DNA from: an uncultured Chloroflexia bacterium
Lineage (GTDB): Bacteria > Chloroflexota > Anaerolineae > Anaerolineales > UBA4823
Direction of reading: 5' to 3'
DNA: 64,000 bases
Assembly (NCBI GenBank): GCA_963726375.1
Contig: CAVSCE010000009.1
Coordinates: 546,492 to 610,491, forward strand
Positions 1-64,000 of this stretch are shown in pieces. The position numbers and the translations under genes are program-made. Position 1 is the stretch's first letter. Each line of letters opens with the position of its first letter. The notes under the pieces were generated by a model. It worked only from the letters and a program-made list of their open reading frames with translations, did no database searches and was not told the origin of the DNA.

Positions 1-546
1 AAGTTTATTTTGAAGGATATGATCAATTTGAGCTGCTATGCTGATTTGGATTTCTTGTTTTTGATCCAATTTTTCTTGCCCTTTCGATTTTGGGATCAAT
101 TCTCCAAAATCCACCTCATTCGAATAAATCGACTTGGAGAATTGAGATGATCGAATGGGCTGAATCAGATTAAACTTTGGTGAATACCTATCAGCCTGAG
201 GATTTTGAAATGGATCCATTGACAAATTAGGGTAAGGATCTGTGGAAAGAAATGCCCAATTTTTTAGCTCGATTAAAATCATTTCCAACTTAGAACGCAT
301 TTGAGGAGACATTTTTTCAAAGGATGAAAAGGTCTTTTCCTCCATTTCTAGCACCAATTGATTATTCTTGCTATCGCGCCAAATTCGCAGCAGGGTCCGC
401 CCAGTTTTTAAAGCCAAAACATCTCTCGATGTGCCAGGTTTTTGAAATGCAACTACCAACAGTGCCCCAATCAGGCTGCCGATGATCAGTCCAATAAGAC
501 CGATAGTTAGAATTGGGACAATTGAATTGATGAGCTCAGAAGTCAT
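1..546 (-). CDS. hypothetical membrane-anchored protein (N-terminal part; gene runs off the window start)
   Basis: My own minus-strand translation from the ATG at 546 gives MTSELINSIVPILTIGLIGLIIGSLIGALLVVAFQKPG... and stays open to position 1. It has one N-terminal TM helix. It is absent from the ORF track because no stop lies inside the window. Confidence 0.4.
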   Translation of the reverse strand, partial: MTSELINSIVPILTIGLIGLIIGSLIGALLVVAFQKPGTSRDVLALKTGRTLLRIWRDSKNNQLVLEMEEKTFSSFEKMSPQMRSKLEMILIELKNWAFLSTDPYPNLSMDPFQNPQADRYSPKFNLIQPIRSSQFSKSIYSNEVDFGELIPKSKGQEKLDQKQEIQISIAAQIDHILQNKL

Positions 547-554
547 GCTCCTGA

Positions 555-1392
555 TTATAGTTGGTCGACTACTGGTAGAACCTGACAAAACGGACAGTAA
601 TATGTACTTCTTTGACCAACAACACAATGGACAATCATTCTGCCGCAAGTAAAACATGGCTGGTTAACTCTGCCGTAGACCCTGAAATAATTCTGAAACT
701 CACCTCCGCGAAAAACCCAATCGATGCTTGCAGCCATTCTGCCGAATCCCTTGTTCCAGTGTCTCCCGAATGGACTTCCACAGCTTAATTGCATCTTCTT
801 CGAGTACTTGCGAAGATAAAAGGGTTGGATGCAAACCGGCCAGGTGGAGGCTTTCGTCTGTATAGATATTTCCCAAGCCTGCAATAAATGACTGGTCAAG
901 TAGAAGCGGTTTTAGTTGTCGCTTTTTCCTCTTTAGCATTGAATATAGAGTTTCTGGATGAAAATCTCGATCGAATGGTTCCGGACCGAGTTTTGAAAGG
1001 ACGTCCGCAGGATTTTTCACTAACCATATCCGGCCAAATTTCCTGGGATCATTAAAAGTTAATCGATATCCCTGGCTGAATAATATCCACATCCGATGGT
1101 GAGAACCTCGTTCGGCATCATTCTCCTCCACCCATAAATCTCCACTCATCCTGAGGTGTATGATTAAAAATAAATCTGAGAGTGAAAAGATTAAATATTT
1201 TCCACGTCTTGAAATATCATTGATTTCCTGCCCTATGATTTGACTTGCGAACTCAGCTGAAGTTGGAACCTGAATACTACGCTCCCAGAATATTTCCGCT
1301 CCGCTGATCGTCATCCCAGAAAGTGGGGGGTTATCCTCCTTGCCTGCAAGCAGCATCCTTCGGATTGTCTCAACCTCAGGAAGCTCAGGCAT
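555..1392 (-). CDS. mutM: formamidopyrimidine-DNA glycosylase (Fpg/MutM), frameshifted
   Basis: The N-terminus MPELPEVETIRR is the catalytic Pro2/Glu3 signature (ORF 700..1392). The C-terminal zinc finger VYGRVNQPCFTCGRMIVHCVVGQRSTYYCPFCQ lies in another frame (ORF 555..899). One frameshift lies near 720-760. Confidence 0.9.
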
Positions 1393-1928
1393 CGTTCTGG
1401 TGCCACTCCTCTCTCAGCACGCTCATGATCAAGATATCCATGTAACGACCATTTTTATACATGGCCTGCCGTTTTCTGCCTTCATGAATGAATCCTGCCT
1501 TTTCATAAGTGCGGATTGCTCGGTGATTCGAAATCATAAACATCAAGCATTAGACGGTTCAGATTGAGCGTTTGAAAACCGTACTTTAATAGCAATCGCA
1601 TCACCGCTGTACCGTAACCTTGGTTCCACAACTTCTTTTCTCCAATAAAAATCCCTAATTCGGCAGACCGACAGCGCCAATCGATATTATGGATGCCGCA
1701 GTTGCCAACCATAATCCATTCATCACCCTCAAGGACCTCAATAACCAGAGGGCGTTCATCTTTTGACCTTTCGAGCATGTGATTGAACCAATCTTCTTCT
1801 TCAGCCTTCGACAAAGGAGCATAGATCATCAGGTTTTCAATTATTTCAGGATCATTGAGCCATGAAACAAATTGTGGAATATCCTGACGTTCTGCGCTTC
1901 GTAACCGAATTTTATCCCCGTAAATCAT
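1385..1928 (-). CDS. GNAT family N-acetyltransferase (RimJ/RimL-like), frameshifted near 1510
   Basis: ORF 1503..1946 reads IRLRSAERQDIPQFVSWLNDPEI...GYGTAVMRLLLKYGF. The C-terminus NHRAIRTYEKAGFIHEGRKRQAMYKNGRYMDILIMSVLREEW is in a shifted frame and ends at TGA 1385-1387. That stop overlaps the mutM start (ATGCCTGA). Confidence 0.8.
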
Positions 1929-2985
1929 CAATACCTCCCATCTCATTATCCTTCAACAAAATAGTAATTGCCTGGCGAGGAGAAATATCTCTTTTATACA
2001 AACGATCGATAATTTCCATGTACAATGTTTCCGGCACACGCTCCTGCCACCTGGCAACGAGAGTTTCCCGTAAAAGGATATCGAGTTCAGATTTTAATCG
2101 ACTTTGATTTCGCCTGGCTAGCTCTCTTGTCTCGACAATATACTCAAAATAACGGGAAATTTCATTTTGAAGCTCAGAAATTCCAATCCCTTCCGTTGCA
2201 ACCGTCCTGATTATTGGAGTTTCCCAGAACTGCATCTTGCTTTCTGCAGGGTCTTTTCCTTCGACCGCAAGATTGGATAACCCATTCTGACCATGATGGC
2301 CTGGTTTGTTCAAGTTGTCTTGAAAAATGTGAAGGGAAGGATGAGCCAGCTGAAGCATGCTTCGCAGTGCACGTTCCGTTGATTCAACTCCTGGTCGGTC
2401 AGCCTTGTTGATCACAAGAATATCGGCGATCTCTAATATCCCTGCCTTTATCGCCTGGATATCATCGCCTAAACCAGGAGCTTCAACTACGATCGTAGTA
2501 TGGGCAAGCCGAGCGATCTCTACTTCTGCCTGACCAGCTCCAACAGTTTCAACCAGGATGATCTCAAAACCAGCCGCATCCATAGCTTGGACCACACCAG
2601 AAGTTGCTGTTGCTAATCCACCAAGAGTACCGCGAGTGGCCATAGAGCGGATAAAAACTCCAGGATCTCCAGCTAAGTCTCGCATTCTAACCCGATCACC
2701 CAAGATGGCACCGCCGGTAAAAGGGCTGGATGGATCTACGGCAACAATTCCAACTCGTTTTGGTTGTCCCTGAGTTGGTTTTCGATAGGCAATTGCGAGT
2801 TGATTAACAAGCGATGATTTTCCTGTTCCAGGAGCACCAGTTACCCCGATAAGATGAGCATTTCCAGCATATGAGAACAGTTCATTGCTGAAATGACGAC
2901 CCTGGGGTGTATCATTCTCGATTTGAGTCAGAACTCGGGCTAACGCAATTCTGCTGCCAGCCAATAGCTCGTTCGTCAGCTGCAT
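1912..2985 (-). CDS. meaB: methylmalonyl-CoA mutase-associated GTPase MeaB/ArgK
   Basis: It carries the P-loop GVTGAPGTGKSSLVNQL, and LAGSRIALARVLTQIEN is typical of MeaB. I set the start at the internal ATG (MQLTNELL) at 2985, just downstream of the B12-subunit stop. Confidence 0.88.
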   Translation of the reverse strand: MQLTNELLAGSRIALARVLTQIENDTPQGRHFSNELFSYAGNAHLIGVTGAPGTGKSSLVNQLAIAYRKPTQGQPKRVGIVAVDPSSPFTGGAILGDRVRMRDLAGDPGVFIRSMATRGTLGGLATATSGVVQAMDAAGFEIILVETVGAGQAEVEIARLAHTTIVVEAPGLGDDIQAIKAGILEIADILVINKADRPGVESTERALRSMLQLAHPSLHIFQDNLNKPGHHGQNGLSNLAVEGKDPAESKMQFWETPIIRTVATEGIGISELQNEISRYFEYIVETRELARRNQSRLKSELDILLRETLVARWQERVPETLYMEIIDRLYKRDISPRQAITILLKDNEMGGIDDLRG

Positions 2986-3002
2986 TTTCTTTGATACCAG
3001 CT

Positions 3003-3389
3003 TCAAGAAGATACTTGCGATGGTATTGCTTTTCGGATTTCCTGGATGATCTGATCCGTAGAGGTTCCAGGGCCGTAAATCCCCTTTACCCCCATATTGA
3101 GCAATACCGGTACATCTTCGTCTGGAATGATCCCGCCAAGAAACACACACACGCTTTCCTGTCCATTAGCGGAAAGGAGCTCAAGTACTCGCGGTACTAG
3201 AGCCATGTGTGCCCCGGAAAGCACCGAGAGTCCAACAGCATCAACATCCTCTTGCAAGGCGCTTTCAGCAATCATCTCCGGTGTCTGGCGCAGTCCAGTA
3301 TAAATTACCTCCATACCTGCATCACGCAGTGCTCTTGCGACAACTTTTGCCCCGCGATCGTGTCCATCGAGTCCGGGTTTCGCCACCAA
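3003..3389 (-). CDS. methylmalonyl-CoA mutase, cobalamin-binding (small) subunit
   Basis: [39 protein letters not shown] contains the DxHxxG B12-binding motif. The start is uncertain: a TTG at 3389, while an upstream ATG at 3414 is out of frame by one base. Confidence 0.88.
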
Positions 3390-3473
3390 GACGCGAAATC
3401 CTTGGAATGTTCATGATCACCTCATCGGTTATAAATTGAGTAATTGAGATGAATTATACTCGCTGGAAGATGT

Positions 3474-4856
3474 TTACTCTGCTGAACCCGTGAGTCGCTT
3501 TGCCGATTCGATTAATTCATAGGCTAAATTAACAGGTCTCAGAGCGTTGATGAATCCCCCTACAGGAACACAAGCATCACGTTGATTTACATTTCCATCC
3601 CCATTTGTATCTGCGATAACTCGGCAGTCTACGACCTCATCATTATCTCCATTTCCCAGCTGCGTTGGGATGGCAATCATCTTGCCCGTGTCATCCACAG
3701 CCATTCCTCCACTTGTTCCCCCGGATATTGTAGCGGCTGTCTTGATATATGCCCGATCTCCATAAGATTTCTGACTCGAAAATCCTCCGACATTGCCTGT
3801 TGTAAGCGTGATCGTCTGACCACCGATGGCCGGGTATCCGAGGATCATAATTGGGTCACCAAGTTGGAGCGAATCCGAATCGCCAAGACTTGCTTTTGGA
3901 AGCTTAACTACATTCCAATTCACTGGCTTCATGTTCATATCATTAGAAATCTTCAGGACAGCGATGTCCAGATCCTTGTCCGTAAGGAGGGCATCCGCAA
4001 AAAACATTTCTACCGGCGGAGAGGACGGGTCTTCAGTCATCGCGATGATAAAAGCATCAGGTTCATAGCCATCAAACGGAAGAACCAGATGAGCATTTGT
4101 AAGGATTAGCCCATCATCGGATATGATCGTTCCTGAGCCATCCCAAAGATTTCTAAGATAACTTGAATATTTATATTTTGCATATATCTTGACAACTGAC
4201 TGGTACGGCACTTCCAGGGGTGCAACAGTTGGCATGATCGTCGGTGCCATCGTTGGTATGGACGTCGGTATGGGTGTGGGAGGCTCTGTCTCAGTCGCAA
4301 CCAGGACGATTTCGGCAGGTTTATTGAATAAGATCCGAAATCCAACATCTCTGACCTTGCCCCCCGTCATCACTTCAATCTGGCCGGCTACATCCGCAAT
4401 CTGCCAGGGCATAAGTTTTATGAAGAATTCCTTTCGTTCACCAGGTTCTACCATCATGCCGATAAAATAGCCTGTCTTATCCCCGTAAAACTCCTGGCGA
4501 CCAGGTGTGAGAGACGGGAAAACTTCATTAACCACGGCCGAATCGGTTAATAATGCGGGTAAACGGATTTCTTCAATCATTTCAAAATCTTCACTAAAAT
4601 TTTCGACCATCAATGTCATACGCACATCTTCACCAAGCTCTGCGAGTGGAGGCGCCTGGATATAAATATTTAGGTCAGATTTATTTCCATCGAATAATCG
4701 AAATGGAGCTTGCAAAAATACTACCAAAGCTGCACCCAACAAAATGAGGGTGAAGGTTCCCATTCCAATTAATGAAATAATCCATTTCCGATTCATAATA
4801 TATTCATCCAGAATAGCATCAATACCTTTGGGATCGAAATGACCTTGTGGAATCAT
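3474..4856 (-). CDS. membrane-anchored trypsin-like (S1/HtrA-like) serine protease
   Basis: It has an N-terminal TM helix (IISLIGMGTFTLILLGAALVVFL) and a Pro/Thr linker. The C-terminal protease domain shows TNAHLV (His), DIAVLK (Asp) and GGTSGGMAV (Ser). Confidence 0.75.
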   Translation of the reverse strand: MIPQGHFDPKGIDAILDEYIMNRKWIISLIGMGTFTLILLGAALVVFLQAPFRLFDGNKSDLNIYIQAPPLAELGEDVRMTLMVENFSEDFEMIEEIRLPALLTDSAVVNEVFPSLTPGRQEFYGDKTGYFIGMMVEPGERKEFFIKLMPWQIADVAGQIEVMTGGKVRDVGFRILFNKPAEIVLVATETEPPTPIPTSIPTMAPTIMPTVAPLEVPYQSVVKIYAKYKYSSYLRNLWDGSGTIISDDGLILTNAHLVLPFDGYEPDAFIIAMTEDPSSPPVEMFFADALLTDKDLDIAVLKISNDMNMKPVNWNVVKLPKASLGDSDSLQLGDPIMILGYPAIGGQTITLTTGNVGGFSSQKSYGDRAYIKTAATISGGTSGGMAVDDTGKMIAIPTQLGNGDNDEVVDCRVIADTNGDGNVNQRDACVPVGGFINALRPVNLAYELIESAKRLTGSAE

Positions 4857-4914
4857 TATACGCGATAGTTCCTATTCGACTCCCAACGAATTCGTAAGCC
4901 AGTATAATGAAGTT

Positions 4915-5571
4915 GTGAACGTGAAAATTATTCGATCAAAGAGAAAGACTATATCCATAGTTGTCGATGCTGATGGAATTGTGACCGTGAAGTCACCTTT
5001 GCTATTATCTAAATTGACAATCGAGCGGATTTTGGCTGAAAAAGCAGAATGGATTCGGAAACAGCAGCGAGTAATCCGCACTAATGCGGTTCCAAAACAT
5101 AAATATATTGAAGGAGAATCTTTTTCATTCCTTGGCAAGCCTTATTCTTTAGTTTTCATTAAGTCGCAAAAGCCGGCATTATTATTCGATGATGCCTTCA
5201 AACTGGATTGGAATTCAAGGAATCAAGCTGAGGATTTGATTATTAGCTGGTATCAAAAGCAAGCGAGGAAGATATTATCCGAGCGATTACAGCAGCTTGC
5301 CAAAATTCATGATTTCAAGAATTATAAATTCAGGCTCAGCGGAGCACGCACTCGCTGGGGTTCTTGCAGCAGCAAAAGAAACATAAGTATTAGCTGGCGT
5401 CTTGTGATGGCACCGCCAGATATCATCGATTACGTCCTGATTCACGAATTGGTGCACCTTGAAATTCATAACCATTCGAAGGAATTCTGGCGACGCCTTG
5501 AAACAATCATGCCGGATTATCAAAAACGCAGAACGTGGTTAAAAAAGAACAGTGCCAACCTGCTCGCTTAA
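4915..5571 (+). CDS. YgjP/DUF45 (M48-like, SprT-like) metal-dependent hydrolase
   Basis: It has the HELVHLEIHNHSKEFW zincin-like motif and the family's typical size. The start codon is GTG. Confidence 0.8.
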   Translation: MNVKIIRSKRKTISIVVDADGIVTVKSPLLLSKLTIERILAEKAEWIRKQQRVIRTNAVPKHKYIEGESFSFLGKPYSLVFIKSQKPALLFDDAFKLDWNSRNQAEDLIISWYQKQARKILSERLQQLAKIHDFKNYKFRLSGARTRWGSCSSKRNISISWRLVMAPPDIIDYVLIHELVHLEIHNHSKEFWRRLETIMPDYQKRRTWLKKNSANLLA

Positions 5572-5622
5572 CCGCTGGTGGGTTATCGGTTGAGTGTAAA
5601 CAATTTGGGAAGGAGCAATCTC

Positions 5623-7000
5623 GTGAATAAGAAAGTGATCCTGAGAAGTTATTTTATGGTTGCCTCGACCTTTATTCTGTCAACTGCGTCTTGCTCGCCT
5701 TCTCTCACTTCAAAAACCACAGGTCCAATTACTGCTTCTCCACAGAAGCAAGAAATTCCTGCTAGTGACTTCACAACTCCCTACAGTAACCATTGATGTG
5801 CCTGAAATACCTTCTCAAAGCCCAACTGCTTCTCCGCCAACCGAAGAAGCGATAGGACCTATTATCTCCCCGGCAGTGGAAGTTCTCCCAACATCGATCC
5901 CGAAATTCGGTCCAACGCTTGCATTCCTCAAAGATGGTGATATCTGGATGTTAGATCAGCCCGGCAGTGAACCCTATCCTTTGACATTTGCTGGAGATAT
6001 CATGGGATTTACCTGGTCCCCAAATGGAGAACGCCTTGCTGCATTTAATGGGAAGAATATTTGCTTTTTTTACCGTGATGGAAGCATCAGGTCAGCCTGC
6101 CTGGATTTGGGGTTAAATGTTGAACAATCCATTATCCCACGCCAGCTGATCATGTCTCCAGATCAACATTGGATTGTCTTATGGAACCCTACGACTCCTC
6201 AAGATAAAGGAACAATCGGCTGGATGATTGTTGCATTGGACACAACGAATATTATGTACCGCATTGAAGATCCTGTTGATTGGGGAGCCACTTTAACTCC
6301 AGAAAATGAGCCTGGAGGTTTTACAGGACACCCGCTCTTTCTTGAGGATGGGCGTTTGGTCGGGACGATATCGCATCAATCACTTTGCAGTGAATATGAC
6401 TGTCAGTATCATCTCAATTTATTTTAATTTTGAGACCCGCAAGTTCGAGGTTTTTCCTACATCTTTAGACGATAAGTTCAGCCAGGGTATCAGCCTTTCG
6501 CTTGATGATAAGAATAGTAAAATTACAAATTTTAGGACGCAATACTCAAGCTGCGAGGATTTTTCGACCATGCTTGATCTTCTCGACCTGAATACTTCAG
6601 ATCACTTGAACTGGAGTTTCGAAGGGGAGGCTTTCACAGATGTCGCTTTTCAATCCTTCGATGGATCAGGCAATTTTCGCTCGAAAATCAGGATGCACCG
6701 AAACAGAAGACGAATTCCTGGTCCGAAACATGCGGGTTAACCCAAAACAGTGAGATTTTATCAATGCAGTTCTGGAATCCAGATACAAACCAGCGCGATG
6801 AGTTTATTCCCGGGATTTCACCGAAATGGTCTCCGGATGGGAATTGGTTTGCATTCCGCTCATGCCTTTCTGAATTGTCCTCCGGGAAATGGAGCCAAAA
6901 CCCTGAGGTAGAACCAAAAATCTATATCTTCAACCCCCAAAAAGAGACAATGATTACAGTTATGGATGGCTTGACACCGCAGTGGCAGCCTTACCAATAA
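5623..7000 (+). CDS. PD40/TolB-like beta-propeller lipoprotein, multiple frameshifts
   Basis: A GGAAGGAG ribosome-binding site precedes a GTG at 5623, and the signal/lipobox-like sequence is FILSTASC. Fragments 5578..5796, 5660..6427, 6306..6740 and 6764..7000 follow each other in different frames. PD40-like motifs include FTWSPNGERLAAF and KWSPDGNWFAFRS. Confidence 0.45.
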
Positions 7001-7053
7001 AGAGCAGACAAATTATTCAGAAAGTACTCGAATTCGAGCTGAGCTCTCCTGTG

Positions 7054-7180
7054 TTATCGATTATTGATCACAATTGCGCCAATAACACCAGGTACCCAAC
7101 CGACTAGCGTAAGGATTGTCACTATCAGAAGTGACCCACATCCTTTATCCAAAACCGCTAAGGGGGGAAAGAAAATGCAT
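7054..7180 (-). CDS. Pmp3/YqaE (UPF0057) family small membrane protein, broken in a G6/C6 homopolymer
   Basis: It is not in the ORF track. The minus strand reads ATG CAT TTT CTT TCC CCC C.. and then, in a shifted frame, LAVLDKGCGSLLIVTILTLVGWVPGVIGAIVINNR*. This matches the family pattern (..PPLAV..G....LLTLLGWiPGviHA). The shift sits in the C6 run at 7152-7157. Confidence 0.55.
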
Positions 7181-7344
7181 AACAAGACTTCTCCAGATGC
7201 TCATTCTTTATCCTTTCAATTATCCGATTTGAAAATTTCTTCTAGATTATTCTTACGCAAAACTAGCCAAAAAGTTTCAAGAATTGGCAAAGCCTTACTC
7301 ATTCATCCCATGAGGGCTGGTGTTGCCTGTATAATTGCACAAAT

Positions 7345-8878
7345 ATGCAAAGAAAAAAGATTCGAGAAGTATGGATCGCCCGGATTTCCTTATGCACAGC
7401 GTGTCTGGTTTGTGCTTCGTTGTTAAGCTGTAATATTTTGGCAAGCGCTCCACAATTTCTAGTTTCCCATTCTCCATCTCCTCAATTTTCGAGTTCTCCT
7501 TTGCAAACTTCAATTGAAACTCACGTTCAATTGTCTTCAACCCCACTTTTGTCCACGAATATACCGACCCAAACCAGAATAGATACTCAAACACCCAATC
7601 CGACACAAATTTTTACAACAGAACCGCTTAACTCGCCAATCGGATCAGCGACAATTGTGCCGCCTTCCCTTACACCGGGTCCTGATCAGCTCACCAATGG
7701 AATGGATGTATGGAATTCTGGTCTCGATCGATTTTCCGAGTTATATAACCGCTTTGGGACGTGTCTATTCCCCGCCAACCAGACGAGATCCTTTTCCAGC
7801 ATATGTCTTCATTCGCTTAAATTTTGAATGCACCACAGGCAAATCTCTGATTGATCTGTATTCTGGATTGGTGATGGGGTTGAATTTTGTTCATAAACAA
7901 TCAGGCTACCCGGATCTAAGTATTGAGGATCTGCAGGGGCATAAATATCTTGTTACTTTGTTGGGTGCGTGTTGGCTTGCAGCACCTATACCTCGGACTC
8001 GTGCAAAGGATGCTTATTACAACTTAAATTTTAAGGACCTCCCCCCTTTGACATTCTCTTCAGAGGCAAATCTAATGGAGAGCGAAGGAGATATTTGCTT
8101 CATTTCGGATATGTATGGAACTGAAGAGGTATACAGCGCAAACCCGAATGGAGAAAATATTCTCCGATTGACAACAAATTTCAGCCGTGCTGCAGAACCA
8201 TCATGGTCTAATGATCATCAGAAAATTGCCTATGTCAACTTTAAAAAAGGCAACGGAGATATTTCAATTATCAACCGGACAGGCGTTGGGTTAGTAGAAT
8301 TGGAAATCTCTTCAGCAGATGAAGGGGCACCTGTTTGGGCTCCTTCAGACCAACAAATTGCATTTCATACTTTTCGAGACGGAAACTGGGAGGTCTATTC
8401 CAGCTCTCCTTCCGGGACTGATCTTCTAAATCTATCCAGAAGCTCTTTTGACGATATGTACCCTTCCTGGTCCCCGGATGGAAAACGTCTTGCTTTTCAA
8501 ACACTCAGAGACGGAGATTGGGAAATCTATCTGATGAATTCTGATGGAACTCAATCGGAACGATTGACCAATAATGAAACAGACGAAATTCTCCCAGCCT
8601 GGTCTCCTGATGGATACCAAATTCTTTTTTGGACTTTTCAATCCGGAACTTGGAAGTTAATGTCCATAAATCCAGATGGGCAGAATTTATCAACACTAAC
8701 CACATATGAAAATCCTGGCTCAAATCCAAGCCGCGCAGCGTGGTCTCCAGATGGGGGAAAAATCCTTCTTTCTCTGCTTCGGGACGGATTCTTGCAACTC
8801 TATACGATGAATGCAGACGGCACTGAAGTCACCCGGCTTACCAGATCTCCTGCCAATTTTTTTGATCCTGACTGGTAG
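7345..8878 (+). CDS. TolB-like PD40 beta-propeller lipoprotein, frameshifted near 7700-7820
   Basis: The signal peptide with lipobox is CASLLSC (ORF 7345..7827). Five or more PD40 repeats lie in ORF 7655..8878: SWSNDHQKIAYV, VWAPSDQQIAF, SWSPDGKRLAFQT, AWSPDGYQILF and AWSPDGGKILLS. Confidence 0.75.
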
Positions 8879-8895
8879 GCGAGATACTTTCTCGT

Positions 8896-10414
8896 ATGGA
8901 GTCGAAAACAAGCATGAATGTTGGTTGGCATGACCATCCGCAAGATAATATCGTCATCTTTATCCCAGGATATATGGGCAGTCGACTTCGCAACCGTGTC
9001 ACTGGTGAGATTGTTTGGATCGATATCCAAAAGATTTTGAAAGATCCATTAGAAATCCATTCCAATTTAATTCATCTTTTCAAGCAAATGCAATTCCCGA
9101 ACGACGACCTGGTTCCAGACGGGATTGTCGAAGAAATCCTGTTCATCCCGCCATTTCTAAAGCAAAAACAATACGGACCACTTATTGATACACTGAAATC
9201 TTGGGGCTTTTCTGCTTCCATGGGGAATAAAGATGGAAAATCATCCAGGCTGTACACATTTGCCTACGACTGGCGGCAGGATAATCGAGAATCAGCAAGA
9301 AAGCTTTCTGCATTGGTACGATTTTTGAACAAGCGGCATCCCAATTCATTAATTTGGATTATTGCGCACAGCAATGGGGGCACCGTGGCACGTTGGTATA
9401 TCGAAAAGGAAGGTGGGAAAGAATTTATCGATCGGCTGTTCTTAATTGCATGTCCATGGGATGGAGCCCCAAAATCCATCCAAACTTTACTTCAGGGACC
9501 AGAAATCTTCTTTTTACGTCTATTCAATCAATTTGGCATTCAGCACTATTTCCAGGAGACTGCTCTCACATTCCCGTCCTTTTACCAACTTATTCCTGGA
9601 TTTCTCCCCTTCCTCAAGCAGGAAAATGGGAGTAAATTCGATCCATTTTTCGATCAGCGCTGGCTATCAAATTCCAGGCAGCGTGATATGCTCGAAAATG
9701 CCAGGAACTTCTACAATGAATTAGGGATGGATTTGAGTGTGGAAACACTTTGCTTTTTTGGTATCAATCAACCAACTGTCAGCGAAGGGATTGTATCGCA
9801 ATCTGCTTCAGGAAAAATTAACAGACATTCGCTGGATAATGGATGAGGAAGGGGATGGGACTATACCTGTCCATAGTGCGGTTCACCCAAATGCGTCCCA
9901 AAAACTCCCATATTCTGCTGACCATGGGGATATCTGCAATTACACACCTATGTTGGAAAAATTGAAGTTTGAATTAATTCAGCGGTACACCATCGGGGAG
10001 CTTGCTGCAGTTCCAGCTTCTCGAATAAAGGTAAGTTTTGATTCTGATCGAGACGTGTACCTTCCAGGTGAAGTTATTCCCATTTCCATCAAGGCATCTT
10101 CAATCGATACCGGACTGCCTATTTATGATCTACAGGTGGAAGTGAACATTCACCAGATTGTAGGTTTAGAGAATTATAAATGGGTCGAATTTACAGAAAA
10201 ATCAGGAACAATTTCCGAACCGTTTTTTTTGGCAGAAGCTTGTAAATCTCCAGGTCGATATGAAGCGAAAGTTACAGCACCAGCCAAGGATGGATATTAT
10301 GAGATGACAGCAAAAATCAAAACAAAAGAATTCGGTGTAGTAATTTGTCGTAAATTAATCCTGATTGAAGGAGATAAGATCGAATTTTCCAAAGGACAGA
10401 TCCCGGAAAATTAA
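8896..10414 (+). CDS. LCAT-like alpha/beta hydrolase (lipase/acyltransferase), frameshifted near 9800
   Basis: FIPGYMGSRL, YDWRQD and the nucleophile elbow AHSNGG are the lecithin:cholesterol acyltransferase family pattern. EEGDGTIPVHSA follows after the shift (ORF 9737..10414). Confidence 0.65.
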
Positions 10415-11409
10415 TGATATTTTTCCTCCAGCTCTGTTCTTTCAAAATCTGAAAGAAATGCTGCCTTGAGCCCATTTTCTTGGATTTGTCGAACCTGGAT
10501 CTGGGATAAACCCGCTGCTGGGGCAGCAACTTCGTATTCATGGATCAAGTCAATACCGCTGATACCCGGATCATCCGTATTTATAGTCGCCAATAATCCT
10601 TGCTCCATGAAGCTCCGGATAGGGTGGCTAAAGTAATCAGGAACCGTGCTGGTCTGGAGATTGCTGGTCAGGTTGCATTCGATTGCGATATGATGTTCCC
10701 TAAGATATTCGATCAGCATAGAATCTTTGAGAGCAGTAACACCATGCCCGATCCGTTCAGCCTTCAATTCCAATACTGCCTGCCAGATGCTCTCCGGACC
10801 CGAACTTTCTCCAGCATGTGCGATGACATGCCAACCGGATTTGCGCGCCTCAAAAAAATGCTCTTTAAACAATACAGCCGGGTAATTCGCCTCATCCCCT
10901 GCCAGATCGAGCGCCGTAATTCTTTCACCCTGGCTGAGTAGTGCACGCAGCTCTTGCCAGCCAGATTTTGGACCATAAGTGCGGCTGATGATTCCAATCA
11001 GTTTTGATTTAAGATCAAACTCTTTTACTCCGGCATCCACCCCATCACATACTGCCTCAACGACCCGCCGAGGGTCGAGCTGATGTGCACCTGACATAAA
11101 GAACGGGGAAAAGCGCAATTCAACATAATCCAAACCTTCAATTTTCGCATCTTGAATATTTTCATAGGCAACCCGCCAACAGGAATCATAATCGACCAGA
11201 ATTTGAATCATCCATTGAAACTTGCCTATGAATTCCATCACTCCCGGCTGAGGATCAGTCACCTGTACATATGGTCTCAAACCTTCGACGTCCCAGGCAG
11301 GGAGATTTAAATTGTGCTTCCGGCTCAGATCGATGATCGTCTCAAGTCGGACACTTCCATCCAGATGGCGGTGGAGATCTACTAAAGGGAAATTGGGATC
11401 ATGGTACAT
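10411..11409 (-). CDS. add: adenosine deaminase
   Basis: Metal-ligand and signature motifs are present: DLHRHLDGS, HAGE and NTDDP. I set the start at the ATG at 11409 (MYHDPNFPLVDLHRH). The track ORF begins at an upstream TTG at 11436. Confidence 0.9.
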   Translation of the reverse strand: MYHDPNFPLVDLHRHLDGSVRLETIIDLSRKHNLNLPAWDVEGLRPYVQVTDPQPGVMEFIGKFQWMIQILVDYDSCWRVAYENIQDAKIEGLDYVELRFSPFFMSGAHQLDPRRVVEAVCDGVDAGVKEFDLKSKLIGIISRTYGPKSGWQELRALLSQGERITALDLAGDEANYPAVLFKEHFFEARKSGWHVIAHAGESSGPESIWQAVLELKAERIGHGVTALKDSMLIEYLREHHIAIECNLTSNLQTSTVPDYFSHPIRSFMEQGLLATINTDDPGISGIDLIHEYEVAAPAAGLSQIQVRQIQENGLKAAFLSDFERTELEEKYH

Positions 11410-11622
11410 AATTTGAATACTGCCTTTCAAATTCAATAAAATGATACTCTACCTCAGCAGCCACCGCAAGTATCTTTGTTGAAATCTGCTCATTATTCGG
11501 GTAGAGATCGACTATAATAGCCAAGTTAATCTAGTTTCGATCGACATTTACGATCAGCAATCGAAAATGCGGGTTGATTTCCAATAAATTCATTAAGGAA
11601 TACTCAAGAAGAGCGAGGGAGC

Positions 11623-12372
11623 ATGATAGAAGGTGAAAATATCGAACCAACAGAAATTAGCGAACCGGAAAGCGGACAAAAAAGTCGGATCCTGATTATT
11701 GGCATTGCGATGCTTCTGGTCGGTTTAATCCTCGGCTATTTAGGCCGTGGCGCATTTGGACCAGAAGCAATTTCAGCTCGGAAGACAGAAACTGCAGCTG
11801 CCGCTGCTGTCCAAACCCAGGTTTCTTCAAATCAGGAAATGATGAAGTCGATTGTGGCCGAAACCATTCATTTCAAGGGAGATCCTGCCGCACCCATAAC
11901 TATGATTGAGTTTAGCGACTTTCAATGACCTTATTGCGGCCGATGGGCAACTGACGCGGGTCGTCAGATTGAAGAAAATTTTGTCAATAAGGGTGATGTA
12001 CGGTTAGGCTATTTTCATTTTGCTTTTCTTGGAGACGAGTCGATAGTCGCTGCTGAAGCGAGCGAATGCGCTGGAGACCAGGATAAATTTTGGGAATATC
12101 ACGACTATTTATTCTCGCATCAAAACGGAGAAAACCAGGGTGCGTTCAGCGAGGAAAATCTGAAAAAATTTGCTCAAGAGATGGGACTCGACCAAAAAGC
12201 TTTCAACTCATGCCTGGATTCCGGCAAATATACTGAAGCTGTCAATCGACAGAATGAGTTTGCTAGAAAATTAGGGGTTCAAAGCACGCCAAGTTTTCTG
12301 ATTAATGGAATTCCATTGGTTGGTGCGCAGCCGATTGAAAAATTTCAAGCATTATTCGAACAATTGAAGTAG
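11623..12372 (+). CDS. DsbA-family thiol:disulfide oxidoreductase with in-frame TGA at the first Cys of CXXC (candidate selenoprotein UPYC, or a nonsense allele)
   Basis: ORFs 11623..11928 and 12181..12372 are in the same frame, and the whole interval is open except for TGA 11926-11928. The context is ITMIEFSDFQ-TGA-PYCGRW, which matches the DsbA/Thioredoxin_4 signature EFsDFQCPYC. An N-terminal TM anchor is present. Confidence 0.7.
11948..11971 (+). promoter_or_regulatory. SECIS-like hairpin downstream of the in-frame TGA
   Basis: The hairpin is CAACUGACG-CGGGU-CGUCAG(A)UUG. It has a 6 bp GC-rich upper stem, 3 further bp below a bulged A, and a 5 nt apical loop containing GGG. The apical loop starts 28 nt after the UGA. 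Confidence 0.45.
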
Positions 12373-12422
12373 AAAATCCAGCTATTCCTTAGGATTCCAA
12401 AGGCAACAGCTTGATTTTCCCG

Positions 12423-12452
12423 AAAAAAGGCGATAAATACATCGCCTTTTTT
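12423..12452 (+). terminator. Rho-independent terminator after the DsbA-like gene
   Basis: AAAAAAGGCGAT-aaatac-ATCGCCTTTTTT forms a perfect stem flanked by an A-run and a T-run. Confidence 0.75.
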
Positions 12453-12570
12453 CTAATCTTGTGGTTTCTCTTTCATGCAATTCAACTTATAGAATTTTTA
12501 AATTCCCAGTCTTATAACCTTGACCGCATCCTTATCTTATGGAAAAATACTTTTTAGGGTTTGTAAATCA

Positions 12571-13140
12571 ATGAGTTCAACCAGCGGCATATATATAAAT
12601 TTAATTGTTTTTGATGGGGATGATACCCTCTGGTTTGGCCTTGATGGAGGTTATATTTCTGGGATCAATTATTCTGATTATGGGAGCGACACGTACACTT
12701 TTCGAAGAATTGGGGAGGATTTTATCGAACGCAATGATGGACAGAGATTTCGTCTGTATCCAGAAGTCCGAAGTTTGCTCGCAAATCTCATGAATATGAA
12801 ACTGCTGATCTCTTTGGCAAGCTACAATCATCCTTCACCAGTTGAGAAAGCATTACACGCATTCGAAATTAATCAATTCTTTCTTCACCCCGTCATCGAA
12901 TACAGCAGTCAAAAAGATAAAATGCTCAAAGCGATACTCCGCAAGTTTTCCCAGTCAGGTTGGCTAGTTAAACCTTCAACAACCCTCTTTATTGATGACG
13001 ATCACCAGAACCGCTATTTGAAACAAATGGAGTTTATTGGTGTACATTTTCTAAAGAAATCTTCAGATATTACAAATCTCAACGAGCTGATAAATAATCC
13101 TAAGTTTCAGCTAGTTCCTGCACAGAAAAGTCTGATTTGA
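12571..13140 (+). CDS. HAD-superfamily phosphatase (MDP-1-like)
   Basis: Motif I is VFDGDDTLW (DxDxT) and motif IV-like is LFIDDD. I set the start at the ATG at 12571. Confidence 0.6.
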
Positions 13141-13175
13141 ATATATTTCAGAAAACTATTACGAGGACTTGCTTA

Positions 13176-13595
13176 ATGAAATCGTATCGTAAAGAGATCT
13201 GGTTAAATATTCCTGCGAGGCGCAGCTTTATCAACATCACTTCGAAAATTGAGGAGTGTTTGCGAGAGAGTGGGATTATCGAAGGTATTGCATTGGTAAA
13301 TGCCATGCATATCACCGCTTCTGTTTTCATTAATGATGACGAAAGCGGTTTGCACAGGGATTATGATGACTGGCTTGAACAACTGGCACCCCATGATCCT
13401 ATCTCAAAATATCGACACAACAGGACTGGAGAAGACAACGCTGACGCCCACCTGAAACGCCAGATTATGGGACGAGAGGTTGTAGTAGCCATCTCAAATG
13501 GCCTCCTTGATTTTGGTCCCTGGGAACAAATTTTTTATGGAGAATTTGACGGACGTCGACCGAAACGGGTGCTTGTTAAAATCATAGGTGAATAA
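13176..13595 (+). CDS. YjbQ/UPF0047 family protein (secondary thiamine-phosphate synthase-like)
   Basis: [23 protein letters not shown]...[42 protein letters not shown] is characteristic of YjbQ. Confidence 0.8.
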
Positions 13596-13720
13596 TCGAT
13601 CAAGCCTGCCTTAATTGCCAGATTTAATAGGCTGGTCTTCTCCTTTGGGAAGTCAACTTCTCCATGCAATTGGAAATGATGTATGATTAGATTCTGTTAA
13701 TTCTTTTCAAGGAGACAAAA

Positions 13721-14075
13721 ATGAAAGCGATAGCCTACATCGCCGCAGCGATTCTGATCTTCTTTGGTGTGCTTTTTGTCTGGGGCGCTTTCAGTTCCGA
13801 AGGGTCCCCTGGTTGGATTCTGGTTGGTTTGATCAGCATTTCAGCAGGCTTTGTGATCATCTGGTTTTTCAGCCGTGCCAAAAAAAGCGAATCGGGATCG
13901 AATATCACCTATCAGGTAGATCTTCCGGCAAATATCAGTCTTGACACTCTTAAATGCAAGTCATGCGGTGGAGCATTTGACCGCTGATAACATTTCGATG
14001 GTGGCTGGTGCACCGGTTGTAAAATGTCCTTACTGTGGAACGAGTTATCAGCTCACCGAGGAACCGAAGTGGTGA
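13721..14075 (+). CDS. small 2-TM membrane protein with C-terminal zinc ribbon (frameshift in a TTT run at about 13975)
   Basis: An AAGGAG ribosome-binding site precedes the start, and two TM helices follow. The ribbon reads CKSCGG...(shift)...LTADNISMVAGAPVVKCPYCGTSYQLTEEPKW*, a CxxC-N19-CxxC arrangement. Confidence 0.6.
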
Positions 14076-14103
14076 CTTTCCTCTTGGAGAAAAGGATGCT
14101 TTC

Positions 14104-15786
14104 ATGAGAAAAATTTATATCTCATTTATTCTTATCTGCTTGATGTTGATTTTCCATGGGACTGGATCGGCACAATCCTATCTTTTTCAGTTGGAACAAC
14201 TGGAAGTCAACATTTATGTGAATGATGATGGATCTGCTTCCATTGATTATCGATTTACATTTGTTAATGATCTTTCAGCACCAAGGATCGAATATGTTGA
14301 TGTTGGGATGCCAAACAGTCAGTTTACACTTCAGGGTGCAACCGCCGAAGTGAACGGACAGACTGTCGCAGTATCTCAATCTGATTATGAGGGTGACGGA
14401 TCGGGTTTTGCCGTAGTGCTGGGTGGAGCTGGTATACCCCCAGGGCAGCGGGGGGAAGTTCATGTGAATATTCCAGATGCCGGAAGTTGGCTCCGGTATG
14501 ACAGCGAGGATGATGGTTACGCAAGCATTGCCTTTACACCTACCTGGTTCGGCTCAGAGTATATCAAGGGCACAACAGAAATAACGGTTTCGATTCATCT
14601 TCCTCCTGGGATCCAACCGGAGGAACCTCGCTGGCACAAAGCTCCATCTGGATGGCCCGAACAACCAGAAGTAAGCCTGGATGAGGAAGGCAGGGTAGTT
14701 TACACATGGACGAATTCGGCAGCATCAGCTTCGAAAAAATATATATTTGGCGCTTCCTTCCCAACTCAATATGTACCTCCAACAGCAGTAAGTAAGCCCT
14801 CCTGGTTTGAAATCCTTGGCATCAGCGAAGATACATGTTTCACATTTCTTTGCTGCGGAGGGATTTTTGCTTCGGTTATCGGTGTGGGATGGTGGAATAA
14901 TGAGGCATCCAGAAAACGAAAATTAAAATATCTTCCACCAAAAATCACGATCGAAGGTCTCGGGATCAAACGCGGACTTACAGCTGTCGAAGCAGCCATA
15001 CTCATGGAACAACCACTCGATAAAGTGATGACCATGATCCTTTTCGGAGTCCTGAAGAAAGCAGCTGCGACAGTCCGCACAAAAGATCCGCTTGAATTAG
15101 ATGTCGTAGAAATACTTCCTGATGGGTTAAATCCATATGAAGTTGATTTTCTCAAGGCTTTTAGATTACAGGAAAAAACCGAACGCCGAAAAGCTCTGCA
15201 AACAGTCACCATAGATATCGTTCAAGCCGTTTCCGCAAAGATGAAGGGGTTCAGTCGAAAGGAGACAATCGCATATTACCAGGATATTATGGAAAAAGCC
15301 TGGAAGCAAGTTGAAACGGCTCAAACACCGGAAGTGAAGAGCGAAATGTTTGATAAAAACCTGGAGTGGACCATGTTGGATAAAGAATATGACGACCGCA
15401 CCAGGGATGTTTTCCAATCAGGTCCTGTTTACCTACCTAACTGGTGGGGCCGATTTGATCCAACATACAACAGACCAATCAGTACCTCCCGACCTATTTC
15501 ATCCCCTACCCAGGTGGGGCAACCTTCCGGAGGCGGCGTTTCGCTACCAACACTTCCCGGCGGCAGCTTTGCTGCATCGATGGTCAATGGAGTGGAAAAT
15601 TTCTCTGCTGGCGTCATAGGAAATGTAAATGATTTCACCAGAACTATCACAAACAAAACAAATCCAATCCCGGTTCCAAGCGTAACAAGAAGCGGCGGCA
15701 GCAGCAGCGGAAGGAGCGGTGGGGGATGTGCCTGCGCCTGTGCCTGTGCTGGCTGTGCGTGCGCTTGCGCCGGTGGAGGTCGATAG
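14104..15786 (+). CDS. DUF2207-like membrane protein with a C-terminal Gly/Ser spacer and (Cys-Ala)n tail
   Basis: The signal peptide is MRKIYISFILICLMLIFHGTGSA. It is followed by an extracytoplasmic beta-rich domain, one TM helix (FTFLCCGGIFASVIGVGWW), and a cytoplasmic region (GLTAVEAAILMEQPLDKVMTMILFGVLKK). The protein ends in SGGSSSGRSGGGCACACACAGCACACAGGGR*. Confidence 0.65.
   Translation: MRKIYISFILICLMLIFHGTGSAQSYLFQLEQLEVNIYVNDDGSASIDYRFTFVNDLSAPRIEYVDVGMPNSQFTLQGATAEVNGQTVAVSQSDYEGDGSGFAVVLGGAGIPPGQRGEVHVNIPDAGSWLRYDSEDDGYASIAFTPTWFGSEYIKGTTEITVSIHLPPGIQPEEPRWHKAPSGWPEQPEVSLDEEGRVVYTWTNSAASASKKYIFGASFPTQYVPPTAVSKPSWFEILGISEDTCFTFLCCGGIFASVIGVGWWNNEASRKRKLKYLPPKITIEGLGIKRGLTAVEAAILMEQPLDKVMTMILFGVLKKAAATVRTKDPLELDVVEILPDGLNPYEVDFLKAFRLQEKTERRKALQTVTIDIVQAVSAKMKGFSRKETIAYYQDIMEKAWKQVETAQTPEVKSEMFDKNLEWTMLDKEYDDRTRDVFQSGPVYLPNWWGRFDPTYNRPISTSRPISSPTQVGQPSGGGVSLPTLPGGSFAASMVNGVENFSAGVIGNVNDFTRTITNKTNPIPVPSVTRSGGSSSGRSGGGCACACACAGCACACAGGGR
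15727..15771 (+). repeat. coding (Cys-Ala)4-Gly-(Cys-Ala)3 tract
   Basis: The codons are TGT GCC TGC GCC TGT GCC TGT GCT GGC TGT GCG TGC GCT TGC GCC. Synonymous codons are mixed, so the repeat holds at the peptide level and is not a clean DNA microsatellite. Confidence 0.9.
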
Positions 15787-15835
15787 ATTTGAATGAAGAT
15801 TTCGTGATGATTTTTATTCTTTGAGGTCGTATTTG

Positions 15836-17187
15836 ATGGATTTCCGGAAATATTTCGCAAGATCAAGACGGACTTAACCTGCGAACTCGCATGGTATTCA
15901 GCTTTCATCCTTTATTCGCGATAATGGTTCTGAAAAGGCACATATTCACCTGCGAATAGATACAGACGGAAGTGGTCTCTTGATCATCAACGCAAACAGC
16001 GTAATTCACTTGAATCTGATCAGCAGCATCGATGGCACTCCTGGCGTTACAAGACACTCCTAAAGCCCAAGCAGTTCATGAACTTAAGAGGAAATTCTCA
16101 ACATCGACTCACAAGATATCTGGTGACTATACGCAGTTTGTTTCGCAATTAAACGAACTGATTGATCCAAATGGCGCCTGTCCCATTCATGCTCTAAATC
16201 TTGAAACCATTCCTCCTTTCACAACAAAGCCTTCGGCTCCCTATCGAATGGACATAGCCTTGACCTACCGCTGTAACAATGATTGCTTTCATTGTTATAA
16301 CGCCCGACCTCGTGATTTTTCAGAAATTTCAACGGATGCTTGGAAGAAAATCATCGATAGGATTTGGGAAATTGGCATCCCCCATTTGGTTTTCACGGGT
16401 GGAGAACCGACGCTCCGGCCAGACTTACCGGAACTGATTGCCTATGCGCAGCACGTCGGACTGATCACTGGATTAAATACCAATGGTCGTTCGTTAAGCA
16501 AGCCTAATTATCTGGAAACACTGGTCAGCTCTGGATTAGACCACGTACAAATCACAATAGAATTCTCACGACCCTCAGATCCACGACCAGATGGTTCGAG
16601 CTAAGGGTGCCTGGTCACAAACTGTTGCTGGAATTCGCAATGCGTTGGACACCCCACTTTACGTAATGACCAACTCTACGATGTTGCGCCAGAATTCACC
16701 ATCAATGAACAAGACACTTCATTTTCTTGCCGAACTCGGAGTGCCGACGATCGGCCTGAATGCCTTGATCTTTTCCGGTTCAGGTGCTACATGCGGAAGC
16801 GGGCTTCATGAGGCAGAATTGCGGCCGATTCTCGAGCTTGCTCGAAACCTGACCGAGCTTCATCATCAACGGCTGATCTGGTACACACCTACCCAATATT
16901 GCAATTTTGACCCGATGGATCTGGATCTTGGTGTCAAAGGATGTACTGCCGCCCGCTACAATATGTGTATCGAACCGGATGGAGCAGTCATCCCATGCCA
17001 ATCATATTATTTTCCCCTGGGTTCGATGCTCAACGATCCATGGGACAGCATCTGGGAACATGATCTGGCAAACCAGCTGCGGAATCGCCAGGAACGGCAG
17101 GAAAAATGTAATTCCTGTCAATTATTTTCAGAATGTGGTGGTGGGTGCCCGTTATCTTCGACGCATAATCCAAATAATAAAGAATAG
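15836..17187 (+). CDS. radical SAM/SPASM peptide-maturase-like enzyme with a PqqD/RRE-like N-terminal domain; disrupted by an in-frame TAA at 15875 and two frameshifts
   Basis: The radical SAM motif is CNNDCFHC (CxxxCxxC), and GGEPTL is present. The SPASM signature is exact: CIEPDGAVIPC (G-x4-C) followed by CNSCQLFSECGGGC (Cx2Cx5Cx3C). The N-terminus HLRIDTDGSGLLIINANSVIHLNL...DYTQFVSQLNELID follows the PqqD pattern. The fragments are 15836..15877, the frame up to about 16025, 16032..16604 and 16591..17187. Confidence 0.8.
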
Positions 17188-17199
17188 TCAGAGGAAAAA

Positions 17200-18345
17200 A
17201 TGCCAGGTATGCTCCGTCCAATTCAGCGTTTTTTTTCCAACAACAAACCAATTCCTGCCGGTCTTTATCACTACAAAGCACCGCAGCACGATCCGCGTAA
17301 CTACCAATTGCATTTACGTATCGAAGAAAACGGTGATGGGCTGCTGATCATTAACGCTTCGACGGTTCTTCATCTAAATTTGACCGCTGCAGAATATGCG
17401 TATTATCTCATCTGCAGCAAATCCGAAGAAGAGATCGCTCGTCTAATGGTTACTCGCTATCAGGTCGATCATGATCAAGCGCTGCAGGATTACAGGAATT
17501 TCTCAGATCGAATCCACACGATCATCGAGACACCCGATTTGGACCCGGTCACTTTTCTTGACGTCGACCGCCTTCAACCCTTTTCTGGTAGATTGACTGC
17601 ACCGTATCGTCTGGATTGTGCATTAACCTATCGACTTCCCGAGGATGAAAATCCCGAATTAGAACTGATCGAACGCGTGTCAAGGGAACTGACAACTGAA
17701 GACTGGAAAACCATTATGCAGAAAGCGTGGGATGCAGGCATTCCGCACATACTATTCACTGGCGGAGAGCCAACGCTTCGTGATGATTTACCTGAGCTGA
17801 TCCGCTTTGCAGAGCGAACCGGTCAGGTTACTGGATTATTAAGTTATGGATCAAAGCTCGTTGATTCCAGCTATTTTTCTGAACTCCTTCAATCTGGATT
17901 AGATCATCTGATGCTGATCTTAAGATCTGATAACGAGTCGTCATGGAAATCCGTTCAGAGTTCGATTGCTGAAGATCTATCCCTGACAGTACACCTGACA
18001 ATTGATCACGAAAATAAGGGAGATTCCGAGGCGATCTTACGCCGACTTGCCAAAATAGGAATAGTGAACGTCTCTCTGAGTGCAGTTGATGATTCGCTCG
18101 CCGAATACCTTCAATCTGCGAGGTCATGGGTTGCTGCTCTTGGCCTTGAGCTGATCTGGAACCTTCCAGCTCCTTATTCATCCCTACACCCGATTGCACT
18201 AGAAAATAAAGATGCAGGTATCGAAGGTGCGGGGCGAGCATGGATTTACGTTGAGCCAGATGGTGATGTCCGTCCATCACAAGGCAATCCGAAAATCTTG
18301 GGGAATATCCTGACCGATCCCTGGAATAAAATATGGAAAGGTTGA
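17200..18345 (+). CDS. Cys-less paralog of the preceding radical SAM/SPASM enzyme (degenerate radical SAM fold with a PqqD/RRE-like N-terminus)
   Basis: It aligns by eye with the upstream gene along its whole length: HLRIEENGDGLLIINASTVLHLNL, APYRLDCALTYR, IPHILFTGGEPTLRDDLPELI and YVEPDGDVRPSQG. CxxxCxxC is replaced by LPEDENPE, the SPASM cysteines are absent, and the C-terminus is truncated. A GAGGA ribosome-binding site precedes the ATG. Confidence 0.75.
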   Translation: MPGMLRPIQRFFSNNKPIPAGLYHYKAPQHDPRNYQLHLRIEENGDGLLIINASTVLHLNLTAAEYAYYLICSKSEEEIARLMVTRYQVDHDQALQDYRNFSDRIHTIIETPDLDPVTFLDVDRLQPFSGRLTAPYRLDCALTYRLPEDENPELELIERVSRELTTEDWKTIMQKAWDAGIPHILFTGGEPTLRDDLPELIRFAERTGQVTGLLSYGSKLVDSSYFSELLQSGLDHLMLILRSDNESSWKSVQSSIAEDLSLTVHLTIDHENKGDSEAILRRLAKIGIVNVSLSAVDDSLAEYLQSARSWVAALGLELIWNLPAPYSSLHPIALENKDAGIEGAGRAWIYVEPDGDVRPSQGNPKILGNILTDPWNKIWKG

Positions 18346-18433
18346 ACAGGAAATCGAAGTCCAAAGCACTCCCCTAACACAAAAAATCGATTGGCATCCA
18401 CGTTTTGTCCAGCAGGCACGCTGGACTGAAGAT

Positions 18434-19150
18434 TTGCGCAGGTTTATTCTGCGCCAAATCGATCTCTTTGATAGAAGCAGTGTCCTCGAAGTGGGCTGCG
18501 GGACTGGCGCTGTCCTTGAAACGATAACAGGGCTCGCACATGCGAATAGTTGGATTGTGTCTGGAGTGGACATAAATATTAATTACTTGACTTCAGCCCA
18601 CAAGATTTGTCCTACATTCGGGCTGACTTAAGGCGATGCGCATTTCTTACCGTTCTCTCAGGGATATTTTGACCTCGTTTTTTGCCATTTTCTGTTGATG
18701 TGGGTCTCAAATCCTATAGCTGTATTATTTGAAATGAAGCGTGTTGTCCGTCCTGGAGGTTGGGTCGTAGCATTCGCAGAACCAGATTATGGAGGCCGAA
18801 TCGACGAACCAGAAGAGTTAGAGAAAATCAGCGCGATTCAGGAATTAAGCCTGAAGCAGCAAGGCGCTGAAACTCGGATGGGGCGAAAATTGTCAGGATT
18901 ATTCCATCAAAACGGTTTCGTCGATATCGAATGTGGTGTGATGGGTGCTCAGTGGAACCAATCTTCAATTCGCAGCTCTGAAGAATCCGACCAGGAATGG
19001 CAGGTGATGAAGTCTGATCTGAACCGCTTCAATAGTATTCATAACTTCGAGGAATTCCGATTAATGGATCTGGCTGCCAGACAATCAGGGTCCCGCATCC
19101 TGTTTGTACCTACTTTTTATGCGATGGGACGCGCACCAAACGATAAATAA
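18434..19150 (+). CDS. class I SAM-dependent methyltransferase with an in-frame TAA at 18629-18631
   Basis: Motif I is VLEVGCGTGAV, followed by GDAHFLPFSQGYFDLVFCHFLLMWV and MKRVVRPGGWVV. ORFs 18434..18631 and 18695..19150 share a frame and are separated only by the TAA. The frame is open upstream to 18314 without a canonical start, so the true start is uncertain and probably abuts the paralog stop. Confidence 0.75.
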
Positions 19151-19151
19151 A

Positions 19152-19186
19152 AGATCATGCTGGGGACAACATCCCCAACATGATCT
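19152..19186. terminator. bidirectional hairpin between the convergent methyltransferase and araB
   Basis: AGATCATGCTGGGGA-caac-ATCCCCAACATGATCT forms a 15 bp stem with one mismatch. Confidence 0.65.
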
Positions 19187-19207
19187 TGGAAAGATTTTTA
19201 AGAATTC

Positions 19208-20884
19208 TTATTGAGATCTCGAATTGGCCTTGATTATTTTCAAACGCTTCATGACATCATTTGCCCCTCTTCCAAAATAGTCATGCAAAGATAAGTATTC
19301 TGCGAAGAGCTTATCATAAACAGCACTGTTCTCGGGGATTGGCTTATAAGTGATATCTTTCAACTTTGCCATTTTCTTTGCAGCATCGAATATTGAATCG
19401 TAACCACCTGCATTCTTACCAGCAGCAACAGCTCCAAACATAGCGGATCCCAAAGCCGGGGTCTGGCTTGAGGCAGTAATCTTCATCTCACGACCTGTGA
19501 CATCAGCATAAATTTGCATGAGCAAGCGGTTGCGATCCGGAAGCCCACCGCAAGCGACCAGCTCGTTAACAGGCACTCCATTCTTCTCAAAGGCTTCGAC
19601 AATTACGCGAGTGCCGTATGCAGTCGCTTCAATCAAAGCCCGATAAATCTCTTCTGCTTTTGTAGCCAGGGTTGCGCCGATCAACAGTCCTGTCAGATCG
19701 ACATCGACCAGCACGCTCCGATTACCATTCCACCAATCGAGAGCCAGCAAACCGCTCTCGCCAGGCTTAAGTAAAGCGGCTTTTTCTTCGAGCAGGGAAT
19801 GAGTGGAAATTCCTCTCTTCCTGGCTTCATCCTCATATGCTGCTGGAATGCAATTTTCGACAAACCAGGCAAAATGATCACCAACGCATGACTGCCCGGC
19901 TTCGTATCCAAACAGTCCGGGGATGATTCCATCTTCCACATATCCACAAATTCCAGGCACTAGCTGCTCACTGTCGCCCAGCACCATGTGGCAAATGCTG
20001 GTTCCCATGATCATGACCATGCGGCCGACCTCAGTGACTGTTGCTGCCGGAACTGCGACATGTGCATCTACATTCGCTATTGCTACAGCCGTTCCTGGCT
20101 TGAGACCAGTCCAATCAGCAGCCTGCTTCGTCAATTCACCAGCCTTCTGGCCGATCGGAATGATCTGCTTGCTCATCTTTTTCTCGACAACATCAGCCAG
20201 GCGAGGGTCTAAAGCTCGAAAATAATCTTCCTCTGGAAAACCATCCCTTTTTGACCACATGGCTTTATATCCAGCCGTACAAGAGTTGCGGGTCTCAATC
20301 CCTGTCAACTGCCAGATCACCCAATCTGCAGCCTCGATCAATCGATCTGCAGCTTGATAAATTTCAGGCGCCTCATCCAGAATTTGCAGGGTCTTCGAGA
20401 AAAACCATTCGGAGGAAATTTTCCCCCCGTATCTTTCAAGCCACTCCTGGTTCAAATCTCGAGCAGTTTCATTGATTTTATTTGCCTCTGGCTGGGCTGC
20501 ATGGTGTTTCCAGAGCTTTACCCAGGCATGAGGGTTGTTCCGAAGCTCGGGTAAATTGCACAAAGGCGTTCCATCTGATTTCACCGGAAGCATGGTGCAG
20601 GCTGTAAAATCAATCCCAATCCCGATTACATCGGCAGGGTCCACTCCTCCCATTTTAATTACGGTTGGAACAGCTGTTTTGTATACTTCGATGTAATCAT
20701 TAGGATCCTGCAGCGCCCAGTCCGGTCCGAGTTGTACGTTCGTTTGGGGAATTTTTTCGTCAATAACGCCATTTGAATAAGGGTGGACGGATGTGGCGAT
20801 TTCTTCACCTGTAGCCACATCCACAAGCAGAGCTCGGCCAGATTCAGTCCCAAAGTCTACACCAATGGAATACTTCTTTGCCAT
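19208..20884 (-). CDS. araB: ribulokinase (FGGY family)
   Basis: The N-terminus [25 protein letters not shown] is typical of AraB, and the protein is full length at 558 aa. Confidence 0.85.
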
Positions 20885-20893
20885 ATTATTCTC

Positions 20894-21903
20894 CTAATCA
20901 TTTGAATGCGGTTCGATTATGACTTTTAATCCATCGCGCTTTGCGGCTATTTCAAATGCCTTTTCAACCATATTCAAAGGAAACCTGTGGGTGACCAATG
21001 TTCGAACATCAATCAGCCCATCTTCTACCAACCGAATCGCACGAGGATAAGTATTATTCATTCTGCGACACAAAATGATCTGAAGTCCCTTTCTGCGTGC
21101 AGTCGAGGCGCAAAATGCTATTTGATCTTTGGCTGGTATCCCCACAATAACAACAGTCCCTCCTGGTCTGGCAGCAGCAACTGCACTCTCAACTGCCTCC
21201 GGCTCACCAGCCGTCTCAAAAACAATATCTAATCCTCGATTCCCAATTTGTTGATTTAGCTGATTAGGATGTCCATCTTGATCAACAAGCAGCTGAAGAT
21301 CTGACCCAAGCGATTGGGCTTTCTTCAGTCGATGTTCTAAACGGTCAGAAGCCGCTATCATTCTGGGACGTCTCAATTTCAGAAGCTGTATCAACAACAG
21401 GCCGATGGGTCCACATCCAAAAACTCCCAGCTGCATTCTTGGATGCATTTGTACCAGGTCATGGGCATAGATCGCCACTCCAAGCGGCTCGAGCATCGCG
21501 CCATCTATTGCATTAAAATCCTTCGGCAGCCGAAATATTTTATTAACCGGCCAGCAAATATATTCCCTTAGCGCACCATCCATTTGACCATGACCCGCAA
21601 ATTTTACTTCCGGACACAGGTTGTGATTTCCTTCACGACAGGATTCGCATTTTCCACACGGAACAGCTGGATCTAATGCAACAAGCTGCCCGCTTGTGGT
21701 GTCAAAAGCTGAACATTCATGACCTAATACAAGTGGTTTTGTTAAGACAGAATCCCCGATTGCCGTGTCAATCATCCAGTGGATGTCCGATCCGCAGATG
21801 CCAACAGCTTCAACTCTTAAAGAGCTTCTCCTTTACCAGGAGATGGGCGCTCCTCTTCATGGATTCTAAAATCATTCCTGCCGTGCAAACGCACTGATTT
21901 CAT
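20894..21903 (-). CDS. zinc-dependent alcohol/polyol dehydrogenase (sorbitol/threonine dehydrogenase-like), frameshifted near 21800
   Basis: The N-terminus MKSVRLHGRNDFRIHEEERPSPGKGEAL...VEAVGICGSDIHW is in a shifted frame. ORF 20894..21775 carries GHE and the CGKCESC structural zinc site. The ATG overlaps the upstream stop (ATGA at 21900-21903). Confidence 0.8.
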
Positions 21904-22992
21904 GTTACTTCAAGAATTGCCGGTCTTTTTATTTTCTGCCCAACGTACTCAATTGAAATCATCGGCCAATCAGGAATTTGCGTAATTACCTCGTTCTCAT
22001 TTTCGCCTACCAGGATTGTATCCTCTGATTTTGTCCCTCTAATCGATGGATTCCAGGCATAAGCCTGTCCAGTCGATATCATATCCTCACTACCCGGAAC
22101 AGCGAGATATTCACGCGGCTCGTAACCTGCCGGTCCACCCTGATGATGATCCATCCATTCATCGGCAAAACCAGTCTGTGAATACTCGTTGCGGGCTGTT
22201 TCAATTACATCTCCCAGGCTGCTTCCTGGGCGGGTTTGCAGGATCATTCCAGCGTCGACCCTTGCAACTGCATGAGATTTTCTAAGAAGTTCTTCCGGCA
22301 GGTGTCCAAAGTAAACCAGCCGGGTAATTGAGCAAACCAGACCCTTGTACCTCCCGCACATCACCAGCATCCCATATTTTTCGAGCCGCTTTGAAGTTGG
22401 GAGCGGGTGACGATAAGAGAATATGCGGTCATCTGTCGCAATAAGGTTGACGATTGGTTGAACTTCGCGGCTTAATGCGCCGCCAGCGACGAGCGCAGCA
22501 ATCTGGTATTCGCTCATTCCCGGAGTGACCAATCGGATTGCAGAATTCATCGTTTCTGCGCAAAGATTTCCTAAGGTGCGGAAACGGTGGATTTCTTCAG
22601 GGGTCAGTAAAGTCCTCATCCTGGAAATTTCAACGGAAAGATCCAATCCGTCCAAGATGGGTCCATCACAACCTATTCTATTTCCACCTGCGAGGGAGGC
22701 CAGATTTGCAGGATTTCCATGCCATTGTCTGATTTGGATCTTCCAGCCCTGATCCTCGAGCTTTTCTTCCCCCTTCAAGCGCGTGGATTCGATATTGTCA
22801 GTCAGAACAAAACGACCAGTCCGAGTGATCAGCAATGATGCAGCACCATCTGTTGAGGCGGAATTCACAAAAGACGCCGCTCCGCATGTCGCCCAGGCGA
22901 AGCTGCTCACTCTTTCTTAACAACAAACCGTCCAGACGATGTTTATCGAGAAGGGATCGAATCCGTTCCAGCTTGGTTTCTATTTCAACCAT
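21900..22992 (-). CDS. M24 family metallopeptidase (Xaa-Pro peptidase/creatinase-like), frameshifted near 22850
   Basis: The N-terminal creatinase-like segment MVEIETKLERIRSLLDKHRLDGLLL lies in ORF 22798..22992. The pita-bread domain lies in ORF 21900..22910. Confidence 0.65.
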
Positions 22993-23016
22993 TGCAGCCT
23001 CTAATTTTCTGAGCTA

Positions 23017-24463
23017 TTAACTCATGTGATTATAAACATTCCACCCAAAGTATTTTGTGAAAGACTTATCTAAGATTGATGAGATTTTGGATGGGTTAAT
23101 CGCGACGTGATGCTCAAATCCATTGTTGCAAATATAAGCAAGGAGCTTCTGCAAGTTCGGGATTTTGACAACTCCGTAACCACCAAATGTTTTCAAGGGG
23201 TCGTTAGTTAACTCTCCCTCACCGATATATGCAGAAATTTTCCCATTGAAATCATCTGTGGATACCCTGCAGTATGAAAAGGGCATCGCTTTAACCCTTC
23301 CTACGATGGTTCCGTAAGTGCTGTCTTTTCCAACTGTGCCTGCGATAATCGCCTGGTAATCCATGGTAGGGATATCTTCGGCAGAGATCGTTTCATCGAC
23401 AAAAATATCCTTTGGAAGATTCGAACAATGGAAGACAACCCCCATATCAGGTTCATTGGCATAGTTATTGTTCCAATCGACCAGTGCACTAGGTTTCCCA
23501 GAAGCTAAAACCATGGCATACATACCTACTACTCCTGCAATATCTGTCTCACAGGCAGAAGGCATTAATCCGTTTGACATCATGCTCATTAGCGTGCAAG
23601 GTACCACTCCATAAAATTCTTCCATGGCTGTCCAGCACTGCAGGGCGCTTGCATCGAGGTTATTCTCTTCCATCCATGCATCAATGACAGCACCCAGGCG
23701 CGCCATACGGTCCAAGGCTGCCTTGGGAATACCAGTGGTTTTCACATAGGACAGCATTTCCTCCTTTTTTGCTTGAAACCTGGGATCTTCATCTTTTATT
23801 CGAATTGCTTTTCCGAACATTTCTGAAAGATCGATCGTTGTCGTTGAAATCCCACTCCGTTCCAGCAGTTTCTCGCTATAACGTACGGTGTTGAAATTGG
23901 TCGGCCGTGCTCCAATCGCACCCAACCTTGCCCTTCGAAGACCTTTTACAACCCTACAAATGCCCACAAAACGATTTAAATCGGCGAGAAAACTTTCACT
24001 TTCTGGATCTATCGTGTGCATTGTTGTAAGCGTAAAACGTATGCCATATTGTGTGAGGTTGTTACAGCATGACATTTTTCCACAGAATGAATCTCGCCTG
24101 TCGGCAATCGTCATCTTTGACATATCATCAGGAAACGCATGGATAAGCACAGGAACATTTAAATCCGCCCATCGAAGTGCATTTGCCACCGCACGCTCAT
24201 CACCAAAATTGGGTAGTGTAACCAACACGCCATCGATTTCATCTTTATGCAGCTTAAAAAGATCCGCACATTTCTGCGAATCCGAGATCGAACTCAATAC
24301 TTCCGTTAAGCGTATCATTTGGAGTTAATGCAATCGCTGTGATCCCCTGGCTTTCAAGAACTTTTAAAATCGTTTTTCGACCACTGTCACAAAGATGGTT
24401 GGGGAAAAATCCGCGATTCCCAACAATAACACCGAGTACAGGTTTCTTTTCAAGAATGTTCAT
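23017..24463 (-). CDS. L-fucose/L-arabinose isomerase family protein, frameshifted near 24300
   Basis: The N-terminus KPVLGVIVGNRGFFPNHL lies in ORF 24254..24463. ORF 23017..24318 has the pattern typical of FucI-like isomerases: LPNFGDERA, RLGAIGARPTNFNTVRY and FEHHVAIN. Confidence 0.7.
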
Positions 24464-24800
24464 TTTCTACTCCATTTCTAGATTGAATAATATCAACTTG
24501 CATTTTTACCTGAATATTTTACATTCAATTTTTAATATTTTACTAAGGCTGACTACTTATTTGTCTGTTCCAATCCCAAGATCGACTGAAAAGAGCAGAT
24601 TACATAAGATTGATTTGGCGATCGCAAACAAGATATAATTTGATATACCAGGTCAAAATGTTATTAAGACGCGAAAATTTTATATGTTATCGTGTCCGGG
24701 AACGTTATCATTCTATCATGATATTAAACGCATCACTAGAGAACCAGGAGATGTATTTATTCCCCAGAAATTGAACAAAACCTCCAGTTGAAATTTCTTA

Positions 24801-25148
24801 TCAATCTTTAGGAATACCGATTTCAATCATACCGGCATTGGTTCTTACCGGATAAGCTGGAATATCCACAAATGCTGGCAAGGAAAGTGCTTTTCCATCC
24901 CTGATATCGAACCTGGCCCCATGTCTCGGACACACAATCTCGAACCCTTCAATCTCACCTTCACCAACCGGACCATCGTCATGGCTGCAGATATCTTCTA
25001 TAGCGAAGAATTTACCAGCAATCTCGAACAGGACAAGCGAAATGTTATCGATCTCAAAAAATAATCTTTCACCTGGCGTAAAATTATCCTGTTGAACAAC
25101 TGGAATAAATTCAAGATTTCCAGAGTCCCGCATTGAATAATTAAACAC
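24801..25148 (-). CDS. Rieske [2Fe-2S] domain protein (last gene of the suf operon)
   Basis: The Rieske ligands are CSHDDGP...CPRHGARF. Confidence 0.85.
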   Translation of the reverse strand: MFNYSMRDSGNLEFIPVVQQDNFTPGERLFFEIDNISLVLFEIAGKFFAIEDICSHDDGPVGEGEIEGFEIVCPRHGARFDIRDGKALSLPAFVDIPAYPVRTNAGMIEIGIPKD

Positions 25149-25174
25149 GTTAATCTCTCGTCACTTAATTGAAC

Positions 25175-25570
25175 TCAGTCAACTAAATCGTCGCTGGCTT
25201 CTCCCAAACCATAAACCCCAGCCTTCAAGACTTTCAGCGACAACAATGCGCATTTCAGACGAACTGGACCCAACTCCAGGCCTAATAATTCCAGTAGATC
25301 TTCTTTTGAAAATTGTTTTACTTCTTCGACCGATTTATTTATGACAGAATCTAACAATAGATCCGCAGATGCCTGCGAAATCGCACATCCATGTCCTTCA
25401 AAGACAGCCTCGTTGATCCGATTACTCGAGTCTACTCGCAGTTCGATTCGAATGTGATCCCCACAAAGCGGATTATCGTCTTCGAAGGCAATGTCGTGCG
25501 GGACAAGGTTTCCGCGATGTTGAGGATTTTTATAACGATCAATTATTATTTCTCGATAAAGGTCATCCAT
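25175..25570 (-). CDS. sufU: SUF system Fe-S scaffold SufU (NifU/IscU-like)
   Basis: The sequence reads YREIIIDRYKNPQHRGNL, NPLCGD and GHGCAIS. I set the start at the ATG at 25570, just after the sufS stop. Confidence 0.88.
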   Translation of the reverse strand: MDDLYREIIIDRYKNPQHRGNLVPHDIAFEDDNPLCGDHIRIELRVDSSNRINEAVFEGHGCAISQASADLLLDSVINKSVEEVKQFSKEDLLELLGLELGPVRLKCALLSLKVLKAGVYGLGEASDDLVD

Positions 25571-25583
25571 AGAAATTACTTTC

Positions 25584-26834
25584 TTATAATCTAAAGAATT
25601 CACGAACCTTGTACAGTGATTCGGCTAGATGATCGACTTCTTCTTTTGTGGAATAAAGATAAAAACTAGCCCTGGCAGTTGCGGGTAATCCATATTTCTC
25701 ATGAAGGGGCATCGCACAGTGGTGTCCTGCGCGAATTGCGATCCCAGATCGATCTAATATTTGAGAGATATCATGAGGATGAATCCCAGAAAGCGTAAAA
25801 GAGACTACACCGCCGCGGTACTCGGCTTTTGGACCAATGACTTGAACGCCTGGGATTTCTTCAAGCCGTTCCATCGCATAAGCCACAATCCATTTTTCAT
25901 GGTCAGCAATCGCTTGCATGCCAATCGTATTCAAGTAATCAATTGCAGCATTGAAACCAATTCCTTCAGCAATTGCTGGCGTTCCAGCTTCGAATTTATG
26001 AGGCAGCTCGTTTGGTGCGAATGACCTCAAATGGACGCGTTTGATCATATCTCCACCACCTAAGAATGGTGGCATCGCGTCCAGCATCTCTCTCTTCCCG
26101 AATAATACTCCTATCCCGGTCGGTCCGCACATCTTATGAGCGGAGAAAGCTATAAAATCTGCATCCAGTTCTTTGACGTCGACCGGTAAATGCGGTACTG
26201 ATTGTGCTGCATCGACTAGCGCTACAGCTCCAGCCTGATGAGCCAGGTGAATAATCTCCCTGGCTGGATTAATCGTCCCGAGGACATTGGACATATGGGT
26301 AAATGCTACAAGTTTTGGTTTAAGCTCAAGTAATTTGGCATATTGGTCGATATCCAGCAGACCATCTTCGCCGACAGGGATGAATTCCAAACGAAGATCT
26401 ATCTCCGTTGCAAGGATATGCCATGGTACTAAATTGGAATGGTGTTCCATTTCAGTGAGTATGACGACATCGCCTGTCTTGAGAAATTTTCTCCCCCACG
26501 AATAAGCCACAAGATTTATTGATTCTGTTGTATTCCTGGTAAAGATCACCTCCCTCGATGAGGCGGCATTGATAAAACTCGCAACTTTTTTTCTTGCCAA
26601 CTCGTAACCTGCAGTCGATTCCTCAGCAAGCACATGAATCCCCCGATGGATATTTGCATTGGACTCTCTGTAAAAATGATCCATGGAATCGATCACAATC
26701 TGGGGTTTTTGGCTCGTAGCTGTTGAGTCCAGATAGACCAGTTTAATTCCGGGGTGGACATCACGATTTAAGATTGGAAAATCCGAGCGAATACGATTTA
26801 TATCAAAGAATTGTTCTGGTTTGTGATCCATCAT
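25584..26834 (-). CDS. sufS: cysteine desulfurase SufS
   Basis: It is a 416 aa class V aminotransferase. It carries the SAHKMCGPTGIG PLP lysine and the RAGHHCA active-site cysteine loop. Confidence 0.92.
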   Translation of the reverse strand: MMDHKPEQFFDINRIRSDFPILNRDVHPGIKLVYLDSTATSQKPQIVIDSMDHFYRESNANIHRGIHVLAEESTAGYELARKKVASFINAASSREVIFTRNTTESINLVAYSWGRKFLKTGDVVILTEMEHHSNLVPWHILATEIDLRLEFIPVGEDGLLDIDQYAKLLELKPKLVAFTHMSNVLGTINPAREIIHLAHQAGAVALVDAAQSVPHLPVDVKELDADFIAFSAHKMCGPTGIGVLFGKREMLDAMPPFLGGGDMIKRVHLRSFAPNELPHKFEAGTPAIAEGIGFNAAIDYLNTIGMQAIADHEKWIVAYAMERLEEIPGVQVIGPKAEYRGGVVSFTLSGIHPHDISQILDRSGIAIRAGHHCAMPLHEKYGLPATARASFYLYSTKEEVDHLAESLYKVREFFRL

Positions 26835-26877
26835 GATTGTTTATTTCGCCGAATTAACTTTTATATGAAATCCAACA

Positions 26878-27222
26878 TTATTCTTCGTCTTCCGTCTCGG
26901 AAGAAGCAGGTGGTTGAACTACACGACCACCTGTTGGTCGTTTCCGTCTGCGGCGAAGCGGTTTTCGGAGATTATTTGAACCTTTAGGACACCAAAGCAC
27001 ATGATCTGGGACCATCCAACCGTCGGTCAAGTAGACATTATCTTGAAACTGGACAGCAATCAATTTCATATCCACCTGGACGATAGTCCCGACAAGCCAA
27101 TCCCGAATTCGCTCGCCTTGTCTGTCGTGATCGCAAAAGACCTCGATCAAATCACCCACTCGAAAATTTTCATCTCGATCGGGAGCTGTGGAAAAATATA
27201 GACTAGACAAATTATCCTCCAA
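26878..27222 (-). CDS. hypothetical protein with an Arg/Lys-rich then acidic tail, embedded in the suf operon
   Basis: It is a 114 aa ORF between sufD and sufS on the same strand. I recognise no motif. The tail is KPLRRRRKRPTGG...ETEDEE. Confidence 0.4.
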   Translation of the reverse strand: MEDNLSSLYFSTAPDRDENFRVGDLIEVFCDHDRQGERIRDWLVGTIVQVDMKLIAVQFQDNVYLTDGWMVPDHVLWCPKGSNNLRKPLRRRRKRPTGGRVVQPPASSETEDEE

Positions 27223-27254
27223 AATGATTCCGAAAAGTATTCATCATAATATAA

Positions 27255-28615
27255 TTATCCCATTTTCTCTTCGATGGCGTTTTGAAATCGAGAGCGCACT
27301 CCTTCGAATGGGATGCGCTGCATGATGGGATCAAAAAATCCTTCCACGATCAAGCGTTCTGCGTCACTATACGAGATGCCCCGACTGCGAGCGTAGAATA
27401 TCTGATCCTGATCAATTTTTCCAACCGTAGCCCCGTGCGTGCAGCGCACATCATCAGCCAGAATCTCCAATCCAGGAATGGAATCCGCACGGGCTTCTCG
27501 GCTCAGCACAAGATTTCGATTTGCCTGATATCCATCTGTCTTCTGGGCGCCAGGTGCAACGTAAATCATCCCCTGCCAGACCGATCGACTTTTATCTCGG
27601 AGCGCACCTTTAAAAAGCAGGTCACTCGTTGTATTTTTCGCCAGATGGTTTTGTTGGGTATCGTGATCAAAATGCTGGCTACCGCTCGAAAAATAAAATC
27701 CTGACATCCGACCAGTAGCTCCCTGGCCTATAAGCTCGATTTCGGAAAAGTTCTTTGTGAGGTGGCTCCCAATGGCTCCAAAAATCCAATCCAAATTCCC
27801 GTCTTTCTCCACCCTAACCCTCTCATGGCTGAAATTCCAGACATGTTCACCCCAAGATTGGAGCTCTACAAAACGTAAATTAGCCCGCTCTCCAACATGA
27901 ATTTCTAAAACCCCGGCGTGCATTGTATGCCCATTCGGCTCGGTTTGAGATGCTGTCTCATGAACATAAGTCAAGGAAGAATCATCGTCTAACCAGACAA
28001 GGATATGGCTCAAGTATGCCAGATTTATCCCAGGACCCCAAAGCATGCTGTGCAAAGGCAACTCGAGGTGGAGGTTTTTCGGAACATAAATCAGTAAGCC
28101 CAGATCGGCATATGCACTCGCCAAAGCAGCGAACTTACCTTCAGATGGCTGGACTATTTTTCCAGAATTTTTTCTAGAATCTGTGGATGTTCGCTTTGTG
28201 CTGTCTTAATATCTGTAAAGATAACCCCTTTTTGGGCCAAAATTGGATCCAAATCAATCCTTGTTTGATTAGCCGTTAGGATAATCTGACCACCATGCTT
28301 GTTTCCTGTTAAGGGTTCAAGTAACGCTTTTGGAGGTTCGGAGAGCTGCGCTTTGCTCCGATCAAGCTCAATTGGTAGAATAAATTTTTCTACAGGTAAT
28401 CCTCGCAGGTCTGTCCTGCGCCAGGGTTCGTCGTTCACTGTGGGCATTCGGAGCTCATTGTACGTAGAAAACGCATTGTTGCGGAAATCTCTAATAAAAT
28501 CAGGAGTTCCAGTACTATAAGCAGTGCCTGGCGGCAGCCTGTCAACAAACGCAAATTCCTTGCGTTCTGCACTTCCTCTTTGACCAGATCTTGATATGAC
28601 GACTCGTTCTTTCAT
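27255..28615 (-). CDS. sufD: Fe-S cluster assembly protein SufD, frameshifted near 28130
   Basis: Fragments 28154..28615 and 27255..28124 are contiguous. The C-terminus has the typical SufB/D pattern: SREARADSIPGLEILADDVRCTHGATVGKIDQDQIFYARSRGI. Confidence 0.88.
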
Positions 28616-28628
28616 CTTTCCTAGGCCT

Positions 28629-30034
28629 CTATCCGACCGATCCTTCCATTTGGAGCTGAATCAACCGGTTCATTTCAATAGCATACTCCATCGGGAGTTC
28701 TTTCACGAGAGGTTCGATAAATCCGGACACAACCATGGTGGTTGCTTCTTCCTCACTCAACCCCGACTCATCAAATAAAATAGCTGCTCTTCACCAACCT
28801 TGGAGACCGAAGCTTCATGTCCAACAGAAACATCCTCTTCATCAATTTCAATGTATGGGTAGGTATCTGATCGAGCTTTCTCATCTAAAAGCAGTGCATC
28901 GCAAACTACATTCGACTTGACATCGAATGCACCTTGATGAACCTTCAATAAACCTCTGTAAGAAGCCCTACCACTCCCTTTGCTAATTGATTTTGAAGTG
29001 ATCTTGCTGCTGGTATGCGGCGCAAAATGGATTGCTTTACCCCCGGCATCTTGATGCTGTCCGGGTCCTGCAAACGCCATCGACAATATTTCGCCATGTG
29101 CTTTCGGACCCAGCAAATACGTGGAGGGTATTTCATCGTCAATTTGGATCCCAGATTTGCATCTACCCATTCCATGGTCGCGCCTTCATAAACCAAAGCA
29201 CGCTGGGTGACAAGATTATACACATTCGTTGACCAGTTCTGAATTGTTGTATATCGGACACGCGCATGAGGTCTTCACAATGATTTCAATCACACCAGAA
29301 TGAAGAGAATCGGTCGTATATGTTGGTGCCGTGCATCCTTCAACATAGTGAACCTGCGATCCCTCATCAGCGATGATCAGTGTGCGCTCGAATTGACCAA
29401 TATTCGCGATATTCAGACGAAAATATGCCTGTAGTGGAAGGTCAACCTTGATTCCCTTCGGAATATAGATAAATGAGCCACCGGACCACACGGCTCTGTT
29501 CAAGGCGGCAAATTTATTATCCTCTATTGGAATTACAGTGCCAAAATATTGCCTGAAGAGGTCTGGATGCTTGCGAAGTCCGTCTTCGATGCTTAAGAAT
29601 ATCACACCTAATTTTTCAAGGTGATCTTGCACCTTGTGGTAGACCATTTCGGACTCGTATTGAGCTCCGACTCCGGCCAGGAATTTTCGTTCTGCTTCAG
29701 GAATACCCAACTTATCGAAAGTATTCTTGATCGTTTCTGGTACATCATCCCACGATTGGCTTTCAGAATCTGATGGTTTCACATAATAATAAATATCATC
29801 CAGATTCAGGTTACTGAGATCCCCTCCCCAGACTGGTATCGGACGTTTTTGGAAATGATCAAGAGCTTTTAATCGAAAATCGAGCATCCATTCGGGTTCA
29901 CCCTTCATTGAAGAAATCTGCTCGACGATTTTTCGATCCAACCCCTTGCGGCTCTTGAAGACATAGGTGTCGGGGTCATTAAAACCATACTTATAATCAC
30001 CAATATCCTCTAAAATCCGGGAATCGCTTGACAT
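28629..30034 (-). CDS. sufB: Fe-S cluster assembly protein SufB, at least three frameshifts
   Basis: SufB sequence is spread over several frames: YKYGFNDPD.., [26 protein letters not shown].., [77 protein letters not shown] and [24 protein letters not shown]. Confidence 0.9.
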
Positions 30035-30100
30035 TCTTACCTCCACACAAACCCCATCCCTAGATAACAACGGGTGATTATCAGGATGGGGGCGATAAGT

Positions 30101-30875
30101 TTAAGTCGGGATGGTTGCTCCATCGCGTTCACGCAGCCAATCATAACCATGCTCTTCCAAATGAAGCGCAAGGTCTGCTCCACCAGATTCAACTATCCTT
30201 CCATCCAGCATGATGTGGACAAATTCTGGTTTGATATAGTTCAAGATTCTTTGGTAATGCGTAATCACTAAAACGCCCATCTCTGGACCTCTGAGTACAT
30301 TTACACCTTCAGAGACGATTCGAAGGGCATCGATGTCTAGACCCGAGTCCGTTTCATCCATTACCGCAATCTCGGGTTGTAAAGCTGCCATCTGCAGGAC
30401 TTCTGCGCGTTTCTTCTCCCCCCAGAAAATCCTTCATTCAAATATCGCCCTGCGAAAGCATGGTCCATCTTCAATAAATCCATCCGCTCCTTCAATAATT
30501 TTCGGAATTCAGGGATTGAAATTCCCTTATATTCAGGGTCGATCGCTTTTCGGCGAGCATTTATGGCTGCTCTAAGAAATTGGCAACAGAGACTCCCGGG
30601 ATTGCAACCGGGTATTGAAACGCAAGGAAAACACCTAGATGAGATCTCTGATCAGGTTCCAATTCAAGGATATTTTGCCCTTTAAAGAAAACTTCACCTT
30701 GAGTGACAGAATATCCTGGATGGCCCATCAGCGTATAAGCAAGGGTTGATTTCCCTGTCCCATTAGGTCCCATGAGAGCATGGACTTCCCCCTGTTTTAC
30801 GACCAGGTTCACACCTTTCAGGATCTCACGATTATCAATACTTACATATAAATTTCGAATTTCAAGCTCAGACAT
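30101..30875 (-). CDS. sufC: Fe-S cluster assembly ATPase SufC, frameshifted
   Basis: Walker A is GPNGTGKST (ORF 30561..30875). The Walker B/D-loop [15 protein letters not shown] lies in ORF 30101..30391, and the middle part is in a third frame. Confidence 0.9.
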
Positions 30876-31040
30876 CCGGCTTCTCCTTGCTTTTTGGAAA
30901 TATTCACAATTCGCTAAAACGATCAGGTCGTAACGTTCAAATATTCTAGGGTAAACATTTTACTTCAATATTGGATTAGCCAAAATTATAGCAGAAAAAT
31001 AGCTTTCAGTCAATAATATTTCTGATAATAATCTTAATTA

Positions 31041-31069
31041 TTGACAAAAATATTTTGACATGCTATACT
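31041..31069 (+). promoter_or_regulatory. sigma70-type promoter of the SufR-like regulator
   Basis: TTGACA (31041-31046), a 17 nt spacer, then TATACT (31064-31069), about 47 nt upstream of the ATG at 31116. The inverted repeat TCAATAAT-N19-ATTATTGA (31010-31044) overlaps the -35 element. Confidence 0.6.
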
Positions 31070-31115
31070 CACATCGATCGATGGCAAGTTTTTCCCTTCA
31101 TACAGGACAAGCATA

Positions 31116-31782
31116 ATGGTAGAAGAAAACGAGTATAAAACATCAAGAGATAGAGTATTACAGACATTGCTAGCACGAGAGAACTGCACGATCAACGAGC
31201 TGGCAGAAGCTGTCGATCTCAATCCAATTTCCATTCGTCACCATATCGTTAAGCTTGAAGCAGAAGGATTGGTCAAATCGGAAGAAGAACGGCATGGTGT
31301 TGGTCGGCCGCGCAGAACCTATTCACTCACCGAAAGAGGGCACGAACAATTTCCGACCCGTTATATCCGGTTGACGCTGCGGTTGCTTGAACAATTGAAG
31401 GAGAATGCAACACCTGCATTTATTCATACACTCTTCACCCAGATGGCGGAGGCGATGGCTTCCTCTTACCAGCACGAAGTTCAGGATCTTTCTATCGAGA
31501 AGCGATTGATCATCGTCCATCGTCTGCTTGCATTAGAAGGATTTCATGTGGAAATCGAGAAAGATGGCAGTAATTATTTGATCCGAAGAATCTAGCTGTC
31601 CTTATTTTCATATTGGTCAAACCCATCCCGAAGTCTGTTCCGTGGATCAAACTCTAATTTCTATTCTTCTCAATATCCCGGCTCAGAAAATCCAATGCTT
31701 GCTGCATGGTGATTCGGTTTGTACATATGTAATCCCAAGCAATCTCATCCCAGAATCTGAGCTTACTACCTTTGGTTTATGA
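31116..31782 (+). CDS. SufR-like winged-helix (ArsR/DeoR-type) regulator with a C-terminal four-Cys region, frameshifted near 31585
   Basis: The HTH is INELAEAVDLNPISIRHHIVKLEAEGLV..GVGRPRRTYSLTERG. After the shift the sequence reads SSCPYFHIGQTHPEVCSVDQ...KIQCLLHGDSVCTYV. It is divergent from sufC. Confidence 0.65.
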
Positions 31783-31820
31783 CCCAATGAATTTCTCTTA
31801 TTGACAGGAGCGAACCTTGA

Positions 31821-32177
31821 ATGACAGAAAACGAGAATAATCCAACTTCAAACCCGGCGGTTTGGGAACTTGAAAAAACTCATCCCGAGATTGTGGCGGG
31901 CGTCAAAGAAAAAATGCGCGAAGTTGTTGATCCTGAAATTGGTCTTGACATCGTTGCATTAGGCTTAATTCGCAATATCAGGATCGACGAAGGCGGCGTG
32001 AACCTGAGCATGATTTTAACTACACCATTCTGTCCGTATGGTCCAGCGATGATCGAAATGACAAAGCAAAAAGCCGAAGAAGCATTTGAATTGCCAGTCC
32101 GAATTGAGCTGGGGCTCGAGATGTGGGATTTTTCTATGATGGAGGAAGGTGCTATGCCTGAGTGGGGTATGTGGTAA
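31821..32177 (+). CDS. DUF59 (SufT/PaaD-like) Fe-S assembly factor
   Basis: VDPEIGLDIVALGLIRNI...LTTPFCPYGPAM is the DUF59 signature with its conserved Cys. Confidence 0.8.
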   Translation: MTENENNPTSNPAVWELEKTHPEIVAGVKEKMREVVDPEIGLDIVALGLIRNIRIDEGGVNLSMILTTPFCPYGPAMIEMTKQKAEEAFELPVRIELGLEMWDFSMMEEGAMPEWGMW

Positions 32178-32370
32178 TTGCTGGGGGAAATTTACTACTA
32201 GCTTTCAAATTCGTAAGCCTTCATTTCTTATAACCGAAAGCCATACAGCCTTCGGTAAAATCTCTTCATTCCTATCGTATTTTGGAATCACTTGCTGGTT
32301 TCAAATCTGACTGCACATGTCTTGATTAGTTATCTATCCTGACTTTTAAACAAAACTGTAAAGGATATCT

Positions 32371-34195
32371 TTGCAAAATGAGACCAATGCGACTAGTAAG
32401 AATTTAACCTGCGAGGAAGCATTGAAATATTTAATTTCTTTCTTGCTGAAATTTGAAATTCTTCTAAGTATCTCGCTTTTGGTGATCGGCGACATTGATC
32501 CGATTTCTGCACACCAGCCAACGATACCTGTATATCAAAATGCTCCTGGTAAGACAAATATTGATCTTTTCTTGCCAATCATCCAAAATCCTGGAAATCT
32601 ATTTATTGGCGAGATAGAATTATCACAGGCGATCCAGAACCTGACTGCACCCGTGGAACTTGTAGCCGGACGTCCGACGGTCTTACGAATTTATGCCCGA
32701 TCAAATACCAGCGTACAGCAAACTGGTGTTACGGCATCCGTCAGGGCATTTCGGAATAATACCTTGATCGGACAGCTATCAATATCGAATGGTCGAGCTT
32801 TTCCACTTTCCATACCTCTAGAGTCTATGCAAGCCGACAAGGCAAAAAGTATTGTTCTGCTACTTCCATCATCCTGGATTACTGAAGGTTCAATAAACTT
32901 GCAGATCCAGCTCACTGGACCATCGACATCTCTTGTCTATTCTTATTTCGCTGTGTTTCATAATGTTCCAGCTTTGAATGTTGTCGCTGTGCCAATTCGG
33001 CTAAACGGTGAATATGGACCTGCGGATACAACTTTTGTTCAAGATGCACTTTTTCGGATGTATCCTGTGCCATCGGTAACAGTCCAGAACCACATGGCAT
33101 ATTCATTCAACGGTAATCTCAACAATTATGCAAATGGGGATTGGCAGCGGCTGCTTGATGAAGTAACCGCTTTGAGAGATACAGAAGCAGGTGAGAATGC
33201 AAAGACTGTTTATTACGGGGTAATTCCTCTGAAAGATAGTGATGGTTTCACATGGTTTTCTAGCGATGGGCGGTGTTGTGGGATTGGGATGGTTAGGCTA
33301 TAGGGCTTCTATCGGAATTTCAAATGATGCATTTCGATTTCCAGGCATCAATGGTGATTACAAGCTGCCTGCTGCTGATACCGCTGCCCATGAGATTGGT
33401 CATAATTTTGGGCGTTTTCATACTACAGGGTGCGGAGCAACCAATATTGATGAAGGATTTCCATACCCGAATGGGATCATTGGTCAATATGGATTTCAGT
33501 ACAGCAGCCAGACGGTCATCCCATCATCTGCAAACGATATCATGAACTATTGTTCAAATCAATGGATCTCAGATTATACATACAATGCCCTGATCCAAGA
33601 TCAGCTTGTTACATTTCCTTCCTTAAATTCACAAATTCGACAAATGATTTATATCCGTGGCAGATTTGAATCAGATAATTCGTTTACATTTCAGCCCTTT
33701 TACGAATTCGAAACCGCCTTCGACTTTTCTGATGAAAGAGGTTTATATTCCATTAGATTTATCGGTGAAAATGGTGGTGTACTAGCTGAGCACCCGGTGA
33801 GTGTCCAAGTCGCACAAGAAAAAGAAATATCATCAAAGAGAATCCATTCAATTCTACCAAAACCAGAAGCTCCTTTTTCGTCAGTTGAATTCTTATTCGA
33901 CCATCAGGTCCTGAGTACTCGCAAAGTTTACGACAATATGCTTCAACCGCAACTGTCTCCGAGACTGGAGATGAAGGATAAGACATTGCTCATCAATTGG
34001 GGAGAAAGCGATGTCCCTGTCCTTTTTCGAATGTCTAAAGACGATGGGGGATCATGGACGACGCTCGCCGTGGATAATATCTTCGGGAATATTGAAATTC
34101 CATTAGCGGATCTTCCATTTGTTCCTATCAAATTCCAGATGATTTCTGGCAGATGGAGGCGGAGAATATTTTCTGGATTGGAGACGTTGAAATAA
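32371..34195 (+). CDS. secreted zinc metalloprotease (M66/reprolysin-like HExxHxxGxxH), frameshifted near 33260
   Basis: The zincin motif AAHEIGHNFGRFH lies in ORF 33239..34195. The hydrophobic N-terminal segment lies in ORF 32371..33303. The start (TTG) is uncertain. Confidence 0.6.
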
Positions 34196-34449
34196 TTAAT
34201 GACCTCTCTTTCAAAGCAATGGTAGTCAACCTCATTTTTATTTTCGTCATCCATTTATTCGAATTCCTGAAATTCAATTTCAAGTCACATATTTGGCAGC
34301 AACAGGATCGAGCCAGCTGGCCCGATCTAGAAATATTCACCTTCAGGCAGGCACATTCATTGCATCAAGCTTCGTGACGGTTGGGTTCACGAATTCTTTT
34401 TTCGCTCAATCTGGTTCTGAAAAATTCAGGTTATAATCTCAGCATTAAT

Positions 34450-35394
34450 ATGGAATCATCACAAGACTCAATTCACAATGAATCTGAAATCGAGCCTGAG
34501 GCTGATCAGTCGGTAGAATCGCCAGAAAAGATTGATAATTCCACCGCGATTAAGAGGAAACAGTTACCTCGAAGATGGGCTATCTTCAATCCGCCTAGAT
34601 CGATCAAACCAGCTCGAAAAGGTTTTCTATTCCAGATGGAATTCATGCTCGGCGTTGCGATCCTTCTTGCAACCCTGTTCACCGCCTGGACGCCTGGACG
34701 AACCAATTCATTGTTTCCGATCCCAACAAAACCAGGAATCCAACAAGCACTGCAGCCGACCCCAACATTTCTCCCTGGACAGCCTACTCCGACGCTTCCA
34801 AACCCTCGTCTGATTGGAATTGTGGCCGGACATTATAAAAACGACGCTGGTGCGGTTTGTTCAGATGGCCTCACGGAAGTCGAAGTCAATCTTAACATCG
34901 CAACCATCGTGCAGAAGATCCTTGTTGATCAAGGATATCAAGTTGAGCTTCTTCAGGAATTCGACAAGCGCTTGACTGGTTATCAGGCAGCTGCCCTTGT
35001 ATCCATTCATAACGATTCATGCGATTTTGTAAACAATGAAGCCACAGGTTATAAAGTAGCCCAGGCTTTTGCAACTCAACATCCAGACCGCACAGCACGA
35101 TTGACCTCCTGTTTGCGTGCCAGATATGGTGAAATCACTGGGTTGCCGCTTCACAGCACAAGTGTGACACAAGATATGACGGGGTACCACGCCTTTGGAG
35201 AGATTTCCGAAGTCACTCCAGCTGCGATTATTGAGACTGGCTTCCTAAATCTGGACCGCACAATTTTGACTCAAGAACCCGACAAAGTCGCAAAAGGAGT
35301 TGCAGCCGGGATACTCTGTTATCTTCGAAACGAGTTGATGAGTTCGCAAAACAACTCTACCCCCGATCCATCTACAAATTCATCGCAGCCATGA
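34450..35394 (+). CDS. N-acetylmuramoyl-L-alanine amidase (Amidase_3)
   Basis: IVAGHYKNDAGAV...EVEVNLNIA...LVSIHNDS...IIETGFLN is the AmiC-type pattern. A TM anchor precedes the domain. Confidence 0.8.
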   Translation: MESSQDSIHNESEIEPEADQSVESPEKIDNSTAIKRKQLPRRWAIFNPPRSIKPARKGFLFQMEFMLGVAILLATLFTAWTPGRTNSLFPIPTKPGIQQALQPTPTFLPGQPTPTLPNPRLIGIVAGHYKNDAGAVCSDGLTEVEVNLNIATIVQKILVDQGYQVELLQEFDKRLTGYQAAALVSIHNDSCDFVNNEATGYKVAQAFATQHPDRTARLTSCLRARYGEITGLPLHSTSVTQDMTGYHAFGEISEVTPAAIIETGFLNLDRTILTQEPDKVAKGVAAGILCYLRNELMSSQNNSTPDPSTNSSQP

Positions 35395-36766
35395 GCCCCC
35401 CTCCTGAGCCGATACACGATTTAGATCATCTTGAAAAGTCTGCGCTGGCACTGCAGAACGCTCGCCAGGCACTTCGAAACGGCGACCGCAGAGCGGCTCG
35501 TCATTATTCTGAACAGGCTGCTGCTTTTGCTCCTGATACTGAGGATCCCTGGCTGCTCTTAGCAGCACTCGCCAGCCCTCGAGCCAGCATTGCATATTTA
35601 GAGCAGGCCCTTCGAGCGAATCCAGCTAGCAAGCGAGCAAAAAAGGGCTTAATCTGGGCAGAAGAACGGCTGCAGTTGAGTGATACCAAGCCACCTGAGC
35701 GAACTCCACCACCAACTCCCGGCAAGCCTGCTGAAATTAATATAGACCATTTTGGTGAAGAAGGGGTCACTTCCAATCGGCTTGTGACTTCTGCTGAAAC
35801 TGCCCCTATACTCAAGCGTCAGGCCATCTCGATACGCACATCATCTTCGGATTCTCGGCGATCATTCTTAACAATTTATTCTTACGGAATCGCAACAATA
35901 TTTCTTTCTCTGACCTTATTTGCCGCGTCCCTGATACCATATTACCCACAAATACGGTCAAGCCTTACAATGGACCAACTTCGTCAATTAACAACATTCT
36001 TTGAGAGATCGGACGAAGAGATTATGCTGAAAGCTGCGTTTAACCTGCCATCTGAATTAAGGCTATTCGCGATCAGCACCAGCGGAACACCAATATCCAG
36101 TCCTGTAATTTCACCATCTCCAACTCCGTCGCCTCCCATTCTAAACCCATCTCCAATCGATTTATCCGTGACGAATACTCCAATCCCATCAGCATCTTAT
36201 ACACCTGAACCTACAGAAATTCCTGACTATACTGATACACCAATTCCAACAGAGACACCCGAAGCAACCTCGACTTCGAATCTGGAACCCACATTACTCC
36301 CATCGGTAACACTCTCGCCGCCATCTTCGACACCACCACCGGCACCTACCCGAAAAGCAAAAAAGAAAGCAAACGCAGGACCTGGTTATCGTCCGGCTAA
36401 AGTATCCTTGGATGACCGCTGGGTAGATGTGGATATTTCCACACCAAACGACCTATGCGATGCAAGGTGATCAGGTCGTTCGCAGCTTTCTAGTCTCCAC
36501 TGGACGCTGGCCAACGGTCACAATTGAAGGTGTTTTTAAAATTTATGTGAAATATCGCCATGCAGATATGACTGGCGATGACTATTTCCTCCCGGATGTC
36601 CCTTATGTTATGTATTTTTTCAAGGGATATGGATTACACGGAACGTACTGGCACAATAATTTTGGTACACCAATGAGTCACGGCTGTGTTAAACCTCGAT
36701 TCCGAAGATGCTGGTTGGTTATACGATTTTGCTTCAGTCGGAACGGTTGTGAGTGTACACCAGTAA
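35391..36766 (+). CDS. TPR / Pro-Thr-Ser-rich linker / L,D-transpeptidase (YkuD) protein, two frameshifts
   Basis: The N-terminus is TPR-like and is followed by a TM helix and a PT-rich linker. The YkuD domain reads FLVSTGRWPTVTIEGVFKI...GLHGTYWHNNFGTPMSHGCV. The shift at about 36690 falls in an AAA run, after which the sequence reads LDSEDAGWLYDFASVGTVVSVHQ*. Confidence 0.7.
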
Positions 36767-36850
36767 TCAAGACACGATTGCGGCTAAAATCATTTTTGTT
36801 TATTAAACCTTGGAATATTTTAGAAAATTTCATTGAGGTATAATCCGGTC

Positions 36851-37273
36851 ATGCCTAAGCATGCCTTATTTCAAGGATTGGTATTCGATGAAAACGACTT
36901 CCCCACCGAAGTCGTTTCCATCGGTGAAGAACCTTGCTATGTTGTAAATGATCAAGGATTTAGAAGACACATACCCAGTGCTCAGGTTGATTCTCAGGTG
37001 CTCGAAGCAATCGCTAAGTCGATTGAAGGTCATGAAGATCTTCTCAGTGAGCAAACTGCAAAGATGATGGGATCAGAAGATCCGTTTTCTGTTGCGCTTA
37101 TCGAATCGCAATTGAAGAACATCAGCCGCCAATTTGATCAAATAATGGAGGCTGGAATTAATGAGGATTTACGAGCGTATCTTGGAATGATGGGTTTTCG
37201 AATCCGAATTAATGTACACGGTGAATTGATCGAATTATCCCAACCCGGGATGATTGCAGACGATGATGAATGA
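36851..37273 (+). CDS. hypothetical protein
   Basis: It is a 140 aa ORF (MPKHALFQGLVFDEND...) with an acidic C-terminus. I recognise no motif. Confidence 0.4.
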   Translation: MPKHALFQGLVFDENDFPTEVVSIGEEPCYVVNDQGFRRHIPSAQVDSQVLEAIAKSIEGHEDLLSEQTAKMMGSEDPFSVALIESQLKNISRQFDQIMEAGINEDLRAYLGMMGFRIRINVHGELIELSQPGMIADDDE

Positions 37274-37283
37274 AGGCTGTAAT

Positions 37284-38160
37284 TCACTGTTGGTTTAAAA
37301 CGGGGAAGTAACACAAACCTGCGGTCCCTGGTCCAGAATGCACCCCCAGTGCTGGTGATAATTCGCAGAAAAGCTCTTCGACAATTTGCATCCGAACATC
37401 AATAAGCTCTTTAATCTTCTGAGTTTCTTGCAATGCTGCCGCATGCACATAGGCAATTTTTATTTTGCCACCCGCTCCCACCGATTTTTCGACTAAATCG
37501 GCCATCATGCTGTATGCTTGCTTCTTGCTGCGCGCAGTACCCAAGGCGACAATTTCCCCGACATCCATCCCAATCAACGGCTTGATATTTAAAATGGAGC
37601 CAATCAAATGCTTTGCGCGTCCAATTCTTCCTCCCAGGTAGAGATATCTCAGCGTATCTGCAGTCTGGATCATCCTGGTGATGGGGATCATCTGTTTCAC
37701 CTGGTCCACGATTTCTGCAAGTGACTTATTCGCCAGGGAAGCTCGTGCGGCTTCGATGGCGATCCAGCCATGGCACATCGAGACGTTTAGGCTATCAATC
37801 ACCTCGATTTTCAAATACGGCAGCATTTCAGATACCATTGCTTTAGCGGCGATTGCCGCCTGATAAGCCCCACTGCCTTTTGAGGTCATGTGGATGCTGA
37901 TAATCTGATCAACTCCTCTCTCTTCTGCCAGCTCCTGGTAAGCTGATACGTAATCCCCTGGACCAGGACTTGCAGTTTTTGGCAGCTCAGTTGCAGTCGG
38001 AAGCCATTTATAAAACGTATCCCGATCAATAGTGACCAGATCTCGACAGCTCCTCATTTCCTCGGTGAATATAATAAGGTACCGTTATAATATTTAAGGA
38101 TTTAAGTAAGTCCTCAGGAATGCAAGTGGTGCTATCAGTCACAACTGCCACTTTGGTCAT
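37284..38160 (-). CDS. DegV family fatty-acid-binding protein, frameshifted near 38050
   Basis: The N-terminus MTKVAVVTDSTTCIPEDLL is in a shifted frame, with its ATG at 38160. The rest is ORF 37284..38057. Confidence 0.75.
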
Positions 38161-38273
38161 TATTAACTCCCATAACCACTTTATCTCTAAAAGTCTACCA
38201 TGATTTCTAATTCATTTGGAAAATTAAATATTTCAGAGGAAGGAATTAACGAATTTCAAAATTGTAATTTATC

Positions 38274-39245
38274 TTATCCCAGTTTTTCAACCTGCGACTT
38301 GATCCAGGGGTAAGTGCGTTCAATACCTGCATATAAATTGAATTTGGACCTCCACCCAAGCGAATAAATCCGTTCATTACTGAAATTTCGTGATTGGACT
38401 CCGACTGGACCTTGAATATGCTCGATTACAATTTTCTTTCCAGCAACATCCGCTACTGTATCTACCAGTTTATCCACAGTAACATATTCTGGGCATCCAA
38501 TATTCACAGCCCCTTCCAGGTCAGATTGCATCAGCAGATAGATCCCATCAATCATGTCATCTATGTAAGTATAGGAACGTATTGCACTGCCATCTCCCCA
38601 AACCTCTATTTGACCGCCATCAGCAGCAATCGCCACTTTTCTGCAGATTGCTGCAGGAGCTTTTTCTCGCCCTCCCGTCCAGGTTCCTTCTGGGCCATAA
38701 CAATTTTGAAATCGTGCAATTCGCACCTTGATGCCACGATTTCGGGCATATGCCATCGCCATTCGTTCCGCATACAACTTTTCCCATCCGTATTCGTTAT
38801 CTGGATTGGCAGGAACAGCCTCGGTTTCGGTCATCTCAGGCTCTCCAGGCTTCATATCCCGATAAACGCATACCGATGATGAGAAGAAGTAACGCGAGAC
38901 ACCAAGATCAGTTGCGGAGTGGATCATGTGGATATTTATCAAGGCACTATTATGCATGATTTCGCATTCAGCTGAATGGATGAATCCCATTCCTCCCATG
39001 TCTGCAGCCAGCTGATAAACTTCATCGAAGTTCCCGTTGTTAAGAGATAACGCTCTCCGACAATTTTCCTCGCTGCGAAGATCTAAAAGCAAAAACTCGT
39101 CAGCTGATTCGGGCGACCATTCATGATGCTTCTGATCTACTCCTCGCACCCAATATCCCTCATTTTTTAACTTCTTGACAAGGTGTCCCCCAATAAAACC
39201 ACCCGATCCACAAACCAGTGCTTTTTTCATCTGCGATTTCTCCAT
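38274..39245 (-). CDS. NAD-dependent epimerase (GDP-mannose 3,5-epimerase-like)
   Basis: The Rossmann motif is VCGSGGFIGGHL. ADEFLLLDLRSEENC resembles the GME pattern DEFHLVDLR..ENC, and the YxxxK is in YGWEKL. Confidence 0.7.
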   Translation of the reverse strand: MEKSQMKKALVCGSGGFIGGHLVKKLKNEGYWVRGVDQKHHEWSPESADEFLLLDLRSEENCRRALSLNNGNFDEVYQLAADMGGMGFIHSAECEIMHNSALINIHMIHSATDLGVSRYFFSSSVCVYRDMKPGEPEMTETEAVPANPDNEYGWEKLYAERMAMAYARNRGIKVRIARFQNCYGPEGTWTGGREKAPAAICRKVAIAADGGQIEVWGDGSAIRSYTYIDDMIDGIYLLMQSDLEGAVNIGCPEYVTVDKLVDTVADVAGKKIVIEHIQGPVGVQSRNFSNERIYSLGWRSKFNLYAGIERTYPWIKSQVEKLG

Positions 39246-39366
39246 TATCCTTGAATGGGATTGCTCCTCAAATTATAAGGGAAAAACCTGCAGGTGACAT
39301 AAGTCATAGAAAATTTGGTTGGTTCTTGATAGAATAATCCGATACTGTTATGGTTATAGGTGAGCG

Positions 39367-40630
39367 ATGAATCCAAAACAATTACTGAATGCTATTGTAG
39401 ATCCTGACGGTAGACTGATTTTGCCAGAAAAGATGATTGAGAAGTATCATCTCGTTCCTGGCACCCAGATCCATATCGAAGAAGGAATCAACGAATTCCA
39501 TGTCCTCCGGCCGATCGAGCAAGTTGCAAAGATTTACATCGAAGTCACAAATATGTGCAATCTCGATTGTGTTACATGCATGCGAAATATTTGGGATGAG
39601 CCTCTGGGCAGGATGAGCCAGGCAACATTTAAAACAATACTAGATGGTATCTCTCAAATTACACCACGCCCAAAGGTTTTTTTTGGAGGCCTGGGTGAAC
39701 CACTGGTTCATTCCAACATCATTGATATGGTGACTGAGGTAAAAAAACTCGGTTCGCATGTGGAGCTCATTACAAATGGTGTCCTCCTTAGCGAAAACAT
39801 GATTGTCCAGCTAACGAAGGCAGGACTAGATATTCTTTGGGTTTCTCTCGATGGAGCTTCACCTGAGAGTTATGAAGACGTTCGAACTCGGTTCCTCCTT
39901 GCCTAAGGTTATTGATAACTTAAAACGGTTGCGTCTCACACGTCATAATCCCGGCTACCAACACTCACCAAAACCAGAATTAGGAATAGCTTTTGTTGCG
40001 ATGAAGCGAAATATCGCTGATCTACCAGAAGTGCTTCGTTTGGGCACTCGTCTGGGAGCAAAACACTTCTCAATCAGTAATGTGCTGCCACACACTGAAG
40101 ACCTCCGTGAAGACACGGTTTTTCGAGGGGTTTATTCTCACCATGATTATTGGCAGAACAATTCGCTCGCAGTGATTAATATGCCTCGAATGGATATCAA
40201 TCAACACACACGGGAAGCATTAAGTGAGATCCAATCCCGGCAGGTTGTTATGCAACTGGCAGGAAAACCGACAAATCGCGCCTTGGATACCTGTCCATTT
40301 ATTGAACAGGGCAGCACTGTTGTTCGATGGGACGGCTCTGTAAGTCCCTGCATCCCTTTACTTCACAGCAGCGGGAATTTCATTGGAAATTACCACCGGC
40401 AGACTCAAGCCCATTCGATAGGAAAACTTGAAAATCGAGGACTGCTTGATTTATGGAATGACAAATCTTATTTGGATTTTCGAGAAAAAGTCCGATTTTT
40501 TGATTTTTCACCCTGTACCAGCTGCACTGGCTGCGACCTGTCTCGCTTGAACGTTGAAGATTGCCTTTCAAGCCCTTTTCCAACTTGCGGTGGTTGTTTG
40601 TATGGGCAAGGCTTAATTCAATGCCCCTGA
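39367..40630 (+). CDS. radical SAM/SPASM protein with an N-terminal AbrB/SpoVT-like domain, frameshifted near 39880
   Basis: The N-terminus DPDGRLILPEKMIEKYHLVPGTQIHIEE follows the swapped-hairpin AbrB-like pattern. The radical SAM motif is CNLDCVTC and GGLGEPL is present. The SPASM-like C-terminus is WDGSVSPC...CTSCTGC...CGGC..C. Confidence 0.75.
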
Positions 40631-40709
40631 AAATTGAGTAAGACGATATCTGGCGATATTCACAGGGGAGATGAAGTAAAACAATTGTCAAAGCATCGTT
40701 TGGAATGGG

Positions 40710-41978
40710 CTAGGTCAGACAAGGTATAGTCTGCGGTCCTTCGGGGATAACACACATCCTCAATCCGCTGCCGTAGGTCGATCGAAATTCATCCAAAATT
40801 CTATGCAAATTATCTACAGGTCGGAATAAAGCATCTCGGATTTGTCGCTCTGTCAATCCATCACTGTACAGATAAACGGTATGTTTCAGGAGAATCTGAG
40901 CTTGGATCTGGACCTGCCATTGATCTGGTGCAGAAAAGCCTGGAGAAGAAAGGATTTCCAGGATTCTTCGCGGAGAACCTGCCTGGCGAAGCAAATCCGC
41001 ATACATTCCATGTTCGGGCAGTCCATCCTCGCATGCGCTGAACATGATGATTGTCCCATTCTCGTGAATTGCTCGCTCGGCTGCACTGATTCCCTTCAGG
41101 GATTGATACAGGTTTTGATCCAATGGATAGCCCCCGTTTGTCGTCAGCACAACATCATAAAGCCTATTTATTGGTACCATCGCACTTTCTCGGACAAAAT
41201 CACATCCTGCTTTGTGGGCTTTAAGCATATCACCAGCAAATATTCCGCTGATGTTCTGTTCGCAGTTTAAGGCAACATTCAATAAGAAAGTGGGTTTAGC
41301 AAGAAGCGCAGCATCAAGCATTTCTTCCCAAATCGGATTTCCGTCGGTCTTCCCCCAGGTTGCATCAGGATGTGCGATCATCGAGAAGCTGTGGTTCGAT
41401 GAAACGCTTTCTTCTCCTGCGATGGAAGGAAGGATACCTTTCGGTCCTCCGCTAAAACCTGCAAAGAAATGGGGCTCGATGAAGCCGGTGAGAATTCGAA
41501 TATCCGCATCTAGATAAACCTTGTTTATTCTGATGGGATTCCCTGACCGGGTCTTACCGATCAACGCAAGATTTTCTTGATCGTGCCAATCGTGCTGGAA
41601 GCAGCGATAATGGTCGACGATATAATCTCCAAGCAAAGCTCGATTTTCCAAGTCAGTCTGTTTGCGGTGGGTTCCGAGGGCATTAAGGAGGGTGATATCC
41701 TCGCGACGAATGCCTGCAAGTTCGATTTCGCGCAGCAATATCGGGAGAATGCGTTTATTCGGTGTAGCTCTTGTAATATCCGTGTGGACAATCACAACGC
41801 GGTTTCCAGGATGAATAAGCGTAGAAAGCGGTTCTGATCCGATTGGGTTGTGAAGTGCGGCTGCTATCGCTGCTGTTTCATTTTTCAATCCTGGAAAATA
41901 TCGGCTTCGAAGAATATCAATATCATCTGGTAAATCCAGGCATAATCCAGTTCGGCCATATTGAAGGTCAACTTTCAT
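40710..41978 (-). CDS. LarA-like (DUF2088) nickel-pincer-dependent 2-hydroxyacid racemase/epimerase homolog
   Basis: The size is 422 aa and the N-terminus is MKVDLQYGRTGLCLDLPD. The overall pattern, including NALGTHR and GFIEPHFFAGFSGGPKG, resembles lactate racemase family members. Confidence 0.7.
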   Translation of the reverse strand: MKVDLQYGRTGLCLDLPDDIDILRSRYFPGLKNETAAIAAALHNPIGSEPLSTLIHPGNRVVIVHTDITRATPNKRILPILLREIELAGIRREDITLLNALGTHRKQTDLENRALLGDYIVDHYRCFQHDWHDQENLALIGKTRSGNPIRINKVYLDADIRILTGFIEPHFFAGFSGGPKGILPSIAGEESVSSNHSFSMIAHPDATWGKTDGNPIWEEMLDAALLAKPTFLLNVALNCEQNISGIFAGDMLKAHKAGCDFVRESAMVPINRLYDVVLTTNGGYPLDQNLYQSLKGISAAERAIHENGTIIMFSACEDGLPEHGMYADLLRQAGSPRRILEILSSPGFSAPDQWQVQIQAQILLKHTVYLYSDGLTERQIRDALFRPVDNLHRILDEFRSTYGSGLRMCVIPEGPQTIPCLT

Positions 41979-42001
41979 AAAATCTCCAGGTTATTATGAA
42001 C

Positions 42002-43111
42002 TTAAGGTAATTTGTCTCTGGCGTGTTTAATGACCTGGCTGATATGCGCTGCGGTTGAAGACACATCTGCTGCATCCAAAACACCAACTTGAATATCCAT
42101 CTGCCAGATGCCTCCAGGTGGTATGGTCTTTAGATTTCCCTTTGCTTTCTCTGCAGAGTAGCCTTCGACTTCTGATGTCCCTGGTTCGATCAATCCCAAA
42201 GCTTGCTGATCTTCGGTCCTGACGATCCAGCGAACGGCACGAGGGAGCTGTGCGGGAGTATGGCGAACATAATCAGCGGTACCGTCCGGGAAAATATGCA
42301 TCGTATGTGCAAATCCATTTTGGTCTGCCAGGTAATCGATGAAAAATACAACTTCGGGGTCGTAGCTCTGGTCCGAAGAAAAACGGTGATGAATTTCTGG
42401 ATGAAGGTTCAACAGTTGCAAGAATTCAGAATAGCCTGGACCAGGGACAATGTGGGATGGAATGGAACTCCTTACTCGCACATGCTCCGGGGTGGGAATT
42501 GCAGAATAAACGATAGTACCACCATCTACCGGGCGAAAATTGATGTGTGCAAGATACATCAGCTCCATTTCAGATTTTTTGAGATTTTGAATGTTCATTG
42601 CAATCGAGAATACGCTTGATCGCTTGTAGAGTCTTACAATTGGTTCCGCAATATAGTTGTGTGAAAATGCCACGGTATGATGATATCGACCTGATAAACC
42701 GATATATTCTCCTTGTAGATCTTCACCCAACACGATCCATGCCTCCTGATAAGGAGCATTTGGAAGCTCACCGTGGAGCACATGCTTATCTTGAGGCGAC
42801 GATGGAGCTCCTGTGCCTGTCACTCCGCAATGCAGGAAGAACCCTCCGAAGGTTTCCAGGAACTCGCGGGTGGGTCTCGGTTCAGTGAACATGGAAATCA
42901 TAGTCAATGGTCTTCGATTGAATTCTGCAGTCCAAATTTGCTGACCCTGGTATGGAAGAAGGACCATCTCGCCAGAAAAATTCCTGAGACGCAAGCCGCA
43001 AACACCACTCGAAAATTGAAAGATCGATGCAGCGAGGCCGTCTTTTTCAATCAAAAGCCGCTCATTATCTTCGAACATGTTTCTTGAAAGGTGGATGATT
43101 ATTTCGCTCAT
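42002..43111 (-). CDS. DUF4432 / aldose-1-epimerase-like protein
   Basis: It is 369 aa. The N-terminus (LLIEKDGLAASIFQFSSGVCGLRL...) and LHGEL are reminiscent of the mutarotase fold. The assignment is tentative. Confidence 0.5.
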   Translation of the reverse strand: MSEIIIHLSRNMFEDNERLLIEKDGLAASIFQFSSGVCGLRLRNFSGEMVLLPYQGQQIWTAEFNRRPLTMISMFTEPRPTREFLETFGGFFLHCGVTGTGAPSSPQDKHVLHGELPNAPYQEAWIVLGEDLQGEYIGLSGRYHHTVAFSHNYIAEPIVRLYKRSSVFSIAMNIQNLKKSEMELMYLAHINFRPVDGGTIVYSAIPTPEHVRVRSSIPSHIVPGPGYSEFLQLLNLHPEIHHRFSSDQSYDPEVVFFIDYLADQNGFAHTMHIFPDGTADYVRHTPAQLPRAVRWIVRTEDQQALGLIEPGTSEVEGYSAEKAKGNLKTIPPGGIWQMDIQVGVLDAADVSSTAAHISQVIKHARDKLP

Positions 43112-43156
43112 TTCAATCCTTTTATTATCGTTAAGGATTTCCTTTTCAAATTTAAT

Positions 43157-44681
43157 CTATTGACTGGTTTGTAAAGAAAGATTGTTCAAGAGATTCTTCC
43201 ATTTTTGATATCCATCATCCCAGTTTTGTTTTTCCCCAGGTTCAAACATATTCATAACGAATGAAGAACGCACCAAATTGCGAGCTTCAGGAAGCGTATC
43301 AATTCGACCCATTGCGATTTCTTGAACGAGGATATTCCCGACAGCTGTGGCTTCCACAGGACCTGCGATGACCGGGTATCCTGTAGCACTGGCCGTGAAT
43401 TGGTTGAGAAGCTGGTTCCGGCTCCCACCACCAACGATATGTACAACTTCGATCCTATACCCCAGAACATCTTCAAGATTTCTCGATCACCTGCCGGTAG
43501 GTCAAAGCAAGGCTTTCCAGTGTGCAACGAACTATCTCACCAATGGTCTCAGGGACCGGCTGGTGGGTGGACTTTGCATATTGACGAATACGGGCAGGCA
43601 TGTCGCCAGGGCTGAGAAAACAAGGATCGTTTGGGTTAAGCAAGGTTCGAAATGCTTCAGCCTGAGATGCCAGATATGCAATTTCTTGGTAACCGCACTC
43701 AATCCCCTTTGATGTCCAATCCCTGCGGCATTCCTGTAAAAGCCAGAGTCCTGGGATATTCTTCAAGAAACGGAAATTACCTCCAAAACATCCTTCATTT
43801 GTGAAGTCGTACTTCTGGCTCTTATGATTTATGATTGGCTCCGGGATCTCTGTGCCTACTAATGACCAGGTACCCGAGCTAATAAATGCATATCGTTGGA
43901 CTTCTGCCGGGACAGCAGCGATTGCTGAGGCAGTGTCATGGCTGGCAATTGTCGCCACCTGGGCTCTGGAGATGCCCAATGCTTGCGCCAGATTTGATCG
44001 CAGCGGAGTGTTGGTCGTGCCAGGTTCGATAATTTCTCTAAAAATATCAGTGGGAAGCCCCATTCGTGAAAGCAAATCCCTTGACCAAGCCTTTTCTCGT
44101 GGATTAAAACATTGGGTTGTCGTGGCAATAGTGAATTCACTTCCCTTGCGATCCGTCAGCCAAAAATTAATAAGATCCGGCAAATTCAAGAAAGTTCTTG
44201 CGGTGTCCAGGGAAGGATCAAAACTCAGTTTCATCGACAGCAGCTGATACAGGCTGTTCAACTGCATAAATTGATTCCCAGTGATTTGGTAAATCTCTTC
44301 CCGGCTGATGAGTTTATCACCCTGTTCAATCATCCCATCTGTACGCTTGTCACGATAGTGAAATGGATTGCCGATCAGGGCATCCTTCGAGTCCAAGAGC
44401 CCAAAATCCACTCCCCAAGTATCCACTCCGATACTGATAAGTCCACTGCCGCACTTGCTGCTTGCTAGACGAAGCCCTTTTTGAATTTCGGACCATATTG
44501 CCAATATATCCCAATAAAGATGATCATTCAGCCAGACAGGTCCATTTGGAAAACGATGGATTTCCTCAATTCTTAGAAAGTTGCCGTCCTGTCGGCCTAG
44601 AATTGCTCTTCCACTCTCTGCACCCAGATCAAATGCAAGATAGTATTCAGAGAAATTTGACTTCAGGTTCATAATTTTCAA
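43157..44681 (-). CDS. rhaB: rhamnulokinase (FGGY family), two frameshifts in the C-terminal third
   Basis: The N-terminus reads YLAFDLGAESGRAILG...IHRFPNGPV..DHLYWDI. The C-terminus IVGGGSRNQLLNQFTASATGYPVIAGPVEATAVGNILVQ is spread over ORFs 43252..43527 and 43157..43357. Confidence 0.8.
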
Positions 44682-44777
44682 CTTTCAAGCATTTTTTTAT
44701 TCTGGAATATTCAAGTTATGTTGATGAATTGTGTAAAAGTTCAATTGATCGGCTCTCTGATTATATTCAGGACATTA

Positions 44778-46095
44778 TCACGATGATGTTCCATGTCTGT
44801 CTGCGAACGAATAAGATTCCAGGTTCAATCGGAGAAGAGGTTCGGTGTTTGATGGACGAACATTAAAATGCCAATCGGGATAATCGATTGAGATTCCATC
44901 CAACGTACTCAATTTTCCATCAGAGAATCGCCTTCTGAGCAGATCCATCCTGCTTTGGACATTTTCAACCTTTGTATTGATCTCGCCAGAGAGAAAATAT
45001 CTTTCCTCGAGCGGTGAAAGCAGCTCTGAAAGTCGCATCTCTTTTTGTGATAATAATTGAAGCAGTAATAAGGAAGGGAGTATTCCTGAATCAGCGCTGA
45101 AAAAGCTGCGAAAATAATAATGTCCGGTGACTTCACCGGCAAATAATGCCGATTCTTCTGCCATTCGCCGCTTGATAAAAGCGTGACCGACACGCTCTTT
45201 CAAAGATTCACCTCCGGCATTTCGAATCGTATCTGGAACAGCCCAGGACGCTCTGACATCATAAATAATTTTCGATCCCGGATCGCGTTCAAGCAGATAA
45301 TTGGCAATGATTGCTGTTAAAAAATCACCGGGTACGAAACGGCCTCGATCATCAACTGCAAAAAAACGGTCGCCATCACCATCATATGCAAAACCTATCT
45401 CTGCTCGTTGTTCAATTACCGTTCTTTCCAGTACTGCACGGTTTTGTGGCTGAAGGGGATCCAGACCATGATTGGGCAGGTTTCCATCAGGTTCAAAGTA
45501 AAGACGGGTCAATTTCAAAGGCAGTCGTTGATGTATCTCATCAAGTATAGGGCCAACCATCCCATTTGCGGTATCAGCGACGACATTCATAGGCCGTATC
45601 GTCGAAATATCAACGATGGAAAACACTTTTTCAATAAAACTATCAAGGTAAGATCGTTTGGTCAGTTTTCCGCGACTGCGCGGGGATCGAAATTGAGCCT
45701 TCTCGGCAATCCGGCGAATATCCTGGATCCCACTATCACCACTCAACAGATATGGCATCTCCTTTACCATCTTAAATCCATTATATTGCTTTGGATTGTG
45801 TGATGCCGTAACCATTAAACCCGGTAATTTTTCTGTTGCACAAGCAAAATAAAATTGATCCGTGCTGACCATTCCGATACTTATGACATTTGCACCCTGG
45901 TCAAGAATTCCATCGATTAATGCCATTTCCAGCGATTCGCTGCTTAGTCTCATATCTCTTCCGATAATGAGTTCCTGCTGGTGCGAGAAGTGTAACAAAG
46001 GATCGACCTACCCGATATGCTACATCTTCGTCAAGCTCGGAGGGGTAAATCCCGCGGATATCATAGGCTTTAAATATTTTTGGATTCAGGGCCAA
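44778..46095 (-). CDS. phosphomannomutase/phosphoglucomutase, frameshifted near 45950
   Basis: The N-terminus is IFKAYDIRGIYPSELD. The active-site loop is TASHNPKQYNGFK, the metal-binding loop is FAYDGDGDR, and the C-terminus has RPSNTEPLLRLN. Confidence 0.88.
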
Positions 46096-46128
46096 TTATT
46101 TCTCCAAAATTATGATTTCAAGTATTGT

Positions 46129-47200
46129 TTAAACTAAATCAGAACGTCCCTGCATTTTCAGCATTTCTACCAAATTCTTTACTTTTTGCTCCTGATCTCT
46201 GCTGCAAATCAGTAGAGCGTCTTCTGTGTCAACAATGATAAGCTCTTTGATCCCTATCGTCGCAATCAGTCGCTTACCGCCGATAATCAGGGAATTTTCA
46301 GAATTTATCCCGATATGATCACCCTTGATAGAATTTCCCAGCTTGTCTGATGGCAGAAGATCGATCAAGCTGCTCCAACTTCCCACGTCGGTCCAACCCA
46401 TTTCGACCGGGATTACTGCAGCCTTTCGAGCTCCTTCCATGATCCCGTAATCAATGGTCTGTTTCGGGATCTGAGGCCAGGTTAGTTTCAGAACATGATC
46501 ATAACTCGTTGTGCCGATGGTTTCATAAATCCGCATCAGCATGTCATAAAACTGAGGCATCTGGGTGGAAAACTCTTCAAGGATTCGATTTACTTTCCAG
46601 ATAAACATACCGCTGTTCCACGAATAAATTCCAGAGTGAACCATACGTGCAGCGGTTTCATGGTCTGGTTTCTCGGTGAATGCCCTAAGGCGGTATGTCT
46701 TGAATCCTTCGACTTGATCCAGGGCCTGACCGTGTTCTAGATATCCAAATGCTGTCGATGGACTGGTTGGTTGGATCCCCAATGTAACCAGAAAATTCTG
46801 CTGAGCCAAATGTTCTGCGGCATGAAGGACGTTTATGAATGTTTTTGAGTCTTCGATGTAATGATCAGCGGTTAATACTGCCATCACTGCTTCTGGGTCT
46901 TGTCTGTTGATGTGAATGGCAGCCAAACCGATCGCAGGTGCGGTTCCTCGCCCTTCAGGCTCAAGTATAAATTGAGAGTCCGAAAGTTCAGAATTCTTGC
47001 TGCTGGAGGATATCCTTATGTTCCTGTCTGGTTGCGATTAATATCCGATCGATGGAGAAAATGGGGGAAATTCGGCGGACAGCATGCTGGAACATGCTCT
47101 GTCCACCGACCAAATGCAGCGATTGCTTTGGTTTTTGTTCACGGCTCAAGGGCCAGAGTCTTGTCCCTGAGCCACCGGCCATGATTACGGCATAGTACAT
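46129..47200 (-). CDS. manC: mannose-1-phosphate guanylyltransferase, frameshifted near 46950
   Basis: The N-terminus is MYYAVIMAGGSGTRLWPLSR (ORF 46988..47200). The body is ORF 46129..46926. Confidence 0.85.
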
Positions 47201-47213
47201 CTGTCATCCTCCA

Positions 47214-47795
47214 TCAGGTAGTGAAAGGCAGCCGCCAATAACTACCACCGCCACCCTCTCGATCCATTAACCCATAACCTACCAGGTATCTTCGCATCAA
47301 TGCGGTGTCAGAATTATATCGAGAAAGGATTTCGTTGACTTCCTTTTCTGTGTATCGAATTTCCGGCTCAAAGGATTGGACAACATATTTCAAAATAACA
47401 AGAAATTTCTTCTCCTGTGCAGGAAAGCTGATGATCCGCCCATCCGTATCGAGAAATGTTGAGAGCACTTTTTGTTCGTAGGCATCTTCACTCATTTTCC
47501 GGGTGAGATTGGTCAAACTGCTTTCATGAAGCATATCTTTTGCCATTTCTTTCAGAGTTTCTAATTGCAGCGAATATATCGCATAATGACCTTGTGCGCG
47601 CGCTGTAACCAGCCCTGCCTTTGCCAATTTCGATAAGTGGTGCGAAGTTGTTGAAACGCTCAGGTTCAGCGACTCCGCTAATTGTTCAACATTCGTCGGT
47701 TTTTGGGCCAAAAAACCAATGATCATCAGTCGTTTTTCATCGGCTAACGCCTTGAAGAAATTTAACAATAATTCAAAATTATCATTTTCATTCAT
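47214..47795 (-). CDS. ArsR-family HTH regulator with a DUF2087-like C-terminal domain
   Basis: ALADEKRLMIIGFLAQKPTNVEQLAESLNLSVSTTSHHLSKLAKAGLV is an ArsR wHTH. It is the first gene of the manC-PMM-rhaB-larA string. Confidence 0.75.
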   Translation of the reverse strand: MNENDNFELLLNFFKALADEKRLMIIGFLAQKPTNVEQLAESLNLSVSTTSHHLSKLAKAGLVTARAQGHYAIYSLQLETLKEMAKDMLHESSLTNLTRKMSEDAYEQKVLSTFLDTDGRIISFPAQEKKFLVILKYVVQSFEPEIRYTEKEVNEILSRYNSDTALMRRYLVGYGLMDREGGGGSYWRLPFTT

Positions 47796-47850
47796 TTCTA
47801 TAATCCTGCTAACATTTTGATGTTTATAGTAATGATTTTATCAATTTCCT

Positions 47851-50351
47851 TCATTTTGTCAAGTGTTGGAATAAATCTTTCAGGTCTGCACGGAGGTAAT
47901 ATTTCCTGAATGCATTTGACTCTTCCAGAAGTTGGCTGATTTGATTTGCAAGCTGCTTAGTTTTGATAGGAGCATTCGGATTATTCGCTTTTTCAAAGGA
48001 AAAGGTAACAGTTGAGCAAGCATCCGAAAGAAAATAATTGGGAAGCTGATCCTCGGTAATCATGATTTGAATATGGCCTGCAGCCTCCAACCAGGCCAAA
48101 CCCAGGCGAACCGTTTTTTCTAAATGTCCCGTTAATCCAGCCAGAGTTCTTATTGTGACTTTATTAACACCTTTGGAATATTGATAACGAAGCAAACCGC
48201 TAAGTTGATTCATAAAAGACTTCAGCGTACCAAACTCAGAATCAATCCCGAAAACTTCCACTTTAAAAGGTCGGCATTTCTCCAGAGCTTCTGCAAGCTC
48301 GCACCTACCTGGAGGCACGGTCCATATTATCAGGCAATGGCATGGCACAAGGTTTTCCCTCGAAATACACCAGATCATCCGCATTATTTAATCCTGCATC
48401 TTTTAGACCATCTATCAACCGGCTATGCTCTCCGGCTTCTGCCCATATGATAGTTTCTCGAAGATTGATATTTGATAAAATCTTTAACAGCTCTCGAAAA
48501 GGAGATGCAAGAGACCTTCGATCGACCACCTCAAATCTTGTTTGGACATTATCAATCCGGTCATCCAGGGTATCAGATCGCAGATCTTCAAAAACGATCG
48601 ATAAATCAACTTGACCTTTATAGCTGGAGCTTCTGACGTGATAAGCTAAATCGAACTTTCCGCTCGGAAACTGGTATTCGTCACAAGATTCAGAACCACC
48701 CCACCACATCACTTTTTGCACAATACCAAATTGGTCTTTAATCAGAAGTTTGATGTGCTCAGATTGCCGACCAAGTTTCGAAAAACTCACCAACTCTAAG
48801 TTACGACTTGCAAGGATGATGGGAGGATTTCCATGTCCGAATGGCGCAAGTTGATTCAATGAATTCTGCTAGTTCCAGGTTAATCCCACCCCAATCCAGA
48901 AATCCTTCTATTAGAAGTGAATCAGCTTCCGATGGGTATTCATTCTTCTGGGATTGGATATTCTGGCTAATTCTTTGCCTAAATTGGGGTATATTCTTGG
49001 GATCAATCGAAAAACCAGCTGCCATCGCATGACCTCCAAATCCCGATAGGAGATCAGACACATTCAATAACGCCTGGGTGATGTCCACTCCTTCCACAGA
49101 TCGAGCTGATCCACGGGCCAATTCTCCTTGAGGCATCGAAATTAGGATTGCAGGCAATCGATATTTTTCGACAAGTCGGCTCGCGACGATACCTATCACT
49201 CCTGCTGGCCAGGATGGGCTCGCAAGGACTAGCGCTGACGAGGTCATGTCGGTATCCTTGCTAATTTGATCCTGTGCAGCTTTTAGAACCTGGCTGGTCA
49301 TCAATTGCCTCTGGCTGTTCCATCCTTCCAATTCCAATGCCAGGATGCGTGCTCTTCCAGCATCCTTTGTCGTTAACAACTCAACAGCTGGATTAGCATC
49401 ACTCAATCGGCCCATTGCATTCAGTCTGGGCGCCAGGACAAATCCAATTTGTTCTTCGTTCATCGAAGCCGGAACAAGTCCAGACATTTCATAGATAGCC
49501 TGCAGACCCACTCGTTGCGACCCACGCAGACATTCTAATCCGCGTTGAAGCAGAAAGCGGGTTTCACCGGTCAGCAAAGCAACGTCTGCAACAATCCCCA
49601 AAGCAGCCAAATCCTGATATTTTCTTACTCCACCAGGATATCCAGCGTATTGATACAGTGCCTCAGCAAGTTTATACGCTACTCCCGCACCAGGAAGCCC
49701 ACTTAACCCATGATTTTGCGGCAGCAATCTCGGTGAGACAATTGCATAAGCCAAGGGGAGCAGCTCCTGAATTGCTTCAAGTTCATCCTCGCCTGCATGG
49801 CGGGTTGGCAGCTCATGATGATCGGTGACAATCACGTCTACATCTCGTTCATTGGCATATGCGATCGCATCATAAGCGGAAATTCCTGTGTCACAGGTCA
49901 GCACCAACTTCGGTGGATCATTCGAAACCTCTAGAAGTTCCCGCAGTACGTTTAAACCGACCCCATGCGATTCTTTCGCACGGATTGGGATATGGTAGCT
50001 CACCTTACCCCCCAATTCGGTCAGTGTTTCCACCAAAATAGCCGTAGCAGTCTGTCCGTCTACATCAAAGTCACCCCACACAAGGATGTGCTCGCGGTTT
50101 TGCATCGCAGTCCAAAGACGGAGTTTTGCCCGATCCAACCCGGGCATTTCACCAGGCTCGGCTGGCTGGAAGCAGTCTGGATCAAGAAAAGCCCTTGCCA
50201 ATCGTACATCAGCATAACCGCGCCGGGCAAGTGCCCTTGCTGCCAGCAGGCTGCCTTTCGTCAGACTCAGCAGGTCTTCGGTTATCGTTTGATCCGACGG
50301 CTCAATCCATTCTCGCATTTGAATGATTTTAGCATATTCGGCAAAGAGCAC
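47851..50351 (-). CDS. recJ: single-stranded-DNA-specific exonuclease RecJ with a long C-terminal extension, two frameshifts
   Basis: The DHH motifs are GDFDVDGQTA, DTGISA, VTDHH and GGHAMAAG (ORF 48801..50351). Fragments 48305..48859 and 47851..48384 continue contiguously. The likely start is the ATG at 50318. Confidence 0.85.
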
Positions 50352-50466
50352 TGGTTCACAAACAACTGCTTGACAAGAACATTTGTTCTATTTATAATCA
50401 TTTCAGGATGATCAGATTTCAATCTCTGCCCCATATTAATAGTAACAAGGTCGAGGAGCACGTGTT

Positions 50467-50868
50467 GTGTCGTTCCTGGATGCTTTCCTGAAGAGGCTGG
50501 GCTTGCGCCGGATTGAACGCCGCCGTTACACATTGGACGGTCCGTTGGTAGATTATGTCGAAGCGCTTGCCGAGCACGAGCAGCGAAAACCCACAGAGGT
50601 GGCTGCCGATCTGATGGCCAGCGGAGTTGCACAGCGCGATCTGGATCTTGATACCTACCAGCGCTGGCAAACCCTCTCCCAACGCGAGCAGGAGGTGGCG
50701 GCGTTCGTTTGCCTGGATTACACCAATCGCCAGATTGCCGCCAGGTTGTCTATCTCCCCTGAAACGGTCAAGTTGCACATTAAGAGAGTCTTATACAAAT
50801 TTGATCTGCACAGCAAAGATGAGCTGCGCATGCTGATGAATGAATGGGATTTCAGCGCCTGGAGATAA
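50467..50868 (+). CDS. LuxR-family (GerE-type HTH) transcriptional regulator
   Basis: The C-terminus LSQREQEVAAFVCLDYTNRQIAARLSISPETVKLHIKRVLYKFDL is the GerE/LuxR HTH. The N-terminal half has no recognisable receiver domain. Confidence 0.75.
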   Translation: MSFLDAFLKRLGLRRIERRRYTLDGPLVDYVEALAEHEQRKPTEVAADLMASGVAQRDLDLDTYQRWQTLSQREQEVAAFVCLDYTNRQIAARLSISPETVKLHIKRVLYKFDLHSKDELRMLMNEWDFSAWR

Positions 50869-50895
50869 AAAGGCGTATCTCTCTTTGAAGAAATA

Positions 50896-51135
50896 TCAAT
50901 CCATGGAAATACCCAGGTGGCTGATGATGATCTCCATTGGCCAATGTCGGTGATCGTCAAAAGCACGCTGGGCATCAGCCAGGGCACGGCGTTTTTCCTC
51001 CCGATGAGAAACGAAGATGCCTTTTATTTCCAGCTCGTGCAGCCTTTCGGCCGTCCCTTGCACGCTGCCATTGCTCTGCCGAACCGCATTGCGCACAAAT
51101 TCATTCAAATATTGTTGGTAGAGCTTGATATCCAT
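50896..51135 (-). CDS. hypothetical small protein
   Basis: It is a 79 aa ORF convergent with the LuxR gene. The region looks locally GC-rich and has many shadow ORFs, so the coding call is weak. Confidence 0.3.
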   Translation of the reverse strand: MDIKLYQQYLNEFVRNAVRQSNGSVQGTAERLHELEIKGIFVSHREEKRRALADAQRAFDDHRHWPMEIIISHLGISMD

Positions 51136-51297
51136 TCGAAAGCTCCTATCGTGATTGGATTATACTCGAACACTATCCAGGACTAATACTTGTTCGATAA
51201 ATGAAAACCGGTCAAAAGACGTATTGTCAAACAGGACAAGTCCGGTAAAATTATCACAAGTTACGAACATGCGATAAGACTGGTGTAAACACAAAAA

Positions 51298-51480
51298 ATG
51301 AACGTAAGAACCGACCTTCGCTCAGGATATTCCTCAAAAACGCCGCTGCTCAATTCAGTTAATGGGCTGAATGCCACAATTGACCTGTATAAGACTGCAA
51401 GTACGATCGTCGATACCTCAATGCTTGATCCGAACGCGCTGAAATTATTTATGAATTACCTGCCGTCTGCAAATCGATAA
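51298..51480 (+). CDS. hypothetical small protein (60 aa)
   Basis: It is a stand-alone ORF followed 30 nt later by a strong terminator hairpin. I recognise no motif. Confidence 0.3.
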   Translation: MNVRTDLRSGYSSKTPLLNSVNGLNATIDLYKTASTIVDTSMLDPNALKLFMNYLPSANR

Positions 51481-51510
51481 GCAATTTTCTGTCATTCTTT
51501 CTTCTTTAGT

Positions 51511-51540
51511 CAAAAATCCGAGCGATGGCTCGGATTTTTG
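51511..51540 (+). terminator. Rho-independent terminator
   Basis: CAAAAATCCGAGC-gatg-GCTCGGATTTTTG forms a perfect 13 bp stem with a T-rich 3' arm. Confidence 0.75.
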
Positions 51541-51586
51541 ACTTTATCAATCATTTGAGCGATTACCCATGTAAACAGAAGCTGTA

Positions 51587-52027
51587 TTAAAAATGCTGCT
51601 CAAGAAGCAGTGATTCGTCCGTCAGCCCATGCCGGCGGTAAAACCGAACAGCCGCCTCGTTGGTCGTCATGGTACTGACAGAGATCTCAACACAGCCAAT
51701 TTCCCTGGCACGTCGAATCACTTCCGTCAATAATTTGCTGCCGATACCCCGGGATCTATAACCGCTCCTGGTAATTAACTCTTCAATCAGGCAAACCATG
51801 CCGGCATGGTAAAGATTCGGTCGTATCCAATAGCTGACGAAACCAACAGCTTCCTGATCTTCCTCAGCGATCAGGATATTCGCACCCGGCAAGCCTAAAT
51901 AGGACTGGACAAAGGCGAGATCAAGCGTACATTCTTCATGATTAAAACTGGTCAGTTCGTGTACCAGCCGCAGCACAGAATGTGCATCTTCATGTAAAGC
52001 CAATCGGATCAGGGTATCCGTGTGCAT
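51587..52027 (-). CDS. GNAT family N-acetyltransferase
   Basis: The acetyl-CoA-binding motif is RGIGSKLL. The C-terminus NEAAVRFYRRHGL is the GNAT motif B. Confidence 0.8.
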   Translation of the reverse strand: MHTDTLIRLALHEDAHSVLRLVHELTSFNHEECTLDLAFVQSYLGLPGANILIAEEDQEAVGFVSYWIRPNLYHAGMVCLIEELITRSGYRSRGIGSKLLTEVIRRAREIGCVEISVSTMTTNEAAVRFYRRHGLTDESLLLEQHF

Positions 52028-52068
52028 TAGACTTCCCCTATTTGGATGGAGAGTTATTGAACACAGTC

Positions 52069-52778
52069 TCAGGGATTGTAATTTTGATTTTGTTTATTAT
52101 CAAGAATCAATTTATACATTTTTAGCGAATTCTCGTTAGTTTCTACACGCATTATAAAATTATAACGGTCAAGCTGGCAGCAATATTCAAGGTCGCTACC
52201 AGAATTTATCAACGCTCCAGCCAGCAAACGGGCATTAACAGAACGGCGGACACGGTCCAGGAATGGACCTGGGTCAATCGATGGGTTCTCAAAAAGTGCG
52301 GACAGATAGTCTGCACAGGCAGTATCTTCATCGCCGCGTCCATCAGGCGTAAACCCAGTTATCACAAATGAGATTGACCGCTGCTGAAGCATTTTTATAT
52401 AATGGGCTGTTGCACCAGCAACGCAAAAGCTTGCCGCTAACAAAATCTCTGCACCACGAGAGCGAACAACACCCTGTGTTCCGCGCTTGTTCGTTGAACT
52501 AATTCCATTCCGCTCAGGTCTTGATTCAGAAATTCAGCAGGTGAATTCCCATAATCAAAACCACGTATCTTGATCCCATTCTCCTCGCCCATAAGGCGAA
52601 TTTTTGAATCTTTGTCCCGGAGAAGAAAAGCTTCATCAGAAGCTCCCACTATTTCGATTGATTTTGCACCAGCTGCAAAAGCGAATGCTGCGGTTGTGAA
52701 TGCCCGGATCACATCGATTACAACAACTGTTCCGGTTGCTTGATGGCAATTTTCAAGGGAATAATAATGAAAATCCAT
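52069..52778 (-). CDS. 2-phosphosulfolactate phosphatase (ComB family), frameshifted near 52440
   Basis: VVVIDVIRAFTTAAFAFAAGA and GENGIKIRGFDYGNSP follow the ComB family pattern (ORF 52437..52778). It continues in ORF 52069..52443. Confidence 0.7.
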
Positions 52779-52931
52779 ATTGACTTTAAATTGGTTTCAA
52801 TTCAGATATATAAATTTAGTACAAAAGGGAATTTTGGAATTATCAAGAACCTGATTGAGACGACTTTTCAAAAATACTTATCCTGGCAAAGAATATATAC
52901 TACCTTGAGAAATCATATTATTTAAAAAATT

Positions 52932-52960
52932 CAACTGCTCCTAAATTTTAGGAGCAGCTG
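52932..52960 (-). terminator. hairpin terminator downstream of tRNA-Lys
   Basis: On the minus strand, CAGCTGCTCC-taaaattta-GGAGCAGTTG is followed by TTTTTT. Confidence 0.6.
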
Positions 52961-52966
52961 CCATGA

Positions 52967-53038
52967 TGACCCCGACAGGGCTCGAACCTGTAACCAATTG
53001 ATTAAAAGTCAACTGCTCTACCATTGAGCTACGGGGCC
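52967..53038 (-). tRNA. tRNA-Lys (anticodon UUU)
   Basis: The reverse complement is GGCCCCGTAGCTCAATGGTAGAGCAGTTGACTTTTAATCAATTGGTTACAGGTTCGAGCCCTGTCGGGGTCA. It has a 7 bp acceptor stem, a D-loop AGCTCAATGGTAGAGC, an anticodon loop CT-TTT-AA and a T-arm GGTTCGAGCC. CCA is not encoded. Confidence 0.93.
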
Positions 53039-53168
53039 GTGTTGGGCTATAAAATAGCCATGCGAAGTGGAATTATACCCCAAAGATAATAGATGTCAAC
53101 TTTCCCAAAGGTTCAAGACGAGAAAATCAATCATCATTTGGGGATATGGATTTGATACAATCATTCTC

Positions 53169-54170
53169 ATGAACACATCCTCAATATCAATTATCGATAT
53201 ACCTGGTATCCTAGTAGGTCATGCCTCGAACACAGAAGCGCTGACTGGATGCACAGTTATCTTATGCGAGACCGGCGCAGTTGGAGGAGTTGACCAGCGC
53301 GGCGGCGCTCCAGGCACGCGGGAAACTGACGCTCTGCACCCCCTCCATCTTGTACAAGAAGTGCATGCTGTCGTCCTTTCAGGTGGATCAGCATTCGGGC
53401 TTGATGCTGCAACAGGCGTCGTCCGATATCTTGAAGAACGTGGGGTCGGTTTCGACGTTGGTGTGGCGAAAGTCCCCATCGTACCCTCAGCAATCCTGTT
53501 CGATTTAGGAATTGGTCGACCAGAGATCCGCCCGGATGCCCAAATGGGTTATCAAGCATGTCTGAACGCAACAAATAATCCGCCCGAGCAGGGAAATGTG
53601 GGTGCCGGCACCGGGGCAACGGTCGGAAAAATCCTTGGGATGGGAAGTGCAATGAAGGGCGGGGTGGGCAATGGTGGGTATCAGCTCAGAAATGGAGTAA
53701 TCATCGCAGCAATTGTGGCAGTCAATCCTCTCGGCGATGTGATCGACCCTGCAAGCGGAAAAATTATCGCTGGGGCGCGCAATCCGTCCTTTGAAAAAGA
53801 ATCTGTCCAACCAGCGGATCAATTCGTTAATGCTCTTGAGGTGATGCAGAAGAATTCATTTGGTTCAAATCAAGAATTCACCGATAGGAACAACACTGTG
53901 ATTGGTGTCGTCGCGACAAATGCCAGGCTCTCCAAAGAGGAAATTAATAAAGTTGCGCAAATGGCCCAGGACGGAATTGCCCGCACTATCCGCCCTGCCC
54001 ATACCATGCTGGATGGAGATACAATTTTCGCATTGTCGATGGGAAAAGAGAAGGCAGATGTGAATACGATTGGGGCATTTGCCGCCGAAGCTGTCAGTCA
54101 GGCAATCCTTAGCGCCATTATGAATGCCAGACCTGTTATTGGAATACCTTCTGCATCGATTTATTCATGA
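53169..54170 (+). CDS. P1/S58 family peptidase (DmpA-like aminopeptidase)
   Basis: GILVGHASNTEALTGCTVIL...GGAPGTRETDAL...VLSGGSAFGL is the DmpA/S58 pattern. I set the start at the ATG at 53169. Confidence 0.8.
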   Translation: MNTSSISIIDIPGILVGHASNTEALTGCTVILCETGAVGGVDQRGGAPGTRETDALHPLHLVQEVHAVVLSGGSAFGLDAATGVVRYLEERGVGFDVGVAKVPIVPSAILFDLGIGRPEIRPDAQMGYQACLNATNNPPEQGNVGAGTGATVGKILGMGSAMKGGVGNGGYQLRNGVIIAAIVAVNPLGDVIDPASGKIIAGARNPSFEKESVQPADQFVNALEVMQKNSFGSNQEFTDRNNTVIGVVATNARLSKEEINKVAQMAQDGIARTIRPAHTMLDGDTIFALSMGKEKADVNTIGAFAAEAVSQAILSAIMNARPVIGIPSASIYS

Positions 54171-55102
54171 CCTCGCCGGCTGGTTGAGCTTCTTAGTCTT
54201 CCCATCGACCGCCACCAGGTGGTAGTATTAATGATCACAACTGCCCCAACGATCAAAAGTGCAGAAAAGATGATTTGGAGATTTACAGGCTCATCGGCTA
54301 TCATGCTTCCCAAAAAAACCGCAACCAGCGGATTTACATATGCATAAGTCGCCACAAGCGGTGTTGGGGCAACACCCAAAAGCCAGGAATAGGACGCAAA
54401 TCCCACAATCGAGCCAAAGAATATCAAATACGCCAATCCGGCTATGGATGAAAACGAGATGTTCGCAACATCTAATCTTCCCCATTCTCCTGCCAGCGTC
54501 CCAACAACAAAGAGTCCTACTCCTCCAACCAACATTTCCATCCCAGAAGCCAGAAGTGGCTGATTGGGAAGCTTTTGATGATTTTCCCGACTGTAGATCG
54601 AACCAATCGACCAGAGCAAGGAAGCGATTAATAGTGCAACTGCCCCAACCGTATCCACTGCGTTCGAATCATTGCTTGAGCCGAATGGATTGACAAGGAT
54701 CAGGATCCCCACAAAACCCAGGACTACTCCTGCCACAGTCAGCCAGAATGGCTTGCTTCCACCTGGTCGGATTGCATCGATAAGCACAATCCAAAGAGGC
54801 ATTGATCCAACAATCACTGCTGCAATACTGGAAACCACCCGCTGTTCTGACCACGATACCAACCCATTTCCACCCACTAATAAAAACAATCCAATGATTC
54901 CAGCTGTCTTCCATTCACTCCTGGTTGGCTTTCCTTTTTTGGATACTCGCATCCAGACGTATAAAATCAATCCCGCCGTCAAATTACGGGTTCCAGCCAT
55001 TAGAAAAGGAGGAATTGTCTCCACCGCAAAGCGAATCGCCAGGTAAGTGGAACCCCAGACAATGTATAAAGAAATCAGTGCCAACCAAATTTTAATTTTC
55101 AA
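54161..55102 (-). CDS. EamA/DMT family transporter
   Basis: It has about 10 TM helices and YIVWGSTYLAIRFA is typical of EamA. The likely start is a TTG at 55102, preceded by GGAGG. Confidence 0.8.
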   Translation of the reverse strand: MKIKIWLALISLYIVWGSTYLAIRFAVETIPPFLMAGTRNLTAGLILYVWMRVSKKGKPTRSEWKTAGIIGLFLLVGGNGLVSWSEQRVVSSIAAVIVGSMPLWIVLIDAIRPGGSKPFWLTVAGVVLGFVGILILVNPFGSSNDSNAVDTVGAVALLIASLLWSIGSIYSRENHQKLPNQPLLASGMEMLVGGVGLFVVGTLAGEWGRLDVANISFSSIAGLAYLIFFGSIVGFASYSWLLGVAPTPLVATYAYVNPLVAVFLGSMIADEPVNLQIIFSALLIVGAVVIINTTTWWRSMGRLRSSTSRRGHE

Positions 55103-55183
55103 AACGAAACCTCCAAAGCCATTCAAAAAGTGAGCCGAATTTGCAGGCTCACTTTTTGAAATCGGCAGAGGGTTGATGATCTT

Positions 55184-57490
55184 TTAATCAGCAGCCTTCA
55201 ATTTCGGAGCAGGCTTCTTGCTGCGAGTGATGCTCCAAACCACACCAGCCAGCAAGACGATGACTAACAACCAGCCAATCACACCTAAATCCGAATAAGC
55301 AACCAAGATTGGAGCTGCAATTAAAGAAACCAGGTTCACTACTTTAATCATGGGGTTTAGCGCCGGTCCGGCGGTATCTTTTAACGGATCACCGACCGTG
55401 TCACCAACCACGCTTGCTTTATGCCGCTCCGAGCCTTTACCGGTGTTCTTCTCCAAGTTGCGAGGCTCATCCTCAATTGTCTTCTTTGCGTTATCCCAGG
55501 CGCCACCTGTATTAGCCATGAAGACCGCCAGCAGCTGACCGCTCAGGATAACTCCCGCCAGGAAACCACCAAGTGCCTCTACTCCAAGCACTAGACCAAT
55601 TAGCAGCGGCATTAGGACTGAGATTGTTGCCAGGGGGATCAGCTCTTTTTGGGCGGATGTGGTCGAAATACTGACTACTCTGGCATAATCGGGCTTGACG
55701 GTTGCTTCCATCACACCCGGGATGCGGAACTGCCGGCGAACCTCCATAACGATCTCACCCGCCGCCCGGCTGACCGCTCGTATCGAGAGCGAGCTGAACA
55801 TCCAGGGGAGAGCGCCGCCTATGAGAAGCCCTACAAATACTGAAGTACTGGAGACCCGAATCGAATCCAGTACGTCCAAGCCGAGTGATGCCTGAACTCT
55901 ACTGACGTCCGTGATAAAGGAGGCAAAGAGGCTCACAGCGGCTATCACTGCTGAAGCAATCGCAATTCCTTTCGTAATCGCTTTGGTCGTATTTCCAACC
56001 GCATCCAGATCGGCCATGATTTGTCGAGCTTTGAGTGTTTTCTCATCGGTTTGATCGTGCCAGGCCATCTCGCCAATCCCATTCGCGTTGTCTGAGATCG
56101 GACCGTAGGAATCCATCGCAACATTGTTCCCGGTGTGACTCAGCATACCAATCCCCACCAGGGCAACTGCATAAAGTACGTACAGCGGTCCATCTCCCTG
56201 GTATAGAATGATACTGAAAATAAACGAAACGGAAATCGCGATTAACGCCCAAACGCTAGATTCCATCCCGACAGCCAATCCAGAGAGGATGGTCGTTGCA
56301 GGTCCTGTTTCAGTGGATTCCACAATCTCTCTGACAGGTTTTTTGGTTGCCGATGTGAAATAGGATGTGAGCGGGTTAAAAACGACAGCCAGACCGACGC
56401 CAATCGTCGTCAGCATCGCCATGCGCCAGTCGTTTGCATAAAGGATTGCGACGATGAACGACAGGATGATAGTGTTGACACTCGATACTTCATATGATCG
56501 AAACATCGCTTCTTCTGAATCATGCGCCCGCAGGAACTTGAGCGGAAAATTTTCCCAAATCGGAACTGTGAAGGTACCCAGGATTGAGCTGATCACACCG
56601 ATCCCGCGGATAATTAGCGGATACACAATCCATTTCAAGCTGTGGGTAGGGTCAAAAGCCATGAGAGCGATCCCAAGGATAAGTGTCGAGACGATCGTCA
56701 CTTCATAGCTCTCGAAGATATCAGCAGCCATTCCGGCACAATCACCGACGTTATCTCCTACCAGATCTGCAATGACTGCGGCGTTTCTGGGATCATCTTC
56801 CGGAATATCCTTTTCCACTTTCCCTACCAGATCAGCACCGACGTCCGCAGCTTTTGTGAAGATACCACCTCCTACGCGCATAAACAGCGCAATCAATGTT
56901 CCCCCCAATCCAAATCCTAATAATGCATCTGGAGCTGCGCGTCCGAAAATGATAAAGATGATTGTGCCTCCAAGCAGGCCCAGCCCATCGGTTAACATTC
57001 CGGTCACAGTGCCAGAATAATAGGCTATTGAAAGAGCTTCATTAAACCCTCGCCGCGAAGCCGATGCGACGCGCACGTTCGCTTGAATAGCCATGCGCAT
57101 CCCTAGCTGTCCCACAAGGAGTGAAAAGGTAGCCCCTACGATGAATGCCAGCGTCCGTCCTCCCGCAATGATGATTTTAGTATTTAGTGGAAATTCTTCC
57201 AGTGCTTCCTGACTCGGTTTGACGATGTAGACACTGAAAAACAAAGCCAATGTCAAAACTGCGATCGCAGGTAAGATAGTTTTCAGCTGTCGACTGAGAT
57301 AGCTATCCGCACCAATCCTGATAGCCTCCCAAACTTCCTGCATCTCTGGAGTCCCTTTGTCTTTCTTCAAGACCAGGTTTTTCAACAGCCAGGCGTAGAT
57401 CAGGCTGATGACCGCTACTACTAGAACCGCAACAATCGCAAATTGCTCAAAGTCATTTAGCCCATGCCGGGCAAGTCCAAATATATTCAT
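55184..57490 (-). CDS. hppA: membrane-bound H+-translocating pyrophosphatase (K+-independent type)
   Basis: It is full length at about 768 aa. Motifs include GGGIFTKAADVGADLVGKVE, DNVGDCAGMAADIFESY and GDTVGDPLKDTAGPALN. GNTTKAITKG (Lys/Thr rather than Ala/Gly) marks the K+-independent subfamily. Confidence 0.92.
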   Translation of the reverse strand: MNIFGLARHGLNDFEQFAIVAVLVVAVISLIYAWLLKNLVLKKDKGTPEMQEVWEAIRIGADSYLSRQLKTILPAIAVLTLALFFSVYIVKPSQEALEEFPLNTKIIIAGGRTLAFIVGATFSLLVGQLGMRMAIQANVRVASASRRGFNEALSIAYYSGTVTGMLTDGLGLLGGTIIFIIFGRAAPDALLGFGLGGTLIALFMRVGGGIFTKAADVGADLVGKVEKDIPEDDPRNAAVIADLVGDNVGDCAGMAADIFESYEVTIVSTLILGIALMAFDPTHSLKWIVYPLIIRGIGVISSILGTFTVPIWENFPLKFLRAHDSEEAMFRSYEVSSVNTIILSFIVAILYANDWRMAMLTTIGVGLAVVFNPLTSYFTSATKKPVREIVESTETGPATTILSGLAVGMESSVWALIAISVSFIFSIILYQGDGPLYVLYAVALVGIGMLSHTGNNVAMDSYGPISDNANGIGEMAWHDQTDEKTLKARQIMADLDAVGNTTKAITKGIAIASAVIAAVSLFASFITDVSRVQASLGLDVLDSIRVSSTSVFVGLLIGGALPWMFSSLSIRAVSRAAGEIVMEVRRQFRIPGVMEATVKPDYARVVSISTTSAQKELIPLATISVLMPLLIGLVLGVEALGGFLAGVILSGQLLAVFMANTGGAWDNAKKTIEDEPRNLEKNTGKGSERHKASVVGDTVGDPLKDTAGPALNPMIKVVNLVSLIAAPILVAYSDLGVIGWLLVIVLLAGVVWSITRSKKPAPKLKAAD

Positions 57491-57789
57491 ATTTTCCTCT
57501 TTATCGATATAATGGGAAGAATAAAATCGCCGGCGGCATTTCACGCCGCGGTTTAATAAATTTGTTCATCTCCTGTTGCCAGATCGGGGAAATTCTTTTC
57601 AACTTTCAAGCTGCAAATCCCTCCTGCAAACTTGTTTTTTAGTGTTCGGAAATTAAGAAATCCGGAAAAGAATTATTGTTAACTGCGAGATATTTTATTC
57701 TTTACTGATAAATAATTTTACCACCTCATCAATTTTCCTTCAACGATGGAATCTAACTAAAAATTAATCTAAAATAATTTGTCTGACAA

Positions 57790-57818
57790 TTGACATTCAA
57801 TCATTTTCTTGATAAACT
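57790..57818 (+). promoter_or_regulatory. sigma70-type promoter, probably for the ade operon, giving a leader of about 200 nt
   Basis: TTGACA (57790-57795), a 17 nt spacer, then TAAACT (57813-57818). Confidence 0.45.
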
Positions 57819-58027
57819 AAACCGTAATCCATGACAAAATCCAATCATTTAATGGTCCGACGGGCTGCTGGTTTCTGAGAACGACTTATTTCACCCAAAT
57901 TCGTTATGACTTTAAGATAACCAAGTGCGTCCAGCGCTTTCTATGCACACTAAAAATCCCCAGGGTTGTTTGGAAATAATTCTCAAAACTCAGATGAATT
58001 GCAAGCATAGGTTTTCGAGGTGCATCG

Positions 58028-59818
58028 ATGGTTGATATGACATCAGATTTTACACGCAAACTGGTTGACGTCGCCATGGGACGCCATCCTGCTGACCTCG
58101 TCATTCGTAATGGTCGATGGGTATCGGTTCAGTCTGGTGAAATTATCCCAAATATAGATATTGCTATTTGTGATGACCGAATCGCTTATGTCGGAGAAGA
58201 CGCTTCCCATACAATTGGTGAATTTACTCAGCTGATCGATGCGCACGATCATTTCTTAGTTCCTGGGCTGATCGACGCTCACATGCATGTCGAATCAGGT
58301 ATGCTCACAGTCAGCGAATTTGTTCGAGCTGTCGTGCCCCACGGCACAACGGCAATGATTATTGATCCTCACGAAATCGCTAACGTTTTCGGATTACGCG
58401 GCGTACGACTGATGGTTGATGAAGCGAGCCTCCAGCCAATCCATGTCTGGGTTCAGGTTCCTTCCTGCGTTCCATCAGCGCCAGGATTGGAGACACCAGG
58501 TGCTGCAATCGGACCGCAGGAAGTCGCAGAAGCCTTGAAATGGCCAGGGATTATTGGCTTGGGTGAAGTGATGAATTTTCCGGGTGTCTATCAAAATGAC
58601 GAGAAAATCCATTCCGAAATGGCTGAGACGCATTTGGCTGGAAAAGTGATCGGCGGTCATTATGCTTCTCCCGATTTAGGGAATCCTTTTCATGGTTATG
58701 TTGCAGGGGGTCCCGAAGACGATCACGAAGGGACAACAAAGGAAGACGCAATAGCCCGTGTGCGGCAAGGGATGAAAGCAATGCTTCGACTGGGATCCGG
58801 GTGGTTGGATGTTGCCGAAGGTGTTCGGGCATTAACAGAATTGAAGCTCGATCCTCACCGGTTCATTTTATGCACGGACGACTCGCATTCAGAGACCCTC
58901 GTTTGTGAGGGTCACGTAGATCGCGCGGTAAGAGAAGCAGTTGCGAACGGCGTTGTTCCCATCACAGCGATACAAATGGCGACGATCAACGCGGCTGAGC
59001 ATTTTGGCTTATCTCGCGAGATCGGGATGATTGCGCCACGCCGCTACGCCGATATCCTCATCGTCGAAAACCTGGGAAAATTCAAAGCCCAAACGGTGAT
59101 TGCTCGAGGAAAAGTCGTTGCAGATAATTATCAATTTCTGGCAAGTACTCCAACTTTTCAATACCCCGAATGGGCAATCAATTCTGTTCTGTTGAAACGT
59201 GAAATCATTCCTTCCGATTTTGATCTGATCAGTTCCGTGCCTGGCAAGGTTCATGCAAATGTGATCGGGATTTTAGAAAACCAGGCACCTACCCGCCACA
59301 TGCAATTTTTAATGCCTGTCGAGGACGGAAAAGTGAAAATTGATATTCAGCGAGATGTGGTAAAAATTGCTGTGATTGAAAGACACCATGGCACGGGTAG
59401 AGTTACTACGGGTCTTGTTCATGGGTTTGGCTTTAATCGTCCATGCGGAATTGCCTCGACAGTTGCTCATGACAGCCATCATCTTCTTGTAATCGGAACG
59501 GATGAAGCGGATATGGCTGCTGCCGCGAATTATCTGGCAAAAATCGGAGGCGGACAAGCGGTCGTAAGTGAAGGCAAGGTGATCGGACAGGTTGCTTTAC
59601 CAATCGCTGGATTAATGTCAAATCATCCGGCAGAGGATGTAGCTAATCAAGCAGAAACTGTCCTTGATGGATTTCGGTCCTGCGGCTGCAAGCTGAACAA
59701 TCCGAATATGCAGCTCAGCCTTCTCGCTTTACCCGTCATCCCTGAGCTTCGGATTTCTGATTTGGGATTGGTAGATGTAACGAAGTTCCAGATGATTCCC
59801 GTCCTTGAAAAAGTATAA
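58028..59818 (+). CDS. ade: adenine deaminase
   Basis: The sequence reads DLVIRNGRWV, LVPGLIDAHMHVESGM and IIDPHEIANV, with the length (596 aa) and C-terminal domain typical of Ade. Confidence 0.9.
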   Translation: MVDMTSDFTRKLVDVAMGRHPADLVIRNGRWVSVQSGEIIPNIDIAICDDRIAYVGEDASHTIGEFTQLIDAHDHFLVPGLIDAHMHVESGMLTVSEFVRAVVPHGTTAMIIDPHEIANVFGLRGVRLMVDEASLQPIHVWVQVPSCVPSAPGLETPGAAIGPQEVAEALKWPGIIGLGEVMNFPGVYQNDEKIHSEMAETHLAGKVIGGHYASPDLGNPFHGYVAGGPEDDHEGTTKEDAIARVRQGMKAMLRLGSGWLDVAEGVRALTELKLDPHRFILCTDDSHSETLVCEGHVDRAVREAVANGVVPITAIQMATINAAEHFGLSREIGMIAPRRYADILIVENLGKFKAQTVIARGKVVADNYQFLASTPTFQYPEWAINSVLLKREIIPSDFDLISSVPGKVHANVIGILENQAPTRHMQFLMPVEDGKVKIDIQRDVVKIAVIERHHGTGRVTTGLVHGFGFNRPCGIASTVAHDSHHLLVIGTDEADMAAAANYLAKIGGGQAVVSEGKVIGQVALPIAGLMSNHPAEDVANQAETVLDGFRSCGCKLNNPNMQLSLLALPVIPELRISDLGLVDVTKFQMIPVLEKV

Positions 59819-59852
59819 GTATGAAACGATTAGATAGCAGATCATTTTATCT

Positions 59853-60569
59853 ATGGCCGAATCATCGATAACAATTAGATTGCATGAACAGCTAGGTCAA
59901 ATTATTGCGACGACTGAAGCAGGTGGGCGGTTGCCATCTGAGCCCGACCTCGCAAAGTCACTTGGAGTCTCGCGTGCGACTTTGCGCGAAGCGATGAGAA
60001 TATATGAAACTCAAGGATACATTCGCCGCAGGCAAGGTTCAGGGACCTACGTAAATCATCCGGCGCGAACGCTTGACAGCGGATTAGAAATCCTGGAAAG
60101 CATTGAGACAATTGCAGATCGGAATAATCTTCTGGTCACAATGGGGGAGTTGGATGTCGAACGTCGACCTGCAACACCAGAGGAAATCTCGAATCTCTCT
60201 CTCGATAACAGTGAGGAGGTGATCCAAATCTCGCGTGTCATCATGGCAGAGAACCGTCCCGTCGCTTATCTCGTGGACATACTACCAGTGCATATTTTGA
60301 CACAGGAAGAATTATCATCAAAATTCAGCGGCTCAGTTCTTGACCTTCTAATCAATCGAGGCGATCCGCAATTGCTCTCTTCACGGACTGAAATTAATGC
60401 GATTACTGCCAACTCATCTATTGCACGCGCGCTCGGAATTCAACGAGGCGTTGTTTTGATTTATTTAATTGCGGATCTTTATTCAACAGCAGGAAATGTC
60501 ATCGACCATTCTTACAGTTATTTCCTGCCAGGTTATTTTCACTTCCATGTCGTCCGGAAGGTTGGATAA
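59853..60569 (+). CDS. GntR family transcriptional regulator with a UTRA effector domain
   Basis: LPSEPDLAKSLGVSRATLREAMRIYETQGYIRRRQGSGTYV is the GntR wHTH. The C-terminal half has UTRA-like size. Confidence 0.85.
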   Translation: MAESSITIRLHEQLGQIIATTEAGGRLPSEPDLAKSLGVSRATLREAMRIYETQGYIRRRQGSGTYVNHPARTLDSGLEILESIETIADRNNLLVTMGELDVERRPATPEEISNLSLDNSEEVIQISRVIMAENRPVAYLVDILPVHILTQEELSSKFSGSVLDLLINRGDPQLLSSRTEINAITANSSIARALGIQRGVVLIYLIADLYSTAGNVIDHSYSYFLPGYFHFHVVRKVG

Positions 60570-60660
60570 TCCGGACAGCAGAAAATGTCCATATGTATCC
60601 ACGCAAAGAGTTTGCGTTTTTACAAATCCTATCAACCCTTAGTTAAACGGAGGTTTTGAA

Positions 60661-61614
60661 ATGCGTAGTTTTTCTGGTCGTGATATCCTTTCGCTGAAAG
60701 ATTTTGAAAGGAACGAATTTTTCCATGTGTTAGATGTCGCAAAACAACTCGAACCGATTGCTCGGACACGCCGCAACAGCGATATGCTCGCTGAGAAGAC
60801 GATGGTCACCGCTTTCTACCAGCCGAGCACGCGCACCCGTCTGGCTCATGAAGCAGCTATGCACCGGCTTGGCGGCCATGTAACCGGTTTTTCTGATGCA
60901 AAAATGACCCGCGCCGGCGACTTCTATCAGGAGTTGATTAAAGACACAGTTAAGATGCTTGAGTTCTACGGCGACGTGATTGTGATGCGTCATTTCCAGC
61001 AGGGCGCTCCCCACGAAGCCGCAAAATGGGCTTCTGTTCCGATCATCAACGGCGGCGACGGCTGGGGCGAGCATCCAACCCAGATTCTGACCGATCTTTA
61101 TACTGTTCAGCGTGAAAAAGGCCGAATTGATGGCCTCAAATGGCTCGCAGTTGGAGATATGCGCATGCGCACGATGCATTCTCTGGCATATGCTTTGACG
61201 CAATTCGACTGCCCGGTTACTTTTGTTGCTCCACCAGAAATTGGGATGAAGGATGAATTTAAAGCTGAATTGAAGCAGTATAATCTGAACTTCAAAGAAG
61301 CAGAGCATGTTGAGCAGGCAATTGGTGATGCCGATGTTATTCTTGTCGAGCCAGTCGTCCAACCTGATTATACAAAATCGCGCGACGAACGATCCGGCGA
61401 CGTTGGTTTGACCCCTGCCAACTATAAGATCACACGTGAACTTCTGTATACCAAGGCAAAACCCGATGCCATTTTGCTCCACTCGCTACCCAGAATGGAC
61501 GAAATTCCTCCCGATGTCGACATCACCCACTGGTCACGCTACTGGCAGGAAGCTTTCTACGGTGTCGTGATGCGCATGGCCTTGTTAGCTCTGGTCATGG
61601 GAAAAATGGAATAG
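60661..61614 (+). CDS. aspartate-carbamoyltransferase-like carbamoyltransferase (divergent second-substrate site)
   Basis: The carbamoyl-phosphate site is STRTR, MRH and HPTQ. The ATCase-type GDMRMRTMHS and HSLPRMDEI are present. The segment where ATCases have R-x-Q-x-ER reads EPVVQPDYTKSRDER. Confidence 0.7.
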   Translation: MRSFSGRDILSLKDFERNEFFHVLDVAKQLEPIARTRRNSDMLAEKTMVTAFYQPSTRTRLAHEAAMHRLGGHVTGFSDAKMTRAGDFYQELIKDTVKMLEFYGDVIVMRHFQQGAPHEAAKWASVPIINGGDGWGEHPTQILTDLYTVQREKGRIDGLKWLAVGDMRMRTMHSLAYALTQFDCPVTFVAPPEIGMKDEFKAELKQYNLNFKEAEHVEQAIGDADVILVEPVVQPDYTKSRDERSGDVGLTPANYKITRELLYTKAKPDAILLHSLPRMDEIPPDVDITHWSRYWQEAFYGVVMRMALLALVMGKME

Positions 61615-61638
61615 TCTTTTTAGAATAGAGAGGTTCTC

Positions 61639-62619
61639 ATGCAAACTGATCTTCGCAACCGCGATTTAATTGGCGATCTTGACTTCACAAAAGAAGAAGT
61701 CGAAACTGTATTAGAAGTTGCTTTCGACCTGAAACGCAAGCGTGCCCTGGGCGAATCGCATGCCTATTTGCGCGATAAAGTCCTGGCGATGCTCTTTTTC
61801 TTCTCCAGCACGCGCACGCGCGGCTCTTTCGAGGCAGGTATGGCACAGCTCGGCGGGCACGGTGCTTTCATCGAATCCAAGTCGACGCAGATTTCCCATG
61901 GCGACACACCGAAAGAAATCGGTGAGATTTTCGGCCGTTATTTCGACGGAATTGCGATTCGACATGTGGATTGGGGCATTGGTAACAAATACTTGAATGA
62001 TGTCGCCAGAGCATCACGTGTACCGATCCTGAACATGCAGTGTGATATCTATCACCCGTTCCAATGTTTGGCCGATCTGATGACGATCGTCGAGAAAAAG
62101 GGCCGTGATCTTCGGAAAAAGAAAATGGTCGTTTCATGGGCTTACGCGGCTTCCTACCAGAAACCCATGTCCGTCCCACAGTCTCTTATCCTGCAAATGC
62201 CTCGTTTCGGTCTGGATGTTGTCCTTGCCCATCCACCGGAGTTCAAGCTGATGCCCGAGATCATGGACCAGGCTCAGGAACAGGCGCGCAAGTTCGGCGT
62301 CGGTTTCGAGGTCATGGATGATATGGAAGCAGCATTCAAGGACGCCGATATTGTCTATGCGAAATCCTGGGGTGCAATGGTCCATACTCCAGATGCCGAA
62401 GAAGGCGCCCGCATCATAAAGAAATACGAGCATTGGATCACCGATGAGCGAAAGATGGCTCTGGCGAAGCCGGATGCGATCTACATGCATCCTTTGCCTG
62501 CTGATCGAAATATCGAAGTCACTGACGGCGTTATGGACGGTCCAAACTCGGTTGTGTACGACGAAGCTGAAAACCGGATGCATGCCCAAAAAGCTGTTAT
62601 GGCGCTCACAATGCGCTAG
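61639..62619 (+). CDS. ygeW: YgeW-type (knotted) carbamoyltransferase
   Basis: There are blocks of near-identity to my recollection of E. coli YgeW: STRTR, STQISHGDTPKE, NMQCDIYHPFQCLADL, WAYAASYQKPMSVPQS, EAAFKDADIVYAKSW and YMHPLPAD. Confidence 0.8.
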   Translation: MQTDLRNRDLIGDLDFTKEEVETVLEVAFDLKRKRALGESHAYLRDKVLAMLFFFSSTRTRGSFEAGMAQLGGHGAFIESKSTQISHGDTPKEIGEIFGRYFDGIAIRHVDWGIGNKYLNDVARASRVPILNMQCDIYHPFQCLADLMTIVEKKGRDLRKKKMVVSWAYAASYQKPMSVPQSLILQMPRFGLDVVLAHPPEFKLMPEIMDQAQEQARKFGVGFEVMDDMEAAFKDADIVYAKSWGAMVHTPDAEEGARIIKKYEHWITDERKMALAKPDAIYMHPLPADRNIEVTDGVMDGPNSVVYDEAENRMHAQKAVMALTMR

Positions 62620-62628
62620 GAGAGAGAA

Positions 62629-63576
62629 ATGAGTAAAAAAGTTGCAGTCGTCGCAATCGGTGGAAACTCACTGATTCTAGATAAGCAGCATGAGGATGTT
62701 AATTCGCAGGTCTCCGCTGTTGAGGAATCCTGCAAGCATATCGCCAATATGATCGAACGCGGCTGGAATGTGATCGTAACTCATGGGAATGGTCCGCAGG
62801 TTGGTTTCATCCTTCGACGGAACGAGCTCGCTTCCCCTGAAGTCCATTCCACTCCATTGGACGTGATCGGAGCCGACACGCAGGGATCTATTGGTTATAT
62901 GATCGCGCGCGCCCTGGACAATGAATTTAAGAAGCGTGGAATAAAACGATCCGTCGCAGCAGTCGTCACACAGGTACTTTTGGATAAGGATGATCCCGGG
63001 TTCAAGAATCCCACCAAAGGTATTGGTGGTTTCACAACCAAAGAAAAAGCGGATGTTTTTGCTCAAGAAGGTTGGGTTGTAAAAGAAGACGCTGGACGAG
63101 GTTGGCGCCGGATGATCGCATCCCCAATTCCGAAAAAAATCATTGAGATCGAAGCTATTAAGAGCTTGATCGATGATGATTTTATCGTGGTTGCAGTAGG
63201 CGGCGGTGGGATCCCGGTTATCGAAGACGAGAACGGGATGCTGCAAGGAACCTATGCAGTAATCGACAAGGATCGTGCCAGCAGCTTATTGGCATCCGAT
63301 TTGAAAGTTGATCTTTTCCTGATTTCAACTGCCGTAGATCAGGTTGCGATCAATTATAATCAGCCCAATCAACAGTGGTTGGACAAGATGACACTCAGCG
63401 AAGCAAAAAAGCTCTATGCCGAAGGGCACTTCCTATCAGGCAGCATGGGTCCAAAAATTGAGGCCATCATTGCCTTCCTGGAAGCGAATCCAATGGGTAA
63501 AGCGCTTGTAACCAGACCTGAATTTATCGCCGATGCGTTGGATGGCAAGACAGGGACCTGGATTTTACCCGATTAA
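62629..63576 (+). CDS. arcC: carbamate kinase
   Basis: VAVVAIGGNSL, VTHGNGPQVG and VAVGGGGIPV are present, and the size is the typical 315 aa. Confidence 0.9.
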   Translation: MSKKVAVVAIGGNSLILDKQHEDVNSQVSAVEESCKHIANMIERGWNVIVTHGNGPQVGFILRRNELASPEVHSTPLDVIGADTQGSIGYMIARALDNEFKKRGIKRSVAAVVTQVLLDKDDPGFKNPTKGIGGFTTKEKADVFAQEGWVVKEDAGRGWRRMIASPIPKKIIEIEAIKSLIDDDFIVVAVGGGGIPVIEDENGMLQGTYAVIDKDRASSLLASDLKVDLFLISTAVDQVAINYNQPNQQWLDKMTLSEAKKLYAEGHFLSGSMGPKIEAIIAFLEANPMGKALVTRPEFIADALDGKTGTWILPD

Positions 63577-63584
63577 TGTTAGCT

Positions 63585-63629
63585 CAGGCAGGTTGGCACT
63601 GAATTCGAACCAACCTGCCTGTTTTTTTT
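63585..63629 (+). terminator. Rho-independent terminator after carbamate kinase
   Basis: CAGGCAGGTTGG-loop-CCAACCTGCCTG is followed by TTTTTTTT. Confidence 0.8.
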
Positions 63630-63664
63630 GATAAACCAGCATAAATACTGAAGGGTAGGTGAGC

Positions 63665-64000
63665 ATGTCAAATGTCAGTCCTGCCAGCAAGAATTTTATT
63701 TACAAATTTAATCCACGAAACATCAGGTGGAAGGAGTTCTTCTATGCGAGCGTCTTCCCTGTTCTTGCTGTAGTACTTGCGCTGGTTTTTGGGGCTGTGA
63801 TGCTTTTGCTGTTGGGGGTTAATCCGATCGAAGCTTACGCTGCGATGATCGGAGGTGTATTTGGCAGCGTTTCAGGGATGACCCAGGCCCTAGTTAAAGC
63901 CACTCCCCTACTGCTTGTTGGACTCGGTATATGCATCGCGTTTCGTGCAAGTGTGATCAATATCGGTGGCGAAGGTCAGATTATACTCGGCGCCCTGATG
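63665..64000 (+). CDS. ABC transporter permease (nucleoside/BMP-type), 5' part, runs off the window end
   Basis: My translation from the ATG at 63665 gives MSNVSPASKNF...VFPVLAVVLALVFGAVMLLLLGVNPIEAYAAMIGGVFG...LLLVGLGICIAFRASVINIGGEGQIILGAL. This is typical of YufP/NupP-like permeases. Confidence 0.65.
   Translation, partial: MSNVSPASKNFIYKFNPRNIRWKEFFYASVFPVLAVVLALVFGAVMLLLLGVNPIEAYAAMIGGVFGSVSGMTQALVKATPLLLVGLGICIAFRASVINIGGEGQIILGALM

Follow-up and report, generated by a model that had tools for sequence, protein, structure and literature searches.

Is a thioredoxin-fold gene with a stop codon in place of its catalytic cysteine a broken gene, or an intact gene for a selenoprotein? The question is raised by positions 11,623 to 12,372 of a 64,000-nt stretch of DNA from an uncultured Chloroflexia bacterium (GCA_963726375.1, CAVSCE010000009.1:546492-610491), which was analysed as a whole and is here called the window; all positions are counted from its first letter. 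An earlier note, made from the sequence alone, had read this segment as a DsbA-like oxidoreductase gene in which TGA encodes selenocysteine (Sec) and is followed by a SECIS-like hairpin. DsbA-like selenoproteins with a UxxC motif (PF01323/COG2761) were first described in 2005 from the Sargasso Sea by Zhang, Fomenko and Gladyshev (PMC1088965). Cultured Deltaproteobacteria and Clostridia have yielded them (PMC1794560), a 2016 tally arrived at 41 organisms (PMC5029168), and they appear as “DsbA-like protein form 1” in a 2026 review (PMC13188914), with UxxC as the motif given for them (PMC1088965; PMC13188914). The note's statement that such a family had already been reported is thus confirmed by these four papers, and the question is whether the window gene belongs with these selenoproteins.

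Results

A single TGA stands at the redox cysteine of a DsbA-like gene

The plus-strand frame at 11623-12372 comprises 250 codons, and its translation agrees with the earlier observation that a single TGA interrupts it: the sole internal stop is the TGA at 11926-11928, and the frame ends with a TAG at 12370-12372. Read through, this frame is a complete coding sequence for a predicted DsbA-like selenoprotein of 249 residues with Sec at position 102. When the Sec residue (U) is read as Cys, the product matches two Pfam families above their cut-offs, Thioredoxin_4 (E=3.5e-33, 115.6 bits) and DSBA (E=2.6e-17, 63.6 bits). More than 6,500 homologs came from a database search; the best are 53-66% identical to the product, and the named ones among them are proteins from Anaerolineales or Anaerolineae MAGs. 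When the product is aligned with 16 full-length homologs, the TGA coincides with the first Cys of an invariant E-F-x-D-F-Q-C-P-[YF]-C motif, just as had been proposed when the TGA was said to replace the nucleophilic Cys of FSDFQ-C-PYC, and all full-length database homologs have Cys at this column. The predicted selenocysteine codon opens the redox motif U-P-Y-C (UxxC; U102-P-Y-C105) at 11926-11937 on the plus strand. Standard gene callers would be expected to report a 101-residue fragment together with a second fragment or a pseudogene at this position, though the gene appears to be intact.

Downstream of the full-length frame, at 12429-12452 on the plus strand, lies a terminator-like hairpin, GGCGAT-AAATAC-ATCGCC, followed by TTTTTT. 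This element was read by eye only and was not reported by a consensus terminator scan; nothing comparable lies between the TGA and the stop codon.

The TGA recurs at the same column in many genomes

We searched a public metagenome collection and a public genome collection with the degenerate DNA pattern GARTTYNNNGAYTTYMARTGACCNTWYTGY, which corresponds to E-F-x-D-F-[QK]-TGA-P-[YF]-C. At least 120 loci in each of the two collections, and at least 240 in total, match EFxDF[QK]-TGA-P[YF]C; the pattern demands the EFxDF context, and these counts are lower bounds drawn from a biased sample. By our own estimate, which assumes uniform base composition, the chance rate of the pattern is 2^-43 per position, or about 0.14 expected matches in the 596-Gb genome set over both strands. 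The 243 sites listed from these loci have a median open frame of 150 codons after the TGA, with about 150 open codons downstream in nearly all listed matches, and their translations clearly continue the DsbA-like domain. The genome records among the matches listed are MAGs labelled Anaerolineae/Anaerolineales, Dehalococcoidia, “Chloroflexia”, Acidobacteriota, Myxococcota, Desulfobacterota, Planctomycetota and others. The presence of the TGA at this many loci, across many MAG lineages, indicates that a TGA at the redox-Cys column is a widespread and inherited feature of the family. Moreover, these loci and the Cys-bearing full-length database homologs together supply Cys/Sec pairs at the exact TGA column, which was among the checks set out in the earlier note.

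A hairpin downstream of the TGA covaries in Sec-type relatives

The hairpin that had been drawn 19 nt past the TGA was borne out by the sequence. After a spacer at 11929-11947, the plus-strand segment 11948-11971 can form an extended hairpin (CAACUGACG / CGGGU / CGUCAG(A)UUG) with an energy of -8.7 kcal/mol, in which three extra lower pairs are added across a bulged A at 11968. Within it, the conserved core of the putative bacterial SECIS is a 17-nt upper stem-loop at 11951-11967 (plus strand), where 11951-11956 pairs with 11962-11967 to give a 6-bp stem, CUGACG/CGUCAG, closing the loop CGGGU, with 28 nt between the UGA and the loop. The bSECISearch consensus allows an apical loop of 3-9 nt, an upper stem of 4-16 bp, a UGA-loop spacing of 16-37 nt and an energy of at most -7.5 kcal/mol, and requires a G within the first two loop positions (PMC13188914, Fig. 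2A). The window hairpin lies within all of these limits, with a loop of 5 nt, a stem of 6 bp and the energy given above; its loop has G at position 2, followed by another G, and its 28-nt spacing places it within the bacterial SECIS distance range, as had been claimed. The element has no sequence resemblance to the E. coli fdhF SECIS, and no Rfam model covers it.

Folding of the single sequence was unexceptional. The 60 nt starting at the TGA fold at -12.4 kcal/mol, against -13.4 ± 2.8 kcal/mol for shuffled sequences (z=+0.36; 122 of 200 shuffles at least as stable), and the minimum-free-energy fold of 11926-11985 is a different structure from the hairpin. We therefore dropped thermodynamics as evidence, and the significance of the hairpin has to come from comparison with relatives. 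Rfam returned no SECIS or other relevant family anywhere in the window at gathering thresholds, and a permissive scan of 11880-12030 gave only chance matches to snoRNA and CRISPR-DR models.

For this comparison, 74 distinct Chloroflexota-clade sequences of Sec type were aligned over 60 nt beginning at the TGA, and no gaps were needed; neither the window nor its closest relative, the contig L220, was included. RNAalifold found exactly one helix in this alignment, formed by columns 26-31 with columns 37-42 and closing a 5-nt loop, which corresponds to 11951-11967 in the window. Three of the six core pairs are invariant, and the other three show compensatory changes: pair 29-39 is GC in 40 sequences, AU in 24, GU in 8 and broken in 2; pair 26-42 is CG in 68 and UA in 5; and pair 27-41 is UA in 68, CG in 3, AU in 1 and GU in 1. 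None of 500 column shuffles attained the covariation of the real alignment, and pairing fell from 92% to 17-60% when the 3' partner was displaced by 1-3 columns. Columns 29 and 39 are strongly associated (Fisher p=1.4e-10), with the second base of an Asp/Gly codon tracking the synonymous third base of an Arg codon; judging by these codon positions, protein constraints cannot explain the covariation. Some compensations change the amino acid, as where Gln CAG becomes Leu CUG or Arg CGG together with a change of ACU to ACA or ACC.

Outside the core stem, loop G33 is invariant, G34 and G35 predominate, and 71 of the 74 relatives retain pair 25-44, which spans the near-invariant bulged A. The remaining lower positions are paired less often (24-45 in 6 of 74, 23-46 in 47 of 74). 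Thus, the upper 6-bp stem and the A25-U44 pair of the extended hairpin as first drawn are conserved, but its two other lower pairs are particular to the window. A Dehalococcoidia-type group carries a different hairpin, CGCCCU/AGGGCG, about 5 nt nearer to the TGA, which fits a conserved function on a divergent sequence.

From the 74 sequences, again without the window or L220, we built a covariance model, R1. In the window, R1 matches 11926-11985 at 64.5 bits (E=1e-14), with no other significant match in 64 kb, and it scores 63.2 bits on L220. Two further checks from the earlier note, namely conservation of the hairpin in TGA-carrying orthologs and an Infernal search of the region, thus gave a covarying hairpin in 74 relatives and a strong match to a model made from other genomes. 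The model and its alignment could be used to flag the selenoprotein genes of this clade automatically. As the putative SECIS lies inside the coding sequence, it would also constrain the encoded peptide, T-[D/G]-A-G-R-Q-I.

Cys-type orthologs at the same locus lack the hairpin

P0003, P0002 and P0006, the best of the full-length Cys homologs, are positional orthologs: their contigs have the gene order of the window. The shared order runs from an LCAT-like gene through adenosine deaminase (on the minus strand), the DsbA-like gene and an MDP-1/Acid_PPase (HAD) phosphatase, usually followed by YjbQ, to genes for a small protein (about 120 residues), a larger one (about 560 residues) and a radical SAM/SPASM protein. 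The phosphatase gene also follows the Sec form on the short contig L023. In the three syntenic Cys orthologs, only one or two of the six SECIS pairs could form, and R1 scores them at 9-29 bits, compared with 64.5 for the window; the hairpin is therefore absent from them. These loci document clean Sec/Cys ortholog pairs in conserved synteny, in agreement with the published picture of dynamic Sec/Cys exchange.

One Cys form, P0015, is very close to the Sec form L056 and retains five of the six SECIS pairs. Its hairpin has the appearance of a fossil SECIS left behind by a recent switch from Sec to Cys, of a kind that has been described before (PMC1794560).

In a rough neighbour-joining tree, Sec and Cys forms are interleaved throughout the clade, and the syntenic Cys group is the sister of the window gene together with its L220 ortholog. 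Apart from L220, the nearest relatives have Cys, and Sec is therefore not fixed in the lineage. We give even odds to a broader reading of this pattern, in which one syntenic locus (adenosine deaminase, DsbA-like, MDP-1/HAD phosphatase) would carry Sec in some Anaerolineae-like genera and Cys in others. On that reading, the clade would have a single SECIS type, ACUGRCG-CGGGN-CGYCAG, which dictates the peptide named above and decays after Sec-to-Cys changes, and its proteins would form a distinct, uncurated subfamily beside the NCBIfam family NF041057. If the interleaving does reflect many independent switches, the locus would be an unusually dense natural experiment; should the broader reading be true, it could reveal the conditions under which an exported disulfide oxidoreductase benefits from Sec.

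A related species shares the TGA and the frame beyond it

L220 is the contig CAWBGK010000002.1 of MAG MFD04716.bin.2.192, which represents a species of its own in the collection. All 8 kb of L220 align with the window at 10109-18094, in synteny and with 92.4% nucleotide identity. Its ortholog of the DsbA-like gene has 95% protein identity, the same architecture and the same TGA, which is thus reproduced in an independent assembly of a related species. The two genes differ only by substitutions and, in the N-terminal tail, by a single 18-nt indel that keeps the frame. Nei-Gojobori counts give a pN/pS between them of 0.07 upstream of the TGA and 0.18 downstream, where 10 synonymous and 7 non-synonymous differences depart from neutrality (P=0.0006). 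This downstream ratio argues that purifying selection acts on the part of the gene 3' of the TGA, and that this part is translated.

Single-base indels break many genes in the window, a pattern typical of uncorrected long-read assemblies, and the TGA might likewise have arisen in sequencing or assembly, in place of the TGC or TGT of an ordinary Cys-type DsbA gene. The errors that we observed are indels, however, and each gene-breaking single-base indel in the shared 8 kb is private to one of the two assemblies: near 16564, a radical SAM/SPASM gene is split in the window and intact in L220, while near 15235 a 583-residue gene is split in L220 and intact in the window. Frameshifts that differ in this way between two MAGs can be read as assembly noise. 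The TGA, in contrast, is common to the window and the independent MAG L220, and it stands at a site bearing a clade-specific SECIS that the syntenic Cys-type orthologs lack. We thus take the frameshifts of the neighbouring genes to be assembly errors and the TGA not to be one, and give an error at this codon next to no probability. The comparison sharpens the initial remark that this is a substitution-type stop unlike the assembly's frameshifts, with the indels private and the TGA shared. In error-rich long-read MAGs, a Sec TGA can be mistaken for damage, and the comparison with L220 shows how the two may be distinguished.

A different possibility is that the gene is a pseudogene or relic, either of Sec type or mutated from Cys type, in a lineage that has lost its Sec-decoding machinery, with translation stopping at codon 102. 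The frequent Sec/Cys interconversion in the clade implies loss events, and selenoprotein loss has been described as common (PMC1794560). Furthermore, ARAGORN, Rfam and Pfam (the last on about 60 ORFs) found no selA, selB, selD or tRNA-Sec within the 64-kb window, a result that is uninformative for a piece of this size; tRNA-Lys is the only tRNA in it. Yet a dead gene would not retain structure and frame together, and here two species that are about 8% diverged in nucleotides have kept the TGA, the SECIS and, downstream, 147 codons of unbroken frame, with the low downstream pN/pS already given. Moreover, the sole hairpin substitution between the window and L220, A to G at column 25, keeps the pairing as G·U. 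We consider it very unlikely that the gene is a relic.

The UGA is best read as selenocysteine

The open downstream frame would also be accounted for if UGA were read otherwise than as Sec, either through a genetic code in which it is reassigned to Trp or Gly or through near-cognate read-through inserting Cys or Trp. Nothing specific favours such decoding. TGA is the terminal stop of 14 of the 43 Pfam-supported ORFs in the window, which is evidence for the standard genetic code, and in this gene it occurs only at the redox Cys column, beside an element within the bSECIS limits, a signature of Sec and not of a code change. Decoding of this kind is, in our view, extremely unlikely.

We also searched the whole window for further TGAs that lie in frame and close to a Cys, Ser or Thr. 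All 85 motif matches lie in non-coding frames or at ordinary gene ends, and none of them is a candidate for a second selenoprotein in the 64 kb.

Overall, we put at roughly 90% the probability that 11623-12372 is one intact gene, encoding a membrane-anchored thiol-disulfide oxidoreductase of the DsbA/BdbD/MdbA type with Sec as its nucleophile (U-P-Y-C). The orthologous TGAs, the selection downstream of the TGA, the covarying SECIS and the Cys forms without the hairpin all support the selenoprotein reading with which the earlier note began. In the mechanism that we propose, the UGA at 11926-11928 would be recoded in translation, and the hairpin, with its loop 28 nt downstream, would act as a bacterial SECIS. 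It would recruit SelB·GTP·Sec-tRNA(Sec) to the ribosome in a putative SelB-dependent decoding step, and the ribosome would then read through to the TAG at 12370. The gene adds to the established DsbA-like UxxC family, known since 2005, and leaves the published picture of Sec/Cys exchange unchanged. For the biology of the Chloroflexota, it would represent one more exported, membrane-anchored Sec oxidoreductase.

A predicted membrane anchor and the relation to known families

In the translated protein, residues 1-22 form an acidic tail that is followed by a hydrophobic segment of 19 residues at positions 23-41 (ILIIGIAMLLVGLILGYLG; 11689-11745, plus strand). The segment is conserved in homologs, and relatives carry Lys/Arg-rich N-tails ahead of it. 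We infer that it serves as an uncleaved membrane anchor in an N-in/C-out orientation, which would probably place the catalytic domain outside the cytoplasm. Residues 1-101 contain no Cys, and the protein is therefore not a lipoprotein.

Like members of the DsbA-like UxxC family, the window protein has a DsbA-type thioredoxin fold, Sec first in UxxC and widespread Cys homologs, and its predicted bSECIS lies directly 3' of the UGA with a G in a small apical loop. Unlike that family (PF01323), it fits Thioredoxin_4 (PF13462) better than DSBA, has a predicted N-terminal membrane anchor, and comes from a Chloroflexota (Anaerolineae-like) clade.

The best NCBIfam match is NF041057, the “Rcas_1661 family thioredoxin-like (seleno)lipoprotein”, at 176.3 bits (E=7.6e-52) over residues 54-247 of 249. 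NF041057 is similarly a family of selenoproteins and Cys proteins, curated and from the same phylum (Chloroflexi), but the window protein scores below its curated cut-off of 190 and has a transmembrane anchor and no lipobox Cys, unlike the NF041057 lipoproteins. On both grounds we rejected membership, and we treat the protein as belonging to a sister group of NF041057. Seven Chloroflexota relatives, including both Sec and Cys forms, score 158-183, all below 190, and one Acidobacteriota Sec form scores 95.8.

Among solved structures, the closest in sequence are the DsbA chains 4PWO/4PWP, the thioredoxin-domain protein 7UNN and Bacillus subtilis BdbD (3EU3), which align with residues 86-246 at E=9e-24 to 1e-19; the 4PWO/4PWP chains lie at about 1e-23 and 3EU3 at 1e-19. 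We take these to be extracytoplasmic disulfide oxidases of Gram-positive bacteria. They share with the window protein the EFSDF-x-CP[FY]C active-site context, but have Cys at the nucleophilic position; their cis-Pro loop, G-T-P, aligns with an S-T-P of the window protein. Based on this homology, the window protein may share their function. The Sec102 selenolate, or a Sec102-Cys105 selenenylsulfide, would exchange with substrate thiols or disulfides in the cell envelope, in the same chemistry that DsbA, BdbD and MdbA perform with Cys. Sec has a lower pKa and exchanges faster. The window protein may act as an oxidase, an isomerase or a reductase, and Sec might bring it a catalytic advantage. We considered a neighbouring redox partner of the DsbB/VKOR type, and found none adjoining the gene in the window or at the syntenic loci.

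The 16-homolog alignment draws attention to further residues of the fold. Thr222-Pro223 (12286-12291, plus strand) occupies the cis-proline loop position of thioredoxin-fold oxidoreductases within an invariant S-T-P (221-223) that aligns with the G-T-P of 4PWP, and Pro223 would adopt the cis conformation by analogy. Cys149 (12067-12069) and Cys197 (12211-12213), both encoded on the plus strand, are invariant in the clade. This clade-specific pair is absent from 4PWO/4PWP, 7UNN and 3EU3; in 4PWP, the closest solved DsbA, the position aligned with Cys149 is not a Cys. Cys149 and Cys197 may form a structural disulfide in this clade.

Sec-type variants and their predicted SECIS elements

The DsbA-like family carries more than one kind of hairpin 3' of its in-frame TGA. 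Six loci of relatives (L020, L028, L139, L151, L152 and L231) contain Dehalococcoidia-type Sec forms in which the hairpin reads CGCCCU-CGGGCC-AGGGCG, encodes the peptide A-L-G-P-G-R and lies about 5 nt nearer the TGA than the Anaerolineae type. This hairpin is a second predicted SECIS type within one protein family. Among the matches listed, some contigs carry two or three Sec-type genes in tandem, each with its own TGA, as in L042 (sites at 5056-5085 and 5730-5759) and L199 (three sites).

A Cys-type gene encoding the homolog P0015 (L245 1501-2319) is near-identical to the Sec-type gene of L056. Its SECIS stem still forms five of the six pairs and retains the CGGGU loop; the hairpin looks like a fossil SECIS in a gene that recently exchanged Sec for Cys.

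Two loci come from MAGs labeled “uncultured Klebsiella sp.” and “uncultured Enterobacteriaceae bacterium” (L141, CAZIKU010000083.1, and L200, CAZBUD010000003.1). In the region surrounding its active site, the Sec-type DsbA-like gene of L141 is near-identical to its counterpart in the Chloroflexota MAG L164, and the taxonomic labels of both co-assembly bins are probably wrong.

A conserved cluster downstream of the selenoprotein gene

A short way 3' of the selenoprotein gene lies a conserved cluster (window 13721-18345), also found in two relatives (L241 11481-16031 and L243 6926-10771). It encodes a small protein (about 120 residues), whose window copy is broken at about 13978, and a 583-residue protein ending in ...SGGGCACACACAGCACACAGGGR. 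After these come two radical SAM genes, of which at least the first carries a SPASM domain. The 583-residue protein matched no known family in Pfam or NCBIfam. Because its Cys/Ala-repeat tail is encoded beside SPASM enzymes, its sequence context suggests a candidate peptide-modification substrate.

Disrupted genes and other features of the window

Many window genes appear as overlapping same-strand ORF pieces, split by apparent single-base frameshifts (5660-6740, 7064-8878, 8896-10414, 16032-17187, 28154-30070, 32371-34195, 36427-37273, 39367-40630 and 47851-50351). They include two radical SAM/SPASM genes, SufB, RecJ, YkuD, an LCAT-like gene, a PD40-repeat protein and a reprolysin-like peptidase. 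Several other genes are apparently N-truncated, among them ADH (20894-21775), PGM (44778-45998) and NTP_transferase (46129-46926). In the stretch where the window overlaps the related contig L220, indels are private to one assembly or the other. This pattern favors errors in long-read assembly over genuine pseudogenes as the source of the frameshifts.

The fragmented SufB portion belongs to a SUF iron-sulfur assembly operon on the minus strand (25175-30070), ordered NifU/SufU-like, SufS (Aminotran_5), SufD and SufB. Farther along, also on the minus strand, are tRNA-Lys(UUU) (52967-53038) and an H+-pyrophosphatase gene (55184-57544).

Follow-up and report, generated by a model that had tools for sequence, protein, structure and literature searches.

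Radical SAM (rSAM) enzymes that carry a SPASM domain and an RRE usually adjoin a small precursor gene. On what does such an enzyme act when its operon holds no gene of this kind? The question is raised by a cassette at positions 13721-19187 of the window analysed here, a stretch of 64,000 nucleotides from an uncultured Chloroflexia bacterium, where five co-directional genes are followed by a terminal hairpin, in the order given by the original prediction for this DNA. The combination of an rSAM enzyme with a membrane protein ending in a Cys-Ala tail is previously undescribed, and the five-gene cassette is distributed across Anaerolineales bacteria. The Cys-Ala tail of gene 2 is probably a built-in substrate of the rSAM enzyme; we are moderately confident that the cassette specifies a protein-tethered, RiPP-like maturation system conserved across Anaerolineales, with this tail as the proposed substrate.

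Five genes, a hairpin and an invariant tail

All five predicted genes, their order and the Cys-Ala tail are present. The genes share a strand and are separated by short gaps, as had been proposed (28, 49 and 12 nt, with genes 4 and 5 abutting at ~0 nt). No separate small precursor gene was found in the cassette, and intergenic gaps of only 12-49 nt leave no room for one, in agreement with the original prediction. At the cassette end, the strong convergent hairpin that had been reported (here placed at 19151-19187, without strand; 17-bp stem, 3-nt loop) lies between the methyltransferase gene (+ strand) and an FGGY kinase gene (- strand). The scan assigned its score to the - strand, on which the stem is followed by a T-run; on the + strand, TTTTT occurs 9 nt past the stem, and the predicted element looks like a bidirectional terminator. 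The genes beside the cassette (19208-22910) look intact.

Gene 1 (13721..14075, + strand) encodes a small membrane protein of ~117 aa, which reads through as 117 aa in L001, a 93%-identical relative. Two N-terminal TM helices precede a C-terminal zinc ribbon (CxxC-x17-CxxC) that would be cytoplasmic, on the same membrane face as the gene 2 tail. Its sole family match in an NCBIfam HMM search is weak (TIGR04104, 21 bits vs. a cutoff of 45).

Gene 2 (14104..15786, + strand), intact in the window, encodes a 560-aa membrane protein with a signal peptide/TM helix, an extracytoplasmic beta-sandwich (residues 28-220), a TM helix (242-275), and then a winged-helix-like module and a helical domain, both placed in the cytoplasm. 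Residues ~482-525 (...TNKTNPxP) form a conserved stretch that is 'leader-like', and a variable Gly/Ser linker separates them from the tail. The AF2 model gives the ectodomain a pLDDT >90 and a disordered C-terminus, and the fold is similar to those of ribophorin I and the M1 peptidase N-domain. Homologues in species genomes are 44-67% identical overall, with a mean column identity of 66% over the whole protein (alignment A2), and the body of ~500 residues, including the ectodomain, is well conserved. HMM searches with gene 2 found no Pfam family with the threshold relaxed to E<=10 and none in NCBIfam at E<=0.01; 4630 homologues were found, and none of the 120 matches listed carries a Pfam domain. 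Assignment to DUF2207 or TIGR04222 was rejected on zero HMM matches, and the 'DUF2207-like' label originally attached to the protein is without support in Pfam or NCBIfam. Because SRKRKLKYLPPK comes after the TM helix, the positive-inside rule, together with the single predicted TM helix, would place the C-terminus, and with it the tail, in the cytoplasm.

The window's gene 2 ends in GGGCACACACAGCACACAGGGR, the Cys-rich C-terminal tail that had been noticed in this protein. The tail proper, CACACACAGCACACAGGGR (15727..15783, + strand), consists of two CACACAG heptads and then GGR, with the stop codon immediately after and a Gly-Gly run just ahead of the core. Gene 2 homologues terminate in ...CACACAGCACACAGGGR-stop in 72 of 73 species genomes; in alignment A2 the 17 C-terminal residues (C544-R560) do not vary and the two ahead of them hardly do, and a stop codon directly follows the tail at 120/120 metagenome loci. 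The tail is encoded by 72 distinct DNA versions, in which all synonymous codons occur at every position, which argues for selection on the peptide rather than the DNA; that the peptide is unchanged across so many versions is more than chance would give. Ala and Gly positions equal Cys positions in invariance, and in distant lineages Ala/Gly are replaced only by Val, Ser, Asp, Asn or His. Invariant positions other than Cys are therefore a better fit to enzyme recognition or acceptor sites than to simple metal ligation.

Gene 3 (15836..17187, + strand) encodes, once repaired, a 449-aa rSAM/SPASM enzyme that exceeds the Pfam cutoffs for both Radical_SAM (89.7 bits) and SPASM (38.1 bits). The CxxxCxxC motif and complete SPASM cysteines ascribed to it were confirmed as CNNDCFHC (16272-16295) and the full set Cx12Gx4C ... 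Cx2Cx5Cx3C (16900-17148). Its N-terminal domain is PqqD/RRE-like (Pfam PqqD 17.6 bits, under cutoff). All NCBIfam equivalogs fall far short of their cutoffs, and every one of the 25 listed matches (of 72) is under cutoff; the top scores, ~125-130 bits, are to NirJ2, PqqE and AhbD. Scores against the thioether-forming maturases SkfB, AlbA and StsB are ~67-70 bits, with NCBIfam cutoffs of 300-850, and the sequence similarity of gene 3 therefore gives no pointer to sactipeptide chemistry. The solved structures nearest by sequence are PqqE (6c8v, nearest, E 1e-17), BlsE, SkfB, SuiB and CteB.

Gene 4 (17200..18345, + strand), intact in the window, encodes a 381-aa paralogue colinear with gene 3 (33% identity over 375 aa, E 2e-66) and is, on the evidence of sequence, a duplicate of its neighbour. 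The original description as a Cys-less twin was right about the cluster motifs, since RLPEDENPELE stands in place of CxxxCxxC and there are no Fe-S ligands; strictly Cys-less it is not, having two Cys, of which C140 is family-invariant. The protein terminates shortly past the SPASM beta-hairpin and retains both the GGE motif (FTGGEPTLR) and the RRE-like N-domain. PqqD matches 19/26 gene 4 family members (best E 5e-6), the AF2 model shows a beta-beta-beta(-beta)-alpha-alpha-alpha order in residues 21-109 and then a partial barrel, and the fold matches are PqqE (nearest), SkfB and SuiB, the alignment with SuiB covering the N-terminal domain. The PqqD matches, the beta3-alpha3 topology and the SuiB alignment support an RRE on genes 3 and 4, and gene 4 is the paralogue with an RRE-like N-terminus that had been proposed.

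Gene 5 (18314..19150, + strand) encodes a class I SAM-dependent methyltransferase (Pfam Methyltransf_11, 65 bits), whose top NCBIfam match is the DVU_1556 family (58.5 bits vs. a cutoff of 155). Its start is uncertain and abuts the paralogue, as had been remarked: the frame opens at 18314, gene 4 ends at 18345, and no ATG, GTG or TTG occurs in frame before the TTG at 18434, only ATC/ATA codons.

Conservation of the cassette and state of the window's copy

The order of genes 1 to 5 is conserved from the 93%-identical relative down to relatives ~60% identical, and is also kept across 80 species-representative genomes; cultured carriers include Pelolinea submarina, Ornatilinea apprima, Bellilinea caldifistulae and Levilinea saccharolytica. 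Among the 63 genomes with enough flank, tailed gene 2 lies upstream of gene 4 in 62, gene 3 in 60 and gene 1 in 61, and a gene 1 homologue precedes gene 2 in 61. When the tail DNA alone served as query in a metagenome scan, the gene 2 body was found at 96/98 loci, and an rSAM gene came next at 75 of the 78 loci with enough downstream DNA. The enzyme pair is thus regularly accompanied by a tailed neighbour, and the tail does not occur at equal frequency without the enzymes, as the original prediction would have it.

Some divergent variants (e.g. L093, L104, L184, L206) carry genes 1, 2 and 3, and usually a methyltransferase, without gene 4; the tail plus the rSAM enzyme therefore form the core, and the paralogue is dispensable to the system. 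Exceptions are two genomes (L011, L062) that carry genes 1, 2 and 4 without gene 3 between, and two metagenome contigs (L125, L191) where a tailed gene 2 has no rSAM gene near it, over 2.7-5 kb on the downstream side and 9 kb on the upstream side. Tandem copies of gene 2, each tailed, occur in four cases (L025, L159, L182, L206) and resemble the multi-copy precursor genes of RiPP clusters. In some lineages genes 3 and 4 are separated by insertions of unrelated housekeeping genes that differ between clades. In the window's clade and in ~17/80 genomes, genes for Rieske, NifU and SufS follow closely downstream, on the opposite strand; this Suf-gene neighbourhood is not conserved across the family. 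Among the genomes compared, no conserved peptidase or exporter is a cassette member or neighbour, and no small-molecule pathway enzyme gene is a constant neighbour of the cassette.

All genes had implicitly been read as intact in the original prediction; three of the five (1, 3 and 5) are interrupted in the window, by five lesions within 5.4 kb. An extra T at 13978 shifts the frame of gene 1 by +1; gene 3 contains an in-frame TAA at 15875-15877 (Gln in L001) and single-base insertions at ~16018 and 16564 (extra T); and in gene 5 a TAA at 18629-18631 interrupts the frame at a codon that is Gln in L001 (...LTQGDAHFLPF). The enzyme gene itself is formally broken here, which counts against a tethered substrate. 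That real mutations are at work in a decaying pseudogene cluster is suggested by the density of lesions, by the two nonsense changes, which are C-to-T substitutions and not indels, and by the intact appearance of the genes at 19208-22910; we nevertheless regard decay as quite unlikely. None of the five sites is damaged in L001, whose own single-base frameshifts are other ones, in genes 2 and 4. Elsewhere in the window, the housekeeping gene recJ is split in like manner, as is a metallopeptidase gene, and scattered frameshifts of like kind occur in several related long-read MAG contigs (among them L004, L005, L025, L042, L082). The dN/dS values against L001 (0.06-0.19 for genes 1, 2, 4 and 5; 0.05-0.13 for flanking genes) show purifying selection that has continued to the present. 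Given the intact sites and other lesions of L001, the split recJ and the low dN/dS, assembly error is the most likely source of the five lesions.

A proposed tethered substrate and its alternatives

Of the tethered-tail hypothesis originally put forward, the adjacency of tail and enzymes and the lack of a precursor gene stand, its GeoRSP and DUF2207 parts do not, and we infer the covalent modification of the tail and its chemistry, together with what genes 1, 4 and 5 do and which atoms are changed. The last ~80 residues of gene 2 are built like a RiPP precursor, with a recognition stretch (the conserved ...FAAS...NVTDFT..ITNKTNPxP), a variable Gly/Ser linker and a core, (CACACAG)2-GGR. Gene 3, with its SAM cluster, two auxiliary clusters and PqqD-type RRE, would bind the tail and perform radical chemistry there, the likeliest products being Cys-centred crosslinks (sactionine-, ranthionine- or lanthionine-like thioethers to neighbouring Ala); other Cys or Ala C-H reactions are an alternative. 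Gene 4, having lost the cluster ligands and kept the RRE and GGE motif, may be a non-catalytic, substrate-holding partner, an Anaerolineales-level addition absent from some divergent variants. For gene 5 we propose methyl transfer to the tail, onto a thiol, onto the C-terminal carboxylate or elsewhere, and gene 1 would provide a membrane-anchored zinc ribbon as the constant fifth component.

The tail could instead be a metallothionein-like metal or Fe-S module, with gene 2 as scaffold, sensor or metal donor and with the rSAM enzyme, paralogue and methyltransferase acting elsewhere, e.g. on a small molecule such as a tetrapyrrole or a lipid. That CxCxC motifs are characteristic of metal-binding proteins counts against a substrate role, and the seven Cys of the tail (CxCxCxCxxCxCxC) resemble such motifs; the tetrapyrrole enzymes NirJ2, AhbD and AhbC are among the top NCBIfam scores of gene 3, and Rieske, NifU and SufS genes are found close by in some genomes, as described above. 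We judge a metal module unlikely all the same, because both gene 3 and gene 4 bear a peptide-binding RRE-type domain, simple ligation needs no invariance at non-Cys positions, and the layout is precursor-like, the tail always being extreme C-terminal, past a conserved stretch and a flexible linker. Nor is the Suf neighbourhood family-wide, or any small-molecule pathway gene constant nearby.

Two further alternatives retain a peptide product. PQQ and mycofactocin, made by the nearest relatives of gene 3, arise by modification and then release of a peptide, and gene 2 might likewise be an oversized precursor whose modified tail is cleaved, e.g. after the Gly run, to free a peptide or cofactor: among solved structures PqqE is nearest both to gene 3 (in sequence) and to gene 4 (in fold), PqqE and MftC are among the better NCBIfam matches of gene 3, and the Gly-Gly run adjoins the core on its N-terminal side. 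Cleavage is nonetheless very doubtful, given the lack of a conserved peptidase or exporter in or beside the cassette and the conservation of the 500-residue body, ectodomain included, from which we argue that gene 2 functions as the entire protein. A conventional RiPP cluster with an overlooked precursor gene, the arrangement usual for such enzymes, is hardly credible: the gaps are too short, the genes inserted between 3 and 4 are clade-specific housekeeping genes, and the gene 2 tail is the sole invariable neighbour of the rSAM gene.

Comparison with known systems

None of the curated families tried (GeoRSP, PqqE, DUF2207, TIGR04222) fits the cassette. GeoRSP (TIGR04302-04304) combines a related rSAM/SPASM-type protein pair and PqqD-type recognition with an undefined substrate, and the cassette likewise pairs related proteins of this type with PqqD-type recognition. 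The GeoRSP resemblance suggested originally does not extend to membership: gene 3 scores 98.8 and gene 4 27.6 bits to GeoRSP_rSAM (cutoff 400), the GeoRSP SPASM-protein and PqqD models are absent among the matches listed for genes 3 and 4, and taxon and partner genes differ. Gene 4 resembles the TIGR04347 pseudo-SAM/SPASM family in keeping an rSAM/SPASM fold with the catalytic cysteines lost, but differs in being a duplicate of gene 3, the two scoring 39 (gene 4) and 115 bits (gene 3) against a cutoff of 525.

PqqE/PqqD/PqqA and MftC/MftB/MftA are peptide-derived cofactor pathways, with which the cassette shares a PqqD-type RRE and, on our reading, chemistry on C-terminal residues of a ribosomal product. 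In contrast to them, its RRE is fused rather than separate, its substrate would be tethered to a membrane protein, it lacks a peptidase and downstream tailoring enzymes, and gene 3 is far under both cutoffs (PqqE 128 vs. 381, MftC 97 vs. 265). QhpD and anSME, whose substrates are QhpC and sulfatases respectively, are rSAM/SPASM enzymes that modify Cys of proteins, not peptides, and thus set a precedent for action on Cys in a full-size protein. To our knowledge, their substrates are soluble and export-bound, without a repeated Cys-Ala tail, and their systems have no inactive paralogue or conserved methyltransferase; neither family is among the 25 of 72 NCBIfam matches listed for gene 3.

The SCIFF/ranthipeptide and sactipeptide systems (CteB/CteA, SkfB, AlbA) couple an RRE-bearing rSAM/SPASM maturase to a Cys-rich C-terminal core, and CteB (5wgg), SkfB and SuiB are solved relatives of the cassette enzymes. 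Here too an RRE-rSAM-SPASM enzyme adjoins a Cys-rich C-terminal sequence, whose gene may be multi-copy. Unlike those systems, which act on a peptide of ~45 aa, the cassette would modify the tail of a membrane protein 560 aa long; the core of that tail, (CACACAG)2GGR, does not vary; and the cassette has in addition a paralogue poor in Cys, a methyltransferase and a zinc-ribbon protein of the membrane. Set beside these systems, the cassette seems to represent RiPP-type maturation in a new form, with the substrate tethered to a protein.

The five-gene cassette and its protein families

Five co-directional genes, all on the forward strand and separated by 28, 49, 12 and ~0 nt, make up the cassette. 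An ORF listing and three-frame translation give gene 1 (13721-14075), whose product combines a zinc ribbon (CxxC-x17-CxxC) with two transmembrane (TM) helices; gene 2 (14104-15786), encoding a 560-aa membrane protein with the C-terminal end ...SGGGCACACACAGCACACAGGGR, of which the last part, (CACACAG)2-GGR, is the ‘tail’; gene 3 (15836-17187), encoding an RRE-like N-terminal domain, the motif CNNDCFHC and a full set of SPASM cysteines; gene 4 (17200-18345), a paralogue of gene 3; and gene 5, a class I methyltransferase gene whose frame opens at 18314 and ends at 19150, canonical start codons being absent from 18314 to 18434. Gene 5 and the FGGY kinase gene that converges on it are separated by a hairpin (19151-19187) whose stem is 17 bp long. 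The genes, tail and hairpin described in the original prediction are thus all present, but three of the genes are broken in the assembly, and two of the family labels proposed for them are wrong. An Rfam scan of the 64-kb window detected no structured RNA in the cassette; the sole match above the gathering score is a tRNA gene at 52967-53038 (reverse strand).

Gene 3 was expected to encode a radical SAM enzyme with a SPASM domain, and its translation, once repaired, passes both Pfam cutoffs: 89.7 bits (cutoff 29.5) for Radical_SAM (PF04055), defined by a CxxxCxxC SAM-cluster motif, here CNNDCFHC, and a partial TIM-barrel core; and 38.1 bits (cutoff 21.5) for SPASM (PF13186), whose seven cysteines (Cx9-15Gx4C...Cx2Cx5Cx3C...C) bind two auxiliary clusters, and whose cysteine stretches, CTAARYNMCIEPDGAVIPC and CNSCQLFSECGGGC, are legible straight from the sequence. 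For the N-terminal domain, against PqqD/RRE (PF05402), a winged-helix beta3-alpha3 domain with a cutoff of 23.4 bits, genes 3 and 4 of the window score 17.6 and 18.0 bits, respectively, both under the cutoff, while the same profile matches 19 of 26 gene 4 family members (best E 5e-6). In an AF2 model, residues 21-109 form a beta-sheet and then three helices, a topology consistent with an RRE, and a fold search returned PqqE, BlsE, SkfB and SuiB, the SuiB alignments spanning ~350 columns and including the N-terminal domain.

Gene 4 is colinear with gene 3 (33% identity over 375 aa, E 2e-66) and scores 33.4 bits against PF04055, but lacks CxxxCxxC, carrying RLPEDENPELE in place of CNNDCFHC. It retains FTGGEPTLR, and ends just past a SPASM beta-hairpin that is free of cysteine (YVEPDGDVRPSQ, versus CIEPDGAVIPCQ in gene 3). 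The description of this gene as a ‘Cys-less’ twin therefore holds for the paralogy and the missing cluster motif, and only loosely for the name, as two cysteines remain, one of them invariant.

Gene 3 falls far under all NCBIfam equivalog cutoffs, and none of genes 1-4 attains the cutoff of any curated NCBIfam model. The suggested likeness to GeoRSP systems was not upheld, membership being ruled out on score: TIGR04303 (cutoff 400 bits) gives 98.8 bits for gene 3 and 27.6 bits for gene 4. Scores of gene 3 against PqqE (TIGR02109; 128.3 bits, cutoff 381), MftC (TIGR03962; 97.3 bits, cutoff 265) and NirJ2 (130 bits, cutoff 500) are likewise insufficient, and those against SkfB, AlbA and StsB are ~67-70 bits. 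Tests for membership in the curated families GeoRSP, PqqE, MftC, TIGR04347, DUF2207 and TIGR04222 were all negative. Gene 5, in agreement with its earlier assignment as a class I SAM-dependent methyltransferase, scores 65.1 bits against Methyltransf_11 (cutoff 21.2) and contains VLEVGCGTG, combining the Rossmann-fold match and GxGxG motif that define the Methyltransf_11/25 enzymes, of which it is predicted to be an ordinary representative. Its best named relative is the DVU_1556 family, to which it does not belong (58.5 bits, cutoff 155).

The gene 2 protein had been likened to DUF2207/TIGR04222, an identity that we reject, as no family matches in Pfam (E<=10) or NCBIfam (E<=0.01). Its resemblance to known proteins is confined to overall layout, in which a beta-sandwich ectodomain is joined through a TM helix to a cytoplasmic part; ribophorin I shares this arrangement and, with the N-domain of M1 peptidases, is the nearest fold to the gene 2 protein. 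AF2 predicts a confident extracytoplasmic beta-sandwich (residues 28-220), a single TM helix (242-275), and a winged-helix-like unit with a helical bundle, followed by 120 disordered C-terminal residues. Since SRKRKLKYLPPK follows the TM helix, the positive-inside rule would place the tail in the cytoplasm. The family is large and unannotated: 4630 homologues were found, and the family comprises ~1000 clusters at 50% identity and thousands at 90%; none of the 120 listed carries a Pfam domain, and all of those listed are named ‘hypothetical protein’ at source, save for one JGI ‘IscA’ label. Several homologues of ~770 aa (P0241-P0244, P0250, P0232) have an additional ~240 N-terminal residues with a second profile match; their ectodomain looks to have been duplicated.

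Interrupted reading frames in the assembly

Although the original prediction implied intact genes, genes 1, 3 and 5 are interrupted in the window, which the first reading overlooked. The lesion in gene 1 is an additional T at 13978. Gene 3 is interrupted three times, by a TAA in frame (15875-15877) and by one inserted base each at ~16018 and 16564, and gene 5 once, by another in-frame TAA (18629-18631). In L001, a related locus that aligns to window positions 9213-26235 at 92.7% nucleotide identity, all five sites are intact, with CAA (Gln) at both TAA positions; L001 has single-base frameshifts of its own, in genes 2 and 4. Removal of the two inserted bases from gene 3 of the window yields a 449-aa protein, 91% identical to its L001 counterpart. 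Between the two loci, dN/dS is low for genes 1 (0.145), 2 (0.062), 4 (0.083) and 5 (0.19), and similar for the genes that flank the cassette, adenosine deaminase (0.13) and FGGY kinase (0.047).

Split genes also occur beyond the cassette. In recJ (47854-50351, reverse strand), the ORF with the DHH and DHHA1 domains is separate from the following one, which carries RecJ_OB from profile position 18; a reprolysin-like metallopeptidase gene (32371-34192, forward strand) is split near 33270; and an LCAT-like gene (forward strand) differs from that of L001 by a one-base indel at ~9824. Indel errors are therefore likely to be window-wide, and scattered frameshifts of the same kind are found in several related long-read MAG contigs. 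Given these features, the intact sites in L001 and the low dN/dS, assembly error is very probably the cause of the interruptions; genuine pseudogenisation, or recent decay of the cassette in this genome, is improbable on the same evidence. Recoding was also considered for the in-frame stops of genes 3 and 5, and selenocysteine is excluded, as both are TAA rather than TGA and occupy Gln positions of L001.

An in-frame TGA is present upstream of the cassette, in a DsbA/thioredoxin-like gene (11623-12372, forward strand). This codon (11926-11928) sits exactly at the first cysteine of the CPYC active site (FSDFQ-TGA-PYCG); it is shared by L001, while L002, another homologous locus, has Cys at this position, and the frame remains intact past the TGA, at 62% identity to L002. 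On these grounds, we consider the gene a candidate selenocysteine (UxxC) selenoprotein rather than a broken gene. A hairpin (CTGACG-CGGGT-CGTCAG) lies downstream of the TGA, in a region that folds no better than shuffled sequence.

Conservation of the tail and its linkage to the enzymes

In 80 species-representative genomes, found with a gene 4 profile, the C-terminal end of the gene 2 homologue is ...CACACAGCACACAGGGR in 72 of 73 cases (exactly CACACACAGCACACAGGGR in 67 of these), and the single exception is a visibly frameshifted contig. Outside the tail, the proteins are 44-67% identical; in a 41-sequence alignment with a mean column identity of 66%, no variation occurs over the last 17 residues (C544-R560), and hardly any at the two preceding positions. 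Identity over 17 residues among relatives this divergent is an unusually strong constraint, and it acts on the peptide, since the tail is encoded by 72 distinct DNA versions that use all synonymous codons at each position and all three stop codons.

More distant members of the family, across the ~1000 clusters, vary the theme: CACACAG-CACACACAGGGR; an inter-repeat hinge changed from G to S, VS or DS; one (CA)3-7GGGR repeat; or three repeats with some Ala replaced by Val. From these variants, the general form can be written as (Cys-small)n repeats ending CACACAGGG[R/A]-stop. Ahead of the tail, the 41-sequence alignment has a conserved stretch (...LPTLPG..FAAS...NVTDFT..ITNKTNPxP) and a variable Gly/Ser linker, so that the last ~80 residues of gene 2 resemble a leader-linker-core precursor.

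The association of tail and enzymes was tested from both sides, and held in each. From the enzyme side, 63 genomes extend 3.6 kb or more upstream of gene 4; a tailed gene 2 was found in 62 of them, gene 3 in 60 and gene 1 in 61. Two loci (L011, L062) carry genes 1, 2 and 4 but lack gene 3 among them, and one (L081) is without genes 1-3. Starting from the tail alone, a degenerate DNA-pattern scan of metagenomes recovered at least 120 loci. Among those listed, a stop codon directly follows the tail in 120/120, the gene 2 body is present in 96 of the 98 with enough upstream DNA, and a radical SAM gene comes next in 75 of the 78 with enough downstream DNA; gene 4 is also present in 38 of the 50 listed with at least 3.2 kb downstream. 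Divergent loci that keep genes 1-3, and usually a methyltransferase gene, in the absence of gene 4 include L093, L104, L148, L150, L184, L192 and L206. From gene content, we infer that the tail and the radical SAM enzyme are the invariant core, and gene 4 a later duplication.

Departures from this arrangement are of several kinds. In a divergent lineage (L125, L191), a radical SAM gene is absent within 2.7-5 kb downstream of the tail. The next gene there (L125 3428-4159, L191 10983-11663) encodes a ~230-aa protein that starts with a signal-like segment and contains CxxC motifs in pairs (CDECGY ... CPxCG) as well as repeats of ‘IAVNITNNH’, and pyruvate:ferredoxin-oxidoreductase-like genes then come on the other strand. 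In L152, one of the tail loci, and in L027, which belongs to the genome set, canonical gene 3 is absent beside genes 1, 2 and 4, replaced by an opposite-strand divergent radical SAM gene and a short gene 2-like protein. The replacement (L152 5434-8051, L027 2138-4769, both reverse strand) is an RRE-radical SAM/SPASM enzyme ~40% identical to gene 3, within a second paralogous pair; the short protein (331 aa in L152) keeps the GGIRRGLTPPEAA cytoplasmic module, without the ectodomain or the Cys-Ala tail. Gene 2 reading frames are disrupted or shortened in L155 and L172, and two tandem gene 2 copies, each tailed, occur in L025, L159, L182 and L206.

Clustering of genes inserted between genes 3 and 4, and of flanking genes, revealed no constant additional partner across 80 loci. 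By sequence alone, some resemble lipid-metabolism enzymes, a PAS-domain protein or a signal peptidase; inserts and flanks are clade-specific, and we dismiss them as parts of the cassette. The same applies to the Fe-S assembly genes Rieske, NifU and SufS, located downstream of the cassette on the opposite strand (24801-26834) and directly adjoining the methyltransferase gene in L002-L004: their synteny, found in only ~17-18 of 80 genomes, probably reflects clade history, not a functional link.

The tail as a putative tethered substrate

The best-supported reading, which we regard as reasonably probable, is that the gene 2 tail is a tethered substrate of gene 3. Maturation of a tethered tail was the central proposal of the original prediction, and it draws its support from comparative genomics, through the genomic linkage and the precursor-like layout. 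Gene 4 would serve as an RRE-bearing, non-catalytic partner and gene 5 as a tailoring methyltransferase, while gene 1 is a constant membrane partner. The most natural guess at the chemistry would be Cys-centred thioether crosslinks to the alternating Ala; in sequence, gene 3 is no closer to sactisynthases than to PqqE-, NirJ- or MftC-like enzymes.

Such a Cys-rich tail might instead bind a metal or cluster, with the enzymes acting elsewhere, a reading we judge unlikely, as it is weakened by the RRE domains, by the precursor-like layout and by the invariance of residues other than Cys. That the tail is released as a peptide or cofactor is less likely again, there being no conserved peptidase or exporter, and it is very hard to credit that a small precursor gene was missed. 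If the tail is indeed a tethered substrate, a bolder and distinctly speculative version is that the radical SAM enzyme, its partner and the methyltransferase convert it into a new prosthetic group, permanently tethered to the protein at its cytoplasmic end, the protein being a receptor or scaffold in the membrane, near-universal in Anaerolineales. Such a group could be a Cys-derived cofactor for redox reactions or metal binding, crosslinked by a ladder of thioethers or otherwise, and, if real, would represent a class of protein-derived cofactor without a described counterpart.

The cassette is distributed across Anaerolineales, an abundant, poorly understood order, common in wastewater, sediments and digesters. 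Its cultured carriers include Pelolinea submarina MO-CFX1 (locus L021), Bellilinea caldifistulae (L065), Levilinea and Ornatilinea, and the tail, as one defined tryptic or C-terminal peptide, is suited to mass spectrometry. Our searches of the literature on RRE-radical SAM/SPASM enzymes in Anaerolineae/Chloroflexi, the CACACA motif and GeoRSP returned nothing specific to this cassette; the only relevant mention was of generic antiSMASH ‘RRE-containing’ counts in Anaerolineae MAGs (PMC11748557). What appears new is that a conserved membrane protein may itself be the precursor, its Cys-Ala core being invariant, and that the enzyme is accompanied by a seemingly dead paralogue. Gene 3, predicted to be active, and its cluster-less duplicate would offer a clean example of radical SAM maturases recruiting non-catalytic partners.

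Protein substrates have precedents in QhpD, which acts on QhpC, and in anSME, which acts on sulfatases. From genomic linkage and layout only, the cassette can be likened to the RRE-dependent radical SAM/SPASM RiPP systems, namely the SCIFF/ranthipeptide, sactipeptide, PQQ and mycofactocin pathways. Enzymes of this kind are known chiefly for the biosynthesis of small peptide natural products and of cofactors derived from peptides. In this cassette, the machinery seems to be dedicated to the C-terminus of a conserved, large membrane protein and, if so, would extend RiPP-type chemistry to the stable modification of a cellular protein.

Follow-up and report, generated by a model that had tools for sequence, protein, structure and literature searches.

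To our knowledge, nearly all known radical SAM/SPASM maturases act on small secreted peptides, and very few examples exist of the enzymatic installation of thioethers on whole proteins (QhpC; CrpA in 2026). CrpA is a full-size protein of Methanococcus voltae on which thioethers are installed by CrpC (PMC13692751, 2026). StsB forms a hairpin by linking a C-x-C-x-C donor strand to one with G-x-G-x-G (PMC10288494), and LahSB is a lanthipeptide C-terminal carboxylate methyltransferase that acts on the free C-terminus of the modified peptide (PDB 6UAK; PMC11285071).

The locus described here lies in a 64,000-nt stretch of DNA from an uncultured Chloroflexia bacterium, hereafter called the window (Table 1). 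One of its genes encodes a membrane protein that ends in a Cys-Ala tail, and this tail is probably the substrate of the radical SAM/SPASM enzyme whose gene follows immediately, an inference for which no chemistry has been shown. No published description of this system was found in the literature on the motif, on SPASM and Chloroflexi membrane proteins or on DUF2207. Judged from sequence, the tail and its dedicated enzyme point to an undescribed chemical modification of the tail of a whole protein.

Table 1. Features of the cassette and of the tail protein, with positions in the window
Feature	Position	Strand	Basis and remarks
Small membrane protein with two transmembrane segments and a C-terminal Zn-ribbon, first cassette gene	13721..14072	+	tblastn with the L001 orthologue
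Tail protein gene	14104..15786	+	ATG start, 560 aa; translation
Single transmembrane helix (residues 242-275), then a basic stretch	14827..14928	+	Hydrophobicity windows 243-264; AF2 helix 242-275
Leader-like region (residues 483-525), two helices and motif F-T-x-x-(I/V)-T-x-K-T-N-P-x-P	15550..15678	+	AF2
Variable Gly/Ser/Arg spacer (residues 526-541)	15679..15726	+	Mean conservation 0.44; pLDDT below 40
Cys-Ala core, CACACACA-G-CACACA, seven Cys	15727..15771	+	Residues 542-556
Invariant C-terminal end, GGGR (15772-15783) and stop (15784-15786)	15772..15786	+	
RRE-radical SAM-SPASM maturase gene	15836..17187	+	tblastn with the intact L001 orthologue, three matching pieces (frames 3, 1 and 2; 64-69% identity)
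Cysteine-less maturase paralogue, 381 aa	17200..18345	+	60% identical to the L001 orthologue; Pfam Radical_SAM, weak PqqD
Class I SAM methyltransferase, last cassette gene	18386..19150	+	tblastn, 48% over 252 aa
Hairpin terminator, 17-bp, between the cassette and a convergent FGGY kinase gene	19151..19187	.	

Organization of the cassette and of the tail protein

The cassette is composed of five genes that encode, in order, a small Zn-ribbon membrane protein, the tail protein, an RRE-radical SAM-SPASM enzyme (the maturase), a cysteine-less paralogue of this enzyme and a methyltransferase. Among the loci compared the cassette is conserved and the flanks are different, and no protease or transporter is found within it. 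In most loci the small Zn-ribbon gene precedes the tail gene. A single frameshift near 13977-13981 interrupts it in this assembly: the L001 orthologue aligns by tblastn with 69% identity in frame 3 as far as 13981, and with 91% in frame 1 starting at 13977. The orthologue itself exhibits weak Pfam matches to zinc-ribbon/DUF7559. An ATP-grasp gene within the L003 cassette was dropped as a cassette member for not being recurrent, and suf genes adjoin the cassette in the same locus.

The longest ORF in the frame of the tail protein begins with a GTG at 14035, and the ATG at 14104 is used here. The protein is composed of a signal peptide, a beta-sandwich ectodomain, one transmembrane helix and a cytoplasmic winged-helix/helical domain, followed by leader-like helices, a Gly/Ser spacer, the Cys-Ala core and GGGR-COOH. 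It does not match any Pfam or NCBIfam family. The AF2 model has a mean pLDDT of 82.7, and Foldseek identifies ribophorin I/Ost1 and the N-domain of M1 peptidases as structural matches. More than 4630 homologues exist, and in these the core ends membrane proteins of 475-774 aa. A similar layout is found in DUF2207 (PF09972), with a signal peptide, a beta-rich ectodomain, a transmembrane helix, a cytoplasmic domain and a Gly-rich tail, and we know of no ordinary DUF2207 tail with a Cys-Ala core or an enzyme partner. Pfam DUF2207 does not match the orthologue of the window protein or two archaeal members up to an E-value of 1.

The C-terminal half and the tail are inferred to be cytoplasmic by the positive-inside rule, because the basic stretch SRKRKLKYLPPK follows the transmembrane helix. 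Being cytoplasmic and disordered, the tail would therefore be accessible to a cytoplasmic enzyme. The two helices of the leader-like region span residues 486-505 and 508-519 (AF2, pLDDT about 80), and in the motif that accompanies them P521 is invariant and N520 and P523 are nearly so. This motif is found across phyla, and class ii tails carry a different conserved motif at the same position. The region is a candidate docking site for the RRE domain of the maturase. The spacer that follows is free to vary among homologues in both length and sequence.

Conservation of the Cys-Ala tail

The protein ends in ...SGGSSSGRSGGG CACACACA G CACACA GGGR, that is GGG-(CA)4-G-(CA)3-GGGR, and is terminated by a TAG stop codon. 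An earlier note on this DNA gave 15661-15786 as the last 30 residues, a minor slip, since this span holds 41 residues and the stop. The Cys codons of the core are, in order, TGT, TGC, TGT, TGT, TGT, TGC and TGC, and the Ala codons GCC, GCC, GCC, GCT, GCG, GCT and GCC. Thus the note was right that GCC, GCT and GCG are all used for Ala and that both Cys codons occur, but the alternation of TGT and TGC that it described is not strict. All that Tandem Repeats Finder reports here is a weak array at 15727-15749, with 3.8 copies of a 6-nt unit. An ORF on the opposite strand (15429..15908) was rejected as a gene because the variation lies on the third codon positions of the + frame.

The exact tail is present in 117 of 120 homologues that are themselves only 52-69% identical overall. 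A query without the tail retrieved 30 orthologues, 28 of which carry it exactly; of the other two, one gene is frameshifted and one runs into a contig end. Conservation in the core is 0.96-0.99, compared to a family mean of 0.44, and the tail is the best-conserved part of this large unnamed membrane-protein family. In 126 distinct tails taken from other genomes the amino acid sequence does not vary, and identity at the third codon position is only 41%. All 126 continue with Arg and then a stop, neither of which belonged to the search pattern, and all six Arg codons and all three stop codons are in use. At the DNA level, the (CA)3GGG pattern is found in 50 of 401 genomes of another phylum, and the reversed control pattern in none of the same 401. 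The pairing of tail and maturase also extends to Asgard archaea, Acidobacteriota, Planctomycetota and other phyla. The carriers include a cultured organism, Ornatilinea apprima P3M-1 (locus L048).

Invariant residues, scrambled synonymous sites and the absence of the control pattern show that selection acts on the tail as a peptide, which rules out a microsatellite or a chance run. This agrees with the earlier proposal that the periodicity belongs to the peptide and is maintained at the protein level. The refutation offered with that proposal was neutral drift, visible as loss of the tail or of its phase in relatives; it fails, as close and distant relatives alike retain the tail in the same phase.

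The maturase, the methyltransferase and the chemistry of the tail

An in-frame TAA (15875-15877) and two frameshifts near 16020-16030 and 16564-16577 interrupt the maturase gene of the window, and its pieces match Pfam Radical_SAM and SPASM. The breaks are probably assembly errors, although there is no read evidence for this, and the interruption in the window itself counts against the tail being a substrate. The cysteines of the CxxxCxxC motif (C127, C131, C134) are invariant in 88 maturases, and the Pfam Radical_SAM match reaches 85 bits. In the same 88 sequences the SPASM cysteines C336, C350, C368, C405, C408, C414 and C418 are conserved at 99-100%, and these seven fit the requirement for two auxiliary clusters. 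Pfam SPASM matches 36/36 members and PqqD/RRE 25/36 (best E-value 4e-9). In single sequences the RRE is matched only marginally, with 21.7 bits against a cut-off of 23.4 for the L001 maturase, which is a further point against the substrate reading; the N-terminus also gives a profile match to the RRE protein TfuB1 (2e-4). Tyr follows CxxxCxxC, as in StsB, and Thr precedes the GGE motif, both read by motif adjacency without an alignment.

In the AF2 model of the maturase (pTM 0.87) the N-terminal domain consists of three helices and four strands. SkfB, SuiB and CteB can be aligned to the whole length of the model, and SkfB ranks first both by profile (E-value 1e-29) and by fold. The best NCBIfam matches are generic (NirJ2, AhbD and PqqE, about 110 bits) and far under every family cut-off, and no named NCBIfam equivalog reaches its cut-off for the maturase or the methyltransferase; these generic matches likewise weigh against the substrate reading. 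The maturase scores 72.6 bits with the StsB family (NF045574, cut-off 625). The SCIFF/CteB maturase TIGR03974 gives 22.6 bits with the SPASM half from the window (cut-off 425) and is not among the best 25 matches of the intact maturase orthologue. The cysteine-less paralogue retains an RRE-like N-terminus and the GGE motif without the Fe-S ligands, none of 57 such sequences has a conserved cluster cysteine, and it is a probable non-catalytic partner.

A maturase homologue starts between -500 and +600 nt from the tail stop in 84 of the 97 loci that could be judged, and 12 of the 13 genomes without an adjacent copy have a maturase elsewhere. Among 61 relatives, the tail protein and the maturase occur in the same 45 genomes. 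The earlier note, in which the neighboring enzyme is not mentioned, had listed three roles for the tail, namely a sactionine/ranthionine-type crosslink acceptor, a metal or Fe-S binding tail and a lipidation/redox site, and the first, a substrate role, is the only one that this gene context favors, with the chemistry itself inferred. Against it stands that operon linkage alone would give the same co-occurrence, and that no chemistry has been observed here or in the literature found. A search with the last 51 residues against 1.8 billion representatives identified no stand-alone small precursor with the same core, only family members and short matches that look like fragments of the large protein. 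A short precursor with a removed leader and an exported core is thus not what is found, as the core ends a membrane protein. On balance the tail would in effect be a RiPP core fused to the cytoplasmic end of the 560-aa single-pass membrane protein.

The methyltransferase gene contains an in-frame TAA at 18629-18631 in this assembly, and its product matches Pfam Methyltransf_11/25. The closest solved structure is LahSB (PDB 6UAK, E-value 1.5e-14), with the match confined to the Rossmann core (residues 19-144). Among cassettes with GGGR-COOH tails, the gene is found in 35 of 48 loci, in 7/7 of class ii and in 4/5 of class i of another phylum. Where the tail runs past GGGG (class iii), a form of the tail gene that is followed by a LemA gene, it is absent from all genome loci (0/4) and from all extended-tail metagenome loci of at least 6 kb (0/28, nine of them with ample flanks). 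The methyltransferase is thus confined to cassettes whose tail ends in GGGR-COOH, which is a correlation only and rests on few non-independent clades.

A possible sequence of events begins with the N-terminal RRE of the maturase, which would bind the conserved helix/TNP motif that lies some 20 residues before the core; the flexible Gly/Ser spacer would then deliver the core into the active site. Radical chemistry on the cysteines would then most likely produce intramolecular thioether (sactionine or ranthionine) cross-links that rigidify a CACAC-xx-CACAC hairpin, with the cysteine-less paralogue serving as a putative non-catalytic helper. The methyltransferase would act last, most plausibly by methyl-esterifying the carboxylate of the invariant C-terminal Arg. 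Thioether chemistry is only tentatively inferred, without any chemistry shown, and C-terminal methylation by the cassette enzyme is a somewhat weaker inference. The combined hypothesis, a modification undescribed so far and common to bacteria and archaea in which a radical SAM/SPASM enzyme staples the CACAC-xx-CACAC end into a sulfur-bridged hairpin and an LahSB-like methyltransferase caps the Arg carboxylate, is doubtful when taken as a whole. If true, it would describe a RiPP-like structure borne by a protein, at the cytoplasmic end of a ribophorin-like membrane protein, possibly as a cofactor, metal cage or docking knob and not as a secreted natural product.

The tail could also be an enzyme substrate that undergoes a chemistry other than thioether cross-linking, which is not very likely. 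Conversion of Cys to formylglycine (anSME-like), desulfurization, epimerization of alternate residues and C-C/C-S chemistry at the C-terminus (MftC-like) are the options, and the methyltransferase might then cap thiols and not the carboxylate, as S-methyltransferases of RiPPs exist (PMC11285071). The maturase belongs to no named thioether-synthase family, and its neighbors by structure or profile include anSME, PqqE, SuiB and the epimerase EpeE/YydG. However, SkfB, its best match by profile and fold, is a sactisynthase, and the Cys-rich cores beside RRE-SPASM enzymes that were characterized in PMC10288494 and PMC13692751 yielded thioethers.

An unmodified tail that binds metal or iron-sulfur, with metallothionein-like Cys-X-Cys thiolates on one face of a hairpin, is unlikely; the radical SAM enzyme would then act elsewhere, or the tail would serve it as a scaffold or donor of clusters or sulfur, with no covalent change. 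The seven cysteines are spaced at i, i+2, and a reading of the tails suggests that the two-residue turn (A-G; V-S in class iii) would set Cys facing Cys across the hairpin. Cys-X-Cys repeats are classic metal-thiolate ligands with which the tail could function unmodified, and the sequence has the repeated Cys-X-Cys of a metallothionein-like protein, metal binding itself being inferred. JGI labels one homologue (P0017) as an IscA-like Fe-S protein, the L003 cassette has suf genes beside it, and the carriers are anaerobes, rich in Fe-S proteins. A plain metal site, however, needs neither a dedicated RRE-bearing peptide maturase in each genome nor a conserved leader-like motif upstream, nor an invariant GGGR-COOH end with a co-varying methyltransferase, and the variation in spacing that metal-binding tails usually tolerate does not occur here. 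This alternative is weakened and not excluded. Neutral low-complexity sequence or a slipped hexanucleotide repeat without function, which has in its favor the weak 6-nt periodicity (3.8 copies) in the genome of the window, is excluded by the orthologue and codon analysis with hardly any doubt left and, so far as sequence comparison can decide, is already refuted by the orthologues, as the peptide does not vary between phyla or between two domains of life, over scrambled synonymous sites, and is always followed by Arg and a stop.

Comparison with known systems

With one sharply defined motif that stays identical in every letter between Chloroflexota and Asgard archaea, thousands of members and a set of enzymes of its own, the Cys-Ala tail as a maturase substrate is a clean and testable case. 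The chemistry of the tail would offer a handle on the function of a large unannotated membrane-protein family and of its DUF2207-like relatives. The proposed reaction is similar to that of QhpD, a radical SAM/SPASM enzyme that cross-links cysteines within QhpC, a protein that stays functional. QhpC differs in being the small subunit of quinohemoprotein amine dehydrogenase, periplasmic, with Asp/Glu as acceptors and no Cys-Ala repeat.

SkfB, CteB and SuiB, structurally solved RiPP maturases of the RRE-rSAM-SPASM or twitch type, share their three-domain architecture with the maturase, but they are only 14-19% identical to it in sequence. Their substrates SkfA, SCIFF and SuiA are small peptides that are secreted and have genes of their own for export and processing, and the cassette contains no such genes. 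StsA/StsB/StsC of Streptomyces sparsogenes resemble the window system in the donor cysteines at alternate positions, the nested hairpin and the RRE-dependent radical SAM enzyme, whereas StsA is a short leader-core peptide, the acceptors are glycines and the RRE is a separate protein (PMC10288494). Among solved structures LahSB is closest to the cassette methyltransferase, but the shared part is the SAM-binding core alone and the substrate of the cassette enzyme is not established. In the CrpA/CrpC system, an RRE-radical SAM-SPASM enzyme likewise targets the cysteine-rich C-terminal region of a full-size neighboring protein, with ranthionine links shown (PMC13692751). CrpA is soluble, however, and contains ten 17-residue repeats with C-X-X-Q/D motifs (PMC13692751), and the family of CrpC, TIGR04463, does not appear among the best NCBIfam matches of the window maturase. 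The window system differs from CrpA/CrpC in that a membrane protein carries one short invariant Cys-Ala core and the cassette adds a methyltransferase and a dead paralogue.

The Cys-Ala tail and its conservation

The tail protein is translated with the C-terminus ...TNKTNPIPVPSVTRSGGSSSGRSGGG-CACACACA-G-CACACA-GGGR, directly followed by TAG. Three kinds of Ala codon are in use within the core. The earlier note had read the Cys codons as strictly alternating; both are indeed used, but the alternation does not hold. In the tail DNA, Tandem Repeats Finder picked up no more than a weak array, 3.8 copies of a 6-nt unit.

A search of a large protein collection returned more than 4630 homologues of the tail protein. 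Among the best 120 of these, with overall identities of 52-69%, 117 end in exactly CACACAGCACACAGGGR, two carry a one-residue change and one is truncated through a frameshift, while the Gly/Ser spacer preceding the core varies freely. JGI labels one homologue (P0017) 'Fe-S cluster assembly iron-binding protein IscA', presumably owing to the cysteine tail; all others carry hypothetical names. The core was also searched as a degenerate DNA pattern in a species-representative genome collection. The matches listed are mostly from Anaerolineae, with others from Acidobacteriota, Aminicenantes, Planctomycetota, Zixibacteria, Coatesbacteria, Fermentibacterota, Clostridia and three Asgard archaeal lineages. 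All 126 distinct tails among these matches continue after the core to an Arg and a stop, although the search pattern specified neither; each of the six Arg codons and each of the three stop codons occurs, and identity at third codon positions is no more than 41%.

Ascertainment through the motif was avoided by searching 61 relatives with the tail protein cut before the tail. An orthologue was identified in 45, and the exact motif ends 28 of the 30 orthologues fetched, the others being a frameshifted gene and one at a contig end. Conservation in a 50-sequence alignment, to which 18 members came via the motif itself, is 0.99 over the last 19 residues against a family mean of 0.44. Absence of the tail from orthologues, which the earlier note had held would refute a peptide-level feature, is thus ruled out by the 120 homologues, the 126 tails and the tail-less query, and the Cys-Ala tail is real.

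Neither Pfam nor NCBIfam has a family matching the tail protein, and its domains were delineated from an AlphaFold2 model (mean pLDDT 82.7). By Foldseek, the layout of ectodomain and helix resembles ribophorin I/Ost1 of the eukaryotic oligosaccharyltransferase complex (E-value 8e-8), and the ectodomain resembles the N-domain of M1 aminopeptidases. Because a basic stretch follows the membrane helix, the tail is inferred from the positive-inside rule to lie in the cytoplasm.

Features of the tail protein and its surroundings (nucleotide positions in the window unless residues are stated)
Feature	Position	Strand	Remark
Tail protein gene	14104..15786	+	560 aa encoded
Signal peptide	residues 2-17		AlphaFold2 model
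Beta-sandwich ectodomain	residues 28-220		AlphaFold2 model, confident
Transmembrane helix, one, long	residues 242-275		AlphaFold2 model
Cytoplasmic winged-helix-like and helical domain	residues 294-451		AlphaFold2 model
Disordered link	residues 459-479		AlphaFold2 model
Two helices bearing conserved F-T-x-x-V-T-x-K-T-N-P-x-P motif	residues 486-519		AlphaFold2 model
Spacer and tail	residues 525-560		AlphaFold2 model, disordered
Ribophorin I/Ost1 match	14176-14823		Foldseek
Cys-Ala core	15727-15771	+
GGGR	15772-15783	+
Stop codon of tail gene	15784-15786	+	TAG
Small gene, one frameshift	13977-13981
Maturase, in-frame TAA	15875-15877
Maturase, two frameshifts	16020-16030; 16564-16577
Methyltransferase, in-frame TAA	18629-18631
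17-bp hairpin	19151-19187		operon end
Suf Fe-S assembly genes	about 24800-30100

The gene cassette

Three homologous loci with differing flanks have five genes in common, encoding a small two-transmembrane Zn-ribbon protein, the tail protein, a radical SAM/SPASM enzyme (the maturase), a radical-SAM-like protein (its Cys-less paralogue) and a methyltransferase. Of 120 pattern-derived loci among the matches listed, 97 could be judged, and in 84 a maturase homologue starts between -500 and +600 nt from the tail stop. For 12 of the 13 exceptions a clear maturase orthologue lies elsewhere in the genome; in two of these genomes it adjoins a second tail gene, and in two others the cassette is rearranged. 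The tail protein and the maturase occur in the same 45 of the 61 relatives and are both missing from the same 16. This gene context supports the suggestion in the earlier note that the tail is a modification substrate. Cassettes from archaea and from other phyla retain the tail protein, maturase and methyltransferase but lack the paralogue.

Several variants of the cassette were observed. In L057 and L081 it is rearranged with the maturase on the opposite strand, followed by a 306-343 aa protein without a Cys tail that is distantly akin to the cytoplasmic part of the tail protein. A single maturase gene stands beside two or three tandem tail-protein paralogues in L205 (6937-9989), L091 (1013-4551) and L078. 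In some Anaerolineae cassettes the maturase and paralogue genes are separated by additional ones (L008 3871-4209 and 4225-5229; similarly L010, L016, L040, L041, L054, L071, L096, L100, L110, L113 and L119), the first encoding a 113-aa PAS-like protein (Pfam PAS_4, E-value 3.5e-4) and the second an unannotated product of ~335 aa. The L003 cassette contains an ATP-grasp (D-Ala-D-Ala ligase-like) gene (9177-10223) found in no other locus examined. Immediately 3' of that cassette (12210-13668) are genes for Suf-type Fe-S assembly (Rieske, SufU-like, SufS-like). Suf genes also lie ~6 kb downstream of the cassette in the window, which may be simple synteny.

Of the five cassette genes in the window, only those for the tail protein and the paralogue are intact; the other three are interrupted. 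Assembly error is the likelier source of these frameshifts and in-frame TAA codons, in the absence of read data, because many further window genes are split into overlapping same-strand ORFs and the tail gene of the closest relative, a 95% identical genome of the same genus (L138; also protein P0013), is frameshifted too, ~160 codons before its end, so that gene callers miss the tail there.

Predicted maturation of the tail

Across 88 maturase sequences neither the CxxxCxxC motif nor the seven SPASM cysteines vary, and 25 of 36 members match Pfam PqqD, the RiPP recognition element (RRE; best E-value 4e-9). The best solved-structure match to the family profile is SkfB (1e-29), followed by PqqE, SuiB and CteB, and the N-terminus matches the lasso-peptide RRE TfuB1. 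In the AlphaFold2 model (pLDDT 87, pTM 0.87) four strands and three helices make up the N-terminal domain, and the whole length of the model aligns with SkfB, SuiB and CteB. No NCBIfam equivalog came near its cut-off with the maturase. The paralogue lacks every cluster ligand and keeps a GGE motif and an N-terminal HLR motif.

Among solved structures, the closest relative of the methyltransferase is LahSB, an enzyme that methylates lanthipeptides at the C-terminal carboxylate (PMC11285071); its further neighbours in NCBIfam (BioC, Tam and Mtf2) likewise act as carboxyl O-methyltransferases. The (CA)3GGG pattern occurs in 50 of 401 genomes of another phylum (reversed control, 0 of 401). Three tail classes were found, all with the core CACAC-xx-CACAC. 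The methyltransferase tracks the free GGGR-COOH end, a correlation across clades that are not independent.

Tail classes
Class	Tail	Gene order	Methyltransferase
i	TNP motif ... (CA)4-G-(CA)3-GGGR-stop	small, tail, enzyme, methyltransferase	detected in 4/5 fetched loci; adjoins enzyme in 3
ii (L206-L212)	(CA)3-G-(CA)4-GGGR-stop; differing pre-spacer motif (..DK..KAM..)	small, enzyme, enzyme-like, tail, methyltransferase; enzyme upstream of tail	7/7
iii (L202-L205, L218-L297)	CACAC-(V/A)(S/G)-CACACACA-GGGG-AGC-x-(K/R)-K, then further residues, often including H-x-C-P-x-C; host proteins about 320 aa	enzyme, one to three tail genes, LemA	0/4 genome loci; 0/28 metagenome loci of at least 6 kb

The simplest account transfers the scheme of a RiPP to a protein. 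The RRE would bind the conserved pre-spacer motif, which varies with the enzyme clade in a leader-like manner, the flexible spacer would deliver the core and the radical enzyme would alter its cysteines. If the core forms a hairpin, a three-residue turn would set each Cys opposite an Ala and permit a ladder of Cys-to-Ala thioethers resembling the nested hairpin of StsA, whereas a two-residue turn (A-G or V-S) would set Cys opposite Cys and suit a metal site; the computational evidence does not separate the two registers. The tail is probably a substrate of the radical SAM enzyme. Thioether formation on it is plausible, though somewhat less likely than not, and C-terminal methyl-esterification is a somewhat more tentative proposal.

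Comparison with known systems

The tail and maturase system occurs widely and seems to be undescribed, to judge from literature searches that returned no account of it. It would apply a known type of chemistry, radical SAM maturation, to the tail of a membrane protein, with neither the chemistry nor the biological role yet shown. In CrpA/CrpC (2026), an RRE-rSAM-SPASM enzyme puts thioethers on a full-size cysteine-rich protein (PMC13692751), and in StsA/StsB the donor strand has alternating Cys and StsA forms a nested hairpin (PMC10288494). The present system differs from both in its enzyme family and accessory genes, and unlike them it has a membrane-protein host and an invariant short core.
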